Shown here: positions 1-64,000 of the stretch, piece by piece | Layout of the letters: every line of letters begins with the position of its first letter | Numbering within the stretch: the first letter of the stretch is position 1 | Assembly: GCA_001780725.1 (NCBI GenBank) | Contig: MFIM01000009.1 | Location: 656-64,655 of the forward strand | Direction of reading: 5' to 3' | Source of the DNA: Candidatus Giovannonibacteria bacterium RIFCSPLOWO2_02_FULL_45_28 | GTDB lineage: Bacteria > Patescibacteriota > Minisyncoccia > UBA11713 > 2-01-FULL-45-33 | DNA: 64,000 nucleotides | Notes under the pieces: model-generated | What the model was told of the DNA's origin: nothing | Seen by the model: the letters and a program-made list of their open reading frames with translations, nothing else | Database searches by the model: none | Position numbers and translations under genes: made by a program

Positions 1-228
1 TTTCTTGCGTCTGGCATACTCAAATGCGTTGAGCAAAATTTTGTTTTTTAGCAGCCGCTCACTAAAAGTATTGCAATCCTCTTGTTCTGCTTGTGGCACA
101 CTGCAGGTTACGCGTTCAAGAGCGTGTTCCAACAATGCCGCTTGATCTATTGCCGAATCGTGCGACATAACAATTTGTGGAACAAACAAAACTGCTACTA
201 CCGCAATGCCCATAATAGTAAATTTCAC
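1..228 (-). CDS. partial hypothetical secreted protein (C-terminus beyond window edge)
   Basis: Minus-strand reading from GTG at 228 (ATG also at 213), with GGAGA upstream, gives VKFTIMGIAVVAVLFVPQIV.. which is signal-peptide-like. It runs off the window edge. The + ORF 82..264 is its antisense. Confidence 0.3.
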   Translation of the reverse strand, partial: MKFTIMGIAVVAVLFVPQIVMSHDSAIDQAALLEHALERVTCSVPQAEQEDCNTFSERLLKNKILLNAFEYARRKK

Positions 229-280
229 GTCACTCTCCTTGTTTTTGATCTAAAAATAAGCTAGCATATTGTTGTAAAAC

Positions 281-1459
281 ATGTCAAATAGCCTAAAGAA
301 AAAAGTGTTCGTAGCAATGAGCGGGGGAGTGGATTCGTCCGTGGCAGCTTTGTTGCTCAAAGAAAAAGGCTACGACGTGACCGGGGCGCATATGATTTGC
401 TGGGAGGGCTGCGAGAACAATGAAGACAAGCAAGACGCGATGAGGGTGGCGGCAAAACTCGGCATTCCGTTTTTGGTTTGGGATTTTAAAAAAGAATACC
501 GCGAGGATGTTTTTAATTATATGGTGGGCGAATACGCAGCTGGACTCACGCCGAATCCGGATGTGATGTGCAATAAGGAAATTAAGTTCGGGGTATTTTT
601 GAAAAAAGCGCTGAAAGCGGGGGCTGATTTTATCGCGACGGGACATTATGTACGGCTATGGCCCAGCTTACTTTCTCAAACCGATAATTCGTCGGCTCCT
701 GCGGCCGCCGATTATCTGCATTCTCGTCCCGAGAACTTTTGCTTCGCAAAAGACCAAGCTTCTCGGGACTGCGAAAGCTTTTCGAAAGCAAGCGGGACCA
801 TCGCTCTTCTTTCAGCGAAAGATCGCAATAAAGATCAAAGCTATTTCTTGTGGACTTTGACACAGAATCAGCTCCGACATTGTCTGTTTCCCATCGGCGA
901 TTATTTAAAAAGCGAAGTCCGAAAAATTGCGCTGGAAGCCGGATTGCCGGTAGCTGCGAAGCCGGATTCACAGGGGCTTTGTTTTGTCGGCAAAGTTGAT
1001 TTTCAGGAATTTTTGCGCGGGATTTTGCCACAAAAGACGGGAGAGGTTTTTTCTTCCGACGGGCGAGCGCTTGGAGAACACGAAGGCGCGCATTTCTACA
1101 CAATCGGCCAGCGGCACGGTTTTGCTTTGGGCGGACAGCCGGAACCTGTTTATATTGCGGAGAAAAACATTGCGGCTAACACTTTGGTTGTGGCGCGCGG
1201 TGCGGACGATCCTGTTTTGTATAAAAAAGAATTGGTGGTGGAAAATTTTAACTGGGTAGGCGGAATTCCGAAGATGCCTTTTTCGTGCCAAGCGCGCATT
1301 CGTTATCGCCAGCCGCTCCATAAGGCAACTCTCTATAAACTATCAACTACAAATCATAAACTGATTTTCGACGTTCCGCAGCGGGCAGTCGCTCCAGGCC
1401 AGTCAATAGTTTTTTACACAGAGGCTGGCGAGATGTTGGGAGGTGGTATAATAAAATGA
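281..1459 (+). CDS. mnmA: tRNA-specific 2-thiouridylase MnmA
   Basis: PP-loop SGGVDSS near the N-terminus, plus the conserved ATGHY and NKDQSYFL motifs. Carries a roughly 45-aa low-complexity insertion after ATGHYVR. Confidence 0.85.
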   Translation: MSNSLKKKVFVAMSGGVDSSVAALLLKEKGYDVTGAHMICWEGCENNEDKQDAMRVAAKLGIPFLVWDFKKEYREDVFNYMVGEYAAGLTPNPDVMCNKEIKFGVFLKKALKAGADFIATGHYVRLWPSLLSQTDNSSAPAAADYLHSRPENFCFAKDQASRDCESFSKASGTIALLSAKDRNKDQSYFLWTLTQNQLRHCLFPIGDYLKSEVRKIALEAGLPVAAKPDSQGLCFVGKVDFQEFLRGILPQKTGEVFSSDGRALGEHEGAHFYTIGQRHGFALGGQPEPVYIAEKNIAANTLVVARGADDPVLYKKELVVENFNWVGGIPKMPFSCQARIRYRQPLHKATLYKLSTTNHKLIFDVPQRAVAPGQSIVFYTEAGEMLGGGIIK

Positions 1460-3216
1460 TTATGTCGGCGAGCGAACTTAGAGAAAAATTTTTGGATTTT
1501 TTTAAAGAACACGGACACAAAATCGTGCCATCGTCTTCGTTGATACCCGATGACCCGTCAGTGCTTTTGACTACCGCCGGAATGCAGCAGTTTAAGCCTT
1601 ATTTTTTAGGCAAGGCAGATCCGATAAAGGATTTTGGTGGCAAGCGCGCAACTTCTATTCAAAAGTGTTTTAGAACTTCCGACATAGACGAAGTGGGGGA
1701 CGAATCGCACCTGACTTTTTTTGAAATGCTGGGGCACTTTTCGTTCGGTGATTATTTTAAGAAAGAGACCATCGCGTGGACTTATGAATTGCTGACCGAA
1801 ATTTTTAATATCGCGCCGGAACGGATTTCGGCCACGGTTTTTGCTGGTGATGAAAAAATTCCGTTTGACAAAGAATCATATAATGCATGGGCCGAATTTT
1901 TGCCGTCGGAGCGTATTCGCAAGGGTTCGCGCGCGGATAATATGTGGGGACCGGCTGGACCGGAAGGTCCTTGCGGTGCAGCCAATGAGGTTTATGTGGA
2001 CAATCTTGAGGTGGCTACCCTCGTTTTTATGGAATATTTTTGCGCCAAAGATCAAAGCTTAACGCCGCTTCCGCAAAAGGGTGTTGATGTTGGTTGGGGA
2101 TTTGAGCGACTGGCTATGATAGTTCAAGGCACAAAAACTATTTTTGAAACGGATTTGTTTGAGCCGATTGCGCAACTGATAAAGGATAACTCTGGATCAG
2201 AAGATGTAAAAGGGATACGTATAGTTGCTGATCACGTTCGTGCCGCTACTTTTATGATTGCGGATGGGATTAAACCATCAAATACCGATCGAGGATATAT
2301 CTTGAGAAGATTATTACGGCGTGCTCGGTATTATTATAATTCGCTAGGAGCTTACGATAAAGCGTTAGGAGAACTTGTTGATCATGTGGTTCCTATCTAT
2401 AAAGAAACAAATTACGGATTAAATGGGAAAATACCTATCATCGATGAAATTATTACTTCAGAGGAAATGACATTTTCAGCTCATCTTGGATTTGGAAAAA
2501 AACTATTAGAGAAAATTATTAAGAATGATGGCCGTATTTCTGGAGAAAATGCATTTTTGCTTCATTCTACTTACGGTTATCCATTTGAACTCATACTTGA
2601 TATTGCTAAAGAAAACAATATGGAAGTTGATGAAAATGGATTTCAAGAAAAACAGAAAGCCCATCAGGAAATCTCCCGGGCTGGGGTTGAGAAAAAATTC
2701 GGGGGGCACGGGCTTTTGCTGGACAATGGGGAATTGAAAGCCGCAAACGAAGAAGAATTGAAAAAAGTGACAAGGTTGCACACGGCAACGCATCTTTTGC
2801 AGGCGGCTTTAAGAAAAGTTTTGGGGGAAGGAGTAAAACAAGCAGGCAGCGACATCACTGCCGAGCGCACAAGATTTGATTTTACTTTTGAGAGAAAACT
2901 TACCGACGAAGAAATAAAAAAAGTTGAGGATTCTGTAAATTTCGCAATTTCGCAAAAATACGATGTGCAAAAAAAAGAGATGCCGCATGAAGACGCGATA
3001 AAATCGGGCGCCCTGCATTTTTTTAAGGAAAAATACCCCCCCATGGTCAATGTATATTCGGTGGGCAATTTCAAAACCGACCCGCCGGAAATTTTCTCAA
3101 GAGAGCTTTGCGGCGGCCCGCATGTCAAAAACACCTCCGAAATTGGCCGTTTTAAAATATTAAAGCAAGAACCCGTCGGCTCCGGCCTCCGCCGCCTCCG
3201 CGCAACAGTCTATTAA
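1456..3216 (+). CDS. alaS: alanyl-tRNA synthetase, compact form lacking the C-Ala domain
   Basis: N-terminus ELREKFLDFF and the editing-domain HxxxH (HTATHLL) and CGGPHV motifs are present. Only 586 aa. The start may be the ATG at 1462. Confidence 0.85.
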   Translation: MIMSASELREKFLDFFKEHGHKIVPSSSLIPDDPSVLLTTAGMQQFKPYFLGKADPIKDFGGKRATSIQKCFRTSDIDEVGDESHLTFFEMLGHFSFGDYFKKETIAWTYELLTEIFNIAPERISATVFAGDEKIPFDKESYNAWAEFLPSERIRKGSRADNMWGPAGPEGPCGAANEVYVDNLEVATLVFMEYFCAKDQSLTPLPQKGVDVGWGFERLAMIVQGTKTIFETDLFEPIAQLIKDNSGSEDVKGIRIVADHVRAATFMIADGIKPSNTDRGYILRRLLRRARYYYNSLGAYDKALGELVDHVVPIYKETNYGLNGKIPIIDEIITSEEMTFSAHLGFGKKLLEKIIKNDGRISGENAFLLHSTYGYPFELILDIAKENNMEVDENGFQEKQKAHQEISRAGVEKKFGGHGLLLDNGELKAANEEELKKVTRLHTATHLLQAALRKVLGEGVKQAGSDITAERTRFDFTFERKLTDEEIKKVEDSVNFAISQKYDVQKKEMPHEDAIKSGALHFFKEKYPPMVNVYSVGNFKTDPPEIFSRELCGGPHVKNTSEIGRFKILKQEPVGSGLRRLRATVY

Positions 3217-3230
3217 TAAACCGTTGTTTT

Positions 3231-3276
3231 AAATCTTACCGTTTCACAGCCATAGCGGTCAAGTGGTACAATTTTT
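3231..3276 (+). repeat. 46-nt hairpin plus T-run element, copy 1 (terminator-like, downstream of alaS)
   Basis: aaatcttaccgtttcacagccatagcggtcaagtggtacaattttt; 41/46 identical to copy 2 at 3903..3948. The stem is kept through G-T wobbles. Confidence 0.6.
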
Positions 3277-3293
3277 AATTGTTGTTAATTTGC

Positions 3294-3863
3294 TTATGTT
3301 AAGCTGAAATATTGTTTTAGATGCAATTCATTGTCAATTTGATGGGCGAGTATTGTTCGGACATACGGACGCAGATTGAAAAACTCAATTACAAAATCAA
3401 CTTCACTACCGCATTCAAAAGGATGGACAAAAACGCTTTTTTGTAGTCTATAAAAACCCATGTTTTTTAATGCTTTTGCTAAGGCATCCCGCGCTTTTTT
3501 ATGGCGCTCTGGAATGTCAAACAATATTATGCGCCATTTTTTATCCCATTTTTTCATTTCTGGCACCCTGATTGTGTCTATGTTGTAAGTTGTGGCCCTT
3601 TTGCGTCCTTGTTCTGTCAAAACGATGGTCGTAGTATCGTCTTTGTTTTCTTTAATATCAACAAGGCGCGATCTATACAAATTTCTTATTGTGCGTCTGA
3701 GAGTGTGCTGATTGATTTTCTGCCAATCTTTCTTTATTGTTTCTATGGTGCGCCAATATTGTTTTGGTGATCGAGCAAATCCTAAAACAACCCCTCCCAA
3801 CAACAGCAGCAAAACTTTTTGAGCAGTTGGCCCGAGCCTTTTCTCTAAATATTTTTTTCTCAT
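3294..3863 (-). CDS. PaaX-like putative transcriptional regulator (Cas2-fold C-terminal domain) with N-terminal hydrophobic segment
   Basis: WRIILFDIPERHKKARDALAKALKNMGFYRLQKSVFVHP resembles the PaaX/Cas2-like fold. The family assignment is from memory only. Confidence 0.4.
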   Translation of the reverse strand: MRKKYLEKRLGPTAQKVLLLLLGGVVLGFARSPKQYWRTIETIKKDWQKINQHTLRRTIRNLYRSRLVDIKENKDDTTTIVLTEQGRKRATTYNIDTIRVPEMKKWDKKWRIILFDIPERHKKARDALAKALKNMGFYRLQKSVFVHPFECGSEVDFVIEFFNLRPYVRTILAHQIDNELHLKQYFSLT

Positions 3864-3902
3864 TGATTTATATATTCATATTTACTAGTTGCGTGGCTGT
3901 GG

Positions 3903-3948
3903 AAATCTTACCATTTCACAGCTATAGCGGTCAAATGGTAAGATTTTT
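3903..3948 (+). repeat. 46-nt hairpin plus T-run element, copy 2
   Basis: aaatcttaccatttcacagctatagcggtcaaatggtaagattttt. Perfect 10-bp stem cttaccattt/aaatggtaag followed by a T-run. Confidence 0.6.
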
Positions 3949-4014
3949 GGGATGGTAATTTGGACTGGAGATAGTAATTTTGGGAGTTTTTTTGGGTGAA
4001 CTTGAGGATTTGAA

Positions 4015-4060
4015 GGAAAAAAATGAAAGAAAAAAGCCGGGGCTAAAGATTTGCCTCGGC
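4015..4060 (-). terminator. putative intrinsic terminator for the 4093..4398 gene
   Basis: On the minus strand, hairpin AGCCGAGG..CCCCGGCT followed by TTTTTTCTTTCATTTTTTT. Confidence 0.4.
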
Positions 4061-4092
4061 TGAATTGACCTTTTAATCTCAACCTTATCTGG

Positions 4093-4398
4093 CTATCGGA
4101 TTTTCCTTACAAAGATCCCCGGAAAGTCATTGAAAAGCTTACCTAGTCTATTGTGTGGTTTCACTAACTGAGGATCTATCTTAAACACGAAGCGGAGTGT
4201 GAGCATAATTGTTGCCCTTATCACCACCGCAGCAAACAAACCAGCGATTCCTCCCAAGAGAAATGACTCTGTAAGAAACAGCACGGACATTCCAACCAAA
4301 AGTAGGGTTGGTAGCCACGATTCATCCAACAAGAAACGACTGAATTCAGGGATTGGCTTAAGCTTCCTGGGTTCTTCCTTGTGCTGATTTTTGTCCAT
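4093..4398 (-). CDS. small hypothetical membrane protein (2 predicted TM helices)
   Basis: Strong GGAGGAG RBS 2 nt before the ATG. Hydrophobic segments LLLVGMSVLFL and GGIAGLFAAVVI. Terminator immediately downstream. Confidence 0.5.
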   Translation of the reverse strand: MDKNQHKEEPRKLKPIPEFSRFLLDESWLPTLLLVGMSVLFLTESFLLGGIAGLFAAVVIRATIMLTLRFVFKIDPQLVKPHNRLGKLFNDFPGIFVRKIR

Positions 4399-4493
4399 AA
4401 CTCCTCCGTGTGTGGTTTATTTCCAAGCTGCCGTGTAATTCGCTCGGCAACAAAGCGTTATCTCTGTTTTTTAAGCTAGCACACGACAAAAAT

Positions 4494-4511
4494 CTTGTCA
4501 ATAGTGACAAG
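4494..4511. promoter_or_regulatory. perfect inverted repeat CTTGTCA-ATAG-TGACAAG overlapping a putative -35 upstream of the aminotransferase gene
   Basis: 7-bp arms read directly from the sequence. A TGcTATATT extended -10-like box lies at 4526..4534. Confidence 0.3.
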
Positions 4512-4581
4512 TGGCGTGGTTTTGGTGCTATATTGTTGGTAGAATTTGTCCTGTTTCCGAAAGGATCGGAGGAATTTGAAA

Positions 4582-5895
4582 ATGCGATATTTGGGACCGA
4601 GAACGGCGGCTTATTACGAAAGAATGCGAAAAGTGCTTTTTTCTACAACGGTTGAAGATTATAGACCGGTATTGAAGAAAGGTGAGGGTGTGCGTGTTCA
4701 GGATATTGACGGCAACGAATTTCTTGATTTCACATCGCAAGTTGGCAAGACAAGCACTGGCCACAGACCGGAAGAAGTTGTAAGCGCTATTTGCGAACAG
4801 ACTAAGCATTTAATTGGGGTTATCGCCAACGATTTTCAATTTTCTTGCAAGCACAATACAGGAAGCCTTTTGGGAGAAGAAGTTTCTCCGGTGCGTCTCG
4901 CGGAAGAGCTGATTCGCCTGACTCCGGTGCCTCATCCGAAAAAAGTTATTTTTGATGTTTCCGGCGCGACTGCCGTAAACGCGGCCAGCAAGATTTGTGT
5001 GGCCGCAAAACCCAAGCGCGGTTGGTTCGGAGCTTTCAGGCTTGCTTTTCACGGACGGCACGGATTTAGCTTGGACATTTCCAGTTCCAAACAAATCCAC
5101 AAATTTCTGCATCGGGACGGAATTCCGGTTTTGCGTTTTCCATTCCCAGCTCGCGGAATGCCGTTTGAAAGATATAAAACTGAATTTTTAAATACGATAA
5201 ACGGATACAAAGACGCCATTAACGCCATTTTTGTTGAGATTGTGCAGGGCGAGGGGGGAATAAATATTCCGGAAATTAAGTCTTTGAATATGATCAGGCG
5301 TGAAATTAAGAAAATCGGAGCGCTTTTTGTGGCGGATGAAATTCAAACCGGTTTGGGAAGATGCGGGAAAATGTTTGCGTCAGAATATTTAAACGATCCG
5401 CCGGATATGATAATTCTTTCAAAGGCTCTTGGGGCCGGATTGCCGATAGGCGCGGTGGTTTCCAGATGCGATATTTTGCCGAACGGCGATATTCCAAAAA
5501 GCGCGCACTCCGGAACAATGCCAGCAGACCCTTTGGCTGTGGCCGCGGCGTTAGCCAATCTGCATTTAATTGAGGAAAAATGTCTTGTGCGAAATTCGGA
5601 AAAAATGGGGCGCTATCTTACGGAAAGTCTGCATCGGGTTGCTGATGGCAATCCTGTCGTGGTTGATATTGACAACCTTGGCGGGCTGATGGTGAGAGTT
5701 GAGATGGCATCCAGAGAGGCCGCTGAAAAAGTTATTTGCGCCTGCCTTTCCGAAGAACCCGGGCTTCTCCTTATAGAGGCTGGCCAGAAAACTATCCGCT
5801 TTATGCCCCCGCTAATTGTGACTAAAGAAGAAATTGATTTGGCGCTTTCTATTTTTGCAAAAGCTCTAAATTCACTAAAAAGCCCCCTATGGTGA
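4582..5895 (+). CDS. class III PLP-dependent aminotransferase (acetylornithine/GABA aminotransferase family)
   Basis: DEIQTGLGRCGKMFA and the PLP-lysine context ILSKALGAGLPIGAV. GGAGG RBS 8 nt before the ATG at 4582; the ORF track starts it at 4546. Confidence 0.75.
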   Translation: MRYLGPRTAAYYERMRKVLFSTTVEDYRPVLKKGEGVRVQDIDGNEFLDFTSQVGKTSTGHRPEEVVSAICEQTKHLIGVIANDFQFSCKHNTGSLLGEEVSPVRLAEELIRLTPVPHPKKVIFDVSGATAVNAASKICVAAKPKRGWFGAFRLAFHGRHGFSLDISSSKQIHKFLHRDGIPVLRFPFPARGMPFERYKTEFLNTINGYKDAINAIFVEIVQGEGGINIPEIKSLNMIRREIKKIGALFVADEIQTGLGRCGKMFASEYLNDPPDMIILSKALGAGLPIGAVVSRCDILPNGDIPKSAHSGTMPADPLAVAAALANLHLIEEKCLVRNSEKMGRYLTESLHRVADGNPVVVDIDNLGGLMVRVEMASREAAEKVICACLSEEPGLLLIEAGQKTIRFMPPLIVTKEEIDLALSIFAKALNSLKSPLW

Positions 5896-5938
5896 AGTGG
5901 GGGTTTTTGTTATGCCGGAAATTTGTTACAATATAATT

Positions 5939-7084
5939 ATGGCTTTTGGCTTTTTTAAGAAAGAGGGCGGCAAGACGCATATTTTGGCGATAGATTTGGG
6001 CACCGCCTCCATATCGGCAGCTATGGCTGTCAGGCAAGAAGGTAAAAAAACAGAAGTTTTGAAAGTTTTTAGATATCCAATAGATTTATTTGAATATCAA
6101 ATAGCGGGAGGTGCACAGCTGCCGCATATTTTTAAAGAAGGATTTTTAAGGGTTTTTAAGGACGCCCATGTGATTTCTGACCACTTGGACGTTGTAGCAG
6201 TTGGACTTTCCGACCCGTTTTTTTTGGATAAAAAAAAGCAAAGAAAAGTTACGCGTTCCAATCCGGCCGCGGCGATTACCGCCGAAGAGATAAATTCTTT
6301 GGTAAAAACATCGGAAAGCGAAATCGCGGCGCAAAATTTGGCAATTGTACGGCGGAACATTTTAAATACGCAAGTTAACGGTTATGATGTTAGAAACGCA
6401 TCGGGTTATAAAGGGAAGACTTTGGCAATAGAAATGATGTTTACTTCAATAAGCGCGACCTTGAAAGAATATATAGAGGGCGCGAAAGATAAATTTTTCC
6501 CAAAAAGCGCAATTTCTTATTACTCCGATGCCGCGATTTTCCGCGAAGCGCTGAGGGCCGCTGGAAATCTTTCCGAGCCGCGCATTGTAATTGACATAGG
6601 CGGAGAGGTGACAGGCATTTTCTTGGTCGACGATTTGATGTTTCAACACTACGGCGCGGCCGCTTTCGGCATACGCACCTTGGCGCGGAGAATTGCATCA
6701 TCTTTAAAAATAGATGCGGCAGACACAGATTCTTTGCTGAAAAAATATACAGCCGGCACTTTAGACGATGCCGCTCAAGCGAAAATTTCAAGGATTATCG
6801 CTTCGGCTTTGGCTGATTGGTGGTTGTCTTTGAAAAATACGTTTAAACAATTTGCGGAAACGGCCGCAATGAAGAAAGTAATGCTTTCCGGCGGCGGCGT
6901 TGATTTTCCGGCCTTCCCCACGTTTTTAAAAGAGAATTTTAAAAAAGATTTTAACATTGAAGTTGACGTCCTGATTTTGCGCGCCGAAGTCTTTAAGGAT
7001 TTTTTTGAGATAGCTTCTCAAAATTTGCTTTCCGGCGGCGGCGACATTGTTTTGGCTTCATTAGTTCTTCTTGCGCCATGGTGA
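5939..7084 (+). CDS. actin-like ATPase, PilM/FtsA-like
   Basis: MAFGFFKK..ILAIDLGTASI resembles a PilM N-terminus (M.F..KK..GIDIG.S.K). Likely start is the ATG at 5939. Confidence 0.5.
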   Translation: MAFGFFKKEGGKTHILAIDLGTASISAAMAVRQEGKKTEVLKVFRYPIDLFEYQIAGGAQLPHIFKEGFLRVFKDAHVISDHLDVVAVGLSDPFFLDKKKQRKVTRSNPAAAITAEEINSLVKTSESEIAAQNLAIVRRNILNTQVNGYDVRNASGYKGKTLAIEMMFTSISATLKEYIEGAKDKFFPKSAISYYSDAAIFREALRAAGNLSEPRIVIDIGGEVTGIFLVDDLMFQHYGAAAFGIRTLARRIASSLKIDAADTDSLLKKYTAGTLDDAAQAKISRIIASALADWWLSLKNTFKQFAETAAMKKVMLSGGGVDFPAFPTFLKENFKKDFNIEVDVLILRAEVFKDFFEIASQNLLSGGGDIVLASLVLLAPW

Positions 7085-8370
7085 ACAATAAGGAAAATTT
7101 CAATCCAAATATTGTGCCGTCCAGCGGCAAACGGATTATTTCTGATGTAATTGTAACTCCCCAAAAAGAGATTGCTTCACGGTTTTTTCGCGAGCCCAAT
7201 CCGATTATCAAGCCGCGCGCTCCAAAACGGAGAATTGGGCAAAAGAAAGCATTTTTTTCTTTTATGATTTTGCTTGTTTTTTTGCTTGGTTGGGGGACTC
7301 TGGGCGCGAGGATGGAGGTAATTTTATCGCCAAAAATAGTTGCCGCGCCGGTTGATAAGGCTTTGGCTTTAACTAAAATTCAGGGAAACGGCAAGCTTGT
7401 TTTTAGAACTTTGTCTTTGCCGGACGCCAGGAGCGGCGAGTTTAAGGCTACCGAAAAAAAATCGCAGGAAAGCCGCGCGGAAGGAATAGTGGTTATTTTT
7501 AATAAAGCCAAGGAATCGCAGGTTTTAATAGCCTCTACGAGGCTGGAGTCTTCCGATGGGAAAATTTACCGCATCCCGCGTACCATTGTTGTGCCCGCTT
7601 CAAAGCAGGAGGGCGGCAAAACTATTCCGGGCTCTGTAGAAATTACAGTTATGGCGGATAAAACCGGCAATGAATATAATTTGGGACTTTCAGATTTTAC
7701 CCTGCCGGGACTTAAGGGCTCGCCGAAGTACGAGTTGGTTTTCGGAAGATCCAAAACGGAAATGCGGGGAGGCGCATCCGGCGAACAAACGGTTGTGGGG
7801 AAAAGCGATGTAAAAGAAGCCGCCGCTCAATTATTTTTGCAAGCAGGCCGCGAAGCCGCTAATTTGTTATTAAACAAGATCCCGCCCGGCGAGTTTTTGT
7901 TGCCGCCATCGGCAGAGTATGCCGCTTTAAATGAAAACTTAAATCCGGCTGTCGGCGCGATTGCGGAACGTTTTAAATTTACAATGGAAGGCGAAGTAAA
8001 GGGTGCCACTGTATCGCGCGGCGAGCTTGAAAAAGCGCTTTTTAAAGACAGCCCGGTTGTTTCCGGTTTGGATATTTCCAAGTTGCGAATTAAGAATCTT
8101 GATAAGCTGGATATTAAAATAATAGGTTATAAATTTGAAGCTGCTAATTTCAATGCGCTGATTTCGGGGAAGATGGAGATAGAAGGGGTGGTTGAACCAG
8201 ATGCTGTTAAAAGTTTTTTGGAAGAGCGCGCTGTTTTAGACGCAGATTCGGTTTTAAGCGCTTTCCCGGAGCTTGCCAGAGCCGAGTTAAGGCTGCGGCC
8301 TTTTTTGGCAATGCCCTTTTATCGTTGGCTTCGCAGGGTCCCGACCCGTATTGACATTGTTTTAGAGTAA
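7078..8370 (+). CDS. hypothetical bitopic membrane protein (possible pilus-assembly partner of the PilM-like gene)
   Basis: About 60-aa cytoplasmic N-terminus, one TM (FFSFMILLVFLLGWGTLG), large extracytoplasmic domain. Start overlaps the upstream gene. Confidence 0.35.
   Translation: MVNNKENFNPNIVPSSGKRIISDVIVTPQKEIASRFFREPNPIIKPRAPKRRIGQKKAFFSFMILLVFLLGWGTLGARMEVILSPKIVAAPVDKALALTKIQGNGKLVFRTLSLPDARSGEFKATEKKSQESRAEGIVVIFNKAKESQVLIASTRLESSDGKIYRIPRTIVVPASKQEGGKTIPGSVEITVMADKTGNEYNLGLSDFTLPGLKGSPKYELVFGRSKTEMRGGASGEQTVVGKSDVKEAAAQLFLQAGREAANLLLNKIPPGEFLLPPSAEYAALNENLNPAVGAIAERFKFTMEGEVKGATVSRGELEKALFKDSPVVSGLDISKLRIKNLDKLDIKIIGYKFEAANFNALISGKMEIEGVVEPDAVKSFLEERAVLDADSVLSAFPELARAELRLRPFLAMPFYRWLRRVPTRIDIVLE
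8347..8366 (+). repeat. 20-bp direct repeat, copy 1 (3' end of the 7078..8370 gene)
   Basis: cgtattgacattgttttaga, identical at 8860..8879. Encodes the C-terminal RIDIVLE. Confidence 0.7.
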
Positions 8371-8386
8371 GTGCTATTTTGAGTAT

Positions 8387-8602
8387 ATGACCACGTTAAC
8401 CATTCCGCGGCCGATGATAAAAAGCGACGATTTAGTTGTTTTGGGTCGCAAGGATTTTGAGCGGTTGGCGAAAGAAAACAAAGAGTTGCGTTTGGCGGTC
8501 AAAGCAATCGTAGTTGGGGAATTGGAATTGCGCCACGGCAAGACTCGGACTTTTAAGGATTTCCTGAAGACAGAGTTTCCCAAATATGCCAAAAGTTTCT
8601 AG
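8387..8602 (+). CDS. putative antitoxin of a type II TA pair
   Basis: 71 aa. Overlaps the downstream RelE/ParE-like gene by 17 nt. Confidence 0.45.
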   Translation: MTTLTIPRPMIKSDDLVVLGRKDFERLAKENKELRLAVKAIVVGELELRHGKTRTFKDFLKTEFPKYAKSF

Positions 8603-8855
8603 CTCTCATACGACATCGCATTTTGAAGATCAATTTGAGAAATTACCAAAAAGCGTTCAGAGGATCGCGGTTAAAAAAATTCTCTTATTTGAAGAAAACC
8701 AGTTTCATCCAAGTTTAAATACCCATAAACTAAAAGGCCCATTGGCTAATTTCTGGGCTTTTTCTATAAGTAAGGACTATAGAGTTTTATTTAGGTTTCT
8801 AGAAAATAACGCGGTTATTTATTATGATATTGATACTCATGACATCTATAAATAG
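8586..8855 (+). CDS. RelE/ParE-family type II toxin
   Basis: KLKGPLANFWAFSISKDYRVLFRF..VIYYDIDTHDIYK fits the RelE/ParE pattern (L.G.L..W...I..DYR..........V....I..H...Y). Confidence 0.6.
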   Translation: MPKVSSSHTTSHFEDQFEKLPKSVQRIAVKKILLFEENQFHPSLNTHKLKGPLANFWAFSISKDYRVLFRFLENNAVIYYDIDTHDIYK

Positions 8856-8859
8856 CGGT

Positions 8860-8879
8860 CGTATTGACATTGTTTTAGA
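8860..8879 (+). repeat. 20-bp direct repeat, copy 2 (after the TA pair)
   Basis: cgtattgacattgttttaga followed by agggagttaa, which would encode RIDIVLEGS-stop. Confidence 0.7.
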
Positions 8880-8890
8880 AGGGAGTTAAG

Positions 8891-8911
8891 ATGAAAGCTA
8901 TTCACGTTTAA
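8891..8911 (+). CDS. 6-codon uORF (MKAIHV) translationally coupled to infA through a TAATG overlap
   Basis: AAGGGAG RBS, then ATG at 8891, stop TAA 8909..8911 overlapping the infA ATG at 8911. Confidence 0.3.
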
Positions 8912-9132
8912 TGGCTGCCTTGTCTAAAGATGCGCTTATAAAAGAGGGTCAAGTGATTGAGGCGTTGCCTTCGGCAACGTTCCGTGTTTTGTTGGAAGAC
9001 GGCTCTGAAGTTATTGCGCACCTATCCGGCAAAATGCGGGTTAATTACATTAAAGTGCTGGTAGGAGACAGGGTTTTTGTTCAATTCAGCCCATACGACG
9101 CAACAAAAGGGCGGATTATAAAAAGATTATGA
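8911..9132 (+). CDS. infA: translation initiation factor IF-1
   Basis: [59 protein letters not shown]. Confidence 0.9.
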
Positions 9133-9136
9133 ACTT

Positions 9137-9250
9137 ATGAGAGTAAGAGCTTCGGTAAAACCAAGATGCAATAAGTGCAAGGTCGTACGCAGAAGCGGAC
9201 GAGTTTTTATAACTTGTCCGAATCCGAAGCACAAACAGAGGCAAGGGTAA
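9137..9250 (+). CDS. rpmJ: ribosomal protein L36
   Basis: Missing from the ORF track (37 aa): [37 protein letters not shown]. Confidence 0.85.
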
Positions 9251-9251
9251 C

Positions 9252-9638
9252 ATGGTTAGAATCGCAGGAGTAAATATTCCGGATAACAAAAAGATACCAG
9301 TCGCGCTGTCGTATATTTACGGCGTGGGACAGCCTTTGGCTCTGAAAATTTTAATGTCCGCGAAGGTGGATCCGAAAAGGCGCGCCAAAGATTTGTCGTC
9401 CCAAGAAGTCGGGAGGCTCCGCGACATTATTGAAAAAGACCATAAAGTTGAAGGCGAACTTAGGCGCGAAATAATTTTAAATATTAAAAGATTAAAAGAT
9501 ATTAAGTCGTACCGCGGGCTTCGGCATGCGCGCGGTTTGCCAACCAGAGGCCAGCGGACAAAGACCAATTCGCGCACGAGGCGCGGCAATGTCCGCAAAA
9601 CAATGATGTCTGGCAAACGCAAACTGGAGAAAAAATAA
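9252..9638 (+). CDS. rpsM: ribosomal protein S13
   Basis: [26 protein letters not shown].. Confidence 0.9.
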
Positions 9639-9648
9639 AGGAATTGGC

Positions 9649-9663
9649 CCACGCTCGGCGTGG
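9649..9663 (+). other. hairpin CCACGC-TCG-GCGTGG after rpsM
   Basis: 6-bp stem, 3-nt loop. The same motif class recurs after rpsI. Confidence 0.35.
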
Positions 9664-9820
9664 TTGCCAAACCTTTACCCGCCTAAATTTTTTATAACAA
9701 ATGTATTACAATAAACGATGATAAAACAAATAAACAATCAAACGAGATATATAATGCCCAGTAAAAAATTATGGCGGGTGCTCAATTTTATTAACTCGCT
9801 AAAGCTCGTATAAAATTGGC

Positions 9821-10255
9821 ATGGGAAAAAAACGCATAATTCAAAAAGTTGATCTTACAACCGAAGCCGGCCGCGCTTCGGCAGTTAAGCTTACGCAGAC
9901 AAAAAAGAAAATTTCCGAGGGTACTGCGCACATACTGTCAACTTACAATAATACAATTATTTCGGTTGCGGACCCGAGGGGAGATGTTGTTTTGTCGTCC
10001 AGCGCTGGCGCTTTGGGTTTTTCCGGCGCAAAAAAGGGCACGCCCTATGCCGCAACCAAAGTCGCGGAATTTTTAGGTGAAAAAGCCAAAGCGATGGGAT
10101 TAAAGAATTTGAATATTTTAGTAAAGGGTGTTGGCGCGGGCCGCGATGCGGCTTTAAGGTCGTTGATCGCGCAAGGTTTTGATATTCATTCTATCCGCGA
10201 TATCACGCCGATTCCCCATAATGGTCCGCGCCAGCCTAAACCAAGACGAGTATGA
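9821..10255 (+). CDS. rpsK: ribosomal protein S11
   Basis: GTAHILSTYNNTIISVADPRGDVVLSSSAGALGFSGAKKGTPYAA. An unusual 183-bp AT-rich spacer separates it from rpsM. Confidence 0.9.
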   Translation: MGKKRIIQKVDLTTEAGRASAVKLTQTKKKISEGTAHILSTYNNTIISVADPRGDVVLSSSAGALGFSGAKKGTPYAATKVAEFLGEKAKAMGLKNLNILVKGVGAGRDAALRSLIAQGFDIHSIRDITPIPHNGPRQPKPRRV

Positions 10256-10860
10256 GAAGTATTGCAAATTGTAAAACTTGCAGGAGGCTTGGCATGTCCG
10301 TGTGCGGGCGCGAGAAATGCGCGTTTAAACGCAAGCCCTATCCGCCCGGGGTTCACGGTAAGGCATTTAGAAGAGGGCTGTCCGAATTCGGAGCCGAACT
10401 CAAAGACAAGCAGCGCGTTAAGTTTCTTTACGGCCTTCGTGAACGCCAATTTGAAAATTACGTTCTTTCCGCAATTGCGCAAAGCGCTATGCCGACCGAC
10501 GAAGCAATTGTTGCAAAATTAGAAATGCGTCTGGATAATGTTGTTTACCGTTTGGGGTTCGCAAAAACTCGGGCTGCGGCAAGGCAGTTGGTAAATCACG
10601 GCCACATTACAGTTAACGGCAAACGGGTTAATGCGCCATCATACCAAACAAAAATCGGAGATGAGATTCGTGTGAAGCAATCAAGCGCGCAAAAAGCCCT
10701 GTTTGCAGATTTAAGCACGACGTTAAAAAAATATTCTGCGCCGGCTTGGCTGGAATTAAATAAAACAGATTTTAGCGGCAAGGCGGTTGCGAGGCCGCCG
10801 GCGGGAGATTTTATTAAGTCTTATAATTTAAGTTCAATAGTCGAGTATTATTCGCGTTAA
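10252..10860 (+). CDS. rpsD: ribosomal protein S4
   Basis: RRLG..CGREKC..KRKPYPPGVHG and an S4 domain. Confidence 0.9.
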   Translation: MRSIANCKTCRRLGMSVCGREKCAFKRKPYPPGVHGKAFRRGLSEFGAELKDKQRVKFLYGLRERQFENYVLSAIAQSAMPTDEAIVAKLEMRLDNVVYRLGFAKTRAAARQLVNHGHITVNGKRVNAPSYQTKIGDEIRVKQSSAQKALFADLSTTLKKYSAPAWLELNKTDFSGKAVARPPAGDFIKSYNLSSIVEYYSR

Positions 10861-10877
10861 TTTTTTTAGAAATTTTT

Positions 10878-11780
10878 ATGGATTACGAAATTGTTTTGCC
10901 GTCGCACACCCGAGTTGTTTCTGAAGAGGAACAGAAGGGCACTTATGAAATAGACAGCCTTTATCCGGGCTACGGGCACACATTGGGCAATTCTTTGCGC
11001 CGCATTTTACTTTCTTCTTTGCCCGGCGCCGCGGTGACCAAAGTAAAAATAGAAGGGGCTAGCCACGAATTCACCACACTTCCAGGTATTTTGGAAGACG
11101 TGGTGACGATTTTGCTTAATATAAAACAACTGCGTTTTAAGCTTCACGGCGAAGGTCCTGAAACTGCCACACTGGAAGTCAAAGGCGCCAAAGAAGTGAG
11201 GGGTAAGGATATCAAATGCCCGACGCAACTGGAAGTGTTGAATAAAGATTTGCATATTGCGACACTGACAGAGAAAAATTCGCGTCTCTCAATAGAGTTT
11301 ACTGTTGAGCGTGGCATGGGCTTTGTGCCTTCCGAGGAGCTGATGAAAGACAAGGTGTCCGTGGGCGTGCTGGTGCTAGACGCGATATTTACGCCTATAA
11401 GGCGCGTAACTTACGAAATTGAGAACATGCGCGTCGGCGACCGAACCGACTATAACCGATTGAGGCTTTTTATTGAAACCGATGGCACGCTTTCTCCGCG
11501 GGAAGCCTTAAAATGCGCTTTGGCGGTTATGCGGAAACAAATTGAGCAGATTGAAACTTTTGAAGGCGAGATGGCTGCCATCGGTGCGGAGCAAACCGAA
11601 ACAAAAATGAAATTGTCAGCCAGAACAAGTAAGGCTTTGGCTGCCGCCGGCCTTAGCTCGCCGGAGGCGCTCGCCCAAAAATCGGAGGCAGAAATTAAAG
11701 AACTTGAAGGAATAGGCGATAAAGCGGTTTCTGAAATAAGGAAAGCGTTGGCGAAATTGGGATTAGCATTAAAAGAATAA
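10878..11780 (+). CDS. rpoA: DNA-directed RNA polymerase alpha subunit
   Basis: YGHTLGNSLRRILLSSLPGAAVTKVKIEGASHEFTTLPGILEDV. Confidence 0.9.
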   Translation: MDYEIVLPSHTRVVSEEEQKGTYEIDSLYPGYGHTLGNSLRRILLSSLPGAAVTKVKIEGASHEFTTLPGILEDVVTILLNIKQLRFKLHGEGPETATLEVKGAKEVRGKDIKCPTQLEVLNKDLHIATLTEKNSRLSIEFTVERGMGFVPSEELMKDKVSVGVLVLDAIFTPIRRVTYEIENMRVGDRTDYNRLRLFIETDGTLSPREALKCALAVMRKQIEQIETFEGEMAAIGAEQTETKMKLSARTSKALAAAGLSSPEALAQKSEAEIKELEGIGDKAVSEIRKALAKLGLALKE

Positions 11781-11790
11781 GCAACTGACT

Positions 11791-12129
11791 ATGGCGCGCA
11801 AATTCCACCGTGAAAAAAAACAAAGGCGGGCGCTGCTCAAAAGCCTTGCGGTGGCTTTGATAATGAAAGGCAAGATTAGAACTACGCTGGCGCGGGCTAA
11901 AGAACTCCGTAGCACTGTTGAAGGACTGGTGACGCATGTCAAAAGGCATGCTGCTCCTGGCGCAGAATACCGCGAAATCAGAAAATTTTTACCTAAAGCC
12001 GCAGCCGGAAAATTAGTAAAAGAAATAGCGCCTAAACATAAAGACAGGAACGGCGGATACACAAGGATTATTAAATTGCTCCCGCGCTCGGGAGACGCGG
12101 CGAAAATGGCTTTTATAGAGTTCGTATAA
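11791..12129 (+). CDS. rplQ: ribosomal protein L17
   Basis: Position after rpoA; basic, 112 aa, GGYTRIIKL. Confidence 0.9.
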   Translation: MARKFHREKKQRRALLKSLAVALIMKGKIRTTLARAKELRSTVEGLVTHVKRHAAPGAEYREIRKFLPKAAAGKLVKEIAPKHKDRNGGYTRIIKLLPRSGDAAKMAFIEFV

Positions 12130-12136
12130 AAAATTT

Positions 12137-12496
12137 ATGAGCAAAGACATAATGATTGACGCTAAAGGGAAAAGATTGGGAAGGATAGCTTCTGGGACGG
12201 CTTTTGCTTTGCGCGGAAAAACCAAAGCTGATTTTTTGCCGCATAACACTGTTTTGCCCAAAGTGGTTGTAAAAAACGCCGACGCAGTTGATTTTTCCGA
12301 AAAAAAGCTGAAAGAGAAAAAATTTTGGAGATATTCAGGTTATCCCGGCGGAATGAAGCTCAAAAGCGCGCATGAAGTTGCTCAAAAAGACAAACGCGAA
12401 GTTTTGCGCCGCGCCGTTTTGGGGATGTTGCCGCATAACCGCTTGAGAAAAATTATGATTAAAAATTTAATAATTTACCATGGCGAAGACAAATAA
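12137..12496 (+). CDS. rplM: ribosomal protein L13
   Basis: IDAKGKRLGRIAS.., 119 aa. Confidence 0.9.
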   Translation: MSKDIMIDAKGKRLGRIASGTAFALRGKTKADFLPHNTVLPKVVVKNADAVDFSEKKLKEKKFWRYSGYPGGMKLKSAHEVAQKDKREVLRRAVLGMLPHNRLRKIMIKNLIIYHGEDK

Positions 12497-12926
12497 GGAA
12501 AAACCCGCCCAGCCGCCAGCGAGGTATTTTGAAGCGGTCGGCCGCAGGAAAACTTCCGTTGCCCGCGTCAGGCTTTTTTCCGCAAAAGGCGGAAAGGAAA
12601 AAGAGCCAATTGATATCAATGTCAATAACAGGCCTCACACTTCTTATTTCCCGACTCCGACACTCAAAAAAATCGCAGAGGAAGCTTTGCGGGCCGCGCA
12701 CGCCGATGGCAGTTACCGGGTTTCCGCCAAAATTTCGGGCGGGGGAATCCATTCGCAGGCGGAAGCCATGCGCCATGGCATTTCCCGCGCGCTTTTAAAA
12801 ATTGATTCGGAGAACAGAAAAATTTTAAAACCGTTGGGATTCCTAAAACGCGATCCGCGAATGAAAGAACGCCGCAAATTCGGCCTCAAAAAAGCAAGAA
12901 AGGCCCCGCAATGGGCGAAACGCTAA
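12480..12926 (+). CDS. rpsI: ribosomal protein S9
   Basis: GRRKTSVARVRL.. and a C-terminal ..KKARKAPQWAKR. Overlaps rplM by 17 nt. Confidence 0.9.
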   Translation: MAKTNKEKPAQPPARYFEAVGRRKTSVARVRLFSAKGGKEKEPIDINVNNRPHTSYFPTPTLKKIAEEALRAAHADGSYRVSAKISGGGIHSQAEAMRHGISRALLKIDSENRKILKPLGFLKRDPRMKERRKFGLKKARKAPQWAKR

Positions 12927-12954
12927 GCGTTTCGATTGCCACGCTGAGCGTGGC
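12917..12954 (+). other. tandem small hairpins after rpsI (CGAAACGC-TAA-GCGTTTCG and GCCACGC-TGA-GCGTGGC)
   Basis: Read directly. The second matches the CCACGC-N3-GCGTGG motif after rpsM. No T-run follows. Confidence 0.35.
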
Positions 12955-13020
12955 GAAGAGATAGCTCTTGACACGGCAACCTTTAATATGCTATCTCTGA
13001 TTTAGAGGAGGTGAAAAAAT

Positions 13021-13206
13021 ATGTCAAACCCGGTTGATAGAGTCGCGGCGGCAATTTCTAAGGTATGCCGCCAAAAAGAGAAAGAGGCGGAGAGGATGTC
13101 GCAGGCCAACGAACCTGTGAACATTGTGGACGGAAGTTATTTTAAAAAGCTTGAAGCAGAGCTTCAGCTTGCATGCCGCACAGCTCTTGAGCACGAAAAG
13201 GAGTAA
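13021..13206 (+). CDS. hypothetical small protein
   Basis: Strong GAGGAGG RBS; 61 aa. Confidence 0.45.
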   Translation: MSNPVDRVAAAISKVCRQKEKEAERMSQANEPVNIVDGSYFKKLEAELQLACRTALEHEKE

Positions 13207-13208
13207 AA

Positions 13209-13619
13209 ATGGCTGATTGGAGAGATGGAATAACTTTTCCGATGCCAAGAATCTACGTTCCAGACGAAGATTTTATCGGCAAAAAAGTTACATTGCGCAG
13301 ATGTGAATTTCATGATCATTTGGATCCGGCGGAGGGGTACACCAGAGAAGAAGTCAGTTTGACTGGGAATTGCAATTGCGAATTAAAAGGCAAGCCTCTG
13401 ACTATTACTGGAATGAAAGAAACGCTTCGTGCAAACTTTTATCACAGCACTTGCTATACAGTCGCGGAATCTCAAAACTTGGTTCACGAATTTGAATTTT
13501 CTGATGAAGATGAAAAGCCTGAAGTAATTACTGGATATATTATTGAAGGAGAGCCAAACAAATTTCTTACAGCAGGATTTAATTATGCCGAGAAAAAAGA
13601 TGTTGCCGAGGGCTGTTAA
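13209..13619 (+). CDS. hypothetical Cys/His-containing protein
   Basis: AAGGAG RBS and a 3-nt gap to the upstream ORF. CEFHDH..CNCELKG could bind metal. Terminator downstream. Confidence 0.5.
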   Translation: MADWRDGITFPMPRIYVPDEDFIGKKVTLRRCEFHDHLDPAEGYTREEVSLTGNCNCELKGKPLTITGMKETLRANFYHSTCYTVAESQNLVHEFEFSDEDEKPEVITGYIIEGEPNKFLTAGFNYAEKKDVAEGC

Positions 13620-13682
13620 CCTGGGAAGAGCTCCGAGAAAAAATTCTTATAAAGTAAAGCTGTAAAACCCGCCAAAACCAAA

Positions 13683-13710
13683 AGCGCCCGATTAGGGCGC
13701 TGTTTCGTTG
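13683..13710 (+). terminator. intrinsic terminator candidate
   Basis: AGCGCCC-GATT-AGGGCGCT stem followed by GTTTCGTTG. Confidence 0.45.
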
Positions 13711-13716
13711 CTAAAT

Positions 13717-13745
13717 TTGCAATAGAAACCGTTTAGGTGTTTATA
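13717..13745 (+). promoter_or_regulatory. sigma70-like promoter for hrcA (-35 TTGCAA, 17-nt spacer, -10 TTTATA)
   Basis: Boxes read directly. CIRCE starts 4 nt downstream of the -10. Confidence 0.5.
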
Positions 13746-13748
13746 GCG

Positions 13749-13775
13749 TTAGCAGTCTTGTATTGAGAGTGCTAA
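13749..13775 (+). promoter_or_regulatory. CIRCE operator (HrcA binding site)
   Basis: TTAGCAGTC-N9-GAGTGCTAA against the consensus TTAGCACTC-N9-GAGTGCTAA: one mismatch. Confidence 0.8.
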
Positions 13776-13803
13776 TTTGTTAAGATGGATATAATTCAAA
13801 TCA

Positions 13804-14541
13804 ATGCCACTTTTAGACAGCCGAAAAGAGGATATTTTGGGGTTTGTTGTGCGGGATTTTGTCCGGACGGCTTTTCCGGTTTCTTCCAATGCCGTGTTCG
13901 GAGGTTTGAGGCTGGAGGTAAGTCCGGCTACCATCCGTAATATTATGCTGGAGCTGGACGATATGGGATATCTTTACCAGCCGCACACTTCCGCGGGCCG
14001 CGCCCCCACGGAAAAAGGGTATCGCTACTTTACTCTGCATTTAATGTCTGTAAAACAGCCGGAAGTTGAAATGAGGACGCGGCTGGATAAAATTGTTGAG
14101 AATATGGAGCGGGAAACAGACTCGGCTTTTGAGGAGCTTTCGCGCGCGCTGTCCAGCCATCTTAAACTTTTTTCCGGAATTGGCCTTTTGGATGAAGATG
14201 AAAAAATTTTTGGGAAAGGGCTTTCCGAAGTTTTCCGCGCTCCGGAGTTCGCAGAGCCAAACTTGGCCGCGGAATTCGCAGATTTTGCGGAAAACATTGA
14301 AGAAAATTTGCTGGATTTAAACAGGCGCGGAGTAACAGAGCATGATCTTGAGCCGACTTTCCATGTTAGCGGTTTCGGGATGGCAAGCGTGTTTTTTGAC
14401 GATGACGAGTTTGGCAGATGCGCTGTTTTTTCAGCAGGACCCAAAAGGATGAATTACGAAAAATCTGCTTCCGTATTAAAATACACGGCAAAAGATATTA
14501 AGAGTAAAAATAAAAAAAATGCCAGACGAAGAAATAATTGA
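13804..14541 (+). CDS. hrcA: heat-inducible transcriptional repressor HrcA (short, 245 aa)
   Basis: N-terminal wHTH ..SPATIRNIMLELDDMGYLYQPHTSAGRAPTEKGYRYF. Confidence 0.8.
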   Translation: MPLLDSRKEDILGFVVRDFVRTAFPVSSNAVFGGLRLEVSPATIRNIMLELDDMGYLYQPHTSAGRAPTEKGYRYFTLHLMSVKQPEVEMRTRLDKIVENMERETDSAFEELSRALSSHLKLFSGIGLLDEDEKIFGKGLSEVFRAPEFAEPNLAAEFADFAENIEENLLDLNRRGVTEHDLEPTFHVSGFGMASVFFDDDEFGRCAVFSAGPKRMNYEKSASVLKYTAKDIKSKNKKNARRRNN

Positions 14542-15028
14542 AAACGAAGTTGTAGAAGAGGAGGGGCTGGGCGATAAATTAAAAAAGTTGCGCGAAGAAT
14601 TAAAACTTTGCCACAAAGAAAAATCGGAGTATCTAGCGGGCTGGCAGAGGGCGAAGGCGGATTTTATAAACGCAAGAAAAGACGAAGAAAAAGCCAGAGC
14701 AGAATTCGCCAAATTTGCCGCGGAGAAAGTTTTAGGGGAGATGCTGGCTGTAGCTGATTCGCTGCTTGCCCGCCACAGCTTTAGCGAAGGCGGGGAGGAT
14801 CCGATTTACAATCAATTGCTTGATATTTTTAAAAAAGAAGGCGTTGAGCCGATTGAGGCGCTCGGTAAAGGGTTTGATCCGCTTTATCATGAAGCTTTAG
14901 AACAGGTTGAGGTTCCCCAAAAAGAAAAAGACGGGACGGTTTTGGAAGAGATGCAAAAAGGGTACACTATTTATAACAGGGTTCTGCGGCCAGCTAAAGT
15001 AAAAATCGGAATTTATAAAAATATATGA
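14519..15028 (+). CDS. grpE: nucleotide exchange factor GrpE
   Basis: RAKADFINARKD.., VLGEMLAVADSL, and a C-terminal beta domain. Confidence 0.85.
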   Translation: MPDEEIIENEVVEEEGLGDKLKKLREELKLCHKEKSEYLAGWQRAKADFINARKDEEKARAEFAKFAAEKVLGEMLAVADSLLARHSFSEGGEDPIYNQLLDIFKKEGVEPIEALGKGFDPLYHEALEQVEVPQKEKDGTVLEEMQKGYTIYNRVLRPAKVKIGIYKNI

Positions 15029-16095
15029 ATAAAGAGGAAACAACTAAATATATTCCGGAAGAATCAGAATCAAAAATAAATGTTGATTTTGACGCGCTTA
15101 TTGCGGAATGCGACAGATTGCGAAGCGTGCCCAAAATGTCGCCGAAAGAAATTCATTATGTCTTGAAACAATATGAAAAAATCAATTCCGAATCAGTGGA
15201 CACCGCATTTGAAGCGGACAAAAAATTACTTTCTTTAGTGGTGGATAGGATAGCAAAAGAATGCGGAGAGACAGGATCTTTGTCTATTTATGATAACGCA
15301 ATTCAGCTTATAACCAAAAAATCCATTAAGAAGTTTGAAGAAATATTTGCGGAAAGCCCTCTTACGTCTGCAGTGTTTTTCCCTACTATGGGCGCCATTG
15401 GCTTCAGAGGGGCGGATGCCATGCGGTTACACAATCCAGGCTATTTGATTTACTCATTGGCGTCTTTTGGATCAGTCACGCAATTACAAAGTTTGCATCA
15501 CGAGTTTATTCATAGCAAACAAAGTTTTTTGCCCGAAGAAGAGGCGCTAATAGCTTTAAAAAATGACTTAAACGAATCGTGTTGGCATATTGCATATTAT
15601 GTGTCTCGAGCTTTATTGGGCTTAGGCCAAACAAAAGCCCAAAGAGGAATCGGGCGATTGAAAGAAAAGATTGCCGCAAAAGAAGAATTGGCGGAAACAC
15701 ATGCGTATATAGGAACTGCCAGACGAGATAATTTACAACTTTCATTTTCTGATTTTTTGAGAGACATGCAAACCGGCTACAGCTTCGGCGGGGAACCGAA
15801 AGAGATTGACCGGCTCATTTTAGCCAATTTTGAAGTAAAACGCCTTTATGCGCTTGGTCTTTCTGATGAGGAAATCGGCTTGCTGGTTCGCGACGCCAAG
15901 TGGGATTATAAAAAGAGGCGCTACGATATTTTAGATGAAAAAGCCGCGCAGATTATGAAAGAAAAGGATTTGGACGAGGAAGATGTTGACAACTTGGTTT
16001 TGGCAGACGACCTAAGGCGGCAAATTTTTATAAACAAAACGCAACTTATCGCGCAAGATGAATTAAAAAAGGCCGTAAAAAACTTGCAAAAATAA
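15025..16095 (+). CDS. hypothetical HExxH-motif protein (putative zinc metallopeptidase) embedded in the chaperone operon
   Basis: ATGA overlap with the grpE stop. LHHEFIHSKQ is an HExxH motif, with further Glu residues downstream. Confidence 0.5.
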   Translation: MNKEETTKYIPEESESKINVDFDALIAECDRLRSVPKMSPKEIHYVLKQYEKINSESVDTAFEADKKLLSLVVDRIAKECGETGSLSIYDNAIQLITKKSIKKFEEIFAESPLTSAVFFPTMGAIGFRGADAMRLHNPGYLIYSLASFGSVTQLQSLHHEFIHSKQSFLPEEEALIALKNDLNESCWHIAYYVSRALLGLGQTKAQRGIGRLKEKIAAKEELAETHAYIGTARRDNLQLSFSDFLRDMQTGYSFGGEPKEIDRLILANFEVKRLYALGLSDEEIGLLVRDAKWDYKKRRYDILDEKAAQIMKEKDLDEEDVDNLVLADDLRRQIFINKTQLIAQDELKKAVKNLQK

Positions 16096-16131
16096 TTATT
16101 AAATTATTAAAAAATTAATTAAAACAAAACT

Positions 16132-18012
16132 ATGAGTAAAATTTTAGGAATAGACTTGGGGACGACTAACTCGGCGATGGCGATTGTTGAGGGGGGTGTC
16201 CCGAAAATATTGGAAAACGCGGAAGGGGCGCGGACAACGCCTTCAATTGTGGCGTTTTCAAAATCGGGAGAAAGATTGGTCGGGCTTTTGGCGAAAAGGC
16301 AGGCGGTGACCAATCCCAGAAACACTATTTTTTCGGTAAAACGCTTAATCGGAAGGAAAGCGAGCGATGCGGAAGTGAAACGCGACAAAACCTTGCTCCC
16401 TTATGAGATTAAGGAATCCGCTAACGGCGGGGTGGAGGTTAAGATCAATGAAAAGTGGTACCGGCCGGAAGAGGTCTCCGCAATGATTTTGGCTAAATTA
16501 AAAGCGGACGCGGAGGCGAAACTCGGAGAAAAAATTGAAGATGCAATAATTACCGTGCCGGCTTATTTTGACGATTCGCAGAGACAAGCGACTAAGGCGG
16601 CCGGCGAGATTGCCGGGTTTAAAGTAAAAAGAATTTTAAACGAGCCGACCGCGGCTGCGCTGGCTTACGGCCTCAATAAAAAGCGGAACGAAAAAATCGT
16701 GGTTTATGATTTTGGCGGCGGGACTTTTGATCTGTCTGTTTTGGAGATCGGTGACGATACAATAGAAGTCCGCGCAACCGGCGGAGACACTCATTTGGGC
16801 GGGGATGATTTTGACCAAAAAATAATCCAGCATATCGCCGCGGAATTTAAAAAAGAATCGGGCATTGACGTAACTAAAGATGTTTTGGCGCTTCAGAGGC
16901 TGAAAGAGGCCGCGGAAAAAGCCAAGCATGAACTTTCAACCGCAATTGAGACGGAAATAAACATCCCATTTATCACATCCGACGCCTCCGGGCCGGTGCA
17001 TCTTCAGCAGAAAATGGCGAGAGCCAAACTGGAGGATTTGGTGCGCGACTTTTTGGATAAATCTTTTGAGATTACAAAAAATGTCGTTCGGGAAGCGAAA
17101 TTTGAACTAAAAGACATTGATGAAATTGTGTTGGTGGGCGGACAGACAAGGATGCCCGCAATTCAGGAAGGAATTAAAAAACTTTTTGGCAAGGAAGCTA
17201 ACCTTTCCATTAACCCGGACGAAGTTGTTGCTGTTGGAGCGGCGGTTCAGGGTGGAATTTTGCAAGGGGACGTAAAAGACGTTTTGCTTTTGGACGTGAC
17301 CCCTCTTTCTTTGGGAATTGAAACCTTGGGAGGCGTTATGACAAAAATTATTGAAAAAAATACGACGGTGCCGGTTGCGCGTTCGCAGGTTTTTTCAACT
17401 GCGGCTGACAACCAAACCTCGGTTGAAATCCATGTTTTGCAGGGCGAGCGCGAGATGGCTGGCGACAACAAAACTCTGGGACGGTTCATTTTGGACGGAA
17501 TCCCGCCTTCTCCGAGGGGTATGCCGCAAGTTGAGGTATCTTTTGACATTGACGCCAACGGCATTTTATCGGTGAAAGCTAAGGACAAAGCCACAAACAA
17601 AGAGCAGTCCATCCGCATAGAGGCCTCCACGGGGCTTTCTAAAGACGAAATTGAAAAAATGAAGAGAGACGCCGAGGCGCATGCGGACGAAGATCGCCAG
17701 AAAAAAGAGCTGATTGAATCCAAAAATCGCGCGGATGCGCTGGTTTATACAGCGGAGAAATCTTTGCGAGACGCGGGGGACAAAGTTGAACAGGCGATAA
17801 AAGACGAAGTTAATCAAAAAATAGAAGCGCTTAAAAAAGCGAAAGAGGGAAACGATATTTCCGAAATCCGCAACGCCGAAACCGCTTTGGCACAATCCCT
17901 CTCAAAGATAGGAGAAGCGATGTATAAGCAGGGCGGCGCGCAAGGCGAAAAACCCGAAGAAAAAGGCCCGGACATTAAAGATGCCGATTTTAAGGAGGAG
18001 GGCGATAAGTAA
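16132..18012 (+). CDS. dnaK: molecular chaperone DnaK (Hsp70)
   Basis: [25 protein letters not shown], and a C-terminal EEVD-like acidic tail. Confidence 0.95.
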
Positions 18013-18015
18013 ATT

Positions 18016-18588
18016 ATGAAACGAGTTTTTATAGTTCATGGTTGGGATGGCTATCCGGAAGAGGGATGGTTTCCGTGGCTTAAAAAAGAACTTGAGTCGA
18101 AAAACTTTAAGGTTTTTGTTCCGCAACTTCCTGATTCCGCAAATCCGAGGATTGAGAAATGGGTTCCAGCTCTTGCGGGCACCGTTGGTGTTGCGGATGA
18201 GCAGACCTGTTTTGTTGGGCATAGTATTGGTTGCCAAACCATCGCTCGATATCTAGAAACCTTGTCTGAAGGACAAAAAGTTGGGGGCGCGGTGTTTGTT
18301 GCTGGTTTTTTTGAGCGAGTGAATCTTGAAGAAGATTTTAATGTGCAAGAAACTAGCCGCTTATGGCTTAAAGCGCCGCTTGATTTTAGTAAAGTGAAAT
18401 CGCATTTACCAAAAAGTATTGCCATTTTTTCTGATAATGATCCGTATGTTCCGCTCGATAACCAAAATGATTTTCGAGAAAAATTAGGTTCGGAGATTAT
18501 TGTAGAGAAATCAAAGGGTCATTTTAGCGGCCCGAGCGACGGCATTACTAAATTGCCAGTTGTTTTAGAATCTGTTTTGAAATTATGA
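18016..18588 (+). CDS. alpha/beta hydrolase, YdeN/RBBP9-like serine hydrolase
   Basis: GHSIG nucleophile elbow (CFVGHSIGC); 190 aa. Wedged between dnaK and dnaJ with 3-4-nt junctions. Confidence 0.55.
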
Positions 18589-19661
18589 AAGACTATTACG
18601 AAATTTTGGGGGTGGGGAAAAATGCGTCTCAAGACGAGATTAAGCGCGCGTACAGAAAGTTGGCGCATGAGCATCACCCCGATAAAAAAGGGGGGGATGA
18701 GAAAAAGTTTAAGGAGATAAACGAGGCTTATCAGATTTTGGGAGACGAGCAAAAACGCCAGCAGTATGATAGGTTTGGCAAGACTTTTGCCGGAGGCGGC
18801 CAATCCGGCTTTTCCGGATTTGAAGGCTTTGACTTTTCAAATTTTGGAGGTGGGTTTAACGCGGACCTAGGCGATATCTTCGAAGATTTTCTTGGCGGGC
18901 TTGGCGGATTTTCCGCCCGAGGCGGACAAGGGCGCAGGCGCGAACGGGGCAGCGATATTTCTTTGGGTATTGACGCATCGTTTCAGGAATCCGTTTTCGG
19001 CGGGAGACGGAGCGTTGTTATTGAAAAAACTTCAAAATGTGAGATCTGCGGCGGCAACGGCGCAGAACCCGGAACTAATCTGAAAAAGTGTGCGACTTGC
19101 CAAGGCACAGGTACCGTCCGCGAGATGCGGCGTTCGCTTTTCGGAGCGTTTACAGCGCTTTCGGAATGTTCTCATTGCCGCGGCAGGGGAGAATCACCGG
19201 AACGCGCATGCAAACATTGCCGCGGAGCCGGGATTTTAAGAAAATCCCAAGGCGTGGAAATTATGATTCCTCCGGGCATTCGCGACGGAGAAGCAATCAA
19301 ACTTACAGGTTTAGGAGAAGAAGTTCAAAGAGGACAAGCAGGAGATCTTTATGTTAGGATTCACGTTTTACCGCATCATATTTTCAGGCGCGAGGGGTAC
19401 GATATTTTGATGGATTTGCATCTGCCGCTTTCAAAAATGCTTTTGGGCGGAGAAGAAATGATAGAAACACTGGAAGGAAAAATTTCGGTGCGTATTCCGG
19501 AGCTTTCCAAAGTGGGAGATTTTCTGCGTCTTCGCGGAAAGGGGGTTCCAAGGGGCAGGGGAAGAGGGGATTTGTTAATAAGGCTTTTTCCCAAGCTTCC
19601 CAAAAAGCTCACGCCGCGGGCAAAAGAAATACTTTCGGATTTGGAGAAAGAGGGGTTATAA
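18585..19661 (+). CDS. dnaJ: co-chaperone DnaJ
   Basis: J-domain with HPD (HHPDKK), a G/F region, and four CxxCxGxG zinc-finger repeats. Confidence 0.9.
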
Positions 19662-19669
19662 TGTAACTT

Positions 19670-20158
19670 ATGGCATACTTATCTTTATTGAAAAACCCGG
19701 CGTGGGATATGGTGTTTGTTTTTATGCTGGTTGCGGCAGGATTTTTTTGGGGCATTTCCGGCGGCAAGAAAAAAATGGCGATGGGTATTGTTGCGATTTA
19801 CGTTCTTACGGCTCTCTTCCCGTTTGTGTCGGTTGATTACCTTGCTTCCGGGCGCGCGCCAAACGAAGCCTTTATGTTCGGGGCAGGAGCGTTTTTGATT
19901 CTTTTGGTTCTGCTGGCGTTATTTTTGCTGCGCGCTTTCCGCGGCGTTTGGAAAGAAGACGGCGCTTGGTGGGAAATTCTGGTTTTTGCGATTTTGGCAG
20001 CTGGGTTTTTAATGACTTCCCTGATCGGTCTTGCCCAGCCGTCTATCGCAAAAAATAATTTTTTAAACCTTTCTCCATTAACTCTCAAACTCTTCGCCGA
20101 CCCAATCATCGCCAAATGGTGGACAATCCTCCCGATTTTCGGCGTGATGTTTTTGTAG
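19670..20158 (+). CDS. hypothetical polytopic membrane protein
   Basis: 4-5 hydrophobic helices; no recognisable motif. Confidence 0.4.
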   Translation: MAYLSLLKNPAWDMVFVFMLVAAGFFWGISGGKKKMAMGIVAIYVLTALFPFVSVDYLASGRAPNEAFMFGAGAFLILLVLLALFLLRAFRGVWKEDGAWWEILVFAILAAGFLMTSLIGLAQPSIAKNNFLNLSPLTLKLFADPIIAKWWTILPIFGVMFL

Positions 20159-20246
20159 CGCACGAATGTCGGCACTAGCTAGTTTTGCGGCCCAAATAGA
20201 AAATAAAAACAAAATCTGCCGGCTCCGATTCCCGCTGAAGTTCTCT

Positions 20247-20348
20247 TTATTGGCGCTTGTTTTTGGAGATTATGGTAGGCAAAGCCATCAGAACAATGGT
20301 CAAAGCAATGATAGCCCCGATAAGATAAATGATGAGCATGCTATTCAT
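20247..20348 (-). CDS. possible 33-aa hydrophobic peptide (MNSMLIIYLIGAIIALTIVLMALPTIISKNKRQ)
   Basis: Single TM-like peptide. No clear RBS. Confidence 0.2.
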   Translation of the reverse strand: MNSMLIIYLIGAIIALTIVLMALPTIISKNKRQ

Positions 20349-20470
20349 ACTTATATTTTAGCTGATAACCAACCGTGCTTCAGATAATTTTAATCCCATA
20401 GAATTTTATTCTAGCGCCTTGCTAACAACAGTCAAATAAATAGCCTCTCGCGCGTGTGGATAAACCCGTT

Positions 20471-20480
20471 GGGGGGGGGG
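20471..20480 (+). repeat. G10 homopolymer spanning the -35/spacer of the promoter of the 20503 gene
   Basis: gggggggggg read directly. Sits inside TTGGGG(-35-like)..17 nt..TGATACAAT. Confidence 0.85.
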
Positions 20481-20487
20481 CGTTATA

Positions 20488-20496
20488 TGATACAAT
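20488..20496 (+). promoter_or_regulatory. extended -10 (TGATACAAT) 6 nt upstream of the ATG; leaderless transcript likely
   Basis: Read directly. No Shine-Dalgarno sequence before the ATG at 20503. Confidence 0.45.
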
Positions 20497-20502
20497 GAAT
20501 TT

Positions 20503-22869
20503 ATGGTGAATTTTCGGATAAAATTAGCTTTGTTTTTAGTGATTTTCCTCTCTCTCTCTCTCGCACAGGCCAATGCCGCTTTTGACTTTTCTTTTGCCAA
20601 TCTTTCTCAATCCAACTCTCTTGCCTCCGTATGGGAAAATGTAAAAGACGACATACAAGACTCATGGGAAAACATAAAAGAGTGGCTACTTCCCGCTCCG
20701 CCGCCCCCATCAACCCCGCCAGGCGAGCAAAAACCGTCGCCCTCATCAACGCGCGGGAAAACATCCAATGTTGAATCCCCAAAAACATCGGATGTTGAGG
20801 AGCGCGTTTTCCCGGGCAACGATTTCGAAGAAGAAAGCAAGACAATCACATCTGAACAACCTCTCGCAACCGAGCGCGCTCCGGAACGCGTCACAGTTTC
20901 CACTAACGGAATTACAGAAGCTCGTCTTTTGCAGTCGCTCAATGCCTTGCGCGAAGAGCTATTGGATCGCTTCTCGCAGATTATCGTCTCCGCGCCCGCG
21001 CCGCTTACATTTCATGGTCCTGCGGAAACAACGCCTGCTTCCGTCGCTATGCTGGCTTTATCCCAAAGAATCAACAACCTATCCGGCAGTTCCAATTCCC
21101 CGCTTACCATCTCCGGAGCAACTTTCTCCGGCTCCAATACTTTTAGCCTTACGGATGCCGATGTTCCCGACGGCATCACTGCTTCCAGCTATCTCCCGCT
21201 TTCCGGAGGCACGCTCTCGGGCGCGCTTACCGGAACCAATCTTACTCTCTCCGGCAACCTCACCGTTTCCGGAGCTCAAACTCTTTCCGGCGCCATCACT
21301 ATTCCCTATCTCACCGCGACCTCCACCACCCAGCCCTCCACTTTCGCCTACAACGTCGGCATCGGGACGACGAGTCCGTGGGGGTTATTATCAGTACATC
21401 CCGACGGGATTACCGGTCCCGCTTTTGTGGTCGGTTCATCAACTGCAACAAACTTTATCGTAACTAACGGCGGCAACGTCGGGATTGGGACGACGAGTCC
21501 GACGGCGCTATTGCATGTGGCGCATACCACCGATATTAGTAAAACCTTAATTAACGCAACTTATCTCGGTTTCTCCAAATTTAAGTTGAGATACGATGAG
21601 GGTTCTAATTACCACATTTTGGAAATCTTTAACAGCACGCTTGCTGGGTTTGGTATTACTCTTAATGCAACAGATTGGACCAGTCGCACTGTGACAATAC
21701 GGGGACATATTGATGCTTCGATACCGCTGACCGTTCAATCTAATGACAACACTCCATCACTTGACATTTTCCAGGTGCGCAGGAGTGGCACTCTAATAGA
21801 CCTTGTGGTTAATTCAAGCGGCTTTGTAGGCATAGGCACATCCACCCCAAATTGGCTCCTGCAGGCGGCTGGAACGCGTCCGTTTTTTACCCTCTCCGAC
21901 ACCGCGGCGGGAACGGATTTGAAACATTGGTATTTGTCATCTCAAGGCGGCAATCTGTATGTGGGCACCACCACCGATGCCTATGCCACCACCACCAATT
22001 ATCAAGCATTGACTATATTAAATAACGGCAACGTCGGCATCGGGACGACGAGTCCATGGCGCACCTTTTCGGTGGCGGGGACGGTGGGATTCTCTTCTAC
22101 CCTAACTTCTTCTGCAACGGGAGATTACCTTTGCATAAATACCGACACATACGAGGTCTCAAGAGGCGCGGGAAGCATCTGCACCACTTCTTCCGAAAGA
22201 TACAAAGAGAATTTTGAAGAACTCGCCTACGGACTGGATTCCGTACTCAAACTTCACCCAATCTCATTTGAATACAAGCCCGAGCTTAATATCGGCCCAG
22301 GCCGCAGAATCGGTTTCACTGCCGAGGAAGTGATTAATGTCATTCCCGAAGCGGTTGTGCTTGATAAAGAAGGTCTGCCCAGCGGGGTTGAATACGAAAA
22401 ACTAACCGCGGTTTTGGCAAAAGCCATACAGGAGCTTTACCAAAAAATTATCTCGCTTTTTGATAAAGACAAGGAGCAAGATCAGCGCATCGCTGAGCTT
22501 GAAGCGCGTATAAATGCTCTGGAGGGAGGAGCGCCGGCGGCGGATACCTCCGCCTCCGCCGAGGCTTCGGCGGACAAGGAACCCCCGACCATCACCATCA
22601 ACGGCAACAATCCCGCGAGAATAGAAGTCGGCGCGGCATACAGCGACCTTGGCGCAACCGTCACTGATAATGTCAATGACAATCTCGGTATTGAAATGTT
22701 TGTCGGAGAAACGCCCATGGAGCAGGCATATATTGATACGAGCGAACCGAATACTTACCACATCACTTACCGCGCAACCGATCAGGCGGGTAATGTCGGC
22801 GAGGCGGTGCGTACGGTGGAGGTGTATAGCCAAGCGACAACAACTTTATCCGAAATCCCGTCTCCGTAA
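20503..22869 (+). CDS. secreted tail-fibre-like surface protein with peptidase S74 intramolecular-chaperone domain and C-terminal Ig-like (DUF5011-like) domain
   Basis: Signal peptide MVNFRIKLALFLVIFLSLSLAQANA; Pro-rich linker; three-to-four GNVGIGTTSP repeats; SERYKENFEEL..LHPISFEYKP..GFTAEEVINVIPEAV..AIQELYQKI matches the intramolecular-chaperone domain; PPTITINGNNPARIEVGAAYSDLGATVTDNV..HITYRATDQAGN is Ig-like. Confidence 0.7.
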   Translation: MVNFRIKLALFLVIFLSLSLAQANAAFDFSFANLSQSNSLASVWENVKDDIQDSWENIKEWLLPAPPPPSTPPGEQKPSPSSTRGKTSNVESPKTSDVEERVFPGNDFEEESKTITSEQPLATERAPERVTVSTNGITEARLLQSLNALREELLDRFSQIIVSAPAPLTFHGPAETTPASVAMLALSQRINNLSGSSNSPLTISGATFSGSNTFSLTDADVPDGITASSYLPLSGGTLSGALTGTNLTLSGNLTVSGAQTLSGAITIPYLTATSTTQPSTFAYNVGIGTTSPWGLLSVHPDGITGPAFVVGSSTATNFIVTNGGNVGIGTTSPTALLHVAHTTDISKTLINATYLGFSKFKLRYDEGSNYHILEIFNSTLAGFGITLNATDWTSRTVTIRGHIDASIPLTVQSNDNTPSLDIFQVRRSGTLIDLVVNSSGFVGIGTSTPNWLLQAAGTRPFFTLSDTAAGTDLKHWYLSSQGGNLYVGTTTDAYATTTNYQALTILNNGNVGIGTTSPWRTFSVAGTVGFSSTLTSSATGDYLCINTDTYEVSRGAGSICTTSSERYKENFEELAYGLDSVLKLHPISFEYKPELNIGPGRRIGFTAEEVINVIPEAVVLDKEGLPSGVEYEKLTAVLAKAIQELYQKIISLFDKDKEQDQRIAELEARINALEGGAPAADTSASAEASADKEPPTITINGNNPARIEVGAAYSDLGATVTDNVNDNLGIEMFVGETPMEQAYIDTSEPNTYHITYRATDQAGNVGEAVRTVEVYSQATTTLSEIPSP
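20548..20562 (+). repeat. (CT)7 dinucleotide tract inside the signal-peptide coding region (encodes LSLSLS)
   Basis: cctctctctctctctc read directly. Confidence 0.8.
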
Positions 22870-22887
22870 AAAATTATTTTTCTATAA

Positions 22888-22969
22888 TCCGCCCACCAGG
22901 AATCGAACCTGGAACCTTCTCCTTTCCGCCAAAGGACGGATCAGCCTCCGGCTGAAAAAGGGAGCTGCT
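22888..22969 (-). pseudogene. tRNA-Lys-derived 3' fragment (D-stem 3' side to acceptor end) carrying a 31-nt insertion in the anticodon loop
   Basis: T-arm and acceptor identical to the intact copy exactly 100 bp downstream. Shares an identical 57-bp segment (22913..22969) with the 5' fragment at 23343..23399. Confidence 0.6.
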
Positions 22970-22987
22970 TATAGAAACAGCGCTTTC

Positions 22988-23060
22988 TCCGCCCACCAGG
23001 AATCGAACCTGGAACCTTCTCCTTAAAAGGGAGCTGCTCTGCCAATTGAGCTATGGGCGG
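22988..23060 (-). tRNA. tRNA-Lys (anticodon UUU)
   Basis: Folded by hand: 7-bp acceptor CCGCCCA/TGGGCGG, D-arm GCTC..GAGC, anticodon loop CTTTTAA, T-arm CCAGG-TTCGATT-CCTGG, discriminator A. No encoded CCA. Confidence 0.85.
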
Positions 23061-23083
23061 AGGAAGCGCTGTGCTTCCACTAC

Positions 23084-23329
23084 TTAGCTTTTTAATATTT
23101 CATCCAAAAACTTTCTGCCAACGCCGGATTTCAAAAAATTTTCACGCTTTCGAGCATTCGTCTTATCGGCACAACTTTCTTGATACACCAACTCAAACGG
23201 CCCGTTTCTTCTCGTGAATTTATTGGAACCATAGTTGTGTTTCTTTAACCTTTCCCCTGGCAATAAATCTGTGCTTCCTACATAACGCTTACCATTTTTT
23301 AAACTTTTTAATACATATATGTACGACAT
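23084..23329 (-). CDS. GIY-YIG nuclease-domain protein (YazA/YhbQ-like, 81 aa)
   Basis: YIYVLKSLKNGKRYVGSTDLLPGERLKKHN...GPFELVY.E is the GIY-YIG pattern. Confidence 0.7.
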   Translation of the reverse strand: MSYIYVLKSLKNGKRYVGSTDLLPGERLKKHNYGSNKFTRRNGPFELVYQESCADKTNARKRENFLKSGVGRKFLDEILKS

Positions 23330-23342
23330 ATTTTCTTAGCGT

Positions 23343-23434
23343 AACCTTCTCCTTTCCGCCAAAGGACGGATCAGCCTCCGGCTGAAAAAGGGAGCTGCTC
23401 TGCCTCCGCCAGCCGGCGGATGAGCTATGGGCGG
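23343..23434 (-). pseudogene. tRNA-Lys-derived 5' fragment (acceptor to variable loop) with a 17-nt hairpin insertion in the D-loop and a 31-nt insertion in the anticodon loop
   Basis: Reverse complement CCGCCCATAGCTCA[TCCGCCGGCTGGCGGAG]GCAGAGCAGCTCCCTTTT[TCAGCC..GGCGGA]AAGGAGAAGGTT aligns to the intact tRNA-Lys apart from the bracketed inserts. Confidence 0.6.
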
Positions 23435-23535
23435 ATGATTTATTTTAACCCTTTTGGCTAATTTGGGCAAGCTTTGCGTTTTCCGTGCGCACTGGTATAC
23501 GCTTGAGGTAGAGAACCTATTAAAATGAGGTTAAA

Positions 23536-24339
23536 ATGAGCCGAAAAAGGATATTAATGTGCGGACCGCCGGAACATTACGGGGTTAAGTACGAGATCAA
23601 CCCGTGGATGAAAAAGAGCAATCAGCCTGATCGCGCAAGGGTCGAAATGCAGTGGCGATCTTTGAAAGACGCTCTTGAAAGAAGCGGCGTTTGGGTGAGC
23701 CTTGTGGGGCAGCTGCCGAATTTTCCTGACATGGTTTTTTCCGCAAATGCCGGAATTTTTAATCGGAACAAAAACACCGTCCTGCTTAGCCGTTTCCGTT
23801 ATCCGGAACGGCAAGGCGAGACGCCGGCTTTCCGTGACTGGTTTTTGTCGCAAGGTTTTAATTTTAAAACTTTACCTTCGGGGATTTTTTTTGAGGGCGA
23901 GGGCGACGCGCTGGTTTTTAAGGATAAGCTTATCTGCGGATACGGCTTCAGGTCTGATGAAGCCGGCGGCGTGCTCGCCGCGGAATTTATGGAGTTGGAG
24001 CCGATTACTTTGCGGCTTATAGATCCGCATTTTTATCATTTGGATACTTGTTTTTGCCCGATTCCGGAAAAGAATTTGATAATGTATTATCCGCCCGCTT
24101 TTGATAGCGCATCATGTTACATCATTGAAACTCTCGGAAATATTATTCGTGTTTCCCAAAAGGACGCGCTTGGTTTTGTTTGCAATGCCGTTGTGTTGGA
24201 TTCCAAACTGATTGCAACACAGGTGAGCTTAGAACTTAAGATTGAGCTTAAAAAACACGGCGTAGAAACAGAAGGAGTCAATCTTTCCGAATTCATTAAA
24301 GCCGGCGGCGCGGCCAAGTGTTTGACATTATTTATATGA
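23536..24339 (+). CDS. amidinotransferase/DDAH-like guanidino-group-modifying enzyme
   Basis: FYHLDTCFCP and a C-terminal GGAAKCLT (Cys nucleophile) suggest the DDAH/amidinotransferase superfamily. Confidence 0.6.
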   Translation: MSRKRILMCGPPEHYGVKYEINPWMKKSNQPDRARVEMQWRSLKDALERSGVWVSLVGQLPNFPDMVFSANAGIFNRNKNTVLLSRFRYPERQGETPAFRDWFLSQGFNFKTLPSGIFFEGEGDALVFKDKLICGYGFRSDEAGGVLAAEFMELEPITLRLIDPHFYHLDTCFCPIPEKNLIMYYPPAFDSASCYIIETLGNIIRVSQKDALGFVCNAVVLDSKLIATQVSLELKIELKKHGVETEGVNLSEFIKAGGAAKCLTLFI

Positions 24340-24374
24340 TGTGTTAAGTCTAAAGAAGGGGGAGGCGGTTCAAA

Positions 24375-25451
24375 ATGCAGAAAAAAATTTTGCTGACTGG
24401 CGGCACGGGTTTCATAGGAAGTCACATTGCTGCAAGATTGCTGCACAACGGATGCTATGTTTATTTTTTGGCAAGGCACGATGTCAGGTTTTCTGCCGAA
24501 GAACGCGTTTTGCGTTCTATGGCACCACTTTCAGCTATGCAGAGAAATCAATACTCGGTTTTGGAGTGTGACATAACATCTGACATTGCGAATATTAGCC
24601 TACAAGATGTGGACGAAGCATGGCATTGCGCGGCATCATTGTCATTTAAAGACGAAGATCGTATAGAAACACTGGCAACGAATGTCGGTGGAACAAAAAA
24701 CCTTCTTGAGCTTTTGGACAAAGTTGGAGTCAAAAGGTTGCATTTTATCAGCACTGCGTACGCATCCGGTCCAAAGTTTAATAACCCTTACGAAGAAAGC
24801 AAATCATTATCTGAAGAGTTGGTGCGCAAGTGGTCTTCAGATTCAAACAGTCAGTTTACTATCTATAGGCCATCTATAATTGTCGGTGATTCTCAAACTG
24901 GCTTTGCTTCTAAATTTGACGGCTATTATACTTGTGCTCGCAGTTTTCATTTGATAAAAAAATTTTTAGGCACGGATTTGAAAAGAAATCCTCGTAATTA
25001 TGATGAATCAGGCGTGTATTTTGATGGCGACATGCTGCATATGCCGGTTGCGTTTCCAGGGCTTCCGGAAACGCTCGTCAATCTTTTACCGGTCGATGTG
25101 GCTGTAAAAAGCATCATTGCTTGTTCTTCCGAAAGCGGCATGTTTTATATCACCAATAACATATCTATCAAGCTCAAAAAGCTTGTGAAAATGAGTATGG
25201 ATGTGCTTGGGATTTGCGATGTGTATGTTGGCGAGGCTCCGACAAACTCCAGCCCCGCTCTTTTGCGGCTCAATACACAAATTAAGCATGCTTCCAAATA
25301 TTATAGTCCTTATGCTTTTTATGGGGATTGCCCGACGTTCAATTGGTCCTCAACAACGCGAGCGCTGGGTAGGCCGATCCATTTTCCGATAACCGAGAAA
25401 TTCATTAGGACAATCCTCGGTTATGCAATAGAGGTCAATTTCAAGGGTTAG
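24375..25451 (+). CDS. NAD(P)-dependent epimerase/dehydratase or reductase (extended SDR)
   Basis: GGTGFIGSH Rossmann motif; YxxxK (YEESK). Confidence 0.7.
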   Translation: MQKKILLTGGTGFIGSHIAARLLHNGCYVYFLARHDVRFSAEERVLRSMAPLSAMQRNQYSVLECDITSDIANISLQDVDEAWHCAASLSFKDEDRIETLATNVGGTKNLLELLDKVGVKRLHFISTAYASGPKFNNPYEESKSLSEELVRKWSSDSNSQFTIYRPSIIVGDSQTGFASKFDGYYTCARSFHLIKKFLGTDLKRNPRNYDESGVYFDGDMLHMPVAFPGLPETLVNLLPVDVAVKSIIACSSESGMFYITNNISIKLKKLVKMSMDVLGICDVYVGEAPTNSSPALLRLNTQIKHASKYYSPYAFYGDCPTFNWSSTTRALGRPIHFPITEKFIRTILGYAIEVNFKG

Positions 25452-25497
25452 CTATTACAAAAGGCTGCCCTTTTTTGTTAGAATAAGAATAACTTAT

Positions 25498-27081
25498 ATG
25501 AATATTTTTGCGCTTTCAGGGTTGTTGACGGTAATGACTGGTTTGCCCATTGCAGCATTTGTTTATTGGGCTGGCAGCGACAGGGTCTCTGACAGAATTT
25601 GGGCGTTTTTTGTTTTGGCGGTAAGCGGTTTTGGTTTTGCCACTTACAAGATTGCGCTTTTGCAGGATGCAGCGGCGGCGCTTATTTGGTGGCGCATCTC
25701 GATGTTTTTTGTGATTTTGATACCTGTATTTTTTTATCATTACATACAGCATTTTTTAGACGTCAAAAATCGCATAGGTCTGTTTTTTATTTACGCAAGC
25801 GGGTTTTTTTTCTTAATTTTCAACTTCACTGATTATTTCGTGAGAGATATGAAGTTTGTTTTCGGATCGTTTTATTACAATACCAATCCAACGCCTTTGT
25901 ACACGGCTTTTGTGTTGTGGCTTTTGGGTATAGTTTTTTATTCGCATTATCGCTTATGGAAAATTTATGGCCGAAGTTCCGGAGAGAAAAAAAATCAGAT
26001 AGCTTATTTTTTTCTTGCTACCGCTGTTGGCTTCAGTGGAGGCGTTACGAGTTTCCTGCCGATATTCGGCACGAATTTCTACCCGTTTTTGAATCTGACC
26101 GTGCCTTTATACCCGATCATAATGACATATGCCATTTTGCGCCATCATCTTTTCGGAATAAAAGTTTTCGCCACAGGCTTGCTGACAGGCGTTATATTAT
26201 TAGTTTTACTGTTTCAAATATTTTTTTCGCAAACGCTAAGCGAATTTATACTGCGCACGCTTTTCTTTCTGATTATTTTTTGGTTTGGAATTTTGCTCAT
26301 TCGCAGTGTTTTGCTGGAAATCCGCACTAGGGAAGAAATTGAGCGGCTGGCAAAAAATTTGGAAGAGGCTAACGCAGAGCTAAAAAAATTTGATGCCGCC
26401 AAATCGGAATTTATTTCTTTGGCCGGACATCAATTGCGCGCGCCTCTTACTGTAATCAAGGGCTATACGTCAATGCTTCAGGAGGGCTCTTTCGGCGAAT
26501 TGAACAAAAAAGCGGTGGAAGCGTTGAATCGCGTGCTGTTGTCTATAAATAACCTCATTAAATTGGTTTCAGAACTTTTGGACCTTTCCAGAATAGAAGC
26601 CGGACAGCTAAAATATGATTTTAAAAAGATGTTTTTAGATGATGTAATTGATGATGCGATAAAAGAACTTGCGGAAATTTCAAAAGAAAAGCGGATAGAT
26701 GTTCAATTTAAAAACGAAAATAATAAAACCTTCAGCGTGTTCGGTGACCCCGCTAAATTATATGAAGTCGTAATAAATTTGCTGGATAATGCTCTTAAGT
26801 ATTCAAAAATTGGTTCGGTGGTTGTGACCCTGCGGCCGCGATCAAAAAGATTGGCGCTTTCAGTCGCCGATAACGGAATTGGAATTCAAAAAGACGATAT
26901 TTCCAAACTTTTTCAAAAATTCGGCAGAACGGAGATGACCAAAAAAGACCAGCCTGACGGCATGGGTTTGGGGCTTTATTTTGCAAAAAGAATCGTGGAC
27001 GATCACAGCGGCCGCATTTGGGTTGAATCTGAAGGGATTGGCAAAGGCAGTACCTTTTTTGTAGAACTTCCTGTAGCATAG
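25498..27081 (+). CDS. membrane sensor histidine kinase (7 TM N-domain, HisKA, HATPase_c), orphan
   Basis: H-box ISLAGHQLRAPLT, N-box LLDNALKYS, G-boxes DNGIGI and GLGLYFAK. No adjacent response regulator. Confidence 0.8.
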   Translation: MNIFALSGLLTVMTGLPIAAFVYWAGSDRVSDRIWAFFVLAVSGFGFATYKIALLQDAAAALIWWRISMFFVILIPVFFYHYIQHFLDVKNRIGLFFIYASGFFFLIFNFTDYFVRDMKFVFGSFYYNTNPTPLYTAFVLWLLGIVFYSHYRLWKIYGRSSGEKKNQIAYFFLATAVGFSGGVTSFLPIFGTNFYPFLNLTVPLYPIIMTYAILRHHLFGIKVFATGLLTGVILLVLLFQIFFSQTLSEFILRTLFFLIIFWFGILLIRSVLLEIRTREEIERLAKNLEEANAELKKFDAAKSEFISLAGHQLRAPLTVIKGYTSMLQEGSFGELNKKAVEALNRVLLSINNLIKLVSELLDLSRIEAGQLKYDFKKMFLDDVIDDAIKELAEISKEKRIDVQFKNENNKTFSVFGDPAKLYEVVINLLDNALKYSKIGSVVVTLRPRSKRLALSVADNGIGIQKDDISKLFQKFGRTEMTKKDQPDGMGLGLYFAKRIVDDHSGRIWVESEGIGKGSTFFVELPVA

Positions 27082-27085
27082 ATTT

Positions 27086-28492
27086 ATGCGGACTCTTACC
27101 AAAGACACAATAAATAAAATAGGCGAGACCGTCATATTGATGGGCTGGGTTGGCGGAAGGCGCGACCACGGCAAGCTTATTTTCATTGACCTTCGGGACA
27201 GGTGGGGGATGGTGCAGATCGTGTTAAGTCCGAAAAATCAGGAGCTTTTAAAATTGGCAGACAAGTTGCGGTCGGAATGGGTAGTGAAAATAGAGGGCGT
27301 TGTTAAAGAGCGACCGGAGGGGATGAAAAATCCGGAACTTGCCACTGGCAACATTGAAGTTGAAGCAACCGGGCTGGAAATCTTGGCGGAAGCCAAAACG
27401 CCGCCTTTTGATGTTGCAAGCGACGGCCGCGAAATAGGGGAGGATAACCGCCTGAAGTACAGATATTTGGATCTGCGGAGGCCGCGTTTGCTAAAGAATT
27501 TATCAGTGCGCGATAAAATAATTTCTTTTATCCGCGATTATCTGCATAAAAAAGATTTTATAGAGGTGGAAACGCCCATTTTGACTAAATCCACGCCGGA
27601 GGGAGCGCGCGACTATGTTGTGCCTTCTCGGCTCCACGCTGGCAAATTTTATGCTCTTCCCCAAAGCCCGCAGCAATATAAACAGCTTTTAATGGTTGCC
27701 GGGCTTGAGCGCTATTTCCAAATAGCTCGGTGTTTCCGAGACGAGGATACAAGAGGCGATCGCCAGCCGGAGTTCACCCAGCTTGATATTGAGATGAGTT
27801 TCGCTGAAGAAAAGGACATTTTGGATTTGGTGGAAAATTTATTTACGGAATTGGCGCGAACGCTTTTTCCAGAAAAACATATCACCGAAATGCCGTTTCC
27901 ACGTCTGCCGTATAAAGAAGTGATGGAAAAATATGGCACGGACAAGCCGGATTTAAGGAAAAACAAGGAAAACAAGGACGAACTGGCCTTTGCTTTTATT
28001 GTTGATTTCCCGATGTTTGAATGGAAGGAAGAGGAAAAAAGATGGGACGCAGTGCATCATCCTTTTACAAAAATAAGATCTGCCGACTGGCGGACCGAAA
28101 TCAAAAAAGAGAACGCCAAAAACCTTATGGCGCATCAGTACGATTTCGTTTTGAACGGCTATGAGATAGGCGGGGGCTCAATCCGCGAACATAGCCCGGA
28201 AATTTTGGAAAAAGTTTTTGAAATTATTGGAAATAAAAAAGAAGATATCCGGCGGCAATTCGGGCACATTCTGGAGGCGTTTGAATATGGCGTTCCACCG
28301 CACGGAGGCATCGCGCCGGGGATTGACCGGATTTGCATGATTTTGGCAGGGGAGCCGAACATCCGCGAAGTAATCGCTTTTCCCAAAACCGGCGACGGCA
28401 GGGATCTCATGATGGATTCCCCCGCGGAACTCACAAAAGAACAGCTCAAAGAGTTGCACATCAAAGCAGAAAAAGAAAAAAATGTAAATTAA
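27086..28492 (+). CDS. aspS: aspartyl-tRNA synthetase, compact form lacking the GAD insertion
   Basis: Class IIb motifs FRDEDTRGDRQPEFTQLDIEMSF and GGGSIREH; 468 aa. Confidence 0.8.
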   Translation: MRTLTKDTINKIGETVILMGWVGGRRDHGKLIFIDLRDRWGMVQIVLSPKNQELLKLADKLRSEWVVKIEGVVKERPEGMKNPELATGNIEVEATGLEILAEAKTPPFDVASDGREIGEDNRLKYRYLDLRRPRLLKNLSVRDKIISFIRDYLHKKDFIEVETPILTKSTPEGARDYVVPSRLHAGKFYALPQSPQQYKQLLMVAGLERYFQIARCFRDEDTRGDRQPEFTQLDIEMSFAEEKDILDLVENLFTELARTLFPEKHITEMPFPRLPYKEVMEKYGTDKPDLRKNKENKDELAFAFIVDFPMFEWKEEEKRWDAVHHPFTKIRSADWRTEIKKENAKNLMAHQYDFVLNGYEIGGGSIREHSPEILEKVFEIIGNKKEDIRRQFGHILEAFEYGVPPHGGIAPGIDRICMILAGEPNIREVIAFPKTGDGRDLMMDSPAELTKEQLKELHIKAEKEKNVN

Positions 28493-28493
28493 T

Positions 28494-28519
28494 AACCACT
28501 ATGATATATCATAGTGGTT
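28494..28519. terminator. 26-bp perfect palindrome, bidirectional terminator between convergent aspS and tnaA-like genes
   Basis: AACCACTATGATATATCATAGTGGTT followed by TGACACGGCCCATTTTTTTATT. Confidence 0.55.
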
Positions 28520-28566
28520 TGACACGGCCCATTTTTTTATTGCGTTTATTCTATAGCCGTTTTCAC

Positions 28567-29931
28567 TTATGGTGTGGGGGTAAATCTTGAAGAAAAATGG
28601 CGCAACATCGGAGCTTCGTAAGTAAATTTTACTCCGCGGATGCGATTTTTGATTTTAAAAATTTTTTCAAAAATGCTTATTACGTAATCCAAATGTTCTT
28701 GCGAATAAACGCGTCGCGGAACGGCGAGCCGCAGAAGCTCCATCCGCGCTTTTTTATTTTCGTGCGTTTTTTGATCTCGCCCTTCCATCACCGACCCTAT
28801 TTCAACAGAGCGAACTCCTCCCTCAATGTATGCGGCGATTGCCAATGCCTGGCCCGGAAATTTATTCCACGGAATATGCGGCAGTGTTTTACCTGCGTCA
28901 ATGTAAACCGCGTGTCCCCCGACGGGCTTTAAAATCGGTATTCCAATTTTTGATAAATTTTCTCCCAAATATTCAACCTGCGAGATTCTATGCTTCAGGT
29001 AATGTTCATCCGTTCCTTCCCAAAGCCCTTGAGCCAGCGCCTCCATATCGCGCCCAGACATACCGCCGTAATGCAAAAACCCCTCCATCAATATTGCCGA
29101 TGGGGCGAGCGCCGAATAAGTTTCTTTGTTTTTAAGCGCGATGAATCCCCCCATATTTACGATGGCGTCCTTTTTTGCGCTCATTAGAGCGCCGTCCGCA
29201 TAGCTCATCATCTCGCGGACGATTTTTCTGATATTTTGATTTTTGTATTTTTTTTCGCGCGCTTTGATGAAATATGCGTTTTCCGCAAATCTTGCTATGT
29301 CAAAAAAGAGCCCGATTTTATATTTTTTTGCCAAGCGCGAAACGGCTTTGATGTTTTTTATTGATTCCGGCTGCCCGCCCACCGAATTGCAAGTGACCGT
29401 AAGCAAAATATAAGCTACGCGGGATTTATATTTTTTGAGCGTTTTTTCCAGCTTTGCCAAATCAACGTTGCCTTTGAACGGACTGCTGAAATCTGCCCGG
29501 TAAGCTTCGCTCACCGTGCAATCTATCGGCAAGCCGCCGCGATTTTCAATGTGCGCGCGGGTCGTATCAAAATGGGCGTTGCCCGGAACTACCATGCCGT
29601 TTTTTACAAAAACGCTGTTAAAAACCTGTTCCGCGCCTCTGCCTTGGTGTGTCGGGATAATGTAAGGGAAACCTAAAATGCTTTTTACGGCATTTTGCAG
29701 ATTTCTAAAACTTGAAGAGCCGGCGTAGGATTCGTCCCCGCGCATCATTGCCGCCCACTGGTTTTCGGACATCGCTCCGGTGCCGGAATCGGTTAGCAAA
29801 TCAATATATACGTCTTCTGAATTGAGAAAAAATAAATTATAGCCCGCCCGTTTTAATTTTTTGATTCTTTCCGCGCGCGAAACCAGTCCTATTGGCTCTA
29901 CCATTTTTGTTTTATACGGCGGCAGGTTCAT
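28567..29931 (-). CDS. tnaA: tryptophanase/tyrosine phenol-lyase family beta-eliminating lyase
   Basis: SEDVYIDLLTDSGTGAMS..AAMMRGDESYAGS..PTHQGRGAEQ and the PLP site SAKKDAIVNMGG. Confidence 0.8.
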   Translation of the reverse strand: MNLPPYKTKMVEPIGLVSRAERIKKLKRAGYNLFFLNSEDVYIDLLTDSGTGAMSENQWAAMMRGDESYAGSSSFRNLQNAVKSILGFPYIIPTHQGRGAEQVFNSVFVKNGMVVPGNAHFDTTRAHIENRGGLPIDCTVSEAYRADFSSPFKGNVDLAKLEKTLKKYKSRVAYILLTVTCNSVGGQPESIKNIKAVSRLAKKYKIGLFFDIARFAENAYFIKAREKKYKNQNIRKIVREMMSYADGALMSAKKDAIVNMGGFIALKNKETYSALAPSAILMEGFLHYGGMSGRDMEALAQGLWEGTDEHYLKHRISQVEYLGENLSKIGIPILKPVGGHAVYIDAGKTLPHIPWNKFPGQALAIAAYIEGGVRSVEIGSVMEGRDQKTHENKKARMELLRLAVPRRVYSQEHLDYVISIFEKIFKIKNRIRGVKFTYEAPMLRHFSSRFTPTP

Positions 29932-29960
29932 GCGGAGAATTATAACACAAAAATAGCGGC

Positions 29961-30530
29961 TTACGAGCCGCTACTGATTTTCTGTTGCGCTTTAAATTCT
30001 TCAAGCTTTTTTATTTTCAGCTTCAAATACCAATTAAATTCAATGCCGTAGATTTTCGGGATGCGCCCATAAAAACTAATGCCGCTATCTGCGCTTATCA
30101 TTTCGGCGGCGAAACGATCGGCCAGAAATTCATCGCTGCTGTTTGCTAGTTGGTGCCAGATTTCGTGTGCCAGCGCGAACTTCAATTCACTCTCTGTAAA
30201 ATTGTCTATTAGCTTCTTACTTAAATAAATTGATTTATGAAAAGGGAATGTCCATGCTGCAATTTTTTCAATTTTTTCAAAAAAGCTAACCCAAACAACT
30301 ATTGGCCGGATCGTTGCGCACTCTTTTTCGTTATAGCGATGCTTAATTTGAGAACAAATTGAGGCAGTTTCTATTTTGAATTTATTTTCGTAATCCTTTG
30401 TTTGCTGGTAATGAAATGGCAATAGATAAGCGTCCGGCCTCAATCCTAAAATGTAGCTCGCAACATCCGCCGTCAAAATAATATAGACTACCAGTATGCC
30501 CACCAAAAGAACTCTCCAGAAATTTTTCAA
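29961..30530 (-). CDS. membrane-anchored HExxH zinc metallopeptidase-like protein
   Basis: N-terminal TM; ALAHEIWHQL is an HExxH motif. Confidence 0.4.
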   Translation of the reverse strand: MKNFWRVLLVGILVVYIILTADVASYILGLRPDAYLLPFHYQQTKDYENKFKIETASICSQIKHRYNEKECATIRPIVVWVSFFEKIEKIAAWTFPFHKSIYLSKKLIDNFTESELKFALAHEIWHQLANSSDEFLADRFAAEMISADSGISFYGRIPKIYGIEFNWYLKLKIKKLEEFKAQQKISSGS

Positions 30531-30621
30531 ATCAGCCCCCTTATTCTATTTTTAGACTAACATACCGCTTTTTAAAAGTCAAGTTTTTTATCGTGATTCT
30601 TTGTTGTAGAATAACCTAATC

Positions 30622-31332
30622 GTGTATCAAATCACTTTGGAAAAATTTTCGGGGCCGTTGGAGGCGCTCTTAAATTTGGTGGAAGAAGAGAAGCTTTCCA
30701 TAAATGAAATTTCGCTTTCGCGTGTGGCGGAGCAGTACATTGCTTATTTGAAATCTTTAGAAGAGATGCCCAAGGAAGAATTGGCGGCGTTTTTGGTTAT
30801 CGCATCTACTTTGATGCTGATAAAGTCCCGGTCGCTCATACCCGGCATTAAGCTGACGGAAGAAGAAGAACAGGATATTAAAGAATTGGAGCGCCGCCTC
30901 AAAACCTATAAATTTTTTAAAGGGCTCTCTCTGCATCTTAAGGATTTAAACCTGCAACAGAGGCATCTTTTCGGGAGGGAGGCTTACGCCGGAATGTCTG
31001 CAGTATTTTTCCCCCCAGAAAAGCTTACCCCCAAAAAAATAAAAGATATTTTAGATGAAATTTTATTGGCTGTTCCAGTCAAAGAAGCTCTACCCGAAGA
31101 ATCTATGTTAAAGACGGTTTCTTTGGAGGAGAAGATGGCAGAATTAAAAAGGCGGCTGGAAGAATTTATGCAATTTAATTTCGATGAATTCAGGAAACAG
31201 CACAAAGAAAAACTAGAGATTATCATAAGTTTTCTTGCTATGCTGGAGTTAATTAAGCAGGGATTTATGATATTTGAACAAAAGAAATTATTTGGTAGTA
31301 TTGAACTCAAAAAGCATGAACGAGCTTTCTAA
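30622..31332 (+). CDS. scpA: segregation and condensation protein A
   Basis: FSGPLEALLNLVEEEKLSINEISLSRVAEQYIAYL is ScpA N-terminal consensus. Confidence 0.75.
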   Translation: MYQITLEKFSGPLEALLNLVEEEKLSINEISLSRVAEQYIAYLKSLEEMPKEELAAFLVIASTLMLIKSRSLIPGIKLTEEEEQDIKELERRLKTYKFFKGLSLHLKDLNLQQRHLFGREAYAGMSAVFFPPEKLTPKKIKDILDEILLAVPVKEALPEESMLKTVSLEEKMAELKRRLEEFMQFNFDEFRKQHKEKLEIIISFLAMLELIKQGFMIFEQKKLFGSIELKKHERAF

Positions 31333-31870
31333 AAAAATAGAGGCGCTGCTGTTTGTTTCAGGGGATGGGATGATTATTTCCCGGCTTGCTTTCATTTTGA
31401 AAAAGAAAGACGAGGAAATTAAAGAGGGGATCGCGGAATTGGAAAAACACCTTTTGGGGGAGCACTCATTTGAAATCTTGAAAGACCAAGACAAGGTGTC
31501 CTTAGTTACCTCAACCGCCGTTTCAAAACTCGTTGAGGATTTTGCCAAAGAAGAGTTTGCGGGGGAGCTTACCCGCGCGGCCCTAGAAACGCTTACTGTT
31601 GTTTCTTACAGAGGGCCGGTCAAGCGCGCGGAAGTTGATTATATTCGCGGAGTCAATTCGTCTTTTATTATCCGCAATTTACTGATGCGCGGGCTGATTG
31701 AGCGCGTTAGGGATCCGAAAGATTCGCGGGCGTACCTTTACCGGACATCGGCGGATTTTTTGAAATTTTTAGGGCTTGCATCTGTCTCCGATCTGCCGGA
31801 ATACGGTGAATATGCGCAAAAATTAGAAGAATTTATTAAAGAAAGCGGAAAAGAAGAGAAAGAACTCTAA
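31316..31870 (+). CDS. scpB: segregation and condensation protein B
   Basis: IEALLFVSGDG.. and a wHTH. Start taken at the ATG at 31316; the ORF track begins at 31274. Confidence 0.75.
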   Translation: MNELSKKIEALLFVSGDGMIISRLAFILKKKDEEIKEGIAELEKHLLGEHSFEILKDQDKVSLVTSTAVSKLVEDFAKEEFAGELTRAALETLTVVSYRGPVKRAEVDYIRGVNSSFIIRNLLMRGLIERVRDPKDSRAYLYRTSADFLKFLGLASVSDLPEYGEYAQKLEEFIKESGKEEKEL

Positions 31871-32746
31871 ATGCAAAGTTTAAATTTAAAAGCCATCGTT
31901 TTAATTTTAGCGGCGCTTGTAATTGTTTTACTTTTACCGGCGGAGCAGCCAAGCGCGTCAAAAAACGATCCTTCGCAACCATCAAAGCCGCCCTCCCCGC
32001 AAATTGAAGCAAAATCTGCCCTGGCGCAGGATTTTCTGACCGGTGAAATTTTGTTTTCTAAAAATTCTGACGCGATTTTGCCGCTGGCAAGCATTACGAA
32101 AATAATTACCATTCTTGCTGTTTTGGATAAATTAGATTTGGACGAAGAAGTTGAAATCAGCTCAAAAGCAGTTTTGACTACGGAGCCAAGCTCTTTACGG
32201 GTAGGAGAGCATATAAAAGTGCGGGATTTGATAACGATGGCAATAGTTGAATCTTCCAACGACGCAACTTACGCTCTTTTTGAGCGCGCTTATAAGAAAA
32301 GCGGGTTGCCGGATTTTGCCGAAGCATGGTTTTTGGATTTGATGCGCCAAAAAGCGGCGGCGCTCGGCGCCCCAAATACGGTTTTTAATAATTTTATCGG
32401 CCTTGACGTCTCGGAGACGCTGTCCGGAGCTTACGGATCCGCGGCAGATTTACTTAAAATAACGCAAGCATCTCTAGATTCGCCAATCTGGCAGTTCGGA
32501 ACAGTCCGCGAAATAATTTCAAAAGAGAGGATAAGGCACGCGCTCAAGCCGACAAATCAACTGGATTCGGATCTTAACCTTTTGGTTGGCGCAAAAACCG
32601 GCTTTACAGACCTCGCCGGCGGCAACCTTTTGGTAATAGTTGAACATCCCATCGGCAATCCCATAGGAATTGTTGTCTTAGGTTCTTCAGAGAAGGGGAG
32701 ATTTGAAGATGTCAAAAAGATTTTGGAGTGGATTAAAAATCAATAA
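31871..32746 (+). CDS. D-alanyl-D-alanine carboxypeptidase (peptidase S11, PBP5/6-like)
   Basis: Signal/TM; SITK (SxxK), SSND (SxN), KTGFT (KTG). Confidence 0.8.
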   Translation: MQSLNLKAIVLILAALVIVLLLPAEQPSASKNDPSQPSKPPSPQIEAKSALAQDFLTGEILFSKNSDAILPLASITKIITILAVLDKLDLDEEVEISSKAVLTTEPSSLRVGEHIKVRDLITMAIVESSNDATYALFERAYKKSGLPDFAEAWFLDLMRQKAAALGAPNTVFNNFIGLDVSETLSGAYGSAADLLKITQASLDSPIWQFGTVREIISKERIRHALKPTNQLDSDLNLLVGAKTGFTDLAGGNLLVIVEHPIGNPIGIVVLGSSEKGRFEDVKKILEWIKNQ

Positions 32747-32821
32747 GGGAGGAGTTTTTTCATCAACCCCACCCTTTACCCTCCCCCCAACCGGCTGTTT
32801 TTTATTCCGACAAATGTTAAA

Positions 32822-33898
32822 ATGAATCCAATGCAGGATACGATTTTGAATATTTATAAAGTTTTGGGGCTGTGGGGGCTGGCATTTTTTATCGGAGTGG
32901 CGCTTACGCCCATTTTGACGCATTATCTTTATAAATATAAAATGTGGCGCAAGGATGCGCGGACGATGGCGCCCGATGGCAGCTCAACGCCGATTTTTAA
33001 CCAGCTTCACAAAGAGCGCGAAACCAAAGCGCCCCGCATGGGCGGGATTTTAATCTGGGTGACGACTTTGATCGTCGCTTTGATTTTTTGGGCGCTTTCG
33101 CGAATTTTCCCCGATCCGCTTTTTGTGAAGCTCAATTTTTTATCCCGCGGGCAAACATGGGTGCCATTGGGCATTTTATTGGCAGGCGCCGCAGTCGGGC
33201 TTTTAGATGATTTGCTTTTGGTTTTCCAAAATGGAACTTACCGCGGAGGCGGGATGACCTTTACGCGGCGTATTTTATTGGTTACTTTGATCGCCATCGC
33301 CGGAGCTTACTGGTTTTATTTTAAGCTCGGAAAAGATTTTGTTTTTATCCCCAGTTTCGGCGATTTTTATTTAGGCGCGGCTTTTATCCCGTTTTTTGTT
33401 TTAGTAATGTGGGCGGTGTTTAGCGGCGGGGTGATTGACGGCTTGGACGGCCTTGCCGGCGGGGTTTTCGCGTCAATTTTCGGCGCATATGCAGGCATAG
33501 CTTTTTTTCAAAACCAGATTAACCTTGCCGCGTTTTGTTCCGTAATTGTCGGCGCGATTTTAGCTTTTTTATGGTTCAATATCCCGCCGGCGCGATTTTA
33601 TATGTCCGAAACCGGCATTATGGCGCTAACTACCGCTCTTACTGTCGTTGCTTTTTTAACAAATGCGGTTGCGGTTCTGCCGCTCATCGCCTTTCCATTG
33701 GTTTTGGAATCCCTTTCGGTAATTATCCAATTGAGCTCAAAGCGGTTTTTTGGCAAAAAAATATTTTTGGTTGCCCCCTTGCATCATCATTTTGAGGCTT
33801 TAGGCTGGCCGCCGGAAAAAGTAACCATGCGTTTTTGGGTTATATCCGTAGTTTTTGCAGTCATGGGTATGATCGTCCAGCTTACTAGTGTGTTATAA
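32822..33898 (+). CDS. mraY: phospho-N-acetylmuramoyl-pentapeptide transferase
   Basis: DDLLLVF, DGLDGLAGG, PLHHHFEALGW. Confidence 0.9.
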   Translation: MNPMQDTILNIYKVLGLWGLAFFIGVALTPILTHYLYKYKMWRKDARTMAPDGSSTPIFNQLHKERETKAPRMGGILIWVTTLIVALIFWALSRIFPDPLFVKLNFLSRGQTWVPLGILLAGAAVGLLDDLLLVFQNGTYRGGGMTFTRRILLVTLIAIAGAYWFYFKLGKDFVFIPSFGDFYLGAAFIPFFVLVMWAVFSGGVIDGLDGLAGGVFASIFGAYAGIAFFQNQINLAAFCSVIVGAILAFLWFNIPPARFYMSETGIMALTTALTVVAFLTNAVAVLPLIAFPLVLESLSVIIQLSSKRFFGKKIFLVAPLHHHFEALGWPPEKVTMRFWVISVVFAVMGMIVQLTSVL

Positions 33899-35450
33899 TA
33901 AAATTACCGTGGCTTTATCTATTTTAATAAAAAACGGCACAGTTATAGACGGGACCGGCAATGCGCCCAAGAAAACTGATGTGGGGATTTCCGCGAATCG
34001 CATAGACGCGGTCGGTGATTTGGGGAGCGCCGCCGCTGACCAAATTATTGACGCAACAAATCTTTATGTTGCGCCGGGTTTTATTGATTTAACCGCGCAC
34101 TCGGATGTTTACGGAACTCTTTTTTCGGTGCCTTCGCAGGAAAGCTTGTTAAGGCAGGGCGTGACCACGATTCTTGTGGGAAACTGCGGCGAATCTCTTG
34201 CTCCCGTGGTCAAAAAAGAATCATTGATGAATCTTGAACGTTGGACTACTGGATTTTCCGTTCCAATAAACTGGAACTCGGTGTCCGAATATTATAAAAA
34301 TATTGAAAATTTGGGGGTTGGGTTAAATGTAGCTACATTGGTTGGGGAAGAGACTCTGAAAAGAAACGCCGGCAATCTTGAGGAAATGATTTTTTTGCTT
34401 GAAGAAGCCATGAAAGACGGCGCTTGGGGCCTTTCAAGCAATTTTTCATTTGCTGAAACCGACGCCGTTGCCGAACTAACAATACTAAATTTGCTTAAAG
34501 TGGTTAAAAAGCACGACGGACTTTACAAAATTCATCTTCGCGACGAAGGTAAGAGCTTTCTTCCTGCCGTTGCCTCGGCTATCGCTTTGGCAAGGACGAG
34601 CGGCGCGCGGACGGTAATTTCCCATTTTAAAGCAATCGGGCGCGGCGCTTGGGGCGATTTTAACAGAGCCTTACGCATGCTGAAAAAAGCCCAAGAAAGC
34701 GGAGTTGATATAGCTTTTGACTTTTTTCCGTACATGCGCACAGGATCAATGCTGGTTTCGTTGTTGCCTTCTTGGGCACGGTATGGCGACAACGAAACGA
34801 TTTTAAAAAGGCTTTACGATCAAAAAACACATTCCGAAATCATAAACGATCTTAAAGCCGCGACCTTGCACGCAGATAAAATTTTTATAGCATCTGCTTT
34901 CAAAGATAAAACGGTTCTCGGCTTGACTTTGGCGGATCTCGCCGGGCGTGCCGGGCTGGCTCCGGAAGAGCTTATTTTAGAGTTGCTGAAGGTGAATGAT
35001 CTCAATGTTTCTATTTTCGGAAAAACAATACACGGCAAAAATCTTTTGTCGGCTGCGAAAGATCCGTCGTGCGCGGTAGCCAGCGATGGCGCTGGTTATG
35101 ACGCGGCTTTTCAGCGTTTAGGAGATTTGGTCCATCCGCGGTCTTTCGGTGCGTATCCCCGTTTTTTTAATCTAATTGCGCCAAAAGCCGGCATTGATCT
35201 TGGGTGGGCGGTTGCAAAAATGACTTCCCGTCCCGCTGCAATGTTAGGCCTGAAAGACAGGGGAATTTTAAAATCAGGATTCATAGCCGACATCGCAATT
35301 TTTCATCCCGAAGAGTTCAAAGATCAAGCTACTTATAAGAATCCTTATAATTACGCTTCCGGACTTCGTTTTTTAATCATTTCCGGCCGGTACGCAATTG
35401 CCAACGGAATTATGGACAGCAAAAGTTGCGGCGTAGTGCTTAAAAAATAA
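33888..35450 (+). CDS. amidohydrolase-family protein (D-aminoacylase-like)
   Basis: IKNGTVIDGTG and VAPGFIDLTAHSD are metal-dependent amidohydrolase N-terminal signatures. Confidence 0.55.
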   Translation: MCYNKITVALSILIKNGTVIDGTGNAPKKTDVGISANRIDAVGDLGSAAADQIIDATNLYVAPGFIDLTAHSDVYGTLFSVPSQESLLRQGVTTILVGNCGESLAPVVKKESLMNLERWTTGFSVPINWNSVSEYYKNIENLGVGLNVATLVGEETLKRNAGNLEEMIFLLEEAMKDGAWGLSSNFSFAETDAVAELTILNLLKVVKKHDGLYKIHLRDEGKSFLPAVASAIALARTSGARTVISHFKAIGRGAWGDFNRALRMLKKAQESGVDIAFDFFPYMRTGSMLVSLLPSWARYGDNETILKRLYDQKTHSEIINDLKAATLHADKIFIASAFKDKTVLGLTLADLAGRAGLAPEELILELLKVNDLNVSIFGKTIHGKNLLSAAKDPSCAVASDGAGYDAAFQRLGDLVHPRSFGAYPRFFNLIAPKAGIDLGWAVAKMTSRPAAMLGLKDRGILKSGFIADIAIFHPEEFKDQATYKNPYNYASGLRFLIISGRYAIANGIMDSKSCGVVLKK

Positions 35451-35457
35451 ATTTAAT

Positions 35458-36555
35458 ATGAGGAAAAATAGATCTTATGATAAAATTTTTTTTGCGCTTT
35501 TCGCATTGCTTCTGATTTTCGGCCTTTTTATATTGGCCTCTGCTTCATTAGGCTTGTCTCAAACCAAATTTGGTTATCCTTATTACTATCTTTTGCATCA
35601 AATTATTTTCGGCGTATTACCAGGAGCCGTTTTGCTTTATTTTGCTTATCGCATCCCTTACAATTTTTGGCGCCGCCGCGCCCTTCTAATTGTGCTCGGC
35701 GGTATTTTTTTGATGTTTTTGGTTTTTGTGCCTTCTTTGGGAATGTATCATGGTGGGGCCCGCCGCTGGATTTCCATAGGCTCATTTTCTTTTCAGCCAG
35801 CGGAGTTTCTTAAATTCGCTTACGTGGTTTATCTTGCCGCTTGGTTGGAATCAAAATCAAAAGCCGTAGGTTCGTTTAAATTCGGACTTTTGCCGTTTTT
35901 AATAATGAGCGCTTTTATCGCGTCTTTTTTGATTTTACAGCCGGATATAGGAACTTTGGGAGTGCTTTTGGCCTCAATAATGGCTATGTTTTTTTTGAGC
36001 GGCGGAAGCTTCAAGCAGCTCGCTTTGCTTTCTTTTATTGGACTGGTTATTATTGGAATACTTGTTTTTTTGGAGCCGTATCGTATGCAGCGCCTGACAG
36101 TTTTTTTAAACCCCAGCCATGATCCGCAGGGCATCGGCTATCAAATTAATCAAGCGCTGATTGCCGCCGGTTCAGGCGGTTTTTGGGGAAGGGGCTTTGG
36201 GCTGTCCCGCCAAAAATTCAGTTATTTGCCGGAGCCGATCGGAGATTCTATATTTGCGGTTGCGGCGGAAGAGCTAGGATTTGTTGGCAGCGCGGTTCTT
36301 TTGGGAGTATTTTTTTTATTTTTCTTGCGCGGCATTTGGGTGACATGGCGCGCTCCTGATTTTTTCGGGAAACTTTTGGGATCTGGTATTTTATTTTTAA
36401 TTATGTTTCAAATTTTAATTAACGTCTCTGCAATCTTGGCCCTTTTGCCACTTACCGGAATACCGCTTCCTTTTGTCAGTTACGGAGGTTCGGCGTTGGC
36501 TGTTAATATGGCGGAAGTCGGCGTGATACTTAATATTTCCAAAACGAGAATATGA
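35458..36555 (+). CDS. ftsW: SEDS-family peptidoglycan glycosyltransferase FtsW/RodA
   Basis: 10-TM protein between mraY and murG with SEDS motifs. Confidence 0.85.
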   Translation: MRKNRSYDKIFFALFALLLIFGLFILASASLGLSQTKFGYPYYYLLHQIIFGVLPGAVLLYFAYRIPYNFWRRRALLIVLGGIFLMFLVFVPSLGMYHGGARRWISIGSFSFQPAEFLKFAYVVYLAAWLESKSKAVGSFKFGLLPFLIMSAFIASFLILQPDIGTLGVLLASIMAMFFLSGGSFKQLALLSFIGLVIIGILVFLEPYRMQRLTVFLNPSHDPQGIGYQINQALIAAGSGGFWGRGFGLSRQKFSYLPEPIGDSIFAVAAEELGFVGSAVLLGVFFLFFLRGIWVTWRAPDFFGKLLGSGILFLIMFQILINVSAILALLPLTGIPLPFVSYGGSALAVNMAEVGVILNISKTRI

Positions 36556-37673
36556 AAATAGTACTTACCGGCGGGGGAACGGGTGGGCACTTTTATCCGA
36601 TTATTGCCGTAGGGCGCGCCCTTAAAAAGGAAGCCGAGGCTGAAAATATTGCCAGGCTTGAAATCTTTTTTGTGTCAGACGATCCGATGGATCTGGATTT
36701 GCTTTTTCGCGAAAATATTAAATTTATAAAAATTCCAGCAGGAAAGATGCGCAGATATTTTTCATTGCGCTATTTCGGCGATACGATAAAAACAATCATA
36801 GGGCTTATCTCGGCTCTTTGGCGGCTTTATCTTTTAATTCCCGATGTGATTTTTGGGAAAGGGGGCTATGCCAGCTTCCCGGCGCTTTTTGTCGCGCGAA
36901 TACTCCGCATACCGGTGATAATCCACGATTCGGATGCCGTGCCCGGACTTGTGAACCAGTGGGCCGGAAAATGGGCGGATCGAATAGCAGTGTCTTTTCC
37001 CGAATCAGCGCGTTATTTTACCGGTAAAAATGTCGCAGTAACTGGAAATCCGATCAGATCGCAAATTGTTGGCGGAAATCTTGAAGAGGCAATTGAGTAT
37101 TTTAAATTGGAAGAAAATTTGCCAACAATTTTGATACTGGGCGGTTCGCAAGGGTCGGAGCGCATCAACGAAACCGCGCTCGCGATACTTGAAGAGGCGG
37201 TAAAAAAATATCAGATTATTCATCAAACCGGAAAGAATCATTTTGCGGATGTTTCCGGGCGGGCAAGGGTTTTGTTGGAAAAAAGCGAGAGTAAAAATCG
37301 CTATCATCCTTGTGGATTTTTGGATGAGGGAGAGCTACGGAATGCTTCGCGGGCCGCGTCAATTGTGGTGGCGCGCGCATCCTCCGGACTTTTTGAAATC
37401 GCAGCTTGGGGCTTGCCGGCAATTTTGATTCCTCTGCCTACGGCCGCTCAAAACCATCAGCGCGAAAACGCTTATACTTACGCAAGATTCGGAGCTTGCG
37501 AGGTGATTGAGGAAACAAACCTTACGCCGCACATTCTTTTGGCTGAAATTGACAAAATTTTAGAGAATCCGGAGCGTGTTAAAAAAATGAAATTTGCAGC
37601 AGCAGGATTTGCGCGTCTTGACGCCGCCGACAAAATCGCAAAAGAAATAATTAAACTAGGGGTTCATGAGTAA
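36552..37673 (+). CDS. murG: UDP-GlcNAc:lipid I N-acetylglucosaminyltransferase MurG
   Basis: LTGGGTGGHFYP at the N-terminus. Confidence 0.9.
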   Translation: MKIVLTGGGTGGHFYPIIAVGRALKKEAEAENIARLEIFFVSDDPMDLDLLFRENIKFIKIPAGKMRRYFSLRYFGDTIKTIIGLISALWRLYLLIPDVIFGKGGYASFPALFVARILRIPVIIHDSDAVPGLVNQWAGKWADRIAVSFPESARYFTGKNVAVTGNPIRSQIVGGNLEEAIEYFKLEENLPTILILGGSQGSERINETALAILEEAVKKYQIIHQTGKNHFADVSGRARVLLEKSESKNRYHPCGFLDEGELRNASRAASIVVARASSGLFEIAAWGLPAILIPLPTAAQNHQRENAYTYARFGACEVIEETNLTPHILLAEIDKILENPERVKKMKFAAAGFARLDAADKIAKEIIKLGVHE

Positions 37674-39027
37674 TAAAACGCGCACAAGATTTGCCCCAAG
37701 CCCGACGGGATTTTTGCATGTCGGGGGGCTTCGCACTGCGCTTTACAATTATCTTTTTGCAAAGCAAAACGGGGGACAGTTTATTTTGCGGATAGAAGAT
37801 ACCGACCGCGCGCGCCTTGCGGAGGGCGCAGAGAAAAATATTATTGAAACACTGCGGATTTTCGGTTTGGATTTTGACGAAGGGCCGATCAGGCAATCAG
37901 AACGTTTGGAGAGATACAAAGAGCGCACCGAAGAGTTGGTAAAGAAAGGCACGGCTTATCCGGATGCGGGCGCCGTTCGTTTCAAAATGGGAAAAGACGG
38001 CGTAACCGAGTTCACCGATATTATCCGCGGCGAGATTCAAATAGAAAATAAAACGCAGGAAGATTTTGTCATTTTAAAATCAGACGGCTACCCGACTTAT
38101 AATCTCGCGCATTTGGTAGACGACCACGATACGGCAATAACGCACGTAATCAGGGGCGACGAATTTATTTCATCAATGCCGAAATATATCGCGCTGCACA
38201 AGGCGTTTGGCTGGGAACTTCCTCAATACGCGCACCTGCCGTTGATTTTGGATAAAAATCGGGCGAAACTTTCCAAAAGGGAGGGGGAGGTGGCGGTTTA
38301 CGATTTTTTGGATAAAGGTTATCTCAAAGAGGCAGTTTTAAATTTCGTCGCGCTTTTAGGTTGGCACCCAAGCAAATCAGACAAAGAGCTTTTTACTTTG
38401 GAAGAACTGATAAAAGAGTTCAAGCTGGAAGATGTCCAGAAAGCCGGAGCTATTTTTGATATTCAAAAACTGGACTGGATGAACGGAGAGTACATTAGAA
38501 AAAAAACGCCGAAAGAGCTGGTTCGGCTAGCGATGCCGTTTTTGGAAAAGGCAAGATTAACTCTCATCCCAACCCCTCCCCCTTACGAAGGGGGAGGGGA
38601 GAGGGGAGGGGGTGGTTCTTCCTTTTTGGAAAAAATAATCGCTTTGGAACAGCCGCGCCTCAAAAAACTCTCGGAACTTCCTGAAAAAATTGATTATTTC
38701 TTTAAAGAACCGGAATATGATGCGGGCATGCTCAAGTGGAAAAAGATGACGAATAACGAAATCAAAAAATCTTTGGAAACTTCAAAAAATATTTTAGAAT
38801 CTCTCAAAGATAAAGATTTCAACAAAGAAAATCTGGAAAAAGTATTTTTAGAAAAAGCTGGAAACTTGTCCGCCGGAAAGGCGGGAGATAGGGGAGAGCT
38901 GCTTTGGCCATTGCGCGCCGCCCTCACTGGCCGCAAAGCCTCCCCCGGCCCGTTTGAAATAATGGAAATTTTGGGGCAAAAAAAATCTATTACGCGTGTT
39001 CAAATAGCTATTGACAAAATAATTTGA
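37666..39027 (+). CDS. gltX: glutamyl-tRNA synthetase
   Basis: FAPSPTGFLHVGG and KLSKR. Contains an in-frame GC-rich palindrome insert encoding PTPPPYEGGGERGGGGS. Confidence 0.9.
   Translation: MSNKTRTRFAPSPTGFLHVGGLRTALYNYLFAKQNGGQFILRIEDTDRARLAEGAEKNIIETLRIFGLDFDEGPIRQSERLERYKERTEELVKKGTAYPDAGAVRFKMGKDGVTEFTDIIRGEIQIENKTQEDFVILKSDGYPTYNLAHLVDDHDTAITHVIRGDEFISSMPKYIALHKAFGWELPQYAHLPLILDKNRAKLSKREGEVAVYDFLDKGYLKEAVLNFVALLGWHPSKSDKELFTLEELIKEFKLEDVQKAGAIFDIQKLDWMNGEYIRKKTPKELVRLAMPFLEKARLTLIPTPPPYEGGGERGGGGSSFLEKIIALEQPRLKKLSELPEKIDYFFKEPEYDAGMLKWKKMTNNEIKKSLETSKNILESLKDKDFNKENLEKVFLEKAGNLSAGKAGDRGELLWPLRAALTGRKASPGPFEIMEILGQKKSITRVQIAIDKII
38573..38599 (+). repeat. GC-rich palindromic micro-element inside gltX (CCCCTCCCCC-ttacgaa-GGGGGAGGGG)
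   Basis: Read directly. Preceded by AACCCCTCCCCC, a motif shared with 32765..32790 and 62744..62760. Confidence 0.6.
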
Positions 39028-39067
39028 ATGGGTATATAATATAAATCAGATACTTAAAGGAGGAAAA

Positions 39068-39250
39068 ATGAAATTCGTGATTTTAGTTGATCAATTGACC
39101 ACCGGGATTAGTTTGCACGGTCCGTATAATACTGAATTGGAAGCCGAGGAGGGACTCAAAAATAAAGGTTTTAAGGAGTTTCTTAACGGGCAATGGGCTG
39201 CTAGAGATGGTGTTAGGGCTTCTGTGTTACCGCTCTGCGCTGCATTTTAA
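39068..39250 (+). CDS. hypothetical small protein (60 aa)
   Basis: Strong AAGGAGG RBS; terminator downstream. Confidence 0.4.
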   Translation: MKFVILVDQLTTGISLHGPYNTELEAEEGLKNKGFKEFLNGQWAARDGVRASVLPLCAAF

Positions 39251-39273
39251 GAAGAAAACAACACTTAGTGTAA

Positions 39274-39305
39274 AGAGGGGTTTCAAGGGCCCCTCTTATT
39301 TTTTA
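39274..39305 (+). terminator. intrinsic terminator
   Basis: AGAGGGG-tttcaaggg-CCCCTCT followed by TATTTTTTA. Confidence 0.55.
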
Positions 39306-39320
39306 TGTTAAAATAGAGCT

Positions 39321-40562
39321 GTGAAGCCGATACTTAAAATCAGTGCTTTTGCGGCACTTTTCGTGCTTATTTTGTCTTTGCCCGCTAAAGCCGCGCCAGA
39401 AGATTTAAAACAGCAAATTGAAGCGAAAAGCCAGGAGATTCAGAAACTGGAAGAGGAAATCAAACAATATCAGGAAAGCATTGATGAGGCCGAGTTCGCC
39501 GCAAAAACTTTGAGCGGAGAAATTAAAAGATTGGATACGGAGATCAAAAAATTAAACGCCCAAATCTCACTTACTCAAAAGAAAATCGCCAAAAAAGAGT
39601 TGGAAATTAAAGAGCTCGGAGAAAATATCACTGGCACTCAAGGCTCAATCAAAAATCGTCAGGAAATGCTCGCAAAAATTTTAGAGGGATTAAACAAAGC
39701 GGAAAGTGACGGCATGCTGGAAACATTTTTGAAATACAGCGCGTTATCGGATTTTTTTGACGAGCTTGAAAGAATACGCACCCTCAATATCGGGATTCGG
39801 CAAAACCACGAGGAATTAAAGACGCTAAAGGCCAATTTGGAAGACCGGAAACAAAAAGCGGAGGCGGCACGTCGTGATCTTAAAAATCTGCAAGCAGATC
39901 TTTTAGCGCAGCGCGAAATTCAAAAAGACGCGAGAGCGGAAAAAAACAGCTTGCTTTCAGCGACAAAAAATCAGGAAGCGGCTTATCAAAAGTTGCTTAA
40001 AGAACGCGAACAAAAGCGCGCCCAAATTTATGAAGAGATCCGTAAGATTGAGGATGAACTGAAAAAACAAATAGATTTCGGAACTCTGCCCTCCTTCGGC
40101 AAAGGCATTTTGCTTTTACCTATTGATGGGGGAGTGTTAACCCAAGGATTCGGCAACACTTCTTTCGCAAGTTACACCGACGTATATGCGAACGGATTTC
40201 ATAACGGCGTTGATTTCAAGGCCAGCATCGGCACGCCAGTGCGCGCCGCAGATGGTGGGGTCGTTAAAGCAACCGGCAACTCGGATCTTCTTTGTCCGCG
40301 CGGATCTTACGGTAAATGGGTGCTTATTGAACACCCGAACAATCTGGCTACGCTTTACGCGCACTTTTCTTTAATTCGGGTGAGTCCGCGGCAGACTGTC
40401 GGCAGAGGTGATATAATTGGTTATAGTGGCAATACCGGCTATGTAACCGGTCCGCACCTTCATTTTACGGTATACGACGCGCGAACCGTACAATTGCGAC
40501 CAAGCCGTATCTGCGGAGTTTTACCTTATGGAGGGTATCTTAATCCGTTAAACTACTTATAA
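39321..40562 (+). CDS. secreted coiled-coil M23 (LytM-domain) peptidoglycan endopeptidase, EnvC-like
   Basis: Signal peptide and long coiled coil. C-terminal GFHNGVDF..YAHFS..GYSGNTGYVTGPHLHF is the M23 HxxxD/HxH pattern. Confidence 0.8.
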   Translation: MKPILKISAFAALFVLILSLPAKAAPEDLKQQIEAKSQEIQKLEEEIKQYQESIDEAEFAAKTLSGEIKRLDTEIKKLNAQISLTQKKIAKKELEIKELGENITGTQGSIKNRQEMLAKILEGLNKAESDGMLETFLKYSALSDFFDELERIRTLNIGIRQNHEELKTLKANLEDRKQKAEAARRDLKNLQADLLAQREIQKDARAEKNSLLSATKNQEAAYQKLLKEREQKRAQIYEEIRKIEDELKKQIDFGTLPSFGKGILLLPIDGGVLTQGFGNTSFASYTDVYANGFHNGVDFKASIGTPVRAADGGVVKATGNSDLLCPRGSYGKWVLIEHPNNLATLYAHFSLIRVSPRQTVGRGDIIGYSGNTGYVTGPHLHFTVYDARTVQLRPSRICGVLPYGGYLNPLNYL

Positions 40563-40563
40563 A

Positions 40564-40821
40564 ATGCGAAATAAAGGCTTTATACAAATTATAATAATAG
40601 GAGCGCTCTTGGTGATTATTTTGAGCCTTTTGGGTGTATCTTTAAGCTCGCTTTTCTCCAACCCGATTCTTAAAGAAAACTTCGGTTTTTTGGGCAAATG
40701 GCTCGCGAAACTGTGGAATAGCTATTTATCCGCGCCATTCCAGTATCTCTGGAGCATTTGGGTTGATCTTATTTGGGAGCCGTTTTTAGACATCCTCAAA
40801 GGGTTAATAAAGAAGAGGTAA
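40564..40821 (+). CDS. small hypothetical membrane protein
   Basis: One TM; Trp-rich C-terminus. Confidence 0.35.
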   Translation: MRNKGFIQIIIIGALLVIILSLLGVSLSSLFSNPILKENFGFLGKWLAKLWNSYLSAPFQYLWSIWVDLIWEPFLDILKGLIKKR

Positions 40822-40824
40822 ACA

Positions 40825-40858
40825 AAAACGTCGTAAAAGGTATAATGGACGACGTTTT
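40825..40858 (+). terminator. terminator-like hairpin
   Basis: AAAACGTCGT..14-nt loop..ACGACGTTTT. Confidence 0.35.
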
Positions 40859-40958
40859 ATATACGCTCGTTTATTCATGTGCTCTCCCCCTTAAGCCGTT
40901 CCAATGTTAGCACAATAATCCTTTTGCCTAATTATTGAGAAGGATTTATAGTTAGATT

Positions 40959-41777
40959 ATGGAAGAAAAACAGCAACAAGCATTATTGCCCAGCTTTGAA
41001 GATTTCAAGCACGAAAATGGCATTGCTTTTTGGTGGGCAAGCGAATTTATGACAATGCTCGGCTACGATGACTACGATTCTTTTAAGAGTAAAGTTGTTG
41101 GTCGGGCCACACAAGCACTTATATCGCTTGGCGTTGATCACTACTCCCAAATAACTCCAGCAAAACGAAAGGTTGGTAGTAATGATGTTGATGATCTAAA
41201 ATTATCAAGGTTTGCTTGCTACATTGTAGCAATGAATGGCAACCCACAGAAAAAAGAGGTTGCACTTGCGCAAGCATATTTTGCCGCAGAAACCCGCAAA
41301 CTAGAACTTTTTTTAGAAGGAAACGAGGATATAGCTCGCTTAATTTATCGAGAAGAATTTACGGCTGGTCAAAAATCTTTAATGGATACTGCCCAAAAAG
41401 CAGGGGTAGAAAATTATGCAGAATTTAATAACGCCGGCTATATAGGTTTGTATAATAAAACCGCTGAACAACTTAAAAGGCAGCGTAATTTACCACAATC
41501 GGATGCAACACGTATACAGGATTACATGGGGAGAACCGAGCTTGCTGCTAACTTGTTTAGGGTTACCCAGACCGAGGAACGTTTAAAACAAGATGAGGTA
41601 AAAACCCAACAAAACGCAAATAAGACGCACCGTAATATTGGTAGACGCATTAGACAAATGGTGGAAGAAAACACAGGAAAATTACCAGAACAATTACCAG
41701 TCCAAAGAAAACTTCCTGAAGTAAAAAAGGAGCTTAAAAAAGCCAAAAAGGCGCTTGAAAAGATTGATAAAAAATAA
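40959..41777 (+). CDS. dinD: DinD-like DNA-damage-inducible protein
   Basis: Collinear similarity (recalled, not searched) to E. coli DinD: LSRFACYIVAMNGNP, MGRTELAANLFRVTQTEERLKQD, QQNANKTH..GRRIRQ. Confidence 0.65.
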   Translation: MEEKQQQALLPSFEDFKHENGIAFWWASEFMTMLGYDDYDSFKSKVVGRATQALISLGVDHYSQITPAKRKVGSNDVDDLKLSRFACYIVAMNGNPQKKEVALAQAYFAAETRKLELFLEGNEDIARLIYREEFTAGQKSLMDTAQKAGVENYAEFNNAGYIGLYNKTAEQLKRQRNLPQSDATRIQDYMGRTELAANLFRVTQTEERLKQDEVKTQQNANKTHRNIGRRIRQMVEENTGKLPEQLPVQRKLPEVKKELKKAKKALEKIDKK

Positions 41778-41877
41778 ATAGAGGCTTCTTTGCTGCTTGT
41801 AGTTAAAACCCACTTATTAAAAATGGTTTTTAATTTTTAGTTAAAACTTTATGGATAGGTTGGAAATATTTTAAAAT

Positions 41878-42489
41878 ATGGCATGGACTAAGAACAAAAT
41901 AAAAGATGGATTTGATAAGTTTTATCAAGAACATGGCCGATATCCTACTGCACTAGAAATTGATGAGTATGCCGATCTTCCTTCTTCTCGCCAGATTCAG
42001 CGTCGTTTTGGCGGGTTACCAAAGTTACGGCAAGAATTGGGATTAGAAACTCTCGATTTTACAAAAGGCAGCATTCGCTCGCAAAAAGCTCAATATATTG
42101 GAAAACGCGGTCTAGATTTTGAAAAAGAAATCAGGAAAGTTTTATTGGAGAAGTTTGGAGAAGTATTTGTACATGAGCAGAAGCCCTTTAATGATTACGT
42201 TGGCAGACTAGATTTTTTTGTCTACGCAAAAAATAACAAGTTCGGCATAGATGTATTTTTTGCGAGCGACATACACAGTTTAATGGGATGCATCAACTAT
42301 AAACAAAGGTTGTATAAGAATTTTACTGATGGACTTATTTTACTTCAGCTTAATCCAGAGATAGATCAACGAATCATAGATCAATGTCTGTCTAATAAGA
42401 AAAACGCTCTTCCATCTAATATTGCTGTTCTATCTTTGGATAAATTTTTAGAATTCTTAAAAACTATACAACCATTACATGTTTTATAA
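41878..42489 (+). CDS. hypothetical protein (possible PD-(D/E)xK-like nuclease fold)
   Basis: HEQK and GRLDFFVY..GIDVF patterns. Weak inference. Confidence 0.35.
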   Translation: MAWTKNKIKDGFDKFYQEHGRYPTALEIDEYADLPSSRQIQRRFGGLPKLRQELGLETLDFTKGSIRSQKAQYIGKRGLDFEKEIRKVLLEKFGEVFVHEQKPFNDYVGRLDFFVYAKNNKFGIDVFFASDIHSLMGCINYKQRLYKNFTDGLILLQLNPEIDQRIIDQCLSNKKNALPSNIAVLSLDKFLEFLKTIQPLHVL

Positions 42490-42684
42490 CATATTCTGCT
42501 TTGCTTTTAATACAAATTTTTTGCAAGGACAATTCTCATCACACCAGCCACCAATGGGAATATGGTTGCCGTCAGTAAATCTTTTTAATTTTGGATGGTG
42601 GCTACGAAAATGGTTACATTCACATAAATCAGATTGCGACCACTGGCCCTTAGGATGTTCCTGCTCCCCATTTTTATTTTCCAT
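42484..42684 (-). CDS. possible Cys/His-rich small protein
   Basis: CxC..HxxxHH..C..CxC spacing; 66 aa. Overlaps an equally plausible + ORF; weak RBS. Confidence 0.2.
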   Translation of the reverse strand: MENKNGEQEHPKGQWSQSDLCECNHFRSHHPKLKRFTDGNHIPIGGWCDENCPCKKFVLKAKQNML

Positions 42685-42762
42685 GTTTTTCTAGCATGAC
42701 ACATATATGCAACCCATGCAAATCATTGCCTTTTTACACCACCCTGCTAATATGGGGTCAAT

Positions 42763-43035
42763 ATGGCACATACAAAAGCTGGGGGGTCTACGCAGAACCT
42801 CCGCGATTCACAACCGAAATATTTAGGAGTAAAGCTTTATGCCGGCGAGAAAGCCAAGCCGGGTGCTATTTTGGTGCGCCAGCGCGGCACCAAATTTATC
42901 CCCGGGAATGGCGCGCGCATCGGAAAAGACGACACTATTTATGCCGTCCGCGAAGGCGTTGTTAAATTTGAGACAAAAAGAAAAATCCGTTTTGACGGCT
43001 CTAAGAGCTCGCTTCACAAAGTATCTGTAGTGTAA
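42763..43035 (+). CDS. rpmA: ribosomal protein L27
   Basis: [32 protein letters not shown]. Confidence 0.9.
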
Positions 43036-43456
43036 TTTCTTCTGTCCCAAGAACAATCTTTGCTTCGTGTTTGCCTGTTGTTTTAATCGGCGTATCAAAT
43101 TTAACCATATCCTCATTTAAATTGACCGGAAGCGGAAATCCGAGAGTTTTTAGCCCGTCCAGAATATCTTTCGCCGATACCGCTGCATACAATTTTCCGT
43201 TCTTGTACGTTTTTTTCTTAATCACTATCCCCCGTTCCGCGATGGCAGCTTTTAAATTATGGAATTCTTCATGTGCGCGCTCACGCTGCACCTTTTTGCT
43301 CTGCTGTTCGGCTGTGCTTTTTTTAAGATTGGCCTCTGTCGCTGGCGCCGCCAAATTTTGCAAAATCAAAAAATTCCGCGCATAACCATCCGAAACGTCT
43401 TTAACCTCTCCCCTATGTCCGAGCTTGACAACGTCTTTTAATAAAATAATTTTCAT
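43001..43456 (-). CDS. rplI: ribosomal protein L9
   Basis: [31 protein letters not shown]. Convergent 35-nt overlap with rpmA. Confidence 0.85.
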
Positions 43457-44706
43457 TTTAATATCTCAATCGCTTTTTCCATTACCGGATCTCTGCCGGC
43501 TTCTATATCTTCCTTGGTTGGTTTGATTTCAATATCCGGCTCAAGCCCCCCTTCCGAGAGCGCCTGCCCTTTCGGTGTCAGCCATTTTGCAACCGTAACT
43601 TTTATTGAGGTGTCTGCGGTCAGCGGCAAAAATTCCTGCACCGATCCCTTGCCGAAAGTTTTTTCCCCTATTAATTTTGCTTTGCCGTAGTCCCGCAAAG
43701 CTCCGGCCAAAATTTCCGAAGCCGAGGCAGAACCCTGATTTACCAAAATTACGATCGGCGTGTCGCCAAAAACATTGTACCCCTTGCTTCGGTGGAGCAT
43801 ATCGCTTGTTTTTTTGCCAAAATCTTCTTTAACCACAACTTCTCCTTGCGGCAAAAACCAGCTCGCTATATCCACGGCGGCTTCCAGAAATCCGCCCGGG
43901 TTGTTTCTTAAATCAATAATCAGCTTGCTTTTATTTTTTTCAACCATTTCGCGCAGGGCGTTTCTAAAACCATTCGGCGATCCCTCCGAAAAATTATAAA
44001 GCCTGATAACAAAAATATCCCCCAAATCTTTTTCCGTTTTTTTCCCGTCCTTTTCCGACACAATCTGTTTTGTCTCCGTACCAATCACCGGTATTTTGAT
44101 AACTCCGCGTTCTATTTCTAAGACGCGGCTTTCGTCTTCGCCGTTTCGCAAGATTGTGAGTTTTACTTTTGTGCCTTTTTGCCCGCGGATTTTACGCACA
44201 GCCTGCTCAATGGTCATGTCCGACGTTATTTCTTCGTTTATTTTAAGAATTTTGTCCCCGGCCCGAATTCCTGCCAAATCCGCCGGCGTTCCCTTAAGTG
44301 GCGCCACTACGGTCAGTATGTCTTTTCTGATTCCTATTTCCATTCCAACGCCCTCAAATTCACCTTTAATTTCGCTTTGGAAAATCTTGGTTTCCTCCGG
44401 CGGAAAAAATACTGTATAAGGATCGCCAAATGATTTTATCATTCCTGCAATTGCGCCGTAGAGCATATCTTGCCGCTTTACTTTGTCTATATCCACATAT
44501 TTGCCCTCCGCAATATTCCATGCATGCCAAAATTGCGAAAAATCAATTTCCTCGCGGTTAGTGCCGATTTGCGGATTTGCACTTAAAATCCCGGCGATTT
44601 TGCTTTCAGCCGGCGTTTTAATGCCAAGATAAAAGCCTAGGGCGAAAACAACCGCCAGCGCTATTATTGCAGTCAAAAACTCGCCAAGTTTCTTAATTTG
44701 CGCCAT
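43453..44706 (-). CDS. ctpA: carboxyl-terminal processing protease (peptidase S41) with PDZ domain
   Basis: N-terminal TM; PDZ ([12 protein letters not shown]); S41 core ([17 protein letters not shown]). Confidence 0.85.
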
Positions 44707-44750
44707 ATCCGCCTATTATCTCAAATTTTTTTTTGTAGTACAATAGACAA

Positions 44751-46178
44751 ATGACGGTATTGCGCCTTTTCAACTTTCTAACGAGAAAAAAGGAGGTTTT
44801 TAGACCGCTTCGCCGAAATGTCGTGGGGTTTTATGCTTGCGGGCCGACGGTTTATAACTACGCGCACATCGGCAACCTCCGGACTTACATTTTTGAGGAT
44901 GTTTTGCGCCGTACATTGGAATACGCAGGATATAAGGTTAAGCACGTGATGAATATCACGGATGTGGATGACAAAATTATTAAAGGCGCAAACGCGACAG
45001 GCAAAAATATTCATACTTTTTCCGAGCCTTATAAAAAGGCGTTTTTTGAAGACATAAAAAAACTTAATATTTTGCCCGCGTGGAAATATCCGGAAGCCAC
45101 AAAACATATCAAAGAAATGGCCGCGCTGATTCTTAAACTTCTAAAATCCAAGCTGGCTTATAAAGCCGAGGGTTCAGTGTATTTTGATGTCTCAAAATTT
45201 AAAAACTACGGCAAACTCTCCGGATTAAAAAAAAGAGAATTAAAAATCGGTGCGCGGGTTGACGCGGATGAATACGAGAAAAACGCCGGAGAAGATTTTG
45301 TTTTGTGGAAAGCAAAAAAAACTGCGGAGCCAAATTGGCCCGCCCGCTTTGCGGGCGAGGCTCGCCCCCTTTGGGGGCGGCCTGGTTGGCATATTGAATG
45401 CTCGGCAATGTCTATGAAATATCTTGGAGCAAGTTTTGATATTCACGCCGGAGGGGTTGATCTATTATTTCCGCACCACGAAAATGAAATCGCCCAATCA
45501 GAGGGTGCGACAAATAAAAAGTTTGTGAAATATTTTTTGGAGGGAGAGCACCTTTTAGCAGACGGCAAAAGAATGGCAAAATCGGCAGGCATTTTTTTTA
45601 CTTTGCGCGATTTAGAAAAAAAAGGCTTCAGCCCCCTCGCCTTCCGGTATCTTGCGCTATCCGCTCACTACCGTTCACAGCTCAATTTTACCTTGGAGTC
45701 GCTGAAAGCGGCGGGAAATTCGCTGGAGAGGTTATGGGGGTTTGTGAGAATGCTTTCCGGAAGTCAGCAAGTTTTTTCGCGCTTAACCCTCCCTCGAAGC
45801 TCGGGGGGCTCCGACGCGTCTCAAAAACTTACTGACTTCCGTCAGCAATTTAGCTCCGCCATTTTCAACGACCTTAATACTTCAAAAGCGTTGGCTGTGG
45901 TATGGAAAATAGTCAACGAATACAACAAAAAGCCAGAAAAATTTAATGTTGGCGCCGTTTTGAGCCTTCTGTATGATTTTGACAAGGTTTTAGGACTCGG
46001 ATTACGCGAGGTGGTACAGGTAAAACCGACAAAAGAAATTTTAGCGCTTTCCAAAGAGCGCGAAAAAGCAAGAAAAGCCGGAAATTTCGCCGTTGCCGAT
46101 GAAATTCGCCGAAAAATAACGGCTATTGGCTGGCAAATCAAAGATACGCCGTCTGGGCCAGAACTTATTCACGCATAA
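44751..46178 (+). CDS. cysS: cysteinyl-tRNA synthetase
   Basis: CGPTVYNYAHIGN, WHIECSAM and a KMSKS-like RMAKSAG. Contains in-frame GC-hairpin inserts (ARFAGEARPLWGRP). Confidence 0.9.
   Translation: MTVLRLFNFLTRKKEVFRPLRRNVVGFYACGPTVYNYAHIGNLRTYIFEDVLRRTLEYAGYKVKHVMNITDVDDKIIKGANATGKNIHTFSEPYKKAFFEDIKKLNILPAWKYPEATKHIKEMAALILKLLKSKLAYKAEGSVYFDVSKFKNYGKLSGLKKRELKIGARVDADEYEKNAGEDFVLWKAKKTAEPNWPARFAGEARPLWGRPGWHIECSAMSMKYLGASFDIHAGGVDLLFPHHENEIAQSEGATNKKFVKYFLEGEHLLADGKRMAKSAGIFFTLRDLEKKGFSPLAFRYLALSAHYRSQLNFTLESLKAAGNSLERLWGFVRMLSGSQQVFSRLTLPRSSGGSDASQKLTDFRQQFSSAIFNDLNTSKALAVVWKIVNEYNKKPEKFNVGAVLSLLYDFDKVLGLGLREVVQVKPTKEILALSKEREKARKAGNFAVADEIRRKITAIGWQIKDTPSGPELIHA
45340..45377 (+). repeat. 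two GC-rich perfect mini-hairpins inside cysS (CGCCCGC-ttt-GCGGGCG and GCCCCC-ttt-GGGGGC)
   Basis: Read directly. Same class as the gltX and GT39 inserts. Confidence 0.55.
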
Positions 46179-46240
46179 TTCACTTTTGATCCACCGACGC
46201 GCTATTGTGTTTAAACATTTAAATATTTAAACTGTAAGCA

Positions 46241-47596
46241 ATGGCCCAAATGCTTTCCCCTTTTACGGTTTCCAGGATGCCTCCTCAAAATATTGAGGCC
46301 GAAATTTCTCTTTTGGGCTCGGTGCTTTTGGACGGAGGCGTCATTGACCGCGTTGTTGATGTGGTGAACGGAGTTGATTTTTATAAAAAAGAACATCAAG
46401 CAATTTTTGACGCGGCTGTGGCACTTTTTCAAAAACAAAAGCCCATTGATGTGCTTACGGTCGGCGTTCAATTAAAAGAACAGGGAAGATTTGACGAAGT
46501 TGGAGGCTCCGGCTACTTGACTACTTTGGTAAACAGCGTGCCAACCGCGTCTAACGCGGTTTATTACGCCGAAATAATCAGAAAGAAAAAGATTCTGCGG
46601 GATTTGATTTCTGTTTCTCACGAAATTTCCCGGATGGGCTACGAAGAGGGCGAGGATGTGGGAATTTTGATGGACGAAGCAGAGAAAAAAATCTTTTCAA
46701 TCTCGGAGCGTTCGCTTATTAAAGGATTTGAGCCTGTTTCTAGCGCGTTAGAAGAAGCGTGGGAGCGCATTGACCGGCTGCACAAAACCCAGGGCGGGTC
46801 TCTGCGCGGCGTACCTACAGGATTTAAGCCTTTGGATAACAAACTTTCGGGACTTCAAAAATCAGATTTTGTTGTTTTGGCTTCACGACCTTCTATGGGG
46901 AAAACTTCTTTCGCCATGGATATAGCTCGCCATGTATCTTTAAATGAAAATATCCCCGTTGGTATTTTTTCTCTTGAGATGTCACGCGATCAGCTGGTTG
47001 ACAGGCTGATTGCCGCCGAAGCCCATGTGGATATGTGGAAATTGCGCACCGGCCAGCTTTCTCCGGACGGCGACGAATTTGACCGCATTCGCGACGCGAT
47101 GGAAAAATTATCCAAAGCCCCGCTTTTTATTGACGACGAGGCCTCAATAAATATTTTGCAAATGCGCGCCAAAGCCAGAAGATTGCAAGCGGAAAAAGGC
47201 CTTGGGCTAATTATAGTTGATTATCTTCAGCTTATGGTGCCGAGGATTCAGTCGGACAGCATGGTTCAGCAAATAACGGAAATCTCGCGCTCGCTCAAAG
47301 CGTTGGCGCGCGAACTCAATATCCCGGTTCTCGCCTTGTCGCAGCTTAACCGCGCGGTGGAATCGCGCCCAAATAAAAAACCGCAGTTGTCGGATTTGCG
47401 CGAATCGGGAGCGATTGAGCAGGACGCTGATGTGGTTATGTTTATTTACCGCGAAGATTTGGTAAAAGAACATTCCGACCGTAAGAACCAGGCGGACATT
47501 TTGATACAAAAACACAGGAACGGTCCTACTGGCGAGGTGGCTTTATATTTCAATCCTGAAAAAGCGAGTTTCTCTGTTTTGGAGAAGGATTTATGA
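46241..47596 (+). CDS. dnaB: replicative DNA helicase DnaB
   Basis: PPQNIEAEISLLGSVL N-domain; Walker A GKTSFAMD; C-terminal RecA-like domain. Confidence 0.9.
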   Translation: MAQMLSPFTVSRMPPQNIEAEISLLGSVLLDGGVIDRVVDVVNGVDFYKKEHQAIFDAAVALFQKQKPIDVLTVGVQLKEQGRFDEVGGSGYLTTLVNSVPTASNAVYYAEIIRKKKILRDLISVSHEISRMGYEEGEDVGILMDEAEKKIFSISERSLIKGFEPVSSALEEAWERIDRLHKTQGGSLRGVPTGFKPLDNKLSGLQKSDFVVLASRPSMGKTSFAMDIARHVSLNENIPVGIFSLEMSRDQLVDRLIAAEAHVDMWKLRTGQLSPDGDEFDRIRDAMEKLSKAPLFIDDEASINILQMRAKARRLQAEKGLGLIIVDYLQLMVPRIQSDSMVQQITEISRSLKALARELNIPVLALSQLNRAVESRPNKKPQLSDLRESGAIEQDADVVMFIYREDLVKEHSDRKNQADILIQKHRNGPTGEVALYFNPEKASFSVLEKDL

Positions 47597-48243
47597 GCCC
47601 CAACTCCTTCAATGACCTAAAAGAGCTTTTAGAAAAACTGCCTGGGATCGGCCCGCGGCAGGCATCGCGTTTTATCTGGGCGATGCTGGATTTTGAGCCC
47701 AAAGAGCGAGAAAACATGGCTAGTTTGATAAACTCGCTGGATCAGCATTTAAAAAGGTGCGGTGAATGCCTCCGGGCTCACTTGGCGACTAAGTCCCCAA
47801 GTGGAGATTTGGCTACAGTTTGTTCTTTCTGCCAGCCAATCTCAAATCGCGATCACTCCAAAATTATGGTCGTAGAGCGCGACAGCGATCTTTTAAATAT
47901 TGAAAAATCAAAAATTTACGGCGGGCTTTACCATGTTTTAGGCGGGGCGCTGGACCTACTGGAAAAAGACGAAGGCGTGCGCAAGAGCATAAAATTTCTA
48001 AAGGTGCGCGCTGAATCAGGCAAGGTTAAAGAAATTATTTTGGCCCTCTCCCCTGTCAAACTCGGCGAGTTCACGGCCGGTTTTATAGAAAAAGTTTTTG
48101 AGCCGTTTTCAAAACCTGCCAGTCCGGCAGGCGGGTCACAAAAGCTGAAAATTTCCCGGCTCGCCCGCGGCCTCGCCACTGGCACAGATCTGGAATACGC
48201 CGACGAGACCACTCTGAAACAAGCTATTGACAATAGAAAGTAG
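47593..48243 (+). CDS. recR: recombination protein RecR
   Basis: LPGIGPRQASRF HhH, C4 zinc finger, Toprim, SRLARGLATGTDLEYAD. Confidence 0.9.
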   Translation: MSPNSFNDLKELLEKLPGIGPRQASRFIWAMLDFEPKERENMASLINSLDQHLKRCGECLRAHLATKSPSGDLATVCSFCQPISNRDHSKIMVVERDSDLLNIEKSKIYGGLYHVLGGALDLLEKDEGVRKSIKFLKVRAESGKVKEIILALSPVKLGEFTAGFIEKVFEPFSKPASPAGGSQKLKISRLARGLATGTDLEYADETTLKQAIDNRK

Positions 48244-48279
48244 GAGTGCTATGCTGGAAAGCAGAAAGGAGGGTCAAAT

Positions 48280-48498
48280 ATGGCTACATTTTTATGTCGT
48301 CGTCATCCAAGACCCAAGAAAGTACCGAAACGTTTTAAGAAAGCACACGAACGTTTTCATGCCCGGGGCAATAAACCCAAAACGTGTAAACCGCGCTCAG
48401 CGGCAGTGAAAGAAAATCTCCGACTGGCAAGAGCCGTGAGAAAACAAACTGGAAGGTTTGTCACAAAAACACTCTTTGAACAGAGCATGAGGGGTTAG
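48280..48498 (+). CDS. hypothetical highly basic small protein (72 aa)
   Basis: AAGGAGG RBS 6 nt upstream; K/R-rich. Function unknown. Confidence 0.4.
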   Translation: MATFLCRRHPRPKKVPKRFKKAHERFHARGNKPKTCKPRSAAVKENLRLARAVRKQTGRFVTKTLFEQSMRG

Positions 48499-48800
48499 AT
48501 GCCCACGATTTTCACTAGTGCCACAGTTTGTCTGTGGCCTTTCTTTTTGCGGTAGCGGGTCTTGGAGTGGTATTTGAAAGTTGTAACTTTGGGCAAACGT
48601 TTTTCGCCTAAAATTTCCGCGCTGACTTTTTTGCCCGCAAGATACGGGCGGCCGATTTCCACACCTTTTTCATCAGCAACTAAAAGAACCTTATCGAAAT
48701 TCCACTTTCCGCTTCCTGTCTCCAACTTCTCAATTTGTATTTTTTGTCCCCCAGAGACAAGATATTGTTTGCCGCCGGTCTCTATTACAGCTAATTTCAT
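48495..48800 (-). CDS. rplU: ribosomal protein L21
   Basis: MKLAVIETGGKQYLVSGGQKI..; 101 aa. Confidence 0.9.
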   Translation of the reverse strand: MKLAVIETGGKQYLVSGGQKIQIEKLETGSGKWNFDKVLLVADEKGVEIGRPYLAGKKVSAEILGEKRLPKVTTFKYHSKTRYRKKKGHRQTVALVKIVGI

Positions 48801-48811
48801 ATTGCTTCAGT

Positions 48812-49849
48812 TTACTCCATCTCCTCCGGTTTGTCCAGAAGTGCCGGCTCGTATTCGCCGCCTCTGCCGGCTATCCGCAAAACATCCTTGTCTATCTTTT
48901 TAAATTCTTTCTGGGCGCTGTTGTAGGCTCCAACTGTTTGCGAAAGGCCTTTGCCTATTTTATTGACAAAATCATCGTAGCTCAAAAGATGTTTGTGTAA
49001 ATTTTCCACCTGTTTTACGATATCCTGCGTTTGCTCGGAAATTTTTTGGTTTTTGAGGCCCTGCAGAACCGTTTGCAAATAAGCAAGAAATGAAGTTGGA
49101 GATACTACAATGACGCGTTTTTGGCCGGCATAATTTATCAGGTTCCTGGTGTCGTCCGCGACTGCCCCAACTTTATTTATAAGAAGATCATAATACACCG
49201 CTTCGGAAGGAATAAACATAAACGCGAAATCCATGGTGTTTTCTTCCGGCTTCACATATTTGGATGTTTCGTCAATGCGGATTTTGAGGTCGGCGACAAA
49301 TGCCTGCTCGTACCTTTTTTTCTCCATAGCATCGCGCGCCTCCAAAATTCTATTATAATTTTCCAGACTGAATTTGGAGTCAATCGGGATTATGCGCTTA
49401 TCCACAAAAACAACCGCGTCAACAATAACGCCGTCAGAAAAAGCATATTGCATTTGGTAGCTCCCCGGAGGCAGCACGTTTTTAAGCACGGTTTCCAGAT
49501 AATATTCGCCTAAAATCCCCCTTTGTTTTGGGTTCTTTAAAATATCCTGAAGATTTTTAAGCTGGTCGGCGAAATTAACTACCTGCCGATTTGTTTCGTC
49601 CAATTTGGTCAGACGTTCCGTCACATTTCTTATAATTTTCGCCGATTCGCTGAATTGGCTTTGCATTATTTTTGTTGACTCCCCCATTTTTTGGTCCATT
49701 GCCTGCCTGATTTCAGCAAGCTGCTGCTGGAGCATCAAAAGCGACTGGCTTTCCTGCGGCGAACTTTGTTTTTTTGAGAAAAAATAAAAAACAACGATTC
49801 CTGCAATCAAACCAAGCACTGCGGCTAAAATTGAAATTAGCTCACCCAT
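48812..49849 (-). CDS. rmuC: DNA recombination protein RmuC
   Basis: N-terminal TM, coiled coil, RmuC C-terminal domain (..VIVVSPTSFLAYLQTV..). Confidence 0.75.
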   Translation of the reverse strand: MGELISILAAVLGLIAGIVVFYFFSKKQSSPQESQSLLMLQQQLAEIRQAMDQKMGESTKIMQSQFSESAKIIRNVTERLTKLDETNRQVVNFADQLKNLQDILKNPKQRGILGEYYLETVLKNVLPPGSYQMQYAFSDGVIVDAVVFVDKRIIPIDSKFSLENYNRILEARDAMEKKRYEQAFVADLKIRIDETSKYVKPEENTMDFAFMFIPSEAVYYDLLINKVGAVADDTRNLINYAGQKRVIVVSPTSFLAYLQTVLQGLKNQKISEQTQDIVKQVENLHKHLLSYDDFVNKIGKGLSQTVGAYNSAQKEFKKIDKDVLRIAGRGGEYEPALLDKPEEME

Positions 49850-49874
49850 ATCAATTTTATAGCATAAATTTACT

Positions 49875-50918
49875 TTAAGGGACAGTTGGCTGGAAATTTT
49901 CGTTGATTATAACGGTTTTGGGCGCGATTTTTATTATTTGACCGTTTTCAAGCTCAACTTCAAACAGCAATCCGCGCATCGTATCTTCCGAAAAATCCTG
50001 ATCAAAAACAAAATTGCCAAGGCTGTAAGCAATATAACTATTTTTATATTGTTCAACCGGCTGGACGACGTGCGGGTGGCTTCCTATTACCAAATCCGCG
50101 CCCGCATCAATTAAACCGTGCGCGATTTCTTTTTGGCGCACGCTCGGCTCTTTGTGATACTCCTCGCCGAAATGCATTGAAATTATAACCAAATTTGACA
50201 TTTCTTTTGCCGATCTTACAGCCATTTCTGCCTCGGACTTGTCATACAAAAATGGCAAATTCACCATTCCTTTTATATCAGACAACGCTAAAAACGCGAT
50301 TTTTGTACCGCGGAGGTTGAGAATTTTTGGCGAATAATCCATTCCTACGCCAATAATGCCAGCGCTTTCTAGGCGTGCCGTGGTGTCTTTTGCCGCTTCT
50401 TCGCCCCAATCCCCGATGTGATTATTGGCCAAAGACAAGATATTGAAACCGGCGAAAGCAAGGGCACTTGTTGTTTTCGGATCCATGCGGAAAGAGTAAG
50501 ACGAACCTTGATTTTGGCCTTTGTCTGATATCGGTCCTTCAAGGTTTCCGAAAAGAACGTTGTATTGCTTCAAGGTCTCTTGAATTTTTTCAAAAGAAAA
50601 AAGAAAATCGCCTCCCCCGTTTTTTAAAATAGATTCTTTAACCCCTCGGTCAAGCATTATATCGCCGACAAATGCCAACAGGGCGCGCTCTTTTTCCAAA
50701 GAATCAAGGGCGGAGGCTAGATTTTGCTTTCTGTAAAAACGGTCGGTCTGAATTTGGCTCAAGTTTTCACGGGCCGACTCCATGCGCTGGTCATTTTGAG
50801 GATAAGCATGGCCAAAAACAATATTTGAGCCGAACCAAACAAAATAAACAGACAAACTTGCCGCAAGCAACGCCTTAAGCGTAAAGACAAGGCCTGTTCT
50901 GTCTAACGTAAAGTTCAT
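49875..50918 (-). CDS. CapA/PgsA-family metallophosphatase-like protein
   Basis: ALLAFVGDIMLDRG..SLANNH..ISMHFGEEY..GSHPHVVQP. Start moved to the internal Met (MNFTLD) to avoid overlapping the pilin gene. Confidence 0.7.
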   Translation of the reverse strand: MNFTLDRTGLVFTLKALLAASLSVYFVWFGSNIVFGHAYPQNDQRMESARENLSQIQTDRFYRKQNLASALDSLEKERALLAFVGDIMLDRGVKESILKNGGGDFLFSFEKIQETLKQYNVLFGNLEGPISDKGQNQGSSYSFRMDPKTTSALAFAGFNILSLANNHIGDWGEEAAKDTTARLESAGIIGVGMDYSPKILNLRGTKIAFLALSDIKGMVNLPFLYDKSEAEMAVRSAKEMSNLVIISMHFGEEYHKEPSVRQKEIAHGLIDAGADLVIGSHPHVVQPVEQYKNSYIAYSLGNFVFDQDFSEDTMRGLLFEVELENGQIIKIAPKTVIINENFQPTVP

Positions 50919-50922
50919 TGTC

Positions 50923-51441
50923 TTAATGATCCGCGTAGAGATTTGGGCTGTAGTTGAACGGTCCACCACACTGTGCTCCGCACCAAGGATTTTCTCCATC
51001 CGTATGGTATGAATAGCATTTTTTGGCGCAGATGTTGTCGTTAGATGGGTCTTCAAGTTGGGTTACCAAATCGTACTTTTGTGGATTCGTAACCGTATAA
51101 TATCCGTAAGCATATGAATAATTGCCTTCTATCCATGGGTCCGAGGCGTTGTTTCGGGGATCTTCCGGCAGAACTCGCAGATAAGGCTTGAGCGCGTCTC
51201 CGAGCTCGTCCCAAGAAGCGTCTGTGCTATAAACCCAGCCAGAAACTGGTGGGTATTCTTGGTAGTCCGAGTAATAAAGCTCAAGCGCTTTTTTAATTTC
51301 CGCGAAGTTGGAAATTCTCTCGGCATCCCTTGCTCTTTTTCGCGCGGTGTTCGCAGAAGTCAAAACAACCGCAAAAATAAGCCCGGCTATGCCTACCACG
51401 ACCATAAGCTCAATCAAAGTAAATCCCCTTTTGTAGTTCAT
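50923..51441 (-). CDS. type IV pilin/pseudopilin (prepilin N-terminal methylation motif)
   Basis: MNYKRGFTLIELMVVVGIAGLI is the class III signal (G/FTLIE). Confidence 0.75.
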   Translation of the reverse strand: MNYKRGFTLIELMVVVGIAGLIFAVVLTSANTARKRARDAERISNFAEIKKALELYYSDYQEYPPVSGWVYSTDASWDELGDALKPYLRVLPEDPRNNASDPWIEGNYSYAYGYYTVTNPQKYDLVTQLEDPSNDNICAKKCYSYHTDGENPWCGAQCGGPFNYSPNLYADH

Positions 51442-51458
51442 AGTTTAATTATAACACA

Positions 51459-52283
51459 CTATCTTCCATAAACCTCACTCAACTTAGCTCTGGTTAATGG
51501 TCCCGCAATTCCAGTAACTTCAATACCGTATTTTTGCTGGAATCTTTCAACGGCTTTTTTAGTCGGCTCGTCGTAATAGCCGGTAATTAATTGCTCCGGA
51601 TAGATGGCAGGATCTTTCATAAGATATTGCTGCAGCAGTTTTACATGTTCTCCGCTTTGGCCTATGGCATATTTGGAGGTGAGCGGTTGGAGCTGTGCGG
51701 AGGTTTTTTCACTTGGTTTTTCTTGCGGTAAAATATCCGGCGTTTTTTCGGACCAGCCTGCCGGATGAGCAGGTTCAACATCCGATGTTGAGGCGGGTGG
51801 TGTTTTCTTAGACGACGGCGCAATTAAATCAAGTGCGGCATTTTTAACGTCTCGTCCCAAAGAAACAACGTAATCACGCCAGGAAAAAATATTGTTTAAA
51901 AACGGCAATGAAAAAGATATTTTTGGTATTTTGATTTCCGGAAACGAAAATTCGGGTAGTGAAAGAGCCACAAGAGCCTTCGCGTAACTATTATTTATAG
52001 ATTTTTCCGCAGAGACAACGGGTAGTTTAATCAGCGGCCATTGCCAGACAATGACGCCGATCAAAAAAAATACCGTGAAAATCGGCATAAAAAATTTTAG
52101 ACCCGCATTTCTCGGCGCCAATGTTTTCTTCGCATCGTTTTGCGCATAGCCCAAAATCGTTTTATCCCATAAATCCACATTTTCATTATAGAGTTTTTTA
52201 AAAAATAAAAAAAGAAAATTTGGTAAAAAATCTGTGGATAAGTCGCGATTATCCACACCCCATGGATTCCTGCCACTAGACAA
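51459..52283 (-). CDS. membrane-anchored protein with C-terminal peptidoglycan-binding domain
   Basis: C-terminal GQSGEHVKLLQQYL..YDEPTKKAVERFQQKYGIEVTGIAG resembles the PG_binding_1 repeat. Confidence 0.5.
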   Translation of the reverse strand: MSSGRNPWGVDNRDLSTDFLPNFLFLFFKKLYNENVDLWDKTILGYAQNDAKKTLAPRNAGLKFFMPIFTVFFLIGVIVWQWPLIKLPVVSAEKSINNSYAKALVALSLPEFSFPEIKIPKISFSLPFLNNIFSWRDYVVSLGRDVKNAALDLIAPSSKKTPPASTSDVEPAHPAGWSEKTPDILPQEKPSEKTSAQLQPLTSKYAIGQSGEHVKLLQQYLMKDPAIYPEQLITGYYDEPTKKAVERFQQKYGIEVTGIAGPLTRAKLSEVYGR

Positions 52284-52315
52284 GCTTTATGCAAGTTTAT
52301 TAAACTTATGCCTAT

Positions 52316-52534
52316 ATGAGTAAGAAATACTTAACAATTAATCAGGCTGCTAAATTAATAGGCGTTACTCCTTTAACGCTGCGCAATTGGGATAACGCGC
52401 GTAAATTTCAGGCGTTCCGGCACCCGATTAATAATTATCGCGTGTATACCCTTGATCAAATTGAGGGCTTGCTAAAAAAACTCGGCATGCCAAAACCGGC
52501 GAAAAAATTAGTTATTCAGGTGCTGGAGGATTAG
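52316..52534 (+). CDS. small MerR/excisionase-type HTH DNA-binding protein
   Basis: LTINQAAKLIGVTPLTLRNWD..YRVYT. Confidence 0.5.
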   Translation: MSKKYLTINQAAKLIGVTPLTLRNWDNARKFQAFRHPINNYRVYTLDQIEGLLKKLGMPKPAKKLVIQVLED

Positions 52535-52543
52535 TAAATTTCC

Positions 52544-52900
52544 GTGTCCCAAAACGACATTAAAATTTTCATAGATTTTTTCCACGGCGCCTGCTTGAAA
52601 ATCCGCAAAGAAAAACCGGTTTTTCAAAGAGGCAAAGACGGAAAGCTTGTAAAAAACGCGTTGAGGACATTTTCCCGGACGCAGCTTGAGATGCTGGCGG
52701 TTTGGTTTTTGGCAAAAAAACACAAACTTGCTCCCGCCATAGGAACGATGTTTTCCAAAAAACTCCTTGAAGAATTGGAGAAAAAAATAAAAAGCCCGTC
52801 GTTTTGGAAAGAATTGGACGAGATTTTTGAAAAACACTATCCAAGACAAATTTCCTTAATAGAGCTAAAAAACAGCAATGATACTGCAAAAAGAAAATAA
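52544..52900 (+). CDS. hypothetical protein
   Basis: Sits between the HTH gene and def. No motif recognised. Confidence 0.3.
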   Translation: MSQNDIKIFIDFFHGACLKIRKEKPVFQRGKDGKLVKNALRTFSRTQLEMLAVWFLAKKHKLAPAIGTMFSKKLLEELEKKIKSPSFWKELDEIFEKHYPRQISLIELKNSNDTAKRK

Positions 52901-53396
52901 GGATTTGCGCAAAGCCGCTGAAAAAGTCACCGATTTAAAGTCTGCTGAAATAAAACATTTGATAGGGCGGATGGCCGAAGCGATGTTTAAAGAGCCTGAC
53001 GGGGTCGGTATTGCGGCGCCACAGATCGGAGAAAGCCTCCGCGTCTTTTTGGTAGCAAAGGATATTTTTGCTCCGTTGCCGGAAAGAGACGGCAAAGAAA
53101 AAAAAGAAAGGCAAAAAGAATATCTAGCGTTTATTAATCCAGTTATGAAAAAATATTCACAGAAAAAATCCAAGGATATAGAGGGCTGCCTATCGGTGCG
53201 AGGATTTTACGGCGAGGTTCAGAGGCCGGAAAAGATTTTTATTGAATATATTGACGAAAGCGGAAAAAAACATGCCAGAGGGGCAAGTGGGCTTTTTGCG
53301 CGCGTAATTCAGCACGAACTGGACCATTTGGAAGGCGTTTTATTTATTGACAAAGCAAAAAACATAAAACGCCTGGATTTTAAACATGAAAAATAA
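52878..53396 (+). CDS. def: peptide deformylase
   Basis: GIAAPQIG, EGCLS, QHELDHLEG. Confidence 0.9.
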   Translation: MILQKENKDLRKAAEKVTDLKSAEIKHLIGRMAEAMFKEPDGVGIAAPQIGESLRVFLVAKDIFAPLPERDGKEKKERQKEYLAFINPVMKKYSQKKSKDIEGCLSVRGFYGEVQRPEKIFIEYIDESGKKHARGASGLFARVIQHELDHLEGVLFIDKAKNIKRLDFKHEK

Positions 53397-54105
53397 AATC
53401 GTTTTCTTCGGCGGCTTTAAAGGGTTTTCTGAAATATATCTCAATGCTCTCAAGAGCGCCGGTTTTGAAATTGTCCCTCGGGCCGAAGACGCGGATTTTG
53501 GCGTGATCGCTTATTACGGCAAGATTATACCGAAAGCCGTTTTGGAGCTTCCCAAGAAAGGCTTTCTGAACGCTCATCCCTCGCTCTTGCCACGCTGGAG
53601 AGGGCCGTCTCCGGTGCAGGCGGCTATTTTGGCCGGGGACAAAACCACCGGCGTTACTATACACATAGCGATTGAGAAGCCCGACGCTGGGCCAATTTTG
53701 GCCCAAAAAGAAATCCCGATACTGCCGCGGGATACTTGTTTAAGCTTAACCGGCAAACTTGCCGAGGAGGGGGCTTCTCTTTTAGTACAGACTGTTAAAA
53801 AATGGCTTTCTGGCGAAATTGTGCCCAAAGAGCAGGATAGTTCCAAGGCTACTTTTACAAAATTGATTAAAAAAGCGGACGGGGAAATAGACTGGTCAAA
53901 ACCGGCAGAATATATAGAGCGGATGGTGCGGGCTTATGATCCGTGGCCGGGGACGTATACTAAGATGAAAAACGGGAGGATTTTGAAGATAAAAAAAGCA
54001 GAAGTTGTAAACGGTGTTTTAAAACCCATCATTGTCCAGCCGGAAGGAAAAAAAGAAATGTCCTGGGAAGCATTTTTGCGCGGCCACCGCGATTGGAAAA
54101 TGTGA
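53386..54105 (+). CDS. fmt: methionyl-tRNA formyltransferase (short form)
   Basis: NAHPSLLPRWRG and a formyl-transferase N-domain; 239 aa. Confidence 0.8.
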   Translation: MKNKIVFFGGFKGFSEIYLNALKSAGFEIVPRAEDADFGVIAYYGKIIPKAVLELPKKGFLNAHPSLLPRWRGPSPVQAAILAGDKTTGVTIHIAIEKPDAGPILAQKEIPILPRDTCLSLTGKLAEEGASLLVQTVKKWLSGEIVPKEQDSSKATFTKLIKKADGEIDWSKPAEYIERMVRAYDPWPGTYTKMKNGRILKIKKAEVVNGVLKPIIVQPEGKKEMSWEAFLRGHRDWKM

Positions 54106-54106
54106 G

Positions 54107-54778
54107 TTAAAAAAGCATTGCTGCGCCTACGGCCACCGCGTTTTTGCCGAAAACGGACTTTGTGTGCCGCACGCCAAGCGCTTTTGCGAATTTGGCCGTG
54201 AAATTTTTTCTTTTTGACACTCCCCCGCCGACAATAACTCTCCTTATTTTATAAATTTTTACGGTTCTGCTTAATTGCTCCGCCAAAAAGTCTATTAAGG
54301 CGCGGTAGTCGCGCCCATCCCTTATTTTCTGGTATTTTTTTTCCCATTGCTCCGGATATTCAAATTTTCTGATTTTTAAAATTTTTCCGTTTTTGCCGAC
54401 GGCGCGCCCGACGCCCGTCCCCAGAGTCAGGAAGAGCGTCCTTTGCGTGTTTTTGTATTCCGCCTGCGCGAAACATCTTGCGTCGTGATCTATTTTTATC
54501 CTCGCGGCCGGAAAAAGAGGTTTGAAATTCAAATTTTTGATATACGATATGTTCGCTGCCGAAATAAAAACTGCGCCTTTGGCAGGACCGGGCACCGCAA
54601 TGCCTATTTTAGTAAAGCGGGCGGAGTGATTCAAAACCAGATTCCTTAGAGTTTTTTTAAACCCTCCCAAATTCTTCGGCGTTTTTACCTCGCGTGCTTT
54701 TATAACCCGCTTGCCGTTCCACCAAACAACTCTGATTTTCGATCCGCCAATGTCTATGCCTAAAACAGATTTTTTCAT
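54107..54778 (-). CDS. ROK/BadF-type sugar kinase-like ATPase
   Basis: LGIDIGGSKIR; ASKHA-fold glycine motifs. Confidence 0.45.
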   Translation of the reverse strand: MKKSVLGIDIGGSKIRVVWWNGKRVIKAREVKTPKNLGGFKKTLRNLVLNHSARFTKIGIAVPGPAKGAVFISAANISYIKNLNFKPLFPAARIKIDHDARCFAQAEYKNTQRTLFLTLGTGVGRAVGKNGKILKIRKFEYPEQWEKKYQKIRDGRDYRALIDFLAEQLSRTVKIYKIRRVIVGGGVSKRKNFTAKFAKALGVRHTKSVFGKNAVAVGAAMLF

Positions 54779-54780
54779 TG

Positions 54781-54851
54781 CTGGGGGGGAAGGATTCGAA
54801 CCTTCGTACCAAGCTCCAAAGGCTTGTGTCCTACCACTAGACGACCCCCCA
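54781..54851 (-). tRNA. tRNA-Gln (anticodon UUG)
   Basis: Folded by hand: U1-A72 acceptor TGGGGGG/CCCCCCA, anticodon loop CTTTGGA, T-arm GAAGG-TTCGAAT-CCTTC, discriminator G. Confidence 0.85.
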
Positions 54852-54883
54852 ATATTTTATTATTTTACTAACATTTTCATTTT

Positions 54884-54912
54884 TTGGCAATCGGGCGTCT
54901 TGGTGATATAAT
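54884..54912 (+). promoter_or_regulatory. near-consensus promoter (-35 TTGGCA, 17-nt spacer, extended -10 TGATATAAT) giving a leaderless GAF-gene transcript
   Basis: ATG at 54920 lies 7 nt after the -10. No Shine-Dalgarno sequence. Confidence 0.5.
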
Positions 54913-54919
54913 AAACATT

Positions 54920-55411
54920 ATGAAACTGGCGCCGATTCCGGAAAATGAAAAAGAGAGGCTTTTGGCGCTGCGGCGCCTCAAGATTTTAGATACCAAGCCG
55001 GACAAGCGACTTGATCTTTTGACGAAGACCGCAGTCAAAAGGTTTGACGTTCCAATTTCAACAATATCCATTATTGATGAAGAAAGGGAATGGTTTAAAT
55101 CCTGCCAAGGATTGCCGAAAAAAGAAGGCGATAGGGCGATCTCGTTTTGCGGGCATGCAATGCTCGCAAAAAATATTTTTATAGTGGAAGACACATTGAA
55201 AGACGAACGGTTTGCGGACAATCCGTATGTAGTCGGGCCGCCCTATTTACGCTTTTACGCCGGCGTGGCGATTTACGAACACAAAAGCGGTCAGCCAATA
55301 GGAGTATTTTGCATAAAGGATACGGAGCCGCGGACAATGTCTCCGGAAGACATAAGTTTTTTGATAAACTTGGCAGAAAAAGCAGAAGATATACTAAACG
55401 GCGAAGCTTGA
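54920..55411 (+). CDS. stand-alone GAF-domain protein
   Basis: DERFADNPYVVGPPYLRFYAGVAIYEHKSGQPIGVFCIKDTEPR. Confidence 0.6.
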   Translation: MKLAPIPENEKERLLALRRLKILDTKPDKRLDLLTKTAVKRFDVPISTISIIDEEREWFKSCQGLPKKEGDRAISFCGHAMLAKNIFIVEDTLKDERFADNPYVVGPPYLRFYAGVAIYEHKSGQPIGVFCIKDTEPRTMSPEDISFLINLAEKAEDILNGEA

Positions 55412-55486
55412 CTTTTTGACGCATGGGTGTTAGTATATACCCACAACATGATACCGCCAAATAAGGCGGTTTTGTGTTGAAAACAC

Positions 55487-55852
55487 ATGAATTACCTTGT
55501 TTTAGCAGTAATTACGGCGCTTGTTGCGTTTCCGCAACAAGCGCACGAACAGGCTCTGCCGGAAGCGCCTGCAGGAATTGCGCAAAGCGCTGCGCCTGAA
55601 ATTTTGGAGAAAATCGCCTTTTGCGAGTCGCAAGGCAGACATTTTGACGAAAACGGTAAAGTGCTCATCGGCGGAATTAACAAACATGACATCGGCAAGT
55701 ATCAGATCAACTCTCTTTACTGGCGCGAACTTGCAGAACGGCTTGGGTACGACATTGAAGCAGAAGAAGGCAACGAGGCGATGGCAATAGAACTTTACAG
55801 AAGATACGGGACTGCGCCGTGGAAGTGGTCAAAGAAATGCTGGAGCGCGTAA
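55487..55852 (+). CDS. small secreted transglycosylase-like (Rpf-type) protein
   Basis: Signal peptide; IAFCESQGRHFDENG..DIGKYQIN..YW resembles the Rpf/lytic transglycosylase core. Confidence 0.5.
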   Translation: MNYLVLAVITALVAFPQQAHEQALPEAPAGIAQSAAPEILEKIAFCESQGRHFDENGKVLIGGINKHDIGKYQINSLYWRELAERLGYDIEAEEGNEAMAIELYRRYGTAPWKWSKKCWSA

Positions 55853-55858
55853 AACAGC

Positions 55859-56902
55859 CTATTTGTAAGTCGCAATCTTAATCAGTGCGAGCTCAAGCGG
55901 CAAATGCGCCGCCGCATCGTCCATTGGTGTGGTAAGCGCTTCTAAAATTTGGCGCAAGGCGTGCTCTGCTACCGGCGATGTGATTTTTTTTCCGTCAATG
56001 AGGGAGGAGAAAGAAGCAATTTCCTCTGCCGCAAATTCGTGTTCCAAAATGTGTTTTGTTTTGGGGTCTAATGCCAAAAAAAGTATCGCCCGAAAGTTGC
56101 GCAGCATCAATTTTCCCAAAAGCGTCGGATCAGTCCCCTGCTCCAAAACCTTGTCCAGCGCGGCAAGCGTTTCCGCGACGTTTTTCCCAAAAGCCGCGCC
56201 CACGATGCGCTCCACACTTTCTTCTTCGGGCGCGCCTAAAATCACGCGCACATCTTTTTCCTCAATCTTTTTTAATCCGCCGCCAACGACTTGAAATAAA
56301 ATATTTTCCGCGTCTCTTAGCGAGCCATCAGCAAAAAAAGCGATAATTTTGAGCGCATCGTCGCTCGCGGAAAACTCCTCCTTGGAGGATATTTTTTTGA
56401 GTTCCCCGACTATTTCCGGAATGGCTATTTTATGGAACGGAAAATGCTGCGTGCGCGATATGATGGTGTCCGGGACTTTTATGAGTTCCGTCGTGGCTAA
56501 GATAAATATCGCGTGCTCCGGCGGTTCTTCCAGTGTCTTTAAAAGCGCGTTAAATGCCTCTTTTGTAAGCATGTGTACTTCGTCAATTATGTAAACTTTG
56601 AAATCGGAACGGAAAGGAACAATGCGCACGGCTTCCCTTAGCGCTCTTGCTTCATCTATTCCGCGCGAAGACGCCGCGTCTATCTCTATAATGTCTTCAT
56701 CGGCGCACCCGGCCTCGCGCGCCAAAATTCTGGCGACGGTGGTTTTCCCGGTGCCGCGCGGACCGGAGAAAAGATATGCATGCGCGATCCGTTTTTGCGA
56801 AACGGCATTTTTTAAAATTTGAATCGTGCTGTTTTGTCCTACTACCTCCTCAAATTTCTGCGGCCTGTATTTGCGATAAAAAACTAGATTATTTTGCGGC
56901 AT
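55859..56902 (-). CDS. dnaX: DNA polymerase III gamma/tau subunit (short, 347 aa)
   Basis: YRKYRPQKFEEVVGQ..HAYLFSGPRGTGKTT and the box VII/sensor motifs. Confidence 0.85.
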   Translation of the reverse strand: MPQNNLVFYRKYRPQKFEEVVGQNSTIQILKNAVSQKRIAHAYLFSGPRGTGKTTVARILAREAGCADEDIIEIDAASSRGIDEARALREAVRIVPFRSDFKVYIIDEVHMLTKEAFNALLKTLEEPPEHAIFILATTELIKVPDTIISRTQHFPFHKIAIPEIVGELKKISSKEEFSASDDALKIIAFFADGSLRDAENILFQVVGGGLKKIEEKDVRVILGAPEEESVERIVGAAFGKNVAETLAALDKVLEQGTDPTLLGKLMLRNFRAILFLALDPKTKHILEHEFAAEEIASFSSLIDGKKITSPVAEHALRQILEALTTPMDDAAAHLPLELALIKIATYK

Positions 56903-57545
56903 ATTTTCTAAACACTATAAATTTAAATCCGGTAAAATTCCAGATTATTACTAAAATTGAAGCAAGAACCTTTGCCAGGTTAAGCCATCTTCCCGGAGTA
57001 AAATAGGCCGGCGCCGGAATATAAGTCGTAATAATTATTATGGAAACTGTGTTTAAAATAAGCCCGCCGACGGTGATGGCGAGGAATTTTGGGAAGTCGG
57101 AGAAAAGCCCGTTAGAGGCCCTCGCTGCAAGCGAGGCAGTCCCGCCTGCAGCTGGACTTGCCTTTAACGTGGTAAACACCCACAGCTTGTTCCACAAATA
57201 CCCGTTAAAAACCGCGATTATAAACCCAGGCATGTTTACCCACCCGACAACAATTCCAGCCGTGATGCCAGTTAAGTTGCTTACAACATTGAGGGTTGTA
57301 AAATCAATCAAAGTGGAGAGAAAGCCGGCGGTAACATATTTTCCGAATTGTTCAAAAAACGGGTAGTAACGCCCCAAAAATCCTCCAAGCCATACTCCAA
57401 ATGCAAAAAAGACCGGAACGCCGACCAAAAAAGCAGCCTCTTTATAAGGAAACGAAATCTCCAAATAAAAAGCCATAACCAGCGCCAAAAGCCCCGTAAA
57501 AAACCCAACCACAGCCCCAATCCAATAATCTTTTTTTGTGATCAT
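56889..57545 (-). CDS. GtrA-like polytopic membrane protein
   Basis: Duplicated 2x GtrA-like halves (..N..WNKLWVF.., ..KFIVFRK). Confidence 0.55.
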   Translation of the reverse strand: MITKKDYWIGAVVGFFTGLLALVMAFYLEISFPYKEAAFLVGVPVFFAFGVWLGGFLGRYYPFFEQFGKYVTAGFLSTLIDFTTLNVVSNLTGITAGIVVGWVNMPGFIIAVFNGYLWNKLWVFTTLKASPAAGGTASLAARASNGLFSDFPKFLAITVGGLILNTVSIIIITTYIPAPAYFTPGRWLNLAKVLASILVIIWNFTGFKFIVFRKYAAK

Positions 57546-59965
57546 AACACCTGATGCCTTTTTCTAATTTCCTCCTCTACTTCTTCGCGGGGGCGGGAAT
57601 ATTTGGAACGCGAGAGCTCTTTTATGCGTTCCGCCGTTTGCGTATTGTCCGCCGTCGCTTGTCTGTAAGGTGGCGTTTTTATGTTGAACGGCTTTGATGT
57701 CTGCCCGTCTATTAAAAGCTTAAGGTAAGCGTTGAAGTTATCAATATTCAGCAAATCCTGCGCGGAAAATACCGGTTGAAACTGCTTTTCCATATATTCC
57801 GCGTCGTCCGAGCCGATGCGGAAAGACAAAATTGATCCGACGTTTCCAAAAACCGCCTTTTTTATCTCTTCTTCCAATTGCCCGATAAATTGGTGCGCAA
57901 TTATAAGATTGAGTTTGTATTTTCTTGCCTCCGAAAGGATGGTGGCAATTGATTTTGTCGTAACGTTTTGAAATTCGTCTATATAAAGATAAAAAGCTCC
58001 GCGTTCCGTTTGCGGCTTGTCCGTGCGGGACAGCGCCGCCATCAAAATTTTCCCTACCATAATAAGGCCCAAAAGGCTGGAATTTAACTCGCCCAATTTG
58101 CCTTTAGAAAGGTTTAAAAGCAAAATCTTCTTTCCGTCCATCACGTCGCGGATGTTAAACGCCGAATGCTCCTGCGCTATAATCGGGCGCATAATTTCAT
58201 TTGCCAAAAAAGTGTCAAATTTGCTTACGATGTAGGGTACCATATTTGCCAATGATTGCTCGCCGCCGGCTTTCTCCGCGATTTGCCGCCAGAAAGTTTC
58301 CACCACGATGTTTTTGGAGCGCGAGAGTTTATGGTCGCGGAAAGATTTGTCGGTCAGAACTCTTTCAATATCCAAAAGAGTGTTGCCGCTTTCCGGATCT
58401 TCCATTACAAGCATCGCGGCGTTCCTGAAATATTGTTCAAACATCGGGCCTCCGGCAATGGACATATTGAAGAGTTTATTAAAAATTTCCAAAAGTTCGT
58501 TGACTATAAGACTGCGCTGTTCCGGAAATCTGGGGTCAAATTCCAGCATATTGAGTCCAATTGGATGCCCCGCGTCCCCGGGATCAAAATAAATGACGTC
58601 CTCCGCGCGCTCTTCGGGTATAAGAGGCAGCACCGACCCGATAAGATCTCCGTGCGGATCAACCACAGCAACCCCATTTCCCTGCTGAATATCCTGAATG
58701 ATCATATTGTGCATAAGGCTGGATTTGCCTGTGCCTGTCTGCCCGATTATATAAAAATGGCGTTCCCTGTCCTCTTTTTTAATATGAACCGGCCGCTCCT
58801 CGCCCCTAAAAGAACTTACACCGAGCATTATGCCTTCTTTGGGTAAATTTATCGGTGCTGCGGCCTCTCTGGCTTTTAGGGTGCGCACCGCAGGCGCAGC
58901 TCTTTTGGAATAAGGCAAATGGTAAACGCTGGCGATTTCTTCAACATTCAGATTTAAAACATGGTTTTCGTCAAATAGCCTGAATGAAAAACGCTCAACC
59001 AGTTTTCGCAGCGCTTTCCCGCCAAGCTCTTTTATTTTAAATTCGCTGCCTTCGGGATTTGTAAACTGGAAAAAACTTGCTCCTAAATTTTTAAGCAAAG
59101 CGTCGGCCCGTTCCGTGGAAGCGGCGGACGCAAGAATGCGAACGTTGCATTCAAACGTTGTTTTGCCGGCTTTCTCTTCAAAAAGCTTGGCCAGCTCCTC
59201 GTCGTATGCGGTTCTTTGGTCTTTGGATTTTTTCTTGCCGGAAAAAATATCCCAAAACACGCTCCAAAATCCGGTTTTACCCAAAACTTCTTTTCGGGAA
59301 ATCCCCTCTTTTAATTTTTGCGCTGCGCTGTGTGCGTGTTTTTTTGTGTTCTCGCTGCCGAATCTTAAAACTATCTGCAAGGCCGCTCCCTCGCCATATT
59401 CTTTAATTTTAGAAAAGGCGGAAGTTATTGTTTCCAAAGGGTCGGCCGCAAGCTTCTGGTAAGTTTTTATCGGTAAAATTTCGGATCCGGAATGCAAAAC
59501 CAAAGCGCCTGCGGTAGCGCCCTCAACGTTAAAAATATTGTAATCCGACACCCTTTCTATTTTGGCCTCCGGAAAGGAGCCGTGAAGCTGGTTTTGGAGC
59601 AGAGATTCATAAATTTTCGGGAACGCAATGTAGAAAAAAATTTCACTCCCGCGGTTGTGAGAAGCGATTTCCATGGCAAAAGACGGATTGCCCCAGAGTT
59701 TGCCTGCAACGCCTTTCTTTTTCGTTTGAACAAGCCCGTTTAAAAGTTGTTCCATTTGCATTATGAAGTTTTTCAACGCTTCCCTTTCATCTACTTTTTG
59801 GGTTCCAACAGCGGTTTCCGGAGCGCTGATTAAATAAAGCGCAAGGCCCAAGCCGGAGCTGACATTGCGGAATTTTTTCGCGCGCCGATAGAAAAAAACG
59901 GAAAACAGCCAAAGCAAAATTGCCAGCAAGATAAAAAATATAATATAAATGGTTGCGGCGTTCAC
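57542..59965 (-). CDS. membrane-anchored VirD4/TraG/TraD-like type IV coupling protein family ATPase
   Basis: N-terminal TM; Walker A YIIGQTGTGKSS; Walker B LYIDEFQN; 807 aa. Confidence 0.5.
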   Translation of the reverse strand: MNAATIYIIFFILLAILLWLFSVFFYRRAKKFRNVSSGLGLALYLISAPETAVGTQKVDEREALKNFIMQMEQLLNGLVQTKKKGVAGKLWGNPSFAMEIASHNRGSEIFFYIAFPKIYESLLQNQLHGSFPEAKIERVSDYNIFNVEGATAGALVLHSGSEILPIKTYQKLAADPLETITSAFSKIKEYGEGAALQIVLRFGSENTKKHAHSAAQKLKEGISRKEVLGKTGFWSVFWDIFSGKKKSKDQRTAYDEELAKLFEEKAGKTTFECNVRILASAASTERADALLKNLGASFFQFTNPEGSEFKIKELGGKALRKLVERFSFRLFDENHVLNLNVEEIASVYHLPYSKRAAPAVRTLKAREAAAPINLPKEGIMLGVSSFRGEERPVHIKKEDRERHFYIIGQTGTGKSSLMHNMIIQDIQQGNGVAVVDPHGDLIGSVLPLIPEERAEDVIYFDPGDAGHPIGLNMLEFDPRFPEQRSLIVNELLEIFNKLFNMSIAGGPMFEQYFRNAAMLVMEDPESGNTLLDIERVLTDKSFRDHKLSRSKNIVVETFWRQIAEKAGGEQSLANMVPYIVSKFDTFLANEIMRPIIAQEHSAFNIRDVMDGKKILLLNLSKGKLGELNSSLLGLIMVGKILMAALSRTDKPQTERGAFYLYIDEFQNVTTKSIATILSEARKYKLNLIIAHQFIGQLEEEIKKAVFGNVGSILSFRIGSDDAEYMEKQFQPVFSAQDLLNIDNFNAYLKLLIDGQTSKPFNIKTPPYRQATADNTQTAERIKELSRSKYSRPREEVEEEIRKRHQVL

Positions 59966-60351
59966 TTGATTTTTCTGGCTTGAAGTAGCTTTTCGTAATA
60001 TTTGTCCGTCAAAGTGTCGTGGAATTCGTCTAGAAGGTGCGGGTTTTTAAGAGAGTTGACGACTTTAAGCGCGGATACAATTCCCTTTGTTAGTGCCAGC
60101 GAAACGAGCTCTTCAATAATGTGCGCGTGTTCCTGCTCCTTAAGGTCGTAGGCGGCTTTTTGGGCGGCGTCATCCGAAATGGAAGGCGTCGGCGGCGGTC
60201 CGCCGGTTGGCGGATGCGCGGCTTCACGTATCGCTTCGCGCACAATCTCTTTTTCGTGCTTTGCCTCGCCGCGTCCGGCAAGCTCCTTTTTTCTGGCCTC
60301 CAGCTGTTCTTCCAGCCATTTTATTTCCTCATGTACGGATTCCTGGGGCAT
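59962..60351 (-). CDS. hypothetical protein translationally coupled to the coupling-protein-like gene
   Basis: 4-nt overlap with the downstream gene start; Pro/Gly-rich middle region. Confidence 0.4.
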   Translation of the reverse strand: MPQESVHEEIKWLEEQLEARKKELAGRGEAKHEKEIVREAIREAAHPPTGGPPPTPSISDDAAQKAAYDLKEQEHAHIIEELVSLALTKGIVSALKVVNSLKNPHLLDEFHDTLTDKYYEKLLQARKIK

Positions 60352-60374
60352 ATTCCTTATGATACAATAAATAT

Positions 60375-62063
60375 ATGCGAGGAGCTACTTTGTGGCTTGT
60401 TATTATTTTACTTATAGCGGTTTTTTTCCGTTTTTACGATTTAAAAAATGTGCCGCCAGGGCTGTGGGCGGACGAAGCAATAAACGGGAATAATGCGGTG
60501 GAGGCGAACTGGAAAGTTTTTTACCCGGAGAATTTTGGCAGAGAAGGCCTTTTTATAAATATTCAATCGTTGTTTGTCACCGCCTTCGGCAACGAGCCGT
60601 GGGTATTGCGCTTGCCTTCGGCGATTTTCGGCGCATTGACCGTGCTGGGGCTTTATTTAATGACACGCGAACTATTTAGCGGAAAGGTTGCGTTGTTCGC
60701 TTCTTTTTTTCTGGCAACTTCTTTTTGGCATATTAATTTTTCCCGCATCGGATTCCGCGCGATTATGGCGCCGTTTTTTTTGGTCTGGAGTTTCTATTTT
60801 TTATTTTTAGGAATGAGAAAAACTGCGACCTTCTCAACACTCGGTGTTGAATCACCAAAAACACAGAGTGTTTTCCCAGTCGCAGTTTTTGCTTTGGCTG
60901 GATTACTTTTTGGCCTCGGCTTTCACTCCTATATTGCTTACCGAATTGCGCCCGTAATCGCACTTTTGCCGCTTTGGAAATTTTATAAATTGCGGTTGAT
61001 TGAAGTCCGACTTCAATCAGTTTCTGATGGAAGTCGGACTTCAATCATTTCTCGCGCTTGCACGCCGTGCCTAATTGGCCTTTTTATTTTCATGGCTTTC
61101 GTTGCCGCTCTTCCTTTGCTTTGGTATTATGCGCAGAATCCGGCGGATTTTTTGGGAAGAACTTCGGCAATATCAATTTTCCGATCACCGAACCCGCTCG
61201 CTCAATTTTCAGAAAATTTTGTAAAAACTCTGGGGATGTTCAATGTTGTAGGCGATTTTAACTGGCGGCACAATCTTGCCGGCTCTCCCCAGCTTTGGTG
61301 GTCAGTAGGAATTTTATTTCTTTTTGGTCTTTTGGTCGCATTGCGCTCCTCAACACTCGGTGTTAAATCCCAAAAAACACCGAGTGTTTTCCCGCGCAAT
61401 GCGTATAATTTTGTTCTGCTTTGGTTTGCAATCATGCTATTGCCAGTCGCTCTTTCCAACGAATCTTTGCCGCATGCCCTTCGCGCCATTGTTTTGATAC
61501 CGCCTGCGATGATTTTTGCCGCTTTGGGGCTGGAACGGATTATTGAAAAATTTAAAACGTGGCTAGAAAAGCAAAAAAACAATTGGCCGAGCAAGCTAAA
61601 CCAGCTTCTTCGCATACAGCGCGAGCTTATTTTATTGCTTTTTGTATTTTTTGCCGCCAATATTGCCCATGCTTATAACGCATACTTTCTTCGCTGGGCT
61701 CCAAATTTTAACGTTTACCAAGCATTTCAGGTCGACATTACGGAAAAGGCTCATTGGCTTAATCAACAGCCAGAAAACATTAAAAAATATGTTATTACTG
61801 ACGCCGTTGATCGTATAGATATAAGCGGCTCTCCAATGTCGCTTCAACCGGTTATTTTTATCACAAATACTTTTTTTGAAAAAGTTCAGAAAGAAAAAAA
61901 TATTTATTATTTTGGCGCAAACAATCTGAGCGGCGTTGATTGCTCCGGCAAATGCGTTATTATCCCGGTTGAATCAAAACCCACAATTTATAAAACCCTG
62001 AAACAAAAAATCCCAGGTTTGCGCTTGGATGCTTCCCCTGGGTTTGTGATTTTTAGAAAATGA
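60375..62063 (+). CDS. GT-C fold glycosyltransferase family 39 (PMT/ArnT-like)
   Basis: N-terminal DE motif (WADEAINGNNA), about 12 TM. Carries three in-frame palindromic inserts. Confidence 0.7.
   Translation: MRGATLWLVIILLIAVFFRFYDLKNVPPGLWADEAINGNNAVEANWKVFYPENFGREGLFINIQSLFVTAFGNEPWVLRLPSAIFGALTVLGLYLMTRELFSGKVALFASFFLATSFWHINFSRIGFRAIMAPFFLVWSFYFLFLGMRKTATFSTLGVESPKTQSVFPVAVFALAGLLFGLGFHSYIAYRIAPVIALLPLWKFYKLRLIEVRLQSVSDGSRTSIISRACTPCLIGLFIFMAFVAALPLLWYYAQNPADFLGRTSAISIFRSPNPLAQFSENFVKTLGMFNVVGDFNWRHNLAGSPQLWWSVGILFLFGLLVALRSSTLGVKSQKTPSVFPRNAYNFVLLWFAIMLLPVALSNESLPHALRAIVLIPPAMIFAALGLERIIEKFKTWLEKQKNNWPSKLNQLLRIQRELILLLFVFFAANIAHAYNAYFLRWAPNFNVYQAFQVDITEKAHWLNQQPENIKKYVITDAVDRIDISGSPMSLQPVIFITNTFFEKVQKEKNIYYFGANNLSGVDCSGKCVIIPVESKPTIYKTLKQKIPGLRLDASPGFVIFRK
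60821..60877 (+). repeat. 57-bp in-frame palindromic element, copy 1, inside the GT39 gene
   Basis: aactgcgacc..CAACACTCGGTGTTgaatcaccaaaaaCACAGAGTGTT..gtcgcagtt: nested inverted repeats. About 90% identical core to 61338..61402. Confidence 0.7.
60997..61047 (+). repeat. tandem 23-nt palindromes (tgattgaagtccgacttcaatca / tgatggaagtcggacttcaatca) inside the GT39 gene
   Basis: Read directly. In-frame, encoding LIEVRLQSVSDGSRTSII. Confidence 0.65.
61338..61402 (+). repeat. 65-bp in-frame palindromic element, copy 2, inside the GT39 gene
   Basis: gcattgcgc..CAACACTCGGTGTTaaatcccaaaaaaCACCGAGTGTT..gcgcaatgc. Confidence 0.7.
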
Positions 62064-63787
62064 ATAAATACGCGAATTATTTAGCAATTTTGATGCTCGC
62101 GATAATGTTTGCGCTGATGTTTGGGTCAAGCATAAATGATTCGGCGATTTTTGATGAGGTGGCGCATATCGGGGCGGGATACACATATTTGAAGTATCAA
62201 GACGGAAGGCTGAATCCGGAGCACCCACCGCTTTTGAAAAGTTTGGCCGCGTTGCCACTTGTGTTTCTGAATTTGAAATTTGACCAAGGACAGCAATTTT
62301 GGACAATAGAAAATGTGAACGATCGGCAATGGCTTGCCGGCAATCACCTTCTATATGAAGCTGGCAACGATGCAGATCAAATTCTTTTTTGGTCGCGATT
62401 GCCAATGATTTTGCTAACTATTCTTTTTGGGTGGATTTTGTTTTGGTGGGTAAAAAGGCGCTATGGAGCGAGAGTGGGATTGCTTACTTTATTTTTCTTT
62501 TCCGTCTCTCCTACTTTTTTAGCGCACGGAAGATATGTTACAACCGATGTCGGAGCCGCATTCGGATTTTTTCTTGGAATCATTTTTTTTCTAAAGTTTT
62601 TGGAAAGGTGGGATTTAAAATCAGCAATTTGGCTAGGTATAGTACTGGGGTTTGCCCTGCTTCTTAAATTTTCGCTTGTTTTATTGCTGCCGGTTTATTT
62701 GATTTTGGGAGTTTTTCGGATATTTCTCGGTCGCAGAAAAGATAACCCCTCCCCCCAACCCACTCCCCTAGGGGGAGTGGGGAATTGGGTGGGGTTCCTC
62801 TCATTATTGGGGACACTTGCTTTCTCCAGCCTCATTGCTTTAGCCATCGTTTGTATCGCTTATATCTCCCAAATCTGGAATTATCCTCATGACCAGCAGA
62901 TAAAAGATTCGCGCTACATTCTTGCGGGCTACCAATATCAATCTTTGGCAAAACTTGATTTTTGGCTTACAGAACACAAGCTAACGCGGCCGCTAGGGCT
63001 TTACTCGCAGGGCTTTTTGATGGTTGCGCGGCGCACTGCCGGTGGAAATACGGCTTACTTTATGGGCGAGGTTTCTTCAAAAGGATGGTGGTCATATTTT
63101 CCGACTCTGGCAATCACAAAAGAACAGCTTGGGTTTTATATTTTAGCGGCGGTGGCGATTTTTTGGGCAATAAAAAAACGAGCAAAGCCGGATTTTGTAA
63201 GTTTATCTGCAATTGTTTTTATAATCTTTTATTGGATTTCTTCAATTTTAAATCCGTTAAACATCGGTGTGAGGCACGTGCTCCCGACTTTTCCGTTTTT
63301 ATATTTTTTAGTGGCGAAAGAATTATCTGAAATAAAACTGAATTTGTTAACCGTAGTTATAATGCTATGGATGATTGTGGAAATAATTCTAGCTTTTCCC
63401 TACTATCTTTCTTATTACAACGCGCTGGGAGGCGGTTTGCAAAACGGCTACAAAATCGCAACTGATTCCAACCATGACTGGGGGCAGGACTTAAAACGCC
63501 TCCGCGATTATGTGGAAAAAAGTAATATTTCAAAAATAAATCTTGATTATTTCGGAGGCGGTTCACCAAAATATTATCTAGGAGAAAAATATGAAGGCTG
63601 GTGGTCATCGCGCGGCGCTCCTCCTGCCGGCTCTTATTTTGCCGTATCGCTTAATTCTTTGACCGGCAACCAAGCCAAACCGATCGGCGATGTGCAGATC
63701 AAGCCGGAAGACACCTATTCTTGGCTCAAAAACAAAACCCCGATTGCTCGGGGTGGAATATCTATTTTGATATTTAAGATAGATTAA
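62060..63787 (+). CDS. second GT-C glycosyltransferase family 39 (ArnT/PMT-like) paralogue
   Basis: DEVAH..GY..HPPLLK N-terminal motif, multi-TM. In-frame GC palindrome insert at 62744..62800. Confidence 0.7.
   Translation: MNKYANYLAILMLAIMFALMFGSSINDSAIFDEVAHIGAGYTYLKYQDGRLNPEHPPLLKSLAALPLVFLNLKFDQGQQFWTIENVNDRQWLAGNHLLYEAGNDADQILFWSRLPMILLTILFGWILFWWVKRRYGARVGLLTLFFFSVSPTFLAHGRYVTTDVGAAFGFFLGIIFFLKFLERWDLKSAIWLGIVLGFALLLKFSLVLLLPVYLILGVFRIFLGRRKDNPSPQPTPLGGVGNWVGFLSLLGTLAFSSLIALAIVCIAYISQIWNYPHDQQIKDSRYILAGYQYQSLAKLDFWLTEHKLTRPLGLYSQGFLMVARRTAGGNTAYFMGEVSSKGWWSYFPTLAITKEQLGFYILAAVAIFWAIKKRAKPDFVSLSAIVFIIFYWISSILNPLNIGVRHVLPTFPFLYFLVAKELSEIKLNLLTVVIMLWMIVEIILAFPYYLSYYNALGGGLQNGYKIATDSNHDWGQDLKRLRDYVEKSNISKINLDYFGGGSPKYYLGEKYEGWWSSRGAPPAGSYFAVSLNSLTGNQAKPIGDVQIKPEDTYSWLKNKTPIARGGISILIFKID
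62759..62781 (+). repeat. GC-rich palindrome CCCACTCCCC-ta-GGGGAGTGGG inside the second GT39 gene, preceded by AACCCCTCCCCCCAACC
   Basis: Read directly. Encodes DNPSPQPTPLGGVGNW. Confidence 0.6.
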
Positions 63788-63790
63788 TAA

Positions 63791-64000
63791 TTAATCATCC
63801 CATCCACGCTCTTTCCATTCATACTCATCAATGCCAATGTTATTGAGGACTTTTGTTTTTAATTCATTGCGTTTGTTCTTCGGGATAAAGCCTCTTTTGC
63901 CTCCTTTCTTACGCCAATATTTCATTATCCGTGAGTCTACATGCTTATATATTTGCTCCACGTAAGTATTAAAGTAGTCACTATAAGCAGTTTCCTTTGC
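63791..64000 (-). CDS. partial hypothetical protein (N-terminus beyond window)
   Basis: Minus-strand frame reads ..YVEQIYKHVDSRIMKYWRKKGGKRGFIPKNKRNELKTKVLNNIGIDEYEWKERGWDD-stop. Confidence 0.3.
   Translation of the reverse strand, partial: AKETAYSDYFNTYVEQIYKHVDSRIMKYWRKKGGKRGFIPKNKRNELKTKVLNNIGIDEYEWKERGWDD

Follow-up and report, generated by a model that had tools for sequence, protein, structure and literature searches.

Contingency loci have so far been described mainly in animal pathogens and commensals. In Neisseria the opa genes carry CTCTT repeats in the signal-peptide code and pilC carries a poly-G tract in the same region, while in porA and opc a poly-G or poly-C tract between the -35 and -10 elements sets promoter strength. 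The lic1/lic2-type loci of Haemophilus influenzae have several ATG codons, in different frames, upstream of the repeat. Tracts are considered hypermutable at about 8 or more nucleotides for G/C and about 5-6 or more units for dinucleotides, thresholds that come from bacteria other than the CPR. The CPR/Patescibacteria, which are very small and for the most part uncultivated, account for a large share of bacterial diversity, and almost nothing is known of their gene regulation and host choice.

The sabA gene of H. pylori has a poly-T tract in its promoter, next to the -35, which tunes transcription, and a 5' (CT)n repeat that turns translation ON or OFF and gives an open frame with 7 or 10 units (PMC2715451); a rheostat model has been described for this gene (PMC4081817). 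The mosaic adhesive trimeric (MAT) fibres of Bdellovibrio bacteriovorus include an S74 subgroup, and term searches of the paper that describes them (PMC10769870) turned up nothing on SSR control. In the Gracilibacteria (BD1-5) a hypervariable PTD gene with a 9-mer repeat has been discussed in terms of slipped-strand mispairing (PMC6851277). No earlier report of contingency loci in CPR/Patescibacteria was found in the literature.

The DNA analysed here, a stretch of 64 kb referred to as the window, is from Candidatus Giovannonibacteria, an uncultivated groundwater bacterium of the CPR/Patescibacteria from the Rifle aquifer. It contains a gene for a secreted fibre protein with two simple sequence repeats at its 5' end. 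We regard these as a candidate contingency (phase-variation) module made of two tracts, carried by a CPR gene whose secreted product would be an adhesin-like trimeric fibre, and we give this reading a probability of about 0.65. The features of the gene are as follows.

20469..20474, + strand: putative -35-like hexamer TTGGGG, separated by 16 nt from the -10 hexamer downstream; the G tract begins with the last four bases of TTGGGG
20471..20480, + strand: G10 homopolymeric tract, -32..-23 relative to the ATG at 20503, covering the 3' part of the -35 and the upstream spacer
20488..20496, + strand: extended -10 element TG-A-TACAAT, with the hexamer at 20491-20496 ending 6 nt before the ATG
20503..20505, + strand: ATG start codon, probable transcription start of a predicted leaderless mRNA
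20503..22869, + strand: gene of the secreted fibre protein, 788 aa
20503..20571, + strand: signal-peptide code, MVNFRIKLALFLVIFLSLSLAQA before NA; the n-region is charged, the core hydrophobic and the cleavage motif AQA (site read from the sequence)
20548..20561, + strand: (CT)7 dinucleotide repeat, the proposed frameshift switch, read as LSLSL within the hydrophobic core of the signal peptide
22189..22356, + strand: Peptidase_S74 intramolecular chaperone/autoprotease domain, aa 563-618 (PF13884, 44.8 bits with a cut-off of 22, E = 1.5e-11)
22591..22824, + strand: C-terminal bacterial surface Ig-like domain, aa 697-774 (PF16403, E = 1.3e-12)

The two tracts are 67 nt apart at the 5' end of one gene. 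The G10 lies between the TTG and the -10 element and the (CT)7, which begins 45 nt past the ATG, lies in the 5' coding sequence, so that a homopolymer at the -35 region and a CT repeat are found on the same gene, as in the sabA layout. Both tracts are over-represented and have lengths in the hypermutable range. Apart from them, G or C runs in the window reach at most 7 nt and dinucleotide repeats at most 4 units. In dinucleotide-preserving shuffles of the window the expectation for a G10 was 0.07 per window, with at least one in 5 of 100 shuffles, and for a (CT)7 it was 0.00, with none in 100. CTC makes up only 8% of the leucine codons in the window, and the chance that LSLSL would be coded entirely by CTC and TCT is about 2e-5 from the codon usage of the window. 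The CT repeat is therefore a feature at the level of the DNA and not a requirement of the protein. A sequence-only reading of this DNA had described a G10 and a (CT)7 on one surface-protein gene, the former in the -35/spacer region of a TTGGGG promoter and without a second G10 in the 64 kb, the latter 45 nt into the signal-peptide code of a 788-aa gene. Each of these statements agrees with the coordinates given above and with the runs counted in the window, and the TTGGGG, the 16-nt spacer and the TG-A-TACAAT are present as it described them.

The putative -35 element matches TTGACA at 3 of 6 positions, only the TTG being shared, and it is for this reason that the promoter was missed by the consensus scanner. 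Relative to the ATG, the -10 hexamer is located at -12..-7 and the TG at -15/-14. The predicted spacer is 15, 16 or 17 bp for G9, G10 and G11, respectively. The gene has the geometry of a leaderless transcript with an extended -10 element, as the hexamer is 6 nt from the ATG, the TG is present and no SD is found at the ATG at 20503. This arrangement is not confined to the fibre gene. The same TGATACAAT followed by 6 nt and an ATG recurs identically at the gene at 60375, 11 of the 37 strong -10-like hexamers in the window have a start codon 6-9 nt downstream, and no peak of SD-like motifs is seen ahead of the start codons of the window. These patterns suggest that leaderless geometry is common in this genome and that many genes may be initiated from leaderless mRNAs. 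Such leaderless initiation would also affect how start codons are called in CPR genomes. For the fibre gene some gene callers use an alternative start, TTG at 20530, which gives a protein of 779 aa; a canonical n-region (MVNFRIK) is obtained from the ATG at 20503 and none from the TTG. An Rfam scan of the window returned two tRNAs only, and nothing at the locus matches a known RNA element.

The consequences of changes in the CT tract were followed in silico. The gene is in frame and full length with (CT)4, (CT)7 and (CT)10, and with (CT)5, 6, 8 or 9 only ORFs of 24-47 aa are left. After a slip of one or two CT units the 765-codon body is no longer in frame, and no rescuing start is found before codon 143 in the shifted frames. 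The earlier claim that one CT unit gained or lost shifts the frame is thus borne out, as (CT)6 and (CT)8 end after 26 and 47 codons.

The protein is built from a signal peptide, a Pro-rich linker, a helical neck, beta-helix repeats of the GNVGIGTTSP type, the S74 domain, a coiled coil and the Ig-like domain. The S74 domain scores above its curated cut-off and has the Ser-Lys motif SSERYK, with a Lys five residues after the Ser; neither S563 nor K568 varies among 51 homologues. In the AlphaFold monomer model the S74 and Ig-like domains have pLDDT values of about 90 and 94, and the Ig-like domain has matches to Ig-like folds in Foldseek. The fibre part is of low confidence (pLDDT 35-70) and is not interpreted beyond its fold matches. 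The beta-helical fibre is supported by the sole sequence match found by phmmer in the PDB, which is Bd2133 (8OND, E = 4.3e-6, aa 312-532), and by the top Foldseek matches, which are the Bdellovibrio MAT fibres Bd2133, Bd3182 and Bd1334. The signal peptide, the two Pfam domains and the sequence and fold matches to Bd2133 and Bd3182 back the earlier description of the product as a candidate secreted adhesin. The gene has a single copy in the window, with no paralogue or silent cassette in the 64 kb. Its neighbours are dnaK, a hydrolase gene, dnaJ, a gene for a 162-aa membrane protein, tRNA-Lys, a GIY-YIG gene and a DDAH-like gene.

At the locus itself no variation of the tract lengths was seen. 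All ten DNA copies (the window and L001-L009) have G10/(CT)7, and one of these, L009, was the only further contig returned by a variable-gap exact-pattern scan of JGI metagenome contigs. The nine protein variants of the 90% cluster, which represents about 45 contigs, all encode LSLSL. None of the four truncated proteins expected from OFF alleles (646, 640, 635 and 606 aa) was found in a collection of 15 billion proteins. The agreement of ten independent DNA copies on both lengths shows that the tracts are not an assembly artefact. The copies are consensus sequences that are almost clonal, most of them from a single aquifer, and they would not show minority variants. At the level of the assembled consensus there is no heterogeneity of the tracts within the population, and the fibre gene is fixed ON in the sampled Rifle population. 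As all assemblies of the locus are G10/(CT)7 and no OFF gene call is seen, switching at this locus is something that we infer. Contig breaks near the tracts (protein P0123 starts 25 codons in, and L014 starts 54 nt past the tract) were considered as a sign of heterogeneity in the reads and were set aside as too weak.

Variation is observed among diverged homologues. The two-tract module is present on six of them, from Kaiserbacteria and other metagenome contigs, with G/C tracts of 7-10 nt and (CT)7-14.

L011: C9 / (CT)9, ON
L047 (Kaiserbacteria, GCA_001781475.1): C10 / (CT)10, ON
L010 (also L015 and L016): C8 / (CT)14, out of frame with the conserved N-terminus
L046: C8 / (CT)7, OFF
L044: G8 / (CT)11, OFF
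L045: G7 / (CT)12, OFF

In these six the homopolymer is always within -38..-25 and the CT tract is at +27..+110. With the window gene included, the CT tract leaves three of the seven genes in frame and shifts the other four, whose bodies are intact, out of it, the OFF calls of L044, L045 and L046 each coming from one short-read assembly. ON and OFF alleles are thus both found among genes that share the module. The peptides that precede the repeat are shared by alleles in the two states: MKRFSATLL is common to the OFF homologue L045 and the ON proteins P0148 and P0229, and L010 and L046 have RGAFY-SLSL versus RGAKY-SLSL in the ON protein P0116. In-frame length variants were also seen, namely (LS)2L in P0229, (LS)3L in P0148 and P0178 and (LS)4L in P0218. 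The group-2 homologues have TTGA followed by G7 or G8, the same layout as the window. L010 and L046 have two ATG codons 7 nt apart in different frames before the CT tract, so that two of the three repeat phases could give a full-length protein; the (CT)14 of L010 is in frame with the second ATG. That every OFF allele is one unit from an ON allele was discarded as evidence, since this is trivially true for a frame with a period of three. Several genes (P0113, P0151, P0160, P0169 and P0002) are annotated with wrong starts or as lacking a signal peptide because gene callers step over the frameshift. The module therefore bears on annotation, with the starts and signal peptides of several fibre genes miscalled.

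The module is confined to few lineages, as none of 27 other homologue loci taken from the family alignment has it. No SSR was found at any of the 14 complete 5' ends among these 27 loci, and in the 389 kb around them there is no dinucleotide repeat of at least 6 units. Only four G/C8 runs occur in the same 389 kb, none of them at a 5' end; three are inside long ORFs and one (L041) is without a clear long ORF. The module is not family-wide and most homologues are without it. The bare two-tract pattern gave only 21 matches in all of IMG/VR, none of which is near a fibre homologue. One unrelated phage ORF family with internal tracts is among these matches.

Slipped-strand mispairing at the (CT)n during replication would switch the fibre ON and OFF reversibly in a fraction of the cells. 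The G10 would contribute the 3' half of the TTGGGG -35 element, and also some of the spacer, to the extended -10 (TGnTACAAT) promoter, which would fire a leaderless mRNA starting at the ATG. A G gained or lost would change the spacer and tune transcription like a rheostat. The purpose may be to hedge bets on whether a host-attachment fibre is displayed, either in the choice of a host or in the escape from a fibre-targeting phage or defence. The strongest new support for phase variation is that six homologues share the module with differing lengths and that four are out of frame. The comparison of orthologous loci had been proposed as a check in the sequence-only reading, and it returned tract lengths that differ and bodies that are intact; together with the architecture and the adhesin-like domains, these ON and OFF alleles support its interpretation of a candidate phase-variable adhesin.

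It is conceivable, though rather unlikely in our judgement, that only the CT tract is the switch and that the G/C homopolymer is passive or acts in another way, for example as a DNA-shape element, a spacer filler or a binding site, with expression unaffected by its length. Sigma-70 promoters with an extended -10 (TGn) tolerate poor -35 elements, and such a -10 is present in the window and in L010, L011, L045, L046 and L047. The extended -10 may thus make the -35 dispensable and buffer any effect of the G tract. The group-1 homologues offer no -35 at a workable spacing (16-18 nt), the TTGACA of L011 is 24 nt from the -10, and the distance from the tract to the -10 ranges from 9 to 17 nt among the homologues. 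However, the homopolymer accompanies the CT tract in all seven genes and always in the zone -38..-23 from the start codon, although the flanking sequence cannot be aligned between homologue groups. G/C runs of at least 8 nt otherwise occur about once per 100 kb and none is at a 5' end. The length of the homopolymer also varies (7-10 nt) even in close relatives, with G7 in L045 and G8 in L044 despite 170 nt of identical upstream sequence.

A reading that we consider improbable is that both tracts are low-complexity DNA born of slippage with no adaptive role, the window gene being constitutively ON and the out-of-frame homologues being decaying pseudogenes. The invariance of G10/(CT)7 in all assemblies of the population, the lack of OFF calls among them and the fact that most family members are without SSRs are what would be expected from it. 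It does not fit the out-of-frame homologues, which keep open bodies of 990-1420 codons together with the conserved peptides before the repeat; this is unexpected for pseudogenes, and in random sequence a stop comes up about once in 21 codons. Perfect repeats also persist across homologues with bodies that are only 35-46% identical, both tracts occur together at 5' ends far above background, and the genome seldom uses CTC for Leu. Very improbable is a different diversification system (an invertible promoter, a DGR or cassette recombination) with the SSRs being incidental. The group-2 proteins are mosaic, with 95% identity over 578 aa and then unrelated sequence, and a gene for bAvd, a DGR accessory protein, follows L046. 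Around the window gene, though, no inverted repeats of at least 14 nt flank the promoter, with only weak inverted matches of 10-13 nt, no recombinase, reverse transcriptase or Avd gene adjoins it, and paralogues and silent cassettes are missing from the 64 kb; an invertible promoter or DGR was therefore rejected for the window. Such a system would also leave the frame changes exactly at the CT tracts unexplained. Invertible-promoter or DGR systems could exist in relatives in addition to the SSRs.

If the two-tract contingency reading is correct, this switching of an adhesin-like fibre by slippage would provide the first sign found of contingency loci in the CPR radiation. A broader proposal, which is tentative and which we think has well under an even chance of being right, is that a promoter homopolymer plus a signal-peptide (CT)n forms a conserved 5' expression cassette before the mosaic, recombining and in one case DGR-adjacent fibre adhesins of Parcubacteria-type CPR, and that random switching of the fibres, both ON/OFF and in level, lets these obligate episymbionts hedge their attachment to different host cells or evade phages that target the fibres. 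Contingency loci would then be in general use among environmental episymbionts.

Comparison with known systems places this locus closest to sabA. The sequence-only reading had likened the architecture to that of Neisseria and Haemophilus; the contingency design stands, but the best precedent is H. pylori sabA. The likeness to opa is that a pyrimidine repeat lies in the hydrophobic core of the signal peptide, the unit being a pentamer in opa and a dinucleotide here, and the likeness to porA and opc is a G/C homopolymer in the promoter spacer. However, the Neisseria genes normally have one of the two devices each, whereas the window gene has both. The two-ATG layout of L010 and L046 resembles lic1/lic2 of H. 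influenzae; the window gene is without it and its other frames close quickly. The Gracilibacteria PTD gene is the only repeat-driven variable gene of the CPR with a discussion of slipped strands that was found in the literature, but its in-frame 9-nt repeat alters the length and composition of the protein and involves no frameshift or promoter ON/OFF switching.

The protein itself is similar to the Bdellovibrio MAT fibres and to phage S74 tail fibres and tailspikes, with a signal peptide, a long beta-helical fibre and an S74 autoprotease/chaperone with SxxxxK. The MAT capping motif V-G-(G/N)-x-x-x-P has its counterpart here in GNVGIGTTSP. Unlike the MAT fibres, the CPR protein has a coiled coil and an Ig-like domain after the S74 domain.

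Like sabA, and also oipA and other Hop genes of H. pylori, the fibre gene combines two SSRs that are independent of each other, a homopolymer and a 5' (CT)n. The CT repeat of sabA and that of the fibre gene are both in frame at 7 or 10 units, and ON and OFF alleles exist among related sequences in both cases. The homopolymer of sabA is T13-19 beside the -35, whereas here it is G or C, 7-10 nt long and inside the -35/spacer. The sabA product is a Hop beta-barrel outer-membrane protein, in contrast to the predicted trimeric S74 fibre and apparently leaderless mRNA of the CPR gene. For sabA, in a pathogen, switching within a strain has been shown experimentally; in this environmental CPR bacterium we infer it from the sequence. 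The fibre gene is thus a candidate for a contingency locus like sabA of H. pylori, of a kind that is known but for which no report from this phylum was found.

The fibre gene is located on chromosomal DNA of Candidatus Giovannonibacteria (Parcubacteria, CPR) from the Rifle aquifer. The features at its 5' end are as follows.

20471-20480, + strand, homopolymer of ten G (G10)
20491-20496, + strand, -10 hexamer TACAAT with TG at the extended -10 position, ending 6 nt from the ATG
20503-22869, + strand, fibre gene, an ORF of 788 aa
20548-20561, + strand, (CT)7 repeat, 45 nt into the ORF

The region reads cccgTTGGGGGGGGGGcgttataTGaTACAATgaatttATGGTGAATTTTCGG... The sequence-only reading assigned both tracts to one 788-aa gene, and this is confirmed by ten independent assemblies, the window among them, with identical tract lengths. 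It had also stated that the 64 kb hold no second G10, which is correct: in the entire window (44% G+C), no other G or C run exceeds 7 nt and no other dinucleotide repeat exceeds 4 units. Dinucleotide-preserving shuffles give an expectation of 0.07 G10 and 0.00 (CT)7 tracts per window. The CT repeat is a feature of the DNA, since its LSLSL is encoded exclusively by CTC and TCT although CTC makes up only 8% of Leu codons in the window (chance by codon usage ~2e-5).

The protein (identical entries include OGF49718.1; assemblies include GCA_001780605.1 and GCA_001778415.1) opens with a classic signal peptide, MVNFRIKLALFLVIFLSLSLAQA followed by NA. Next come a linker rich in Pro, a helical neck and repeats of the GNVGIGTTSP type. 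These precede a Peptidase_S74 domain (E = 1.5e-11), which a long coiled coil separates from the bacterial surface Ig-like domain (E = 1.3e-12) at the C-terminus. The S74 Ser-Lys pair S563/K568 (SSERYK) is unchanged across 51 homologues. The sole solved structure matched by sequence search is Bd2133 (8OND). It belongs to the mosaic adhesive trimeric (MAT) fibres, which decorate the surface of the predator Bdellovibrio (PMC10769870). In fold searches with a model, the fibre part matched Bd2133, Bd3182 and Bd1334 best and the C-terminus matched Ig-like adhesin or S-layer domains. These matches support a secreted adhesin-like fibre.

The neighbours are housekeeping genes, with dnaK, a serine hydrolase, dnaJ and a 162-aa membrane protein upstream and tRNA-Lys, GIY-YIG and DDAH-like genes downstream; the 64-kb window holds no paralogue. 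The conserved dnaK-dnaJ block on the 5' side, and the tRNA-Lys(UUU) (22987-23061, - strand) and small GIY-YIG nuclease gene (23084-23329, - strand) immediately 3', hint that the fibre gene may sit in a variable slot. A candidate 33-aa hydrophobic ORF, MNSMLIIYLIGAIIALTIVLMALPTIISKNKRQ (20247-20348, - strand), runs divergently from the fibre gene and has a sigma-70-like promoter site (20435..20408, - strand, 10/12); pipelines instead annotate an overlapping 73-aa ORF on the + strand (20166-20387) that has no family match. Elsewhere, an 807-aa protein (57542-59965, - strand) with TrwB/TraG/HerA-like type IV coupling-protein domains (Pfam E = 7e-10) adjoins two PMT_2 glycosyltransferase-like membrane proteins (60375-63787).

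No Shine-Dalgarno sequence precedes ATG 20503. Many promoter-proximal genes in the window have -10-like boxes (TATAAT-, TACAAT- or TAGAAT-like, often TGn-extended) 6-8 nt 5' of their starts. The 60-nt regions 5' of 57 ORFs contain 37 strong -10-like hexamers; 11 of these lie 6-9 nt from the start, and Shine-Dalgarno-like motifs show no positional peak. Genes with a near-start box and no Shine-Dalgarno sequence include those at 9821, 12137, 13804, 19670, 29931 (-), 39321, 44751, 49849 (-) and 60375, the last with an exact TGATACAAT, 6 nt and ATG. This suggests that leaderless mRNAs are widespread in this Giovannonibacteria genome, with a consequent risk of wrong start calls. Because its -10/ATG spacing matches this habit and a Shine-Dalgarno sequence is absent, ATG 20503 is probably the start codon of a leaderless mRNA whose transcription begins at or near the same position. 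Several pipelines start at TTG 20530 (779 aa); this start was rejected, as the signal peptide would then lack its charged n-region.

Counted from +1 at 20503, the G tract occupies -32 to -23 and TTGGGG lies 16 nt from the -10, so the proposed placement of G10 inside the -35/spacer region stands, for a promoter that is itself predicted. Predicted spacers are 15, 16 and 17 nt for G9, G10 and G11. Judged only from this geometry, slippage in the G tract may alter -35/spacer spacing and tune transcription. Simulated alleles with (CT)4, 7 or 10 encode proteins of 786-790 aa, and those with (CT)5, 6, 8 or 9 encode peptides of 24-47 aa; the body frame of out-of-phase alleles has no possible start before codon 143. 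One slipped CT unit would thus abolish the secreted protein, in keeping with the frame shift first proposed, and slipped-strand mispairing at (CT)n would toggle fibre translation.

Do related genes carry the same pair of tracts? Among 120 homologues from a first search, two proteins (P0002 and P0116) share with the window protein an LS run within their N-terminal membrane segment, and their DNA (L010, L011, L012) carries both tracts. A further search, with P0116 as the seed, added many others, and the DNA of four was read.

Tracts at the window locus and at homologous loci (homopolymer; CT repeat; frame)
Window: G10 (-32..-23); (CT)7 at +45; in frame
L011: C9 upstream of TGcGACAAT; (CT)9 at +68; in frame; L012 likewise C9 upstream of TGcGACAAT and (CT)9
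L047 (Candidatus Kaiserbacteria, GCA_001781475.1): C10; (CT)10 at +72; in frame
L010 (also L015, L016): C8 upstream of TGgTATAAT; (CT)14 at +110; out of frame with first ATG
L046: C8; (CT)7 at +95; out of frame
L044: G8; (CT)11 at +27; out of frame
L045: G7; (CT)12 at +27; out of frame

The homopolymer lies at -38 to -23 relative to the start codon in all seven genes and is followed by a TGn-extended -10 in six; in group 1, one set of these homologues, the extended -10 lies 6-7 nt from the ATG, which is the leaderless geometry of the window. The protein bodies of the three groups share only 35-46% identity and their 5' regions are unalignable except for the repeats, which are kept as perfect tracts in all. 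Among in-frame relatives the LS run varies from (LS)2L (P0229) through (LS)3L (P0148, P0178) to (LS)4L (P0218). In frameshifted homologues, gene callers chose an internal Met (P0113, P0160 and P0169, MPAQVQEL...), a GTG directly 3' of the repeat (P0151) or a second ATG in a different frame (P0002).

The module is rare in the family. The surroundings of 27 other homologues from GTDB genomes, 389 kb in all, contain no dinucleotide repeat of at least 6 units. They contain only four G/C8 runs, all away from 5' ends: three fall within long ORFs and one (L041) in DNA that lacks a clear long ORF. Of these homologues, 14 have a complete 5' end, and none of the 14 has a simple-sequence repeat (SSR) there. 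By itself, the tract pattern (G7 or longer, or C8 or longer, then a gap and (CT)7 or longer) has only 21 matches in the whole of IMG/VR, none beside a fibre homologue. The module is nevertheless much too frequent and too consistently placed for chance. A family of IMG/VR viral contigs (L055, L056, L058, L063, L064, L067, L068) shares C8-11 and (CT)7-14 tracts of contig-specific lengths. In L064, the sole viral contig read, both tracts lie in one ORF (6878-7537, - strand; other strand ...IYYARRIRSQNGKVERERAEQ...RNRGGVE...); such tracts are internal coding SSRs unrelated to fibre genes.

Some further observations concern the homologous loci. L010 (885/892) and L046 (2891/2898) have two ATGs 7 nt apart in different frames before the CT tract, and (CT)14 of L010 is in frame with the second, so that two of three repeat phases could give full-length protein with differing cytoplasmic tails. 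Directly 3' of the frameshifted homologue P0151 is a bAvd/23S_rRNA_IVP gene (L046 6035-6397), encoding a DGR accessory protein; P0151 may undergo SSR switching as well as DGR hypermutation. The group 2 homologues (P0148, P0169, P0178, P0113, P0160, P0218, P0229) are mosaic proteins with a conserved N-terminal ~120 aa joined to differing bodies; P0148 and P0169 are 95% identical across the first 578 aa and unrelated beyond, which suggests that fibre modules are exchanged by recombination behind a shared expression site. A perfect 23-nt palindrome, ATATCGACCTACGAGGTCGATAT, occurs in L045 (2653-2720, two copies) and L044 (~20-45), within a ~170-nt near-identical region 5' of two different group 2 fibre genes that ends in the TTGA-G7/G8 tract. 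It may represent a 5' cassette that is shared and perhaps mobile, or else a terminator/REP-like element.

No length variation was found among assembled copies of the window locus. Twelve contigs encode the exact 788-aa protein and >30 encode TTG-called 779-aa forms, LSLSL is encoded by 9/9 members of the 90% cluster, and all nine other DNA copies (L001-L009) have G10 and (CT)7. A gapped pattern scan of JGI contigs, open to any length, returned one extra copy with the same lengths, and four OFF-type truncated gene calls are absent from a collection of 15 billion proteins. These copies are near-clonal consensus sequences largely from one site, blind to minority variants, and show that ON (body in frame with the conserved N-terminus) is the majority state there. 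In the proposed comparison of orthologues, lengths are invariant among copies of the window locus and differ among homologues (G/C7-10, (CT)7-14).

This invariance would suit neutral tracts with pseudogenes as the OFF homologues, an explanation that is improbable given the out-of-frame alleles. Their bodies run for 990-1420 codons without a stop, and the short peptide encoded ahead of the repeat remains conserved in its own reading frame, so these alleles do not appear to be decayed genes. MKRFSATLL of the OFF locus L045 is the N-terminus of in-frame P0148, P0178 and P0229; RGAFY-SLSL (L010, L046) matches RGAKY-SLSL of in-frame P0116, and MSDDEFENYFVASKARK of L010 matches MSDTELDREFFVASRLQK of in-frame P0132. 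That the homopolymer is not a regulator is somewhat less unlikely. The -35 match is weak and the promoter scanner does not list the TTGGGG site; an extended -10 may tolerate a weak -35, and the homopolymer keeps its position in every gene of the set. Another diversification system is highly improbable, since searches of the window for inverted repeats, a recombinase, a reverse transcriptase and silent cassettes found none. Frame toggling by the CT tract is a consequence of the sequence and is backed by ON and OFF alleles of the homologues, which behave as expected for slippage-driven frame switching; switching itself is the probable reading. The window locus has the placement, the length and over-representation, and the ON/OFF difference between alleles of a contingency locus, and heterogeneity within the population was not seen at assembly level.

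In Neisseria, opa has a repeat in the signal-peptide code and porA/opc have a G/C tract in the promoter spacer; each shows one half of the two-tract design of the window locus. H. pylori sabA pairs a promoter poly-T tract with a 5' CT repeat that is in frame at 7 or 10 units, and both ON and OFF alleles are known from different strains and from a single strain (PMC2715451); a rheostat model has been proposed for sabA (PMC4081817). No report of SSR phase variation in CPR/Patescibacteria was found in the literature, the nearest case being a gene with an in-frame 9-mer repeat in a Gracilibacterium (PMC6851277). The seven loci are concrete places to test phase variation in uncultivated episymbionts with existing read data. 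The evidence supports the window locus as a candidate sabA-type dual-SSR contingency locus, a kind already known, for which the phylum and the protein family are new.

What the first reader, a model, noticed from the sequence alone, without database searches (positions are those of the whole stretch)
20503..22869. Tail-fibre-like secreted protein with an internal S74 intramolecular-chaperone domain followed by an extra Ig-like domain
The protein combines several parts. It has a Sec signal peptide and a Pro-rich linker. It has three to four GNVGIGTTSP-type repeats, encoded by roughly 30-nt DNA repeats at about 21353, 21478 and 22033. It has a clear peptidase-S74 endosialidase-chaperone-like segment (SERYKENFEEL...AIQELYQKI). 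It also has a C-terminal DUF5011-like Ig domain. In phage tail spikes the S74 domain is C-terminal and self-cleaves, so placing an Ig domain after it is unusual. In a putatively episymbiotic small-genome bacterium this may be a host-attachment fibre rather than a prophage remnant. No other phage genes are nearby.
Basis: partly seen in the sequence, partly recalled or inferred. Interest (0 to 1): 0.7.

Follow-up and report, generated by a model that had tools for sequence, protein, structure and literature searches.

The report
Secreted fibre with internal S74 chaperone
An ultra-small groundwater bacterium (Candidatus Giovannonibacteria) carries an acquired gene for an exported fibre resembling a phage tail fibre, in which the self-cleaving folding domain is followed by an extra Ig-like domain; none of 92 sampled viral relatives has this layout, but it is routine in this bacterial group.

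Summary
ORF 20503-22869 (+) encodes 788 aa with these parts:
- a Sec-type signal peptide and a Pro-rich linker
- four GNVGIGTTSP-type motifs, three of them on near-identical 26-nt DNA repeats
- a Peptidase_S74 domain (44.8 bits, cut-off 22) with an invariant S563-x4-K568 dyad
- a C-terminal PF16403 (formerly DUF5011) Ig domain (48 bits, cut-off 27)

The 64-kb window is housekeeping DNA of Ca. Giovannonibacteria and holds no phage structural genes. Two related Giovannonibacteria genomes lack the gene. It is a compositionally atypical insertion next to tRNA-Lys, which is flanked by tRNA fragments and a GIY-YIG gene.

"S74 followed by more protein" is not unique. After the S74 core, the median is 179 aa in 25 Patescibacteria proteins, 30 aa in 69 other cellular proteins and 12 aa (maximum 34) in 92 viral ORFs.

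Most likely this is an exported trimeric adhesive fibre. S74 probably folds it and self-cleaves, removing a conserved S74-helix-Ig cassette. Trimerisation, cleavage and host binding are all inferred. I rate it a new variant of a known kind, of moderate interest.

The parts
20469..20496 (+). Putative promoter: TTGGGG (-35-like), a G10 homopolymer (20471-20480) and TACAAT (-10-like, 6 nt before the ATG). No Shine-Dalgarno sequence, so the mRNA may be leaderless.
   Evidence: Sequence read. G10 is the longest homopolymer in the 64-kb window. Not called by the consensus scan. Speculative.
20503..22869 (+). Fibre gene, 788 aa plus stop codon.
   Evidence: The exact protein is NCBI OGF49718.1 and others.
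20503..20571 (+). Sec-type signal peptide, aa 1-23 (cleavage after AQA or ANA).
   Evidence: Sequence, hydrophobicity 2.79, helix 2-23 in the model. Heuristic only.
20614..20751 (+). W-rich amphipathic helix (aa 38-62, on an 18-nt DNA repeat) and Pro-rich linker (aa 63-83).
   Evidence: (repeat D5).
20836..21348 (+). Conserved N-module (aa 112-198, helix 139-162) and the 'ITASSYLPLSGGTLSG' stalk (aa 199-282).
   Evidence: The N-module is shared with 16 of the top 120 homologues; the stalk segment gave 47 matches (one homologue matched twice). A2 consensus.
21349..22137 (+). Fibre shaft with four capping-loop motifs G-x-VGIGT-x-x-P-x-x-L-L (aa 283, 324, 440, 509). Three are on 26-nt DNA repeats at 21352, 21475 and 22030.
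   Evidence: Aligns to Bdellovibrio Bd2133 (8OND, E 4.3e-6, aa 312-532). Foldseek top hits are 8OND, 8ONC and 8OML. The motif is defined in PMC10769870.
22132..22182 (+). Cys544 and Cys560, just upstream of the cleavage site.
   Evidence: C560 is found in 64 of 81 residue-bearing rows. Both Cys are invariant in A3. A disulfide is inferred.
22189..22527 (+). S74 intramolecular chaperone / self-cleaving domain (aa 563-675): nucleophile S563 (22189-22191), K568 (22204-22206), GFTAEEV motif, long C-terminal helix 631-675.
22528..22578 (+). Ala/Ser/Asp-rich flexible linker (aa 676-692).
   Evidence: Low pLDDT at 679-684.
22579..22836 (+). C-terminal Ig-like domain, PF16403 / DUF5011 (aa 693-778).
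22880..22990 (-). Pseudo-tRNA-Lys copy A: the 3' two-thirds of the tRNA with a 31-nt insert in the anticodon loop, starting 19 nt after the fibre stop codon.
22987..23061 (-). Intact tRNA-Lys(UUU). The fibre gene lies on its 3' side.
   Evidence: The same tRNA sits directly after the TM-protein gene in relatives that lack the fibre gene.
23084..23445 (-). GIY-YIG nuclease ORF (23084-23329) and pseudo-tRNA-Lys copy B (23335-23445: the 5' two-thirds of the tRNA with the same 31-nt insert).
   Evidence: Absent from relatives.

Best explanation
The gene encodes an exported, cell-surface, homotrimeric fibre of the phage-tail-fibre / Bdellovibrio 'MAT' kind, made by a Candidatus Giovannonibacteria (Patescibacteria/CPR) cell.

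Proposed sequence of events:
1. Sec export and removal of the signal peptide.
2. The N-terminal part (amphipathic helix, Pro-rich spacer, conserved module aa 112-198) stays proximal to the cell.
3. The three S74 domains (aa 563-675) associate. They template the folding of the preceding triple beta-helix, whose edges are closed by the four GNVGIGTTSP capping loops.
4. The Ser563/Lys568 dyad then cuts the chain before S563.
5. A 226-aa C-terminal cassette (S74 + helix + linker + Ig domain) is released or held only non-covalently. This exposes the last capping-loop turn as the distal end of a mature fibre of about 540 aa per chain.
6. The fibre then binds a surface structure of another cell, presumably the host of this presumed episymbiont.

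The Ig domain is read as part of a conserved, removable S74-Ig maturation cassette, not as the specificity-determining tip. The gene itself is an accessory gene that arrived by insertion next to tRNA-Lys.

Shown: the domain content, the invariant dyad, the S74 and Ig folds, similarity to MAT fibres, the non-phage context, and the insertion status. Inferred: trimerisation, cleavage, orientation on the cell, and host binding.
For: - **Domains and dyad:**
- **Shaft:** the best PDB sequence and fold matches are the Bdellovibrio MAT fibres Bd2133, Bd3182 and Bd1334. In those, S74 self-cleavage at the SDxxxK serine and surface display were demonstrated, and the same capping-loop motif was defined (PMC10769870).
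- **Export:** a signal peptide is present. N-terminal hydrophobic segments occur in 72% of non-CPR cellular S74 ORFs but in 7% of viral ones.
- **Not a virion part:** no phage structural genes in 64 kb. Post-S74 extensions are absent from 92 viral ORFs (maximum 34 aa) but typical of Patescibacteria (median 179 aa against 30 aa elsewhere, p = 7e-11).
- **Cassette idea:** S74-linker-Ig follows unrelated mature parts (FG-GAP, discoidin, SGNH hydrolase), always with the S-x4-K dyad.
- **Orientation:** one homologue has PG_binding_1 directly after its signal peptide. Two others have a pilin-type N_methyl N-terminus.
- **Stable expressed-looking gene:** it is identical in the three loci whose DNA was compared (24 contigs carry the neighbouring TM gene). 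Nine cluster members differ by 0-5 aa.
- **Accessory status:** the gene is absent at the syntenic site of two related genomes. GC is 51% against a 44% mean, and third-position GC skew is z = -3.5.
Against: - No trimer model, no cleavage data and no expression data.
- The monomer AlphaFold model of the shaft is poor (pLDDT below 50 over much of aa 160-560).
- A well-conserved Ig domain is odd for something that is merely discarded.
- No recognisable anchor (LPXTG, lipobox, SLH, PG-binding domain) is present in this particular protein, so retention on the cell is assumed.
- The N-terminal part does not resemble the beta-rich MAT anchor domain, and a search with it found nothing.
- An episymbiotic lifestyle for Giovannonibacteria is itself inferred from general knowledge of CPR.
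- The CPR versus non-CPR comparison is not corrected for phylogeny, and it relies on record titles and stop-to-stop ORFs.
Confidence: 0.55

Rival explanations
1. The fibre is the same, but S74 acts here mainly as a trimerisation module, or cleavage is incomplete or regulated. The C-terminal Ig domain stays attached, covalently or through the three-helix bundle, and is the distal ligand-binding tip. This would parallel the non-S74 tips (beta-sandwich, TNF-like, C-type lectin) of Bdellovibrio MAT fibres.
For: The Ig domain is strongly conserved and confidently folded. It resembles Ig modules of adhesins and glycan-binding surface proteins such as SraP, Rib, SusCD-associated BT2262 and Big_3. MAT fibres do carry independently folding tip domains. 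In MyRF, sequence continues after the ICA domain and has a function (established knowledge; 7DC3 hit).
Against: Ser563 and Lys568 are invariant in every S74-Ig homologue examined, which argues that proteolysis is retained. The Ig module is constant while the upstream parts vary, the opposite of what is expected for a specificity tip. In many Patescibacteria homologues the extension is only a helix, a Cys motif and a Pro/Thr/Glu-rich tail with no Ig.
Confidence: 0.2
2. A remnant of a prophage or other integrated element. On this reading it is a former phage tail-fibre gene left beside the tRNA-Lys attachment site, with no cellular role.
For: PHROG tail-fibre hits. The gene abuts the 3' side of tRNA-Lys, with partial tRNA duplications typical of integration sites. 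It is absent from related genomes. Its composition is foreign. Homologues sit among transposases or ICE-like genes.
Against: It has a signal peptide, which is rare in viral S74 ORFs (7%). It has a post-S74 extension never seen in 92 viral ORFs. There is no integrase, capsid, terminase, portal or tail gene in 64 kb. The 2.4-kb ORF is intact and near-identical across nine cluster members (0-5 aa differences). The architecture is widespread in Patescibacteria chromosomes.
Confidence: 0.07
3. A mating or contact adhesin that works with the Patescibacteria type IV secretion (conjugation-like) machinery. It would play the role that PrgB-type adhesins play in monoderm conjugation, rather than being a general host-attachment fibre.
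For: The S74-Ig homologue P0012 lies between VirD4/TrwB-like ATPases, a Replic_Relax relaxase, DUF3768 and HTH_17. P0032 is next to DUF3768 and transposases. The window itself has a TrwB/HerA-like ATPase at 57542-59965. A survey of CPR T4SS reported that no PrgB-type adhesin could be found (bioRxiv 10.1101/2025.01.22.634366).
Against: In this window the ATPase is 35 kb away, with housekeeping genes in between. P0024 and the window locus have no T4SS neighbours. Only one clear ICE-like context was seen.
Confidence: 0.1

Closest known systems
Bdellovibrio bacteriovorus MAT (mosaic adhesive trimeric) fibres, S74 subgroup such as Bd3182, and Bd2133 (PDB 8ONC/8OJN, 8OND; PMC10769870)
   Same: Both are cellular, signal-peptide-bearing, roughly 600-1900-aa fibres. 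Both have a beta-helical shaft with the V-G-G/N-x-x-x-P-x-x-x-L capping loops. These are the best sequence and fold matches in the PDB. Both use S74 with the S-x4-K motif at the end of the shaft, have a mosaic design, and belong to bacteria that live on other bacteria.
   Different: MAT S74 members terminate in S74; here S74 is followed by a linker and an Ig domain. The conserved ~130-aa beta-rich N-terminal MAT domain is not evident (helices and a Pro-rich linker instead). The organism is a monoderm-type CPR bacterium, not a diderm predator. The MAT paper's list of MAT-like proteins in other organisms includes no Patescibacteria.
Phage tail spikes and fibres with a C-terminal intramolecular chaperone domain (endosialidase K1F/endoNF 3GW6, T5 L-shaped fibre pb1 4UW8/8HQZ, S16 gp37 6F45; Pfam PF13884)
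   Same: The S74 domain, the Ser-Lys dyad, the GF(I/T)A(E/Q)E motif, a preceding triple-beta-helix-type sequence, and PHROG tail-fibre hits.
   Different: Phage proteins lack signal peptides and end with S74: 92 viral ORFs have a median of 12 and a maximum of 34 aa after the core. They also sit in virion modules. This gene has a signal peptide, 138 aa after the core including an Ig domain, and housekeeping neighbours.
Eukaryotic myelin regulatory factor (MyRF) ICA domain (PDB 7DC3)
   Different: In MyRF the downstream part is a transmembrane anchor, and cleavage frees an N-terminal transcription factor. Here the protein is exported, and the downstream part is a soluble Ig domain.
PF16403 Bact_surface_Ig-like (DUF5011) modules of large bacterial surface proteins
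   Same: A hit above the Pfam cut-off. The fold matches Big_3, PKD and Rib-type Ig modules. A whole-library search with the C-terminal 232 aa (S74 core to the C-terminus) gave 36,199 representatives at E <= 1e-3, and the top hits are proteins with many such Ig repeats.
   Different: Here there is a single copy placed after a self-cleaving domain rather than in a tandem array.

Membership tests
Peptidase_S74 / intramolecular chaperone (CIMCD, ICA) domain | Match to the family HMM above the curated cut-off | tested here: met
   PF13884 at aa 563-618, 44.8 bits against 22.
Peptidase_S74 / intramolecular chaperone (CIMCD, ICA) domain | Catalytic Ser-x4-Lys dyad at the start of the domain | tested here: met
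   S563/K568 (SSERYK), in register with HMM position 1. Invariant in A2. Present in 90/90 and 91/91 rows.
Peptidase_S74 / intramolecular chaperone (CIMCD, ICA) domain | The characteristic fold | tested here: met
Peptidase_S74 / intramolecular chaperone (CIMCD, ICA) domain | Trimerisation-dependent autoproteolysis | not testable with these tools
   Needs a multimer model or biochemistry.
Phage tail fibre/spike with C-terminal chaperone (virion protein) | S74 is the C-terminal domain | tested here: not met
   138 aa, including an Ig domain, follow the S74 core. Viral ORFs have a maximum of 34 aa.
Phage tail fibre/spike with C-terminal chaperone (virion protein) | Encoded within a phage structural module; a cytoplasmic protein without a signal peptide | tested here: not met
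   No phage structural gene in 64 kb. A signal peptide is present.
Bdellovibrio-type MAT fibres | Signal peptide and a beta-helical shaft with V-G-G/N-x-x-x-P-x-x-x-L capping loops | tested here: met
   Four motifs. Alignment to Bd2133 at E 4.3e-6. Foldseek top hits are 8OND, 8ONC and 8OML.
Bdellovibrio-type MAT fibres | Conserved ~130-aa beta-rich N-terminal domain directly after the signal peptide | tested here: inconclusive
   The model shows helices 38-62 and 139-162 plus disorder, at low confidence. No MAT N-domain sequence was available for comparison. A search with the N-terminal part found nothing.
Bdellovibrio-type MAT fibres | C-terminus is either S74 or one alternative tip domain | tested here: not met
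   Both are present in series: S74, then Ig.
Bdellovibrio-type MAT fibres | Homotrimer displayed on the cell surface | not testable with these tools
   Only a monomer prediction was available.
PF16403 Bact_surface_Ig-like (DUF5011) | HMM match above the cut-off and an Ig-like beta-sandwich fold | tested here: met

The most novel reading that the evidence does not exclude
Patescibacteria, with scattered relatives elsewhere, possess a large and undescribed family of MAT-like contact fibres. In this family the S74 chaperone is embedded in a bigger removable C-terminal cassette: S74, a helix, a Cys motif and/or an Ig domain or Pro/Thr-rich tail. On this reading the cassette is more than a folding aid. 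It would also act as a cap or handle that masks the fibre tip, or guides the fibre through the wall and S-layer, until self-cleavage arms it. These fibres would travel on mobile elements (tRNA-site islets, ICE/T4SS-like regions, IS clusters) as swappable host-range determinants. Here one may additionally be switched by a promoter poly-G tract.
Probability: 0.25. Interest if true: 0.7.

Novelty: new variant of a known kind. Interest (0 to 1): 0.5.

Why it matters
How ultra-small CPR/Patescibacteria recognise and hold on to their host cells is largely open. Type IV pili are the only well-documented adhesion device in the literature I could search. No paper in the searched library connects S74 fibres to this group.

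The Bdellovibrio MAT work showed that phage-like S74 fibres serve a bacterium that attacks other bacteria. This locus and its many relatives suggest the same toolkit is widespread in episymbiotic lineages, with a systematic twist: S74 is not terminal.

That gives concrete experiments. Cleavage mutants, trimer structures and metaproteomic termini could test the cleavage model. A sequence signature (signal peptide + capping loops + S-x4-K + post-S74 extension) could be used to mine candidate host-range determinants from CPR genomes. If the Ig-bearing fragment has its own function, that would extend what S74 domains are known to do.

Tried and rejected
- **Alignments too large or too divergent:** the full 120-sequence alignment was too large for structure prediction. 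The 120- and 56-sequence alignments were both too divergent to seed locus searches. This was solved with an 8-sequence sub-alignment of aa 505-650.
- **N-terminal homologue search:** a search with aa 26-204 returned nothing, not even the protein itself. It says nothing about the anchor.
- **Whole-library search with the S74-to-Ig fragment:** it was swamped by giant multi-Ig proteins, so it could not count S74-Ig architectures. Poor query design on my part.
- **Paralogue in the window:** none.
- **Population hypervariability or a diversity-generating signal:** none. There are 0-5 aa differences among nine cluster members, and one T289L variant in a capping loop.
- **Poly-G or other homopolymer tracts upstream of homologous genes in Patescibacteria loci:** none, so phase variation is not a family trait.
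- **Consensus promoter/terminator scan:** nothing above the shuffle expectation.
- **Prophage hypothesis:** rejected as the main reading, for the reasons given under rivals.
- **Enzyme (depolymerase) reading of the shaft:** rejected. Region 312-532 aligns to the non-enzymatic Bd2133 shaft, and no catalytic family hit was found.
- **Rfam:** only the two tRNAs at gathering threshold.
- **Literature:** searches for CPR combined with S74 or tail-fibre terms found nothing relevant.
Full report
**1. The observation**

The ORF 20503-22869 (+) exists and encodes 788 aa.
- The N-terminus (MVNFRIKLALFLVIFLSLSLAQANA) has the charged, hydrophobic and AXA layout of a Sec signal peptide and no lipobox. I had no dedicated predictor.
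- The metagenome gene call starts 9 codons later at a TTG and removes the charged n-region, so I prefer the ATG.
- A Pro-rich linker covers aa 63-83.
- Four G-x-VGIGT-x-x-P motifs lie at aa 283, 324, 440 and 509. Three are encoded by a 26-nt repeat at 21352, 21475 and 22030 with 0, 2 and 0 mismatches; none is expected by chance.
- Pfam gives Peptidase_S74 at aa 563-618 (44.8 bits, cut-off 22) and Bact_surface_Ig-like PF16403 at aa 697-774 (48 bits, cut-off 27). One homologue that carries PF16403 is named DUF5011 by NCBI.
- PHROGs returns tail-fibre families down to E 1.3e-16.

**2. The S74 domain looks catalytically competent**

- S563 and K568 (SSERYK) sit in the S-x4-K register of the family model.
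- In a 56-sequence alignment S563, K568, G604 and A607 are invariant. Among S74-bearing homologues, Ser is found in 90/90 and Lys in 91/91 residue-bearing rows.
- Every S74-then-Ig homologue keeps the dyad.
- A monomer AlphaFold model is poor overall (mean pLDDT 62). It is confident for aa 571-650 (86-96), for a long helix at 631-675, and for the Ig domain (most blocks 91-97).
- A profile of aa 505-650 hits tail-fibre chaperone domains (8JOV, 6F45, 8HQZ) and MyRF. The MyRF hit includes its GRVGINTDRP loop immediately before the cleavage site.

**3. What the repeats are**

- The best sequence match in the PDB is the Bdellovibrio bacteriovorus fibre Bd2133 (8OND, E 4.3e-6, aligned over aa 312-532). 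Bd3182 follows.
- Foldseek ranks Bd2133, Bd3182 and Bd1334 first.
- The paper describing these 'MAT' (mosaic adhesive trimeric) fibres shows several things (PMC10769870). They are signal-peptide-bearing trimeric fibres displayed on the predator surface. Thirteen of 21 end in S74 with an SDxxxK motif. Bd3182 self-cleaves at the serine. The beta-helix edges are closed by capping loops with the consensus V-G-G/N-pi-x-x-P-x-x-x-L, a motif also found in MyRF.
- The GNVGIGTTSPxxLL repeats here fit that motif, so they are structural capping loops of a triple beta-helix rather than a new repeat.

**4. Organism and neighbourhood**

- The window's DnaK is 100% identical to that of Candidatus Giovannonibacteria bacterium RIFCSPLOWO2_12_FULL_44_25.
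- The exact 788-aa protein is in NCBI (OGF49718.1 and others, 'hypothetical protein') and in UniRef ('Peptidase S74 domain-containing protein').
- I scanned the 49 other ORFs of at least 150 aa with Pfam. They include ribosomal proteins, RpoA, HrcA/GrpE/DnaK/DnaJ, five aminoacyl-tRNA synthetases, MurG, FtsW, DnaB, RecR, RmuC, Def/Fmt, DnaX, ScpAB and a histidine kinase. There is no capsid, portal, terminase, tail or integrase gene.
- 24 contigs from several samples carry the neighbouring TM gene, and the three loci whose DNA was compared are identical apart from a 3-nt change. Nine cluster members differ by 0-5 aa.

**5. The gene is an insertion**

- Two related Giovannonibacteria genomes (DnaK 89-90% identical) keep the order GrpE-DnaK-DnaJ-TM protein-tRNA-Lys-...-histidine kinase-aaRS-ScpA-ScpB. 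Neither has a fibre gene: tRNA-Lys follows the TM-protein gene directly.
- In the window, about 2.8 kb carrying the fibre gene lies between the TM gene and the 3' side of tRNA-Lys.
- Nineteen nucleotides after the fibre stop codon there is a partial copy of tRNA-Lys (its 3' two-thirds). A second partial copy (the 5' two-thirds) lies beyond a small GIY-YIG gene on the other side of the intact tRNA. Both copies carry the same 31-nt insert in the anticodon loop.
- The fibre gene is compositionally atypical. GC is 51% against a mean of 44% (z 2.3). Coding-strand GC skew is -0.11 against +0.11 (z -3.8). Third-position skew has z -3.5.
- It is therefore an accessory gene, probably horizontally acquired, in an insertion hot spot. 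I could not reconstruct the event.

**6. How unusual is 'S74 then Ig'?**

| Set | n | aa after the S74 core (median) | Source |
|---|---|---|---|
| Viral contigs (IMG/VR) | 92 | 12 (maximum 34; none with a following Ig) | |
| Non-Patescibacteria cellular genomes | 69 | 30 | |
| Patescibacteria genomes | 25 | 179 | |
| Top-120 homologues that carry S74 | 91 | 162 | |

- Against phages the layout is unusual.
- Against this protein's own family it is common. Of the top 120 homologues, 47 have S74 followed by Ig, 44 have S74 without this Ig, and none in that set has Ig before S74.
- The Patescibacteria versus other-cellular difference gives Mann-Whitney p = 7e-11. This is not phylogenetically corrected, and the classes come from record titles.
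- The Patescibacteria extensions typically contain a helix, often an 'ELCVxDxxCVTKxQLxALL' Cys motif, and then either one or two DUF5011 Ig domains or a Pro/Thr/Glu-rich tail. This protein lacks the Cys motif.
- The architecture is not strictly confined to CPR. Three Methylocystis proteins have it.
- The broader capping-loop + S74 family also occurs in Bacteroidota, Bdellovibrionota, Leptospiraceae, Omnitrophota and some DPANN archaea.

**7. Cellular fibre or phage part?**

- A crude N-terminal hydrophobicity test separates the sets. It is positive in 7% of 71 viral S74 ORFs, 72% of 64 non-CPR cellular ones, and 44% of 16 Patescibacteria ones (start codons there are uncertain).
- The window protein passes clearly.
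- Together with the missing phage context and the post-S74 extension, this argues for an exported cellular protein.

**8. Mosaic design and orientation**

Pfam scans of six homologues show:

| Homologue | Parts upstream of S74 | After S74 |
|---|---|---|
| P0053 | PG_binding_1 directly after the signal peptide | Ig |
| P0063 | pilin-type N_methyl N-terminus | no further domain hit (S74 at 680-730 of 774 aa) |
| P0004 | SGNH hydrolase | Ig |
| P0026 | discoidin | Ig |
| P0059 | FG-GAP repeats | Ig |
| P0027 | pectate-lyase-like helix | no further domain hit (S74 at 989-1042 of 1101 aa) |

The variable, plausibly ligand-binding or enzymatic modules lie upstream of S74, in what would be the mature chain. 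S74-linker-Ig recurs as a constant C-terminal unit. The N-terminal wall- or membrane-associated modules in some members suggest that the N-terminus is proximal to the cell.

**9. Mechanism, with status of each step**

| Step | Status |
|---|---|
| Export by Sec | Inferred from sequence |
| Trimerisation and S74-templated folding of the capping-loop beta-helix | Inferred from homology to endosialidase, T5 pb1, MyRF and Bd3182 |
| Self-cleavage before S563 | Inferred from the invariant dyad |
| Loss or non-covalent retention of the 226-aa S74-helix-Ig fragment | Inferred; the main uncertainty |
| Adhesion to another cell's surface | Inferred from the MAT analogy and the presumed episymbiotic biology of CPR |

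I put about 0.8 on 'exported trimeric fibre', about 0.55 on 'cleaves and sheds the Ig cassette', and about 0.5 on 'host attachment'.

Rivals:
- The Ig stays on as the tip (0.2).
- A conjugation/T4SS-associated contact adhesin (0.1). This is prompted by homologue P0012, which sits among VirD4-like, relaxase and DUF3768 genes, and by a report that no PrgB-type adhesin is detectable in CPR T4SS loci.
- A decayed prophage gene (0.07).

**10. Comparison and novelty**

- The protein works like a MAT or tail-fibre S74 protein and passes the S74 and PF16403 membership tests.
- It fails the 'S74 is terminal' feature of phage fibres and of MAT S74 members. The MAT N-terminal anchor domain is not evident.
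- The known precedent for an internal S74/ICA domain is eukaryotic MyRF, where the downstream part is a membrane anchor.
- I found no paper linking S74 fibres to Patescibacteria. The MAT paper's table of MAT-like proteins in other organisms lists predators and Omnitrophica but no CPR.
- I therefore class it as a new variant of a known kind. The individual protein is already deposited and auto-annotated, and the architecture is common in its clade. The family and its post-S74 cassette appear undescribed, and they are relevant to how CPR cells contact hosts.
- Interest: 0.5.

Noticed in passing
window 20471-20480: A G10 homopolymer lies 23 nt upstream of the fibre ATG, between a TTGGGG and a TACAAT that ends 6 nt before the ATG (no Shine-Dalgarno sequence, so the mRNA may be leaderless). 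It is the longest homopolymer in the 64-kb window, and only four G/C runs of 7 or more exist. It is a candidate slipped-strand phase-variation tract for a surface-protein gene. However, its length is the same in four assemblies, and no such tract occurs upstream of homologues.
   Followed up: partly
window 22880-23445 (- strand): The intact tRNA-Lys(UUU) (22987-23061) and an 81-aa GIY-YIG ORF (23084-23329) are bracketed by two partial tRNA-Lys copies. Copy B holds the 5' two-thirds and copy A the 3' two-thirds. They overlap in the anticodon arm and share an identical 31-nt insert after the anticodon; copy B also has a 16-nt insert in the D loop. It looks like an insert-bearing tRNA gene split by a [GIY-YIG + intact tRNA] cassette. 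Relatives have only the single tRNA. Unexplained.
   Followed up: partly
window 20159-22986 compared with L165 13480-13644 and L167 13413-13577: Related Giovannonibacteria lack the fibre gene. They have instead a ~44-aa very basic ORF on the minus strand between the TM-protein gene and tRNA-Lys. The slot after the tRNA is also variable: a CsgG/LpoB-like lipoprotein in one relative, and TraT-like + ThiF + nitroreductase-like genes in another.
   Followed up: partly
window 15025-16095 and 18016-18588: The heat-shock cluster carries two extra genes that are absent from the relatives' GrpE-DnaK-DnaJ run. One is a 356-aa ORF without any Pfam hit between grpE and dnaK. The other is a Ser_hydrolase (PF06821) between dnaK and dnaJ.
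   Followed up: no
L170 (homologue P0012) 1-19411; window 57542-59965: An S74-Ig homologue sits inside an ICE/T4SS-like region: two VirD4/TrwB-like ATPases, a Replic_Relax relaxase, DUF3768, Peptidase_C93 and HTH_17. Another homologue (L169, P0032) lies among IS110/ISL3/rve transposases and DUF3768. The window itself has a TrwB/HerA-like 807-aa ATPase. There may be a link between these fibres and the CPR conjugation-like machinery.
   Followed up: partly
L004, L005, L007, L009, L013, L019, L034, L038, L060, L062, L063, L075 (C-terminal extensions): Many Patescibacteria homologues carry a conserved two-Cys motif, about 'ELCVxDxxCVTKxQLxALL', some 60-100 aa after S74. An Ig domain or a long Pro/Thr/Glu-rich tail follows it. 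The window protein lacks this motif. Its function is unknown.
   Followed up: no
P0063, P0067 (homologues): Two 'tail fiber domain-containing' Patescibacteria proteins combine a type IV pilin-like N-terminal methylation motif (KRGFTLIE; PF07963) with a C-terminal S74 fibre. This suggests fibres mounted on or processed like pilins.
   Followed up: partly
L039, L046, L069: Capping-loop + S74 fibre relatives occur in DPANN archaea (Woesearchaeota, Aenigmatarchaeota; one ORF exceeds 3,500 aa), with S74 terminal. Like the Patescibacteria, Bdellovibrionota and Omnitrophota that also carry such fibres, these are lineages that live on other cells.
   Followed up: no
window 21366-21368 (L164): The only polymorphism seen across the three loci whose DNA was compared is a 3-nt change that turns T289 into L. 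It lies inside the first capping-loop motif (GIGTT to GIGLT).
   Followed up: yes
window 3294-3863 (-), 5897-8370 (+): A PaaX_M/Cas2-like protein lies near two adjacent ORFs (395 and 430 aa) with no Pfam hit. The same trio (PaaX_M, 389 aa, 436 aa) is conserved upstream of the ribosomal-protein cluster in the related Giovannonibacteria loci.
   Followed up: no

Follow-up and report, generated by a model that had tools for sequence, protein, structure and literature searches.

What looks like a selfish cassette directed at tRNA genes: a GIY-YIG nuclease gene and an intact tRNA-Lys inside a hairpin-interrupted tRNA-Lys gene of a bacterium

Why should a complete tRNA-Lys gene and a small nuclease gene lie between the two halves of another tRNA-Lys gene? 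This arrangement is found in the 64,000-nt stretch of Candidatus Giovannonibacteria DNA analyzed here (hereafter, the window). Read along the minus strand, the order is a tRNA-Lys 5′ part, an 81-aa GIY-YIG open reading frame (ORF), an intact tRNA-Lys(UUU) and a tRNA-Lys 3′ part, with genes for a surface protein and a DDAH-like enzyme on either side. An initial annotation had described these four pieces and their coordinates, and ARAGORN, Rfam, the ORF list, Pfam and a repeat search bear them out. We consider, at a rough probability of 55%, that the locus is the resident copy of a homing-type selfish cassette specific for tRNA genes, which, judging from its sequence, would carry a replacement tRNA and would lie inside an older tRNA-Lys gene interrupted by a double hairpin (HPHP). 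The features on which the argument draws are as follows.

23442-23470, minus strand: promoter-like site TTGCCC-17-TAAAAT, from a consensus scan only
23343-23434, minus strand: outer tRNA-Lys 5′ portion, from the sequence, the repeats D1/D3/D5 that match the intact tRNA, and reconstruction
23405-23420, minus strand: single hairpin of 16 nt, TCCGCC-GGCT-GGCGGA, which stands in place of ATT in the outer 5′ portion's D-loop
23355-23385, minus strand: HPHP copy 1, TCAGCC-GGA-GGCTGA + TCCGTC-CTTT-GGCGGA, between tRNA positions 36 and 37
23330-23342, minus strand: A+T-rich linker of 13 nt that joins the outer 5′ portion to the ATG, read from the sequence
23084-23329, minus strand: GIY-YIG nuclease ORF, 81 aa, catalytic domain only, from the ORF list and Pfam
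23061-23072, minus strand: 5′ arm of an extended acceptor helix (ACAGCGCTTCCT), inverted repeat I1
22988-23060, minus strand: inner intact tRNA-Lys(UUU), from ARAGORN and Rfam (68.5 bits)
22977-22987, minus strand: 3′ arm of the extended acceptor helix (GAAAGCGCTGT), inverted repeat I1
22888-22969, minus strand: outer tRNA-Lys 3′ portion, from the sequence, repeats and reconstruction
22913-22969, no strand assigned: right copy of an exact 57-bp direct repeat, left copy at 23343-23399
22879-22892, no strand assigned: arm of the 14-nt inverted repeat I6, partner at 22964-22977, 86% complementary

The inner tRNA, called by ARAGORN as tRNA-Lys(ttt) at 22987-23061 on the minus strand, is presumably the functional gene. 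Inverted repeat I1 (19 nt, 95% complementary) lengthens its acceptor stem, and this complete, clamped tRNA-Lys(UUU) gene forms, with the linker and the GIY-YIG ORF, a cassette of about 370 bp; the GIY-YIG gene is the sole ORF between the repeats. The outer 5′ portion is made up of tRNA positions 1-14 (23434-23421), the D-loop hairpin, positions 18-36 (23404-23386), the HPHP and positions 37-48 (23354-23343), and the outer 3′ portion of positions ~23-36 (22969-22956), HPHP copy 2 (22955-22925) and positions 37-73 (22924-22888). As reported earlier, the two portions share an identical 57-bp segment, which is an exact direct repeat containing 14 nt of tRNA, the HPHP and 12 nt of tRNA, with a start-to-start spacing of 430 bp. 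A second exact direct repeat, of 37 bp, lies at 22888-22924 and 22988-23024, and direct repeats of 57 and 37 bp are not a chance product. Between the 5′ fragment and the start codon we counted 13 nt, where 12 had been given. The promoter-like site ends ~8 nt upstream of the outer 5′ fragment; it is presumably the promoter of the resident tRNA and, by inference, might now drive the whole unit. The arms of inverted repeat I6 bracket the outer 3′ portion.

The most distinctive part of the system is a conserved double-hairpin module to which the initial annotation did not refer. The HPHP is a 31-nt double hairpin situated in the anticodon loop of both outer halves, and the single D-loop hairpin is present in the outer 5′ half alone. 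When the halves are joined through the 57-bp repeat, the 31-nt insert is taken out and the 16-nt D-loop hairpin is replaced by ATT, the product does not differ from the intact tRNA at any base, and ARAGORN recognizes the gene rebuilt without hairpins as tRNA-Lys(ttt). The proposal that the halves reconstruct one tRNA gene thus holds insofar as they join through the overlap, but the rebuilt gene is abnormal: it carries TCCGCCGGCTGGCGGA in the D-loop (23420-23405) and TCAGCCGGAGGCTGA+TCCGTCCTTTGGCGGA on the 3′ side of the anticodon (23385-23355; second copy 22955-22925). Under a covariance model the intact tRNA scores 68.5 bits, whereas neither native interrupted half was picked up as a tRNA by Rfam at E≤10. 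At the same threshold, an Rfam search of 22000-24500 gave only tRNA and chance-level matches, with no ribozyme or group I intron core. We rejected a split or permuted tRNA of the archaeal type, because the halves have 57 bp in common and enclose an intact gene and the host is a bacterium, and also a hammerhead-like three-way junction, because the conserved-core positions are fully Watson-Crick paired and Rfam finds nothing. No further HPHP copies were found in the 64-kb window, and its tRNA-Gln is clean; the hairpin-like 15- and 16-mers at 18912 and 60199 were discarded as extra copies because both are within coding sequence.

What kind of enzyme does the ORF encode? The Pfam GIY-YIG domain (PF01541) is matched with 54.1 bits (E 2e-14), above the family cut-off of 22.6, and Y5, Y16, R27, H31 and E63, of which Y5 and Y16 are the motif tyrosines, are invariant in 28 sequences. 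The AlphaFold2 model of the protein (pLDDT 93.5) was matched by Foldseek to 1ZG2, Slx1 6SEH, I-TevI 1LN0 and the N-terminal domains of UvrC; with the Slx1 nuclease domain 6SEH it superposes at TM 0.70 and rmsd 2.2 Å. A profile search of the PDB returned 1ZG2 (E 3e-7) and 1YWL (E 1e-6), both named hypothetical UPF0213 proteins by their depositors, and Slx1 at 0.16, and the NCBIfam group I intron endonuclease profile gave 23 bits, under its cut-off of 56. As judged from profiles and the modeled fold, the protein is nearer to UPF0213 and Slx1 than to enzymes of the intron type or I-TevI type. Its single domain spans residues 1-68 of 81, and no separate DNA-binding domain was found; nor was a partner protein for the nuclease seen here. 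The expression "homing-endonuclease-like", used in the initial annotation, is apt for a nuclease-linked insertion, but classical homing endonucleases are more than the bare catalytic domain that makes up this protein.

Four observations make a nuclease-linked insertion that carries its own tRNA copy, as first proposed from the letters, the best fit. First, a tRNA gene adjoins 77 of the 80 related GIY-YIG loci from other genomes. At 59 of the 80 a same-strand tRNA lies directly 3′ of the ORF, at 16 more a tRNA-like 5′ start follows it (an intron-bearing tRNA-Asn or a contig end) and two are mirror images; the stop codon of the ORF is the tRNA's own U8-A9-G10 in 23 loci. Second, a 5′ fragment of the same tRNA is present upstream of the ORF in 39 of the 57 loci tested. 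Third, the layout of the window, a discrete cassette between direct repeats, is repeated in the tRNA-Lys clade: repeats of 42-62 bp spanning the HPHP, 421-430 bp apart, occur at 10 tRNA-Lys loci (the window and 9 others), and an extended acceptor helix, unrelated in sequence from locus to locus, at about 13-16 of 25. Fourth, the inner and outer tRNA alleles differ at L030, L091, L164 and L136, the differences being compensatory 3:70 acceptor changes at L030 and L091 and several pairs at L164; at the locus in the window, the halves match the inner tRNA at 100% identity, and a separate origin is thus not demonstrable there. Related loci lie at ten or more different tRNA species, their flanks and tRNAs differ across genomes, and several lie directly upstream of intron-bearing tRNA-Asn genes. 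The GIY-YIG proteins group by target tRNA, showing that nuclease clade and tRNA type are linked. Most related loci have neither a downstream half nor a direct repeat, and one mechanism may therefore not fit all of them. Three contigs terminate in tandem 100-bp arrays of the 3′ half, and L017 and L112 also contain tandem copies.

How might such a cassette move? We propose that the DNA of the tRNA gene is cleaved by the Slx1-like nuclease within or close to the double hairpin or a loop of the cloverleaf, a target that would fit the cleavage of branched DNA by Slx1 (PMC8287910). The break might be repaired from a cassette-bearing copy, or staggered cuts flanking the HPHP might be filled in; either route would copy in the ORF and the replacement tRNA and duplicate the HPHP-containing segment, and the displaced pieces of the resident gene would persist as flanking halves. 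From the resident tRNA promoter, a single RNA comprising the 5′ half, the ORF and the tRNA would be made, and RNase P and 3′ processing would free the inner tRNA. With the outer gene disrupted, the sole working copy would be in the cassette; recombination between the repeats would cause a harmful loss of the cassette, which would thereby be stabilized. The HPHP copies found elsewhere without the ORF might be its non-autonomous relatives.

The alternative that survives best, although we consider it rather unlikely, is that the nuclease has been domesticated to the benefit of the host. It would then be an immobile, vertically inherited partner of the tRNA gene that polices HPHP-invaded tRNA genes or acts on the shared transcript, and the halves would be ancient relics. 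In the tRNA-Lys clade, dN/dS is ~0.07, a codon-level comparison that shows strong purifying selection on the nuclease, and synonymous sites are saturated between clade members, so that the association is of long standing, not the product of a recent insertion, and its inheritance might have been vertical throughout. Copies per genome are low among the genome matches, and the family is nearly absent from viral contigs (one relative in 2.9 million), so that no obvious vector is seen. The arrangement also appears fixed in this population. Across four contigs taken from different assemblies to represent the 24 that were read and carry the neighboring DDAH gene, the 666-bp intergenic region does not vary, and five GIY-YIG-bearing contigs match the window exactly as well; among the contigs read there were no alternative junctions and no polymorphism for presence or absence of the cassette. 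A search for an empty site by way of the DDAH-like gene, whose homologues found here are at most 68% identical, led to L207-L209. Synteny is absent from L208 and L209. L207, the sole syntenic relative found and a distant one, keeps it downstream, but on the side that matters here uvrA is present and tRNA-Lys is lacking. The uninterrupted site to which the initial annotation had looked was thus not found, and related genomes show the same arrangement, an outcome that it had itself counted against an insertion. Vertical descent is, however, difficult to reconcile with the distribution of the family. Proteins 60-80% identical occur in metagenome-assembled genomes (MAGs) labelled as five different phyla (Patescibacteria, Omnitrophota, Chloroflexota, Planctomycetes and Proteobacteria), and such similarity across phylum labels, with ten or more tRNA species occupied, requires repeated transfer or target switching. 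The differing inner and outer alleles at several loci also speak against domestication, and the complete identity between the halves and the inner tRNA in the window weighs against relics of one ancient event, barring frequent gene conversion.

Could the double hairpins instead be removable, intron-like inserts, with an outer gene that houses the cassette in its variable-loop region yet still yields a functional tRNA after RNA processing, and an ORF that is an intron-type passenger? The insertions are sited in loops, in the D-loop and at position 36/37, where tRNA introns classically lie, and the outer halves have stayed tRNA-like at many loci; tRNA introns are also unusually numerous in Patescibacteria (PMC13011429). 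We nevertheless find this explanation improbable. When the HPHP was deleted in silico at 129 sites, none gave a complete tRNA, which means that the HPHP-bearing tRNA pieces are always truncated, and no complete tRNA gene bearing just an HPHP was seen among these sites. An intact tRNA is always present alongside, and Rfam (E≤10) places no ribozyme family in the region. A length of 31 nt is also too small for the known self-cleaving or self-splicing folds. The module itself is conserved as a structure. Two adjacent G+C-rich hairpins lie at most 75 nt upstream of the ATG at 56 of 79 related loci, as against 10 of 1600 control windows. The hairpin pairs are kept through compensatory changes: in an alignment of the HPHP, 99% of cells are paired and 6 of 12 pairs change on both sides, a value that 0 of 500 shuffles reach, the rows being mostly preselected for pairing, a bias from which the enrichment upstream of the ATG is free. 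A conceivable pairing between the two hairpin loops, as a kissing loop or a palindrome of the whole module, would join only 70% of the cells, with little covariation, and carries no weight in the argument. A constant distance between the HPHP and the breakpoint was rejected, as it is 7-13 nt in the tRNA-Lys clade and 3-11 nt elsewhere.

The initial annotation had regarded a duplication-mediated rearrangement as an equally good explanation. Slippage or unequal crossing-over between tRNA repeats would then have made the halves independently of the nuclease, whose ORF would be there by accident, and the tandem arrays and copies described above do indicate that the region is recombination-prone. 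We give this very little credence, because the same architecture of ORF, tRNA, fragment and HPHP in dozens of unrelated genomes and tRNA species is not reproducible by chance, and because this recurrence, the layout of the tRNA-Lys clade and the differing inner and outer alleles make a one-off event unlikely. An assembly artefact caused by the repeated tRNA sequence, which might be suspected from the many related contigs that end at these loci and the three that end in loops, is hardly credible, because the whole region is identical inside contigs of 45-71 kb from independent JGI, ENA and NCBI assemblies.

How does the proposed cassette compare with known systems? Phage T4 SegB is described as a GIY-YIG homing endonuclease that recognizes the T-psi-C motif of tRNA and spreads with neighboring tRNA genes (PMC2330249). 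It is encoded by a free-standing gene within a cluster of tRNA genes and is able to bring about segmental amplification of the tRNA-containing segment (PMC2330249, PMC13096335); the abstracts mention no tRNA fragments at the flanks, double-hairpin module or nested tRNA. The window resembles SegB in having a GIY-YIG nuclease gene among tRNA genes, and the segmental amplification recalls the tandem arrays described above; SegB, however, is a phage protein, whereas the 81-aa protein is cellular and closer to UPF0213/Slx1. SegB is also much larger than 81 aa and has DNA-binding parts. With UPF0213/YhbQ-type proteins and Slx1 the window protein has the catalytic fold and motifs in common, although Slx1 requires Slx4 and has a RING domain, whereas the window protein is a bare domain. 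Integrative elements that enter tRNA genes bring along a copy of the tRNA end, by which the interrupted gene is made whole again. As in the window, the target is a tRNA gene, a tRNA direct repeat flanks the insert and an intact tRNA is kept; in contrast, the window insert has no tyrosine or serine integrase and measures only ~0.4 kb, it duplicates not the 3′ end of the tRNA but the middle or 5′ part, or else brings a whole tRNA with it, and its repeat holds a hairpin module. Fragments of tRNA genes are also discussed in PMC9897764. The tRNA introns of Patescibacteria share the host phylum and the interruption of tRNA genes with the window, but the interruption is resolved there by splicing and here by a second intact gene, with no ribozyme detected; the enzymes in that study are of the HNH, LAGLIDADG and PD-(D/E)XK types, with no GIY-YIG (PMC13011429).

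The double hairpin itself recalls the double-hairpin elements (DHEs) of fungal mitochondria, which are short and G+C-rich, consist of two adjacent hairpins and occur in many solo copies, some inside RNA genes (PMC10085805, PMC3787672). These papers, which cite Paquin et al. 2000, also describe mobile endonuclease ORFs bordered by short inverted repeats, and endonuclease-mediated transfer that gives rise to hybrid host genes. The HPHP is DHE-like in its two adjacent G+C-rich hairpins with compensatory changes and in its dispersed solo copies. DHEs are organellar and the HPHP is bacterial. The likeness is one of function and architecture only, with no sequence relationship expected, and the targeting of tRNA genes with a replacement tRNA is not reported for DHEs (PMC10085805, PMC3787672). 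The bacterial loci discussed here differ from each other in flanks and in target. To our knowledge, the mode of movement of fungal DHEs is still unresolved. In the searchable literature, in which few subscription journals are covered, we found no account of bacterial GIY-YIG genes accompanied by double hairpins and by pieces of tRNA at their flanks, and the system looks like tRNA-gene-targeting selfish DNA of a so far undescribed kind. If so, one selfish system that targets the most conserved genes of the cell would embrace ~1,900 clusters (50% identity, E≤1e-10) of the tiny proteins from uncultured bacteria that now bear the name "GIY-YIG family proteins" and no functional annotation, and it would be a bacterial counterpart of the fungal elements. 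The system would also account for pieces of tRNA genes in metagenome assemblies and for contigs that break off at tRNA loci. With an 81-aa nuclease and a defined 30-nt DNA or RNA partner, experiments could address the way in which a bare GIY-YIG domain locates its target, and also whether a replacement tRNA allows a mobile element to hold the host hostage.

Might the HPHP and the minimal Slx1-like GIY-YIG protein together form an unrecognized class of bacterial mobile DNA that reads the structure of DNA and not its sequence? We raise this only tentatively, and think it doubtful: a non-autonomous HPHP would enter hairpin loops, those of tRNA genes among them, and the form with an ORF would insert beside it with a replacement tRNA. 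A host whose own gene stayed disrupted could not then dispense with the cassette, which would act as an addiction module made from a tRNA gene. Stretches with the exact HPHP pattern number at least 118 in metagenome contigs, and among the matches listed 96 of 129 copies are solo, with no GIY-YIG gene within 900 nt. Solo copies are modestly enriched in host hairpin loops, 19% of sites falling below the 5th percentile of the controls, as against 5% of the controls themselves (p = 0.005); a rule that the HPHP always lies in such a loop was rejected, as it is true for this subset only. Striking terminator-like cases are L113, L147, L150 and L182.

How is the locus built? The initial annotation had placed a GIY-YIG nuclease gene and an intact tRNA-Lys between two halves of a disrupted tRNA-Lys gene, and both the locus and its coordinates proved right by sequence, repeats, ARAGORN, Rfam and the open reading frame (ORF). 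The host genome is that of a Candidatus Giovannonibacteria bacterium (Patescibacteria/CPR).

Features of the tRNA-Lys locus
23470-23442, minus strand: promoter-like site, predicted from sequence
23434-23343, minus strand: tRNA-Lys 5′ portion
Between 5′ portion and ORF, minus strand: linker, 13 nt
23329-23084, minus strand: GIY-YIG ORF, 81 aa
Between ORF and intact tRNA, minus strand: spacer, 23 nt
23060-22988, minus strand: intact tRNA-Lys(UUU) (ARAGORN; Rfam 68.5 bits)
Between intact tRNA and 3′ portion, minus strand: spacer, 19 nt
22969-22888, minus strand: tRNA-Lys 3′ portion
22913-22969 and 23343-23399: direct repeat, exact, 57 bp
22888-22924 and 22988-23024: repeat, exact, 37 bp

Absent from the earlier account were an identical 31-nt double hairpin (HPHP) inserted between tRNA positions 36/37 in both portions, consisting of two adjoining 6-bp hairpins (TCAGCC-GGA-GGCTGA, then TCCGTC-CTTT-GGCGGA), and a further hairpin in the D-loop of the 5′ portion, where TCCGCC-GGCT-GGCGGA replaces ATT. 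When the halves were merged in silico via the 57-bp repeat, the HPHP removed and ATT put back, the product equalled the inner (intact) tRNA at every base, and ARAGORN called it tRNA-Lys(ttt). The halves therefore rebuild one tRNA, as had been proposed, but only after this deletion and restoration; the native halves have no tRNA match in Rfam at E<=10. The inner tRNA is flanked by ACAGCGCTTCCT and GAAAGCGCTGT, which turn its acceptor stem into a longer, 19-nt helix (inverted repeat I1). Near the sole other tRNA gene of the window, tRNA-Gln(UUG) at 54780-54851, there is no GIY-YIG gene, tRNA fragment or hairpin module, which is consistent with the target specificity of a resident element.

The association with tRNA genes recurs widely. 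We examined 80 loci encoding relatives of the ORF, drawn from one-genome-per-species collections, whose MAG labels are Patescibacteria, Omnitrophota, Chloroflexota, Planctomycetes and Proteobacteria. At 59 of the 80, a tRNA on the same strand begins no more than ~150 nt from the ORF stop, mostly at -11 to +25; at 16 the ORF is followed by a tRNA-like 5′ start that ARAGORN did not complete (an intron-bearing tRNA-Asn or a contig end), two have the mirror order of tRNA, ORF, HPHP and 3′ fragment, one contig ends at the ORF, and two have no tRNA at the ORF. The linked species are tRNA-Lys, Asn, Val, Ala, Ile, Thr, Met, Pro, Phe, His and Arg, and in 23 loci the ORF lacks its own stop codon, ending instead on the U8-A9-G10 of the tRNA. 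Of the 57 loci tested, 39 carry a 5′ fragment of the linked tRNA (positions 1-12, 1-17, 1-28, or 1-36 plus 37-47) 45-125 nt ahead of the ATG, with a double hairpin between fragment and ATG.

Several loci show variant layouts. In L033, L042, L058, L060, L068, L080, L082 and L084, a long structured insert splits, after GGCTGT, the tRNA-Asn that follows the ORF. This insert is probably the position-35/36 group I intron known from Patescibacteria (PMC13011429); if so, one tRNA gene hosts two different kinds of invader. In the mirror-image loci L018, L022 and L026, an intact tRNA (Val or Leu) is followed by the ORF and then by the 3′ fragment of the same tRNA from the T-loop, and the ORF runs into the HPHP, with its stop in GGCTGA; the downstream pseudo-tRNA of L018 holds two HPHP copies, in the D-loop and the T-loop. 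In L135 (about 1098-1900), HPHP plus GIY-YIG ORF occurs twice in tandem upstream of one tRNA-Lys, both ORFs being 82% identical to the window protein.

The hairpin module is itself conserved. Two adjoining G+C-rich hairpins lie <=75 nt upstream of the ATG at 56 of 79 loci, as against 10 of 1600 control windows drawn from the same loci. The module is typically 30 nt long; its inner GCC/GGC pairs are invariant, while in each stem the outer three pairs covary (TCAGCC/GGCTGA, TCCGCC/GGCGGA, CCAGCC/GGCTGG, CTCGCC/GGCGAG and others). In the alignment, both-side changes occur in 6 of 12 pairs and none of 500 shuffles reaches the observed score; 99% of cells are paired, a percentage that weighs less than the enrichment test because most rows were preselected by a pairing filter. 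An exact-pattern scan of metagenome contigs yielded at least 118 HPHP stretches, the chance expectation for 26 specified bases being, by our own estimate, far below one. Among the matches listed, 96 of 129 copies lack a GIY-YIG gene in the surrounding 900 nt on either side. Some solo copies lie inside tRNA pieces, including the anticodon loops of tRNA-Arg(UCU) and tRNA-Lys(CUU), and some in terminator-like hairpin loops (L113, L147, L150, L182); complementary flanks are modestly enriched (19% of sites past the controls' 5th percentile, p = 0.005). Solo copies also often occur within larger repeated units with conserved flanks of their own (L107, L114, L158; L108, L182, L183; L119, L139, L149, L171, L172), for example ...ATTCCGGA[HPHP]AAAGTCCGGAATGACA and runs of GTTCAAGTTC, which suggests composite repeat families built on the module. 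That HPHP and nuclease together form a new class of mobile DNA targeting structure is a real possibility, though less likely than not.

The ORF product matches Pfam GIY-YIG (E 2e-14), and its two motif tyrosines, along with R27, H31 and E63, do not vary among 28 relatives. A PDB profile search ranked the UPF0213 proteins BH0048 (1ZG2, E 3e-7) and EF2693 (1YWL) first and Slx1 next, and the confident AlphaFold2 model (pLDDT 93.5) superposed best on 1ZG2, the nuclease domain of Slx1 (TM 0.70, rmsd 2.2 Å), the catalytic domain of I-TevI and the N-terminal domain of UvrC. The protein is the catalytic domain alone, without a DNA-binding extension, and it belongs to a large family, whose 1,900 representatives (50%-identity clusters, E<=1e-10) nearly all measure 80-125 aa. 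Because dN/dS among the tRNA-Lys-linked copies is ~0.07 with saturated synonymous sites, the protein is maintained by selection. In P0101, P0111, P0089, P0013 and many other entries, the predicted protein is longer by 20-45 residues at the N-terminus or by a C-terminal tail (e.g., VSAEGGSASG). These additions are gene-calling artefacts, translated from the upstream tRNA fragment or HPHP or from a downstream HPHP, and they inflate the family's apparent length diversity.

In a distance tree, the tRNA-Lys-linked proteins form a single cluster, so that clade and target go together. The layout [1-36][HPHP][37-47][linker][ORF][spacer][tRNA-Lys][complement of spacer][about 30-36][HPHP][37-76] recurs in genome and metagenome loci. 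The window shares with nine other loci a pair of HPHP-spanning direct repeats, 42-62 bp long and separated by 421-430 bp (partial repeats in two further tRNA-Lys loci), a spacing that makes the insert a discrete unit of ~370 bp. An acceptor-stem extension of 10-17 bp clamps the inner tRNA in about 13-16 of 25 loci; its sequence differs in every locus, with a mean duplex energy of -13.4 kcal/mol versus -5.2 kcal/mol for mismatched flanks. Other clade members have the upstream half only, without downstream half or clamp. In the window's own population, three independent contigs (L003, L006, L008) diverge from the window directly after the outer 3′ half (equivalent to 22887) and end in 2-4 tandem 100-bp copies of spacer plus HPHP-bearing 3′ half; similar copies are internal to L017 and L112, and L093 and L120 are grouped with these. 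The copies are either de Bruijn graph loops or true copy-number variation, and recall the segmental amplification driven by T4 SegB. In three loci with no ORF, L164 (about 6470-6760), L138 (about 6580-6760) and L125, a tRNA gene is nested within a tRNA gene: an intact tRNA (Lys-CUU or Arg-UCU) with a perfect 13-15-bp clamp stem occupies the D-loop of an outer pseudo-tRNA, whose anticodon loop contains HPHP. The D-loop hairpin of the window resembles what the paired acceptor strands of such an inner tRNA would leave after collapse.

Does the cassette (linker, ORF and spacer-flanked inner tRNA) carry its own tRNA? Since inner and outer sequences agree in the window, the origin of the tRNA can be read only at other loci. 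First, the outer halves of L030 have C3:G70 and its inner tRNA G3:C70. Second, L091 has G3:C70 in the outer halves and A3:T70 in the inner tRNA. Third, the acceptor stems of the related L164 differ at several pairs, each self-complementary, and L136 has three different alleles. Paired changes across separated halves are expected of a once-functional resident gene, not of random decay. These differences support an incoming tRNA copy and hence part of the initial interpretation, a mobile insertion bringing its own tRNA into a tRNA gene, although the empty site was not found; that interpretation is partly supported and is here considerably extended.

We propose that the Slx1-like nuclease cleaves the DNA of tRNA genes where it is structured, at either the HPHP or the cloverleaf loops, and that repair off a cassette-bearing copy would bring in the ORF together with a replacement tRNA and duplicate the HPHP-containing segment; staggered cuts flanking the nearly symmetric HPHP, followed by fill-in, might have the same effect. 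The unit would be transcribed from the resident promoter and the inner tRNA freed by RNase P and 3′ processing. The clamp helix may prevent mispairing of the inner tRNA with the duplicated halves, or may have arisen as a side effect of fold-back synthesis. The outer gene would stay disrupted, and the cassette would be stabilised because recombination between the repeats would remove the sole working tRNA-Lys(UUU). To this sequence of cutting, copying-in and stabilisation as a whole we assign a probability of about 0.55. Its main rival, a domesticated and vertically inherited nuclease linked to the tRNA, would fit the saturated dS, the fixation of the arrangement in this population and the search among relatives that found no empty site; set beside the inner and outer allele differences, we consider it unlikely. 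Intron-like removal of the HPHP is a weak explanation: among the matches listed, in silico removal gave a complete tRNA at none of the sites, so HPHP-bearing tRNA sequences are always truncated and lie beside an intact gene. Also weak are a rearrangement independent of the nuclease, given the recurrence of the ORF beside tRNA genes, and an assembly artefact, given the unchanged protein and surroundings on MFHX01000026.1 (GCA_001780605.1) and in many aquifer metagenome assemblies.

We rated the system a selfish element of the free-standing GIY-YIG type that resides at tRNA genes. The closest characterised system is T4 SegB, a GIY-YIG homing endonuclease encoded as a free-standing gene within a tRNA cluster, with a site that takes in the T-psi-C motif; it spreads together with neighbouring tRNA genes (PMC2330249) and also drives segmental amplification (PMC13096335). 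The nearest architectural analogue is the fungal mitochondrial elements, which include double-hairpin elements (PMC10085805) and short inverted repeats that border endonuclease ORFs and lead to gene hybrids (PMC3787672). In contrast to both, the present system is bacterial and cellular, combines a minimal nuclease with a conserved HPHP module and is flanked by target-tRNA fragments, and its tRNA-Lys clade nests a whole clamped tRNA within the old gene; among 2.9 million viral contigs there was one relative only. The paper on Patescibacteria tRNA introns (PMC13011429) is silent on GIY-YIG genes, duplications and hairpins, and a literature search whose scope excluded most subscription journals found no description of the system.

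Hairpin-like sequences also occur in coding regions of the window. A perfect 15-mer, TCCGCC-CGA-GGCGGA, lies in frame (S-A-R-G-G) at 18912-18926 in the Gly/Phe-rich linker of dnaJ, and could be due to chance or to an in-frame hairpin insertion; a similar 16-mer lies at 60199-60214, within a Pro/Gly-rich stretch of a 129-aa ORF.
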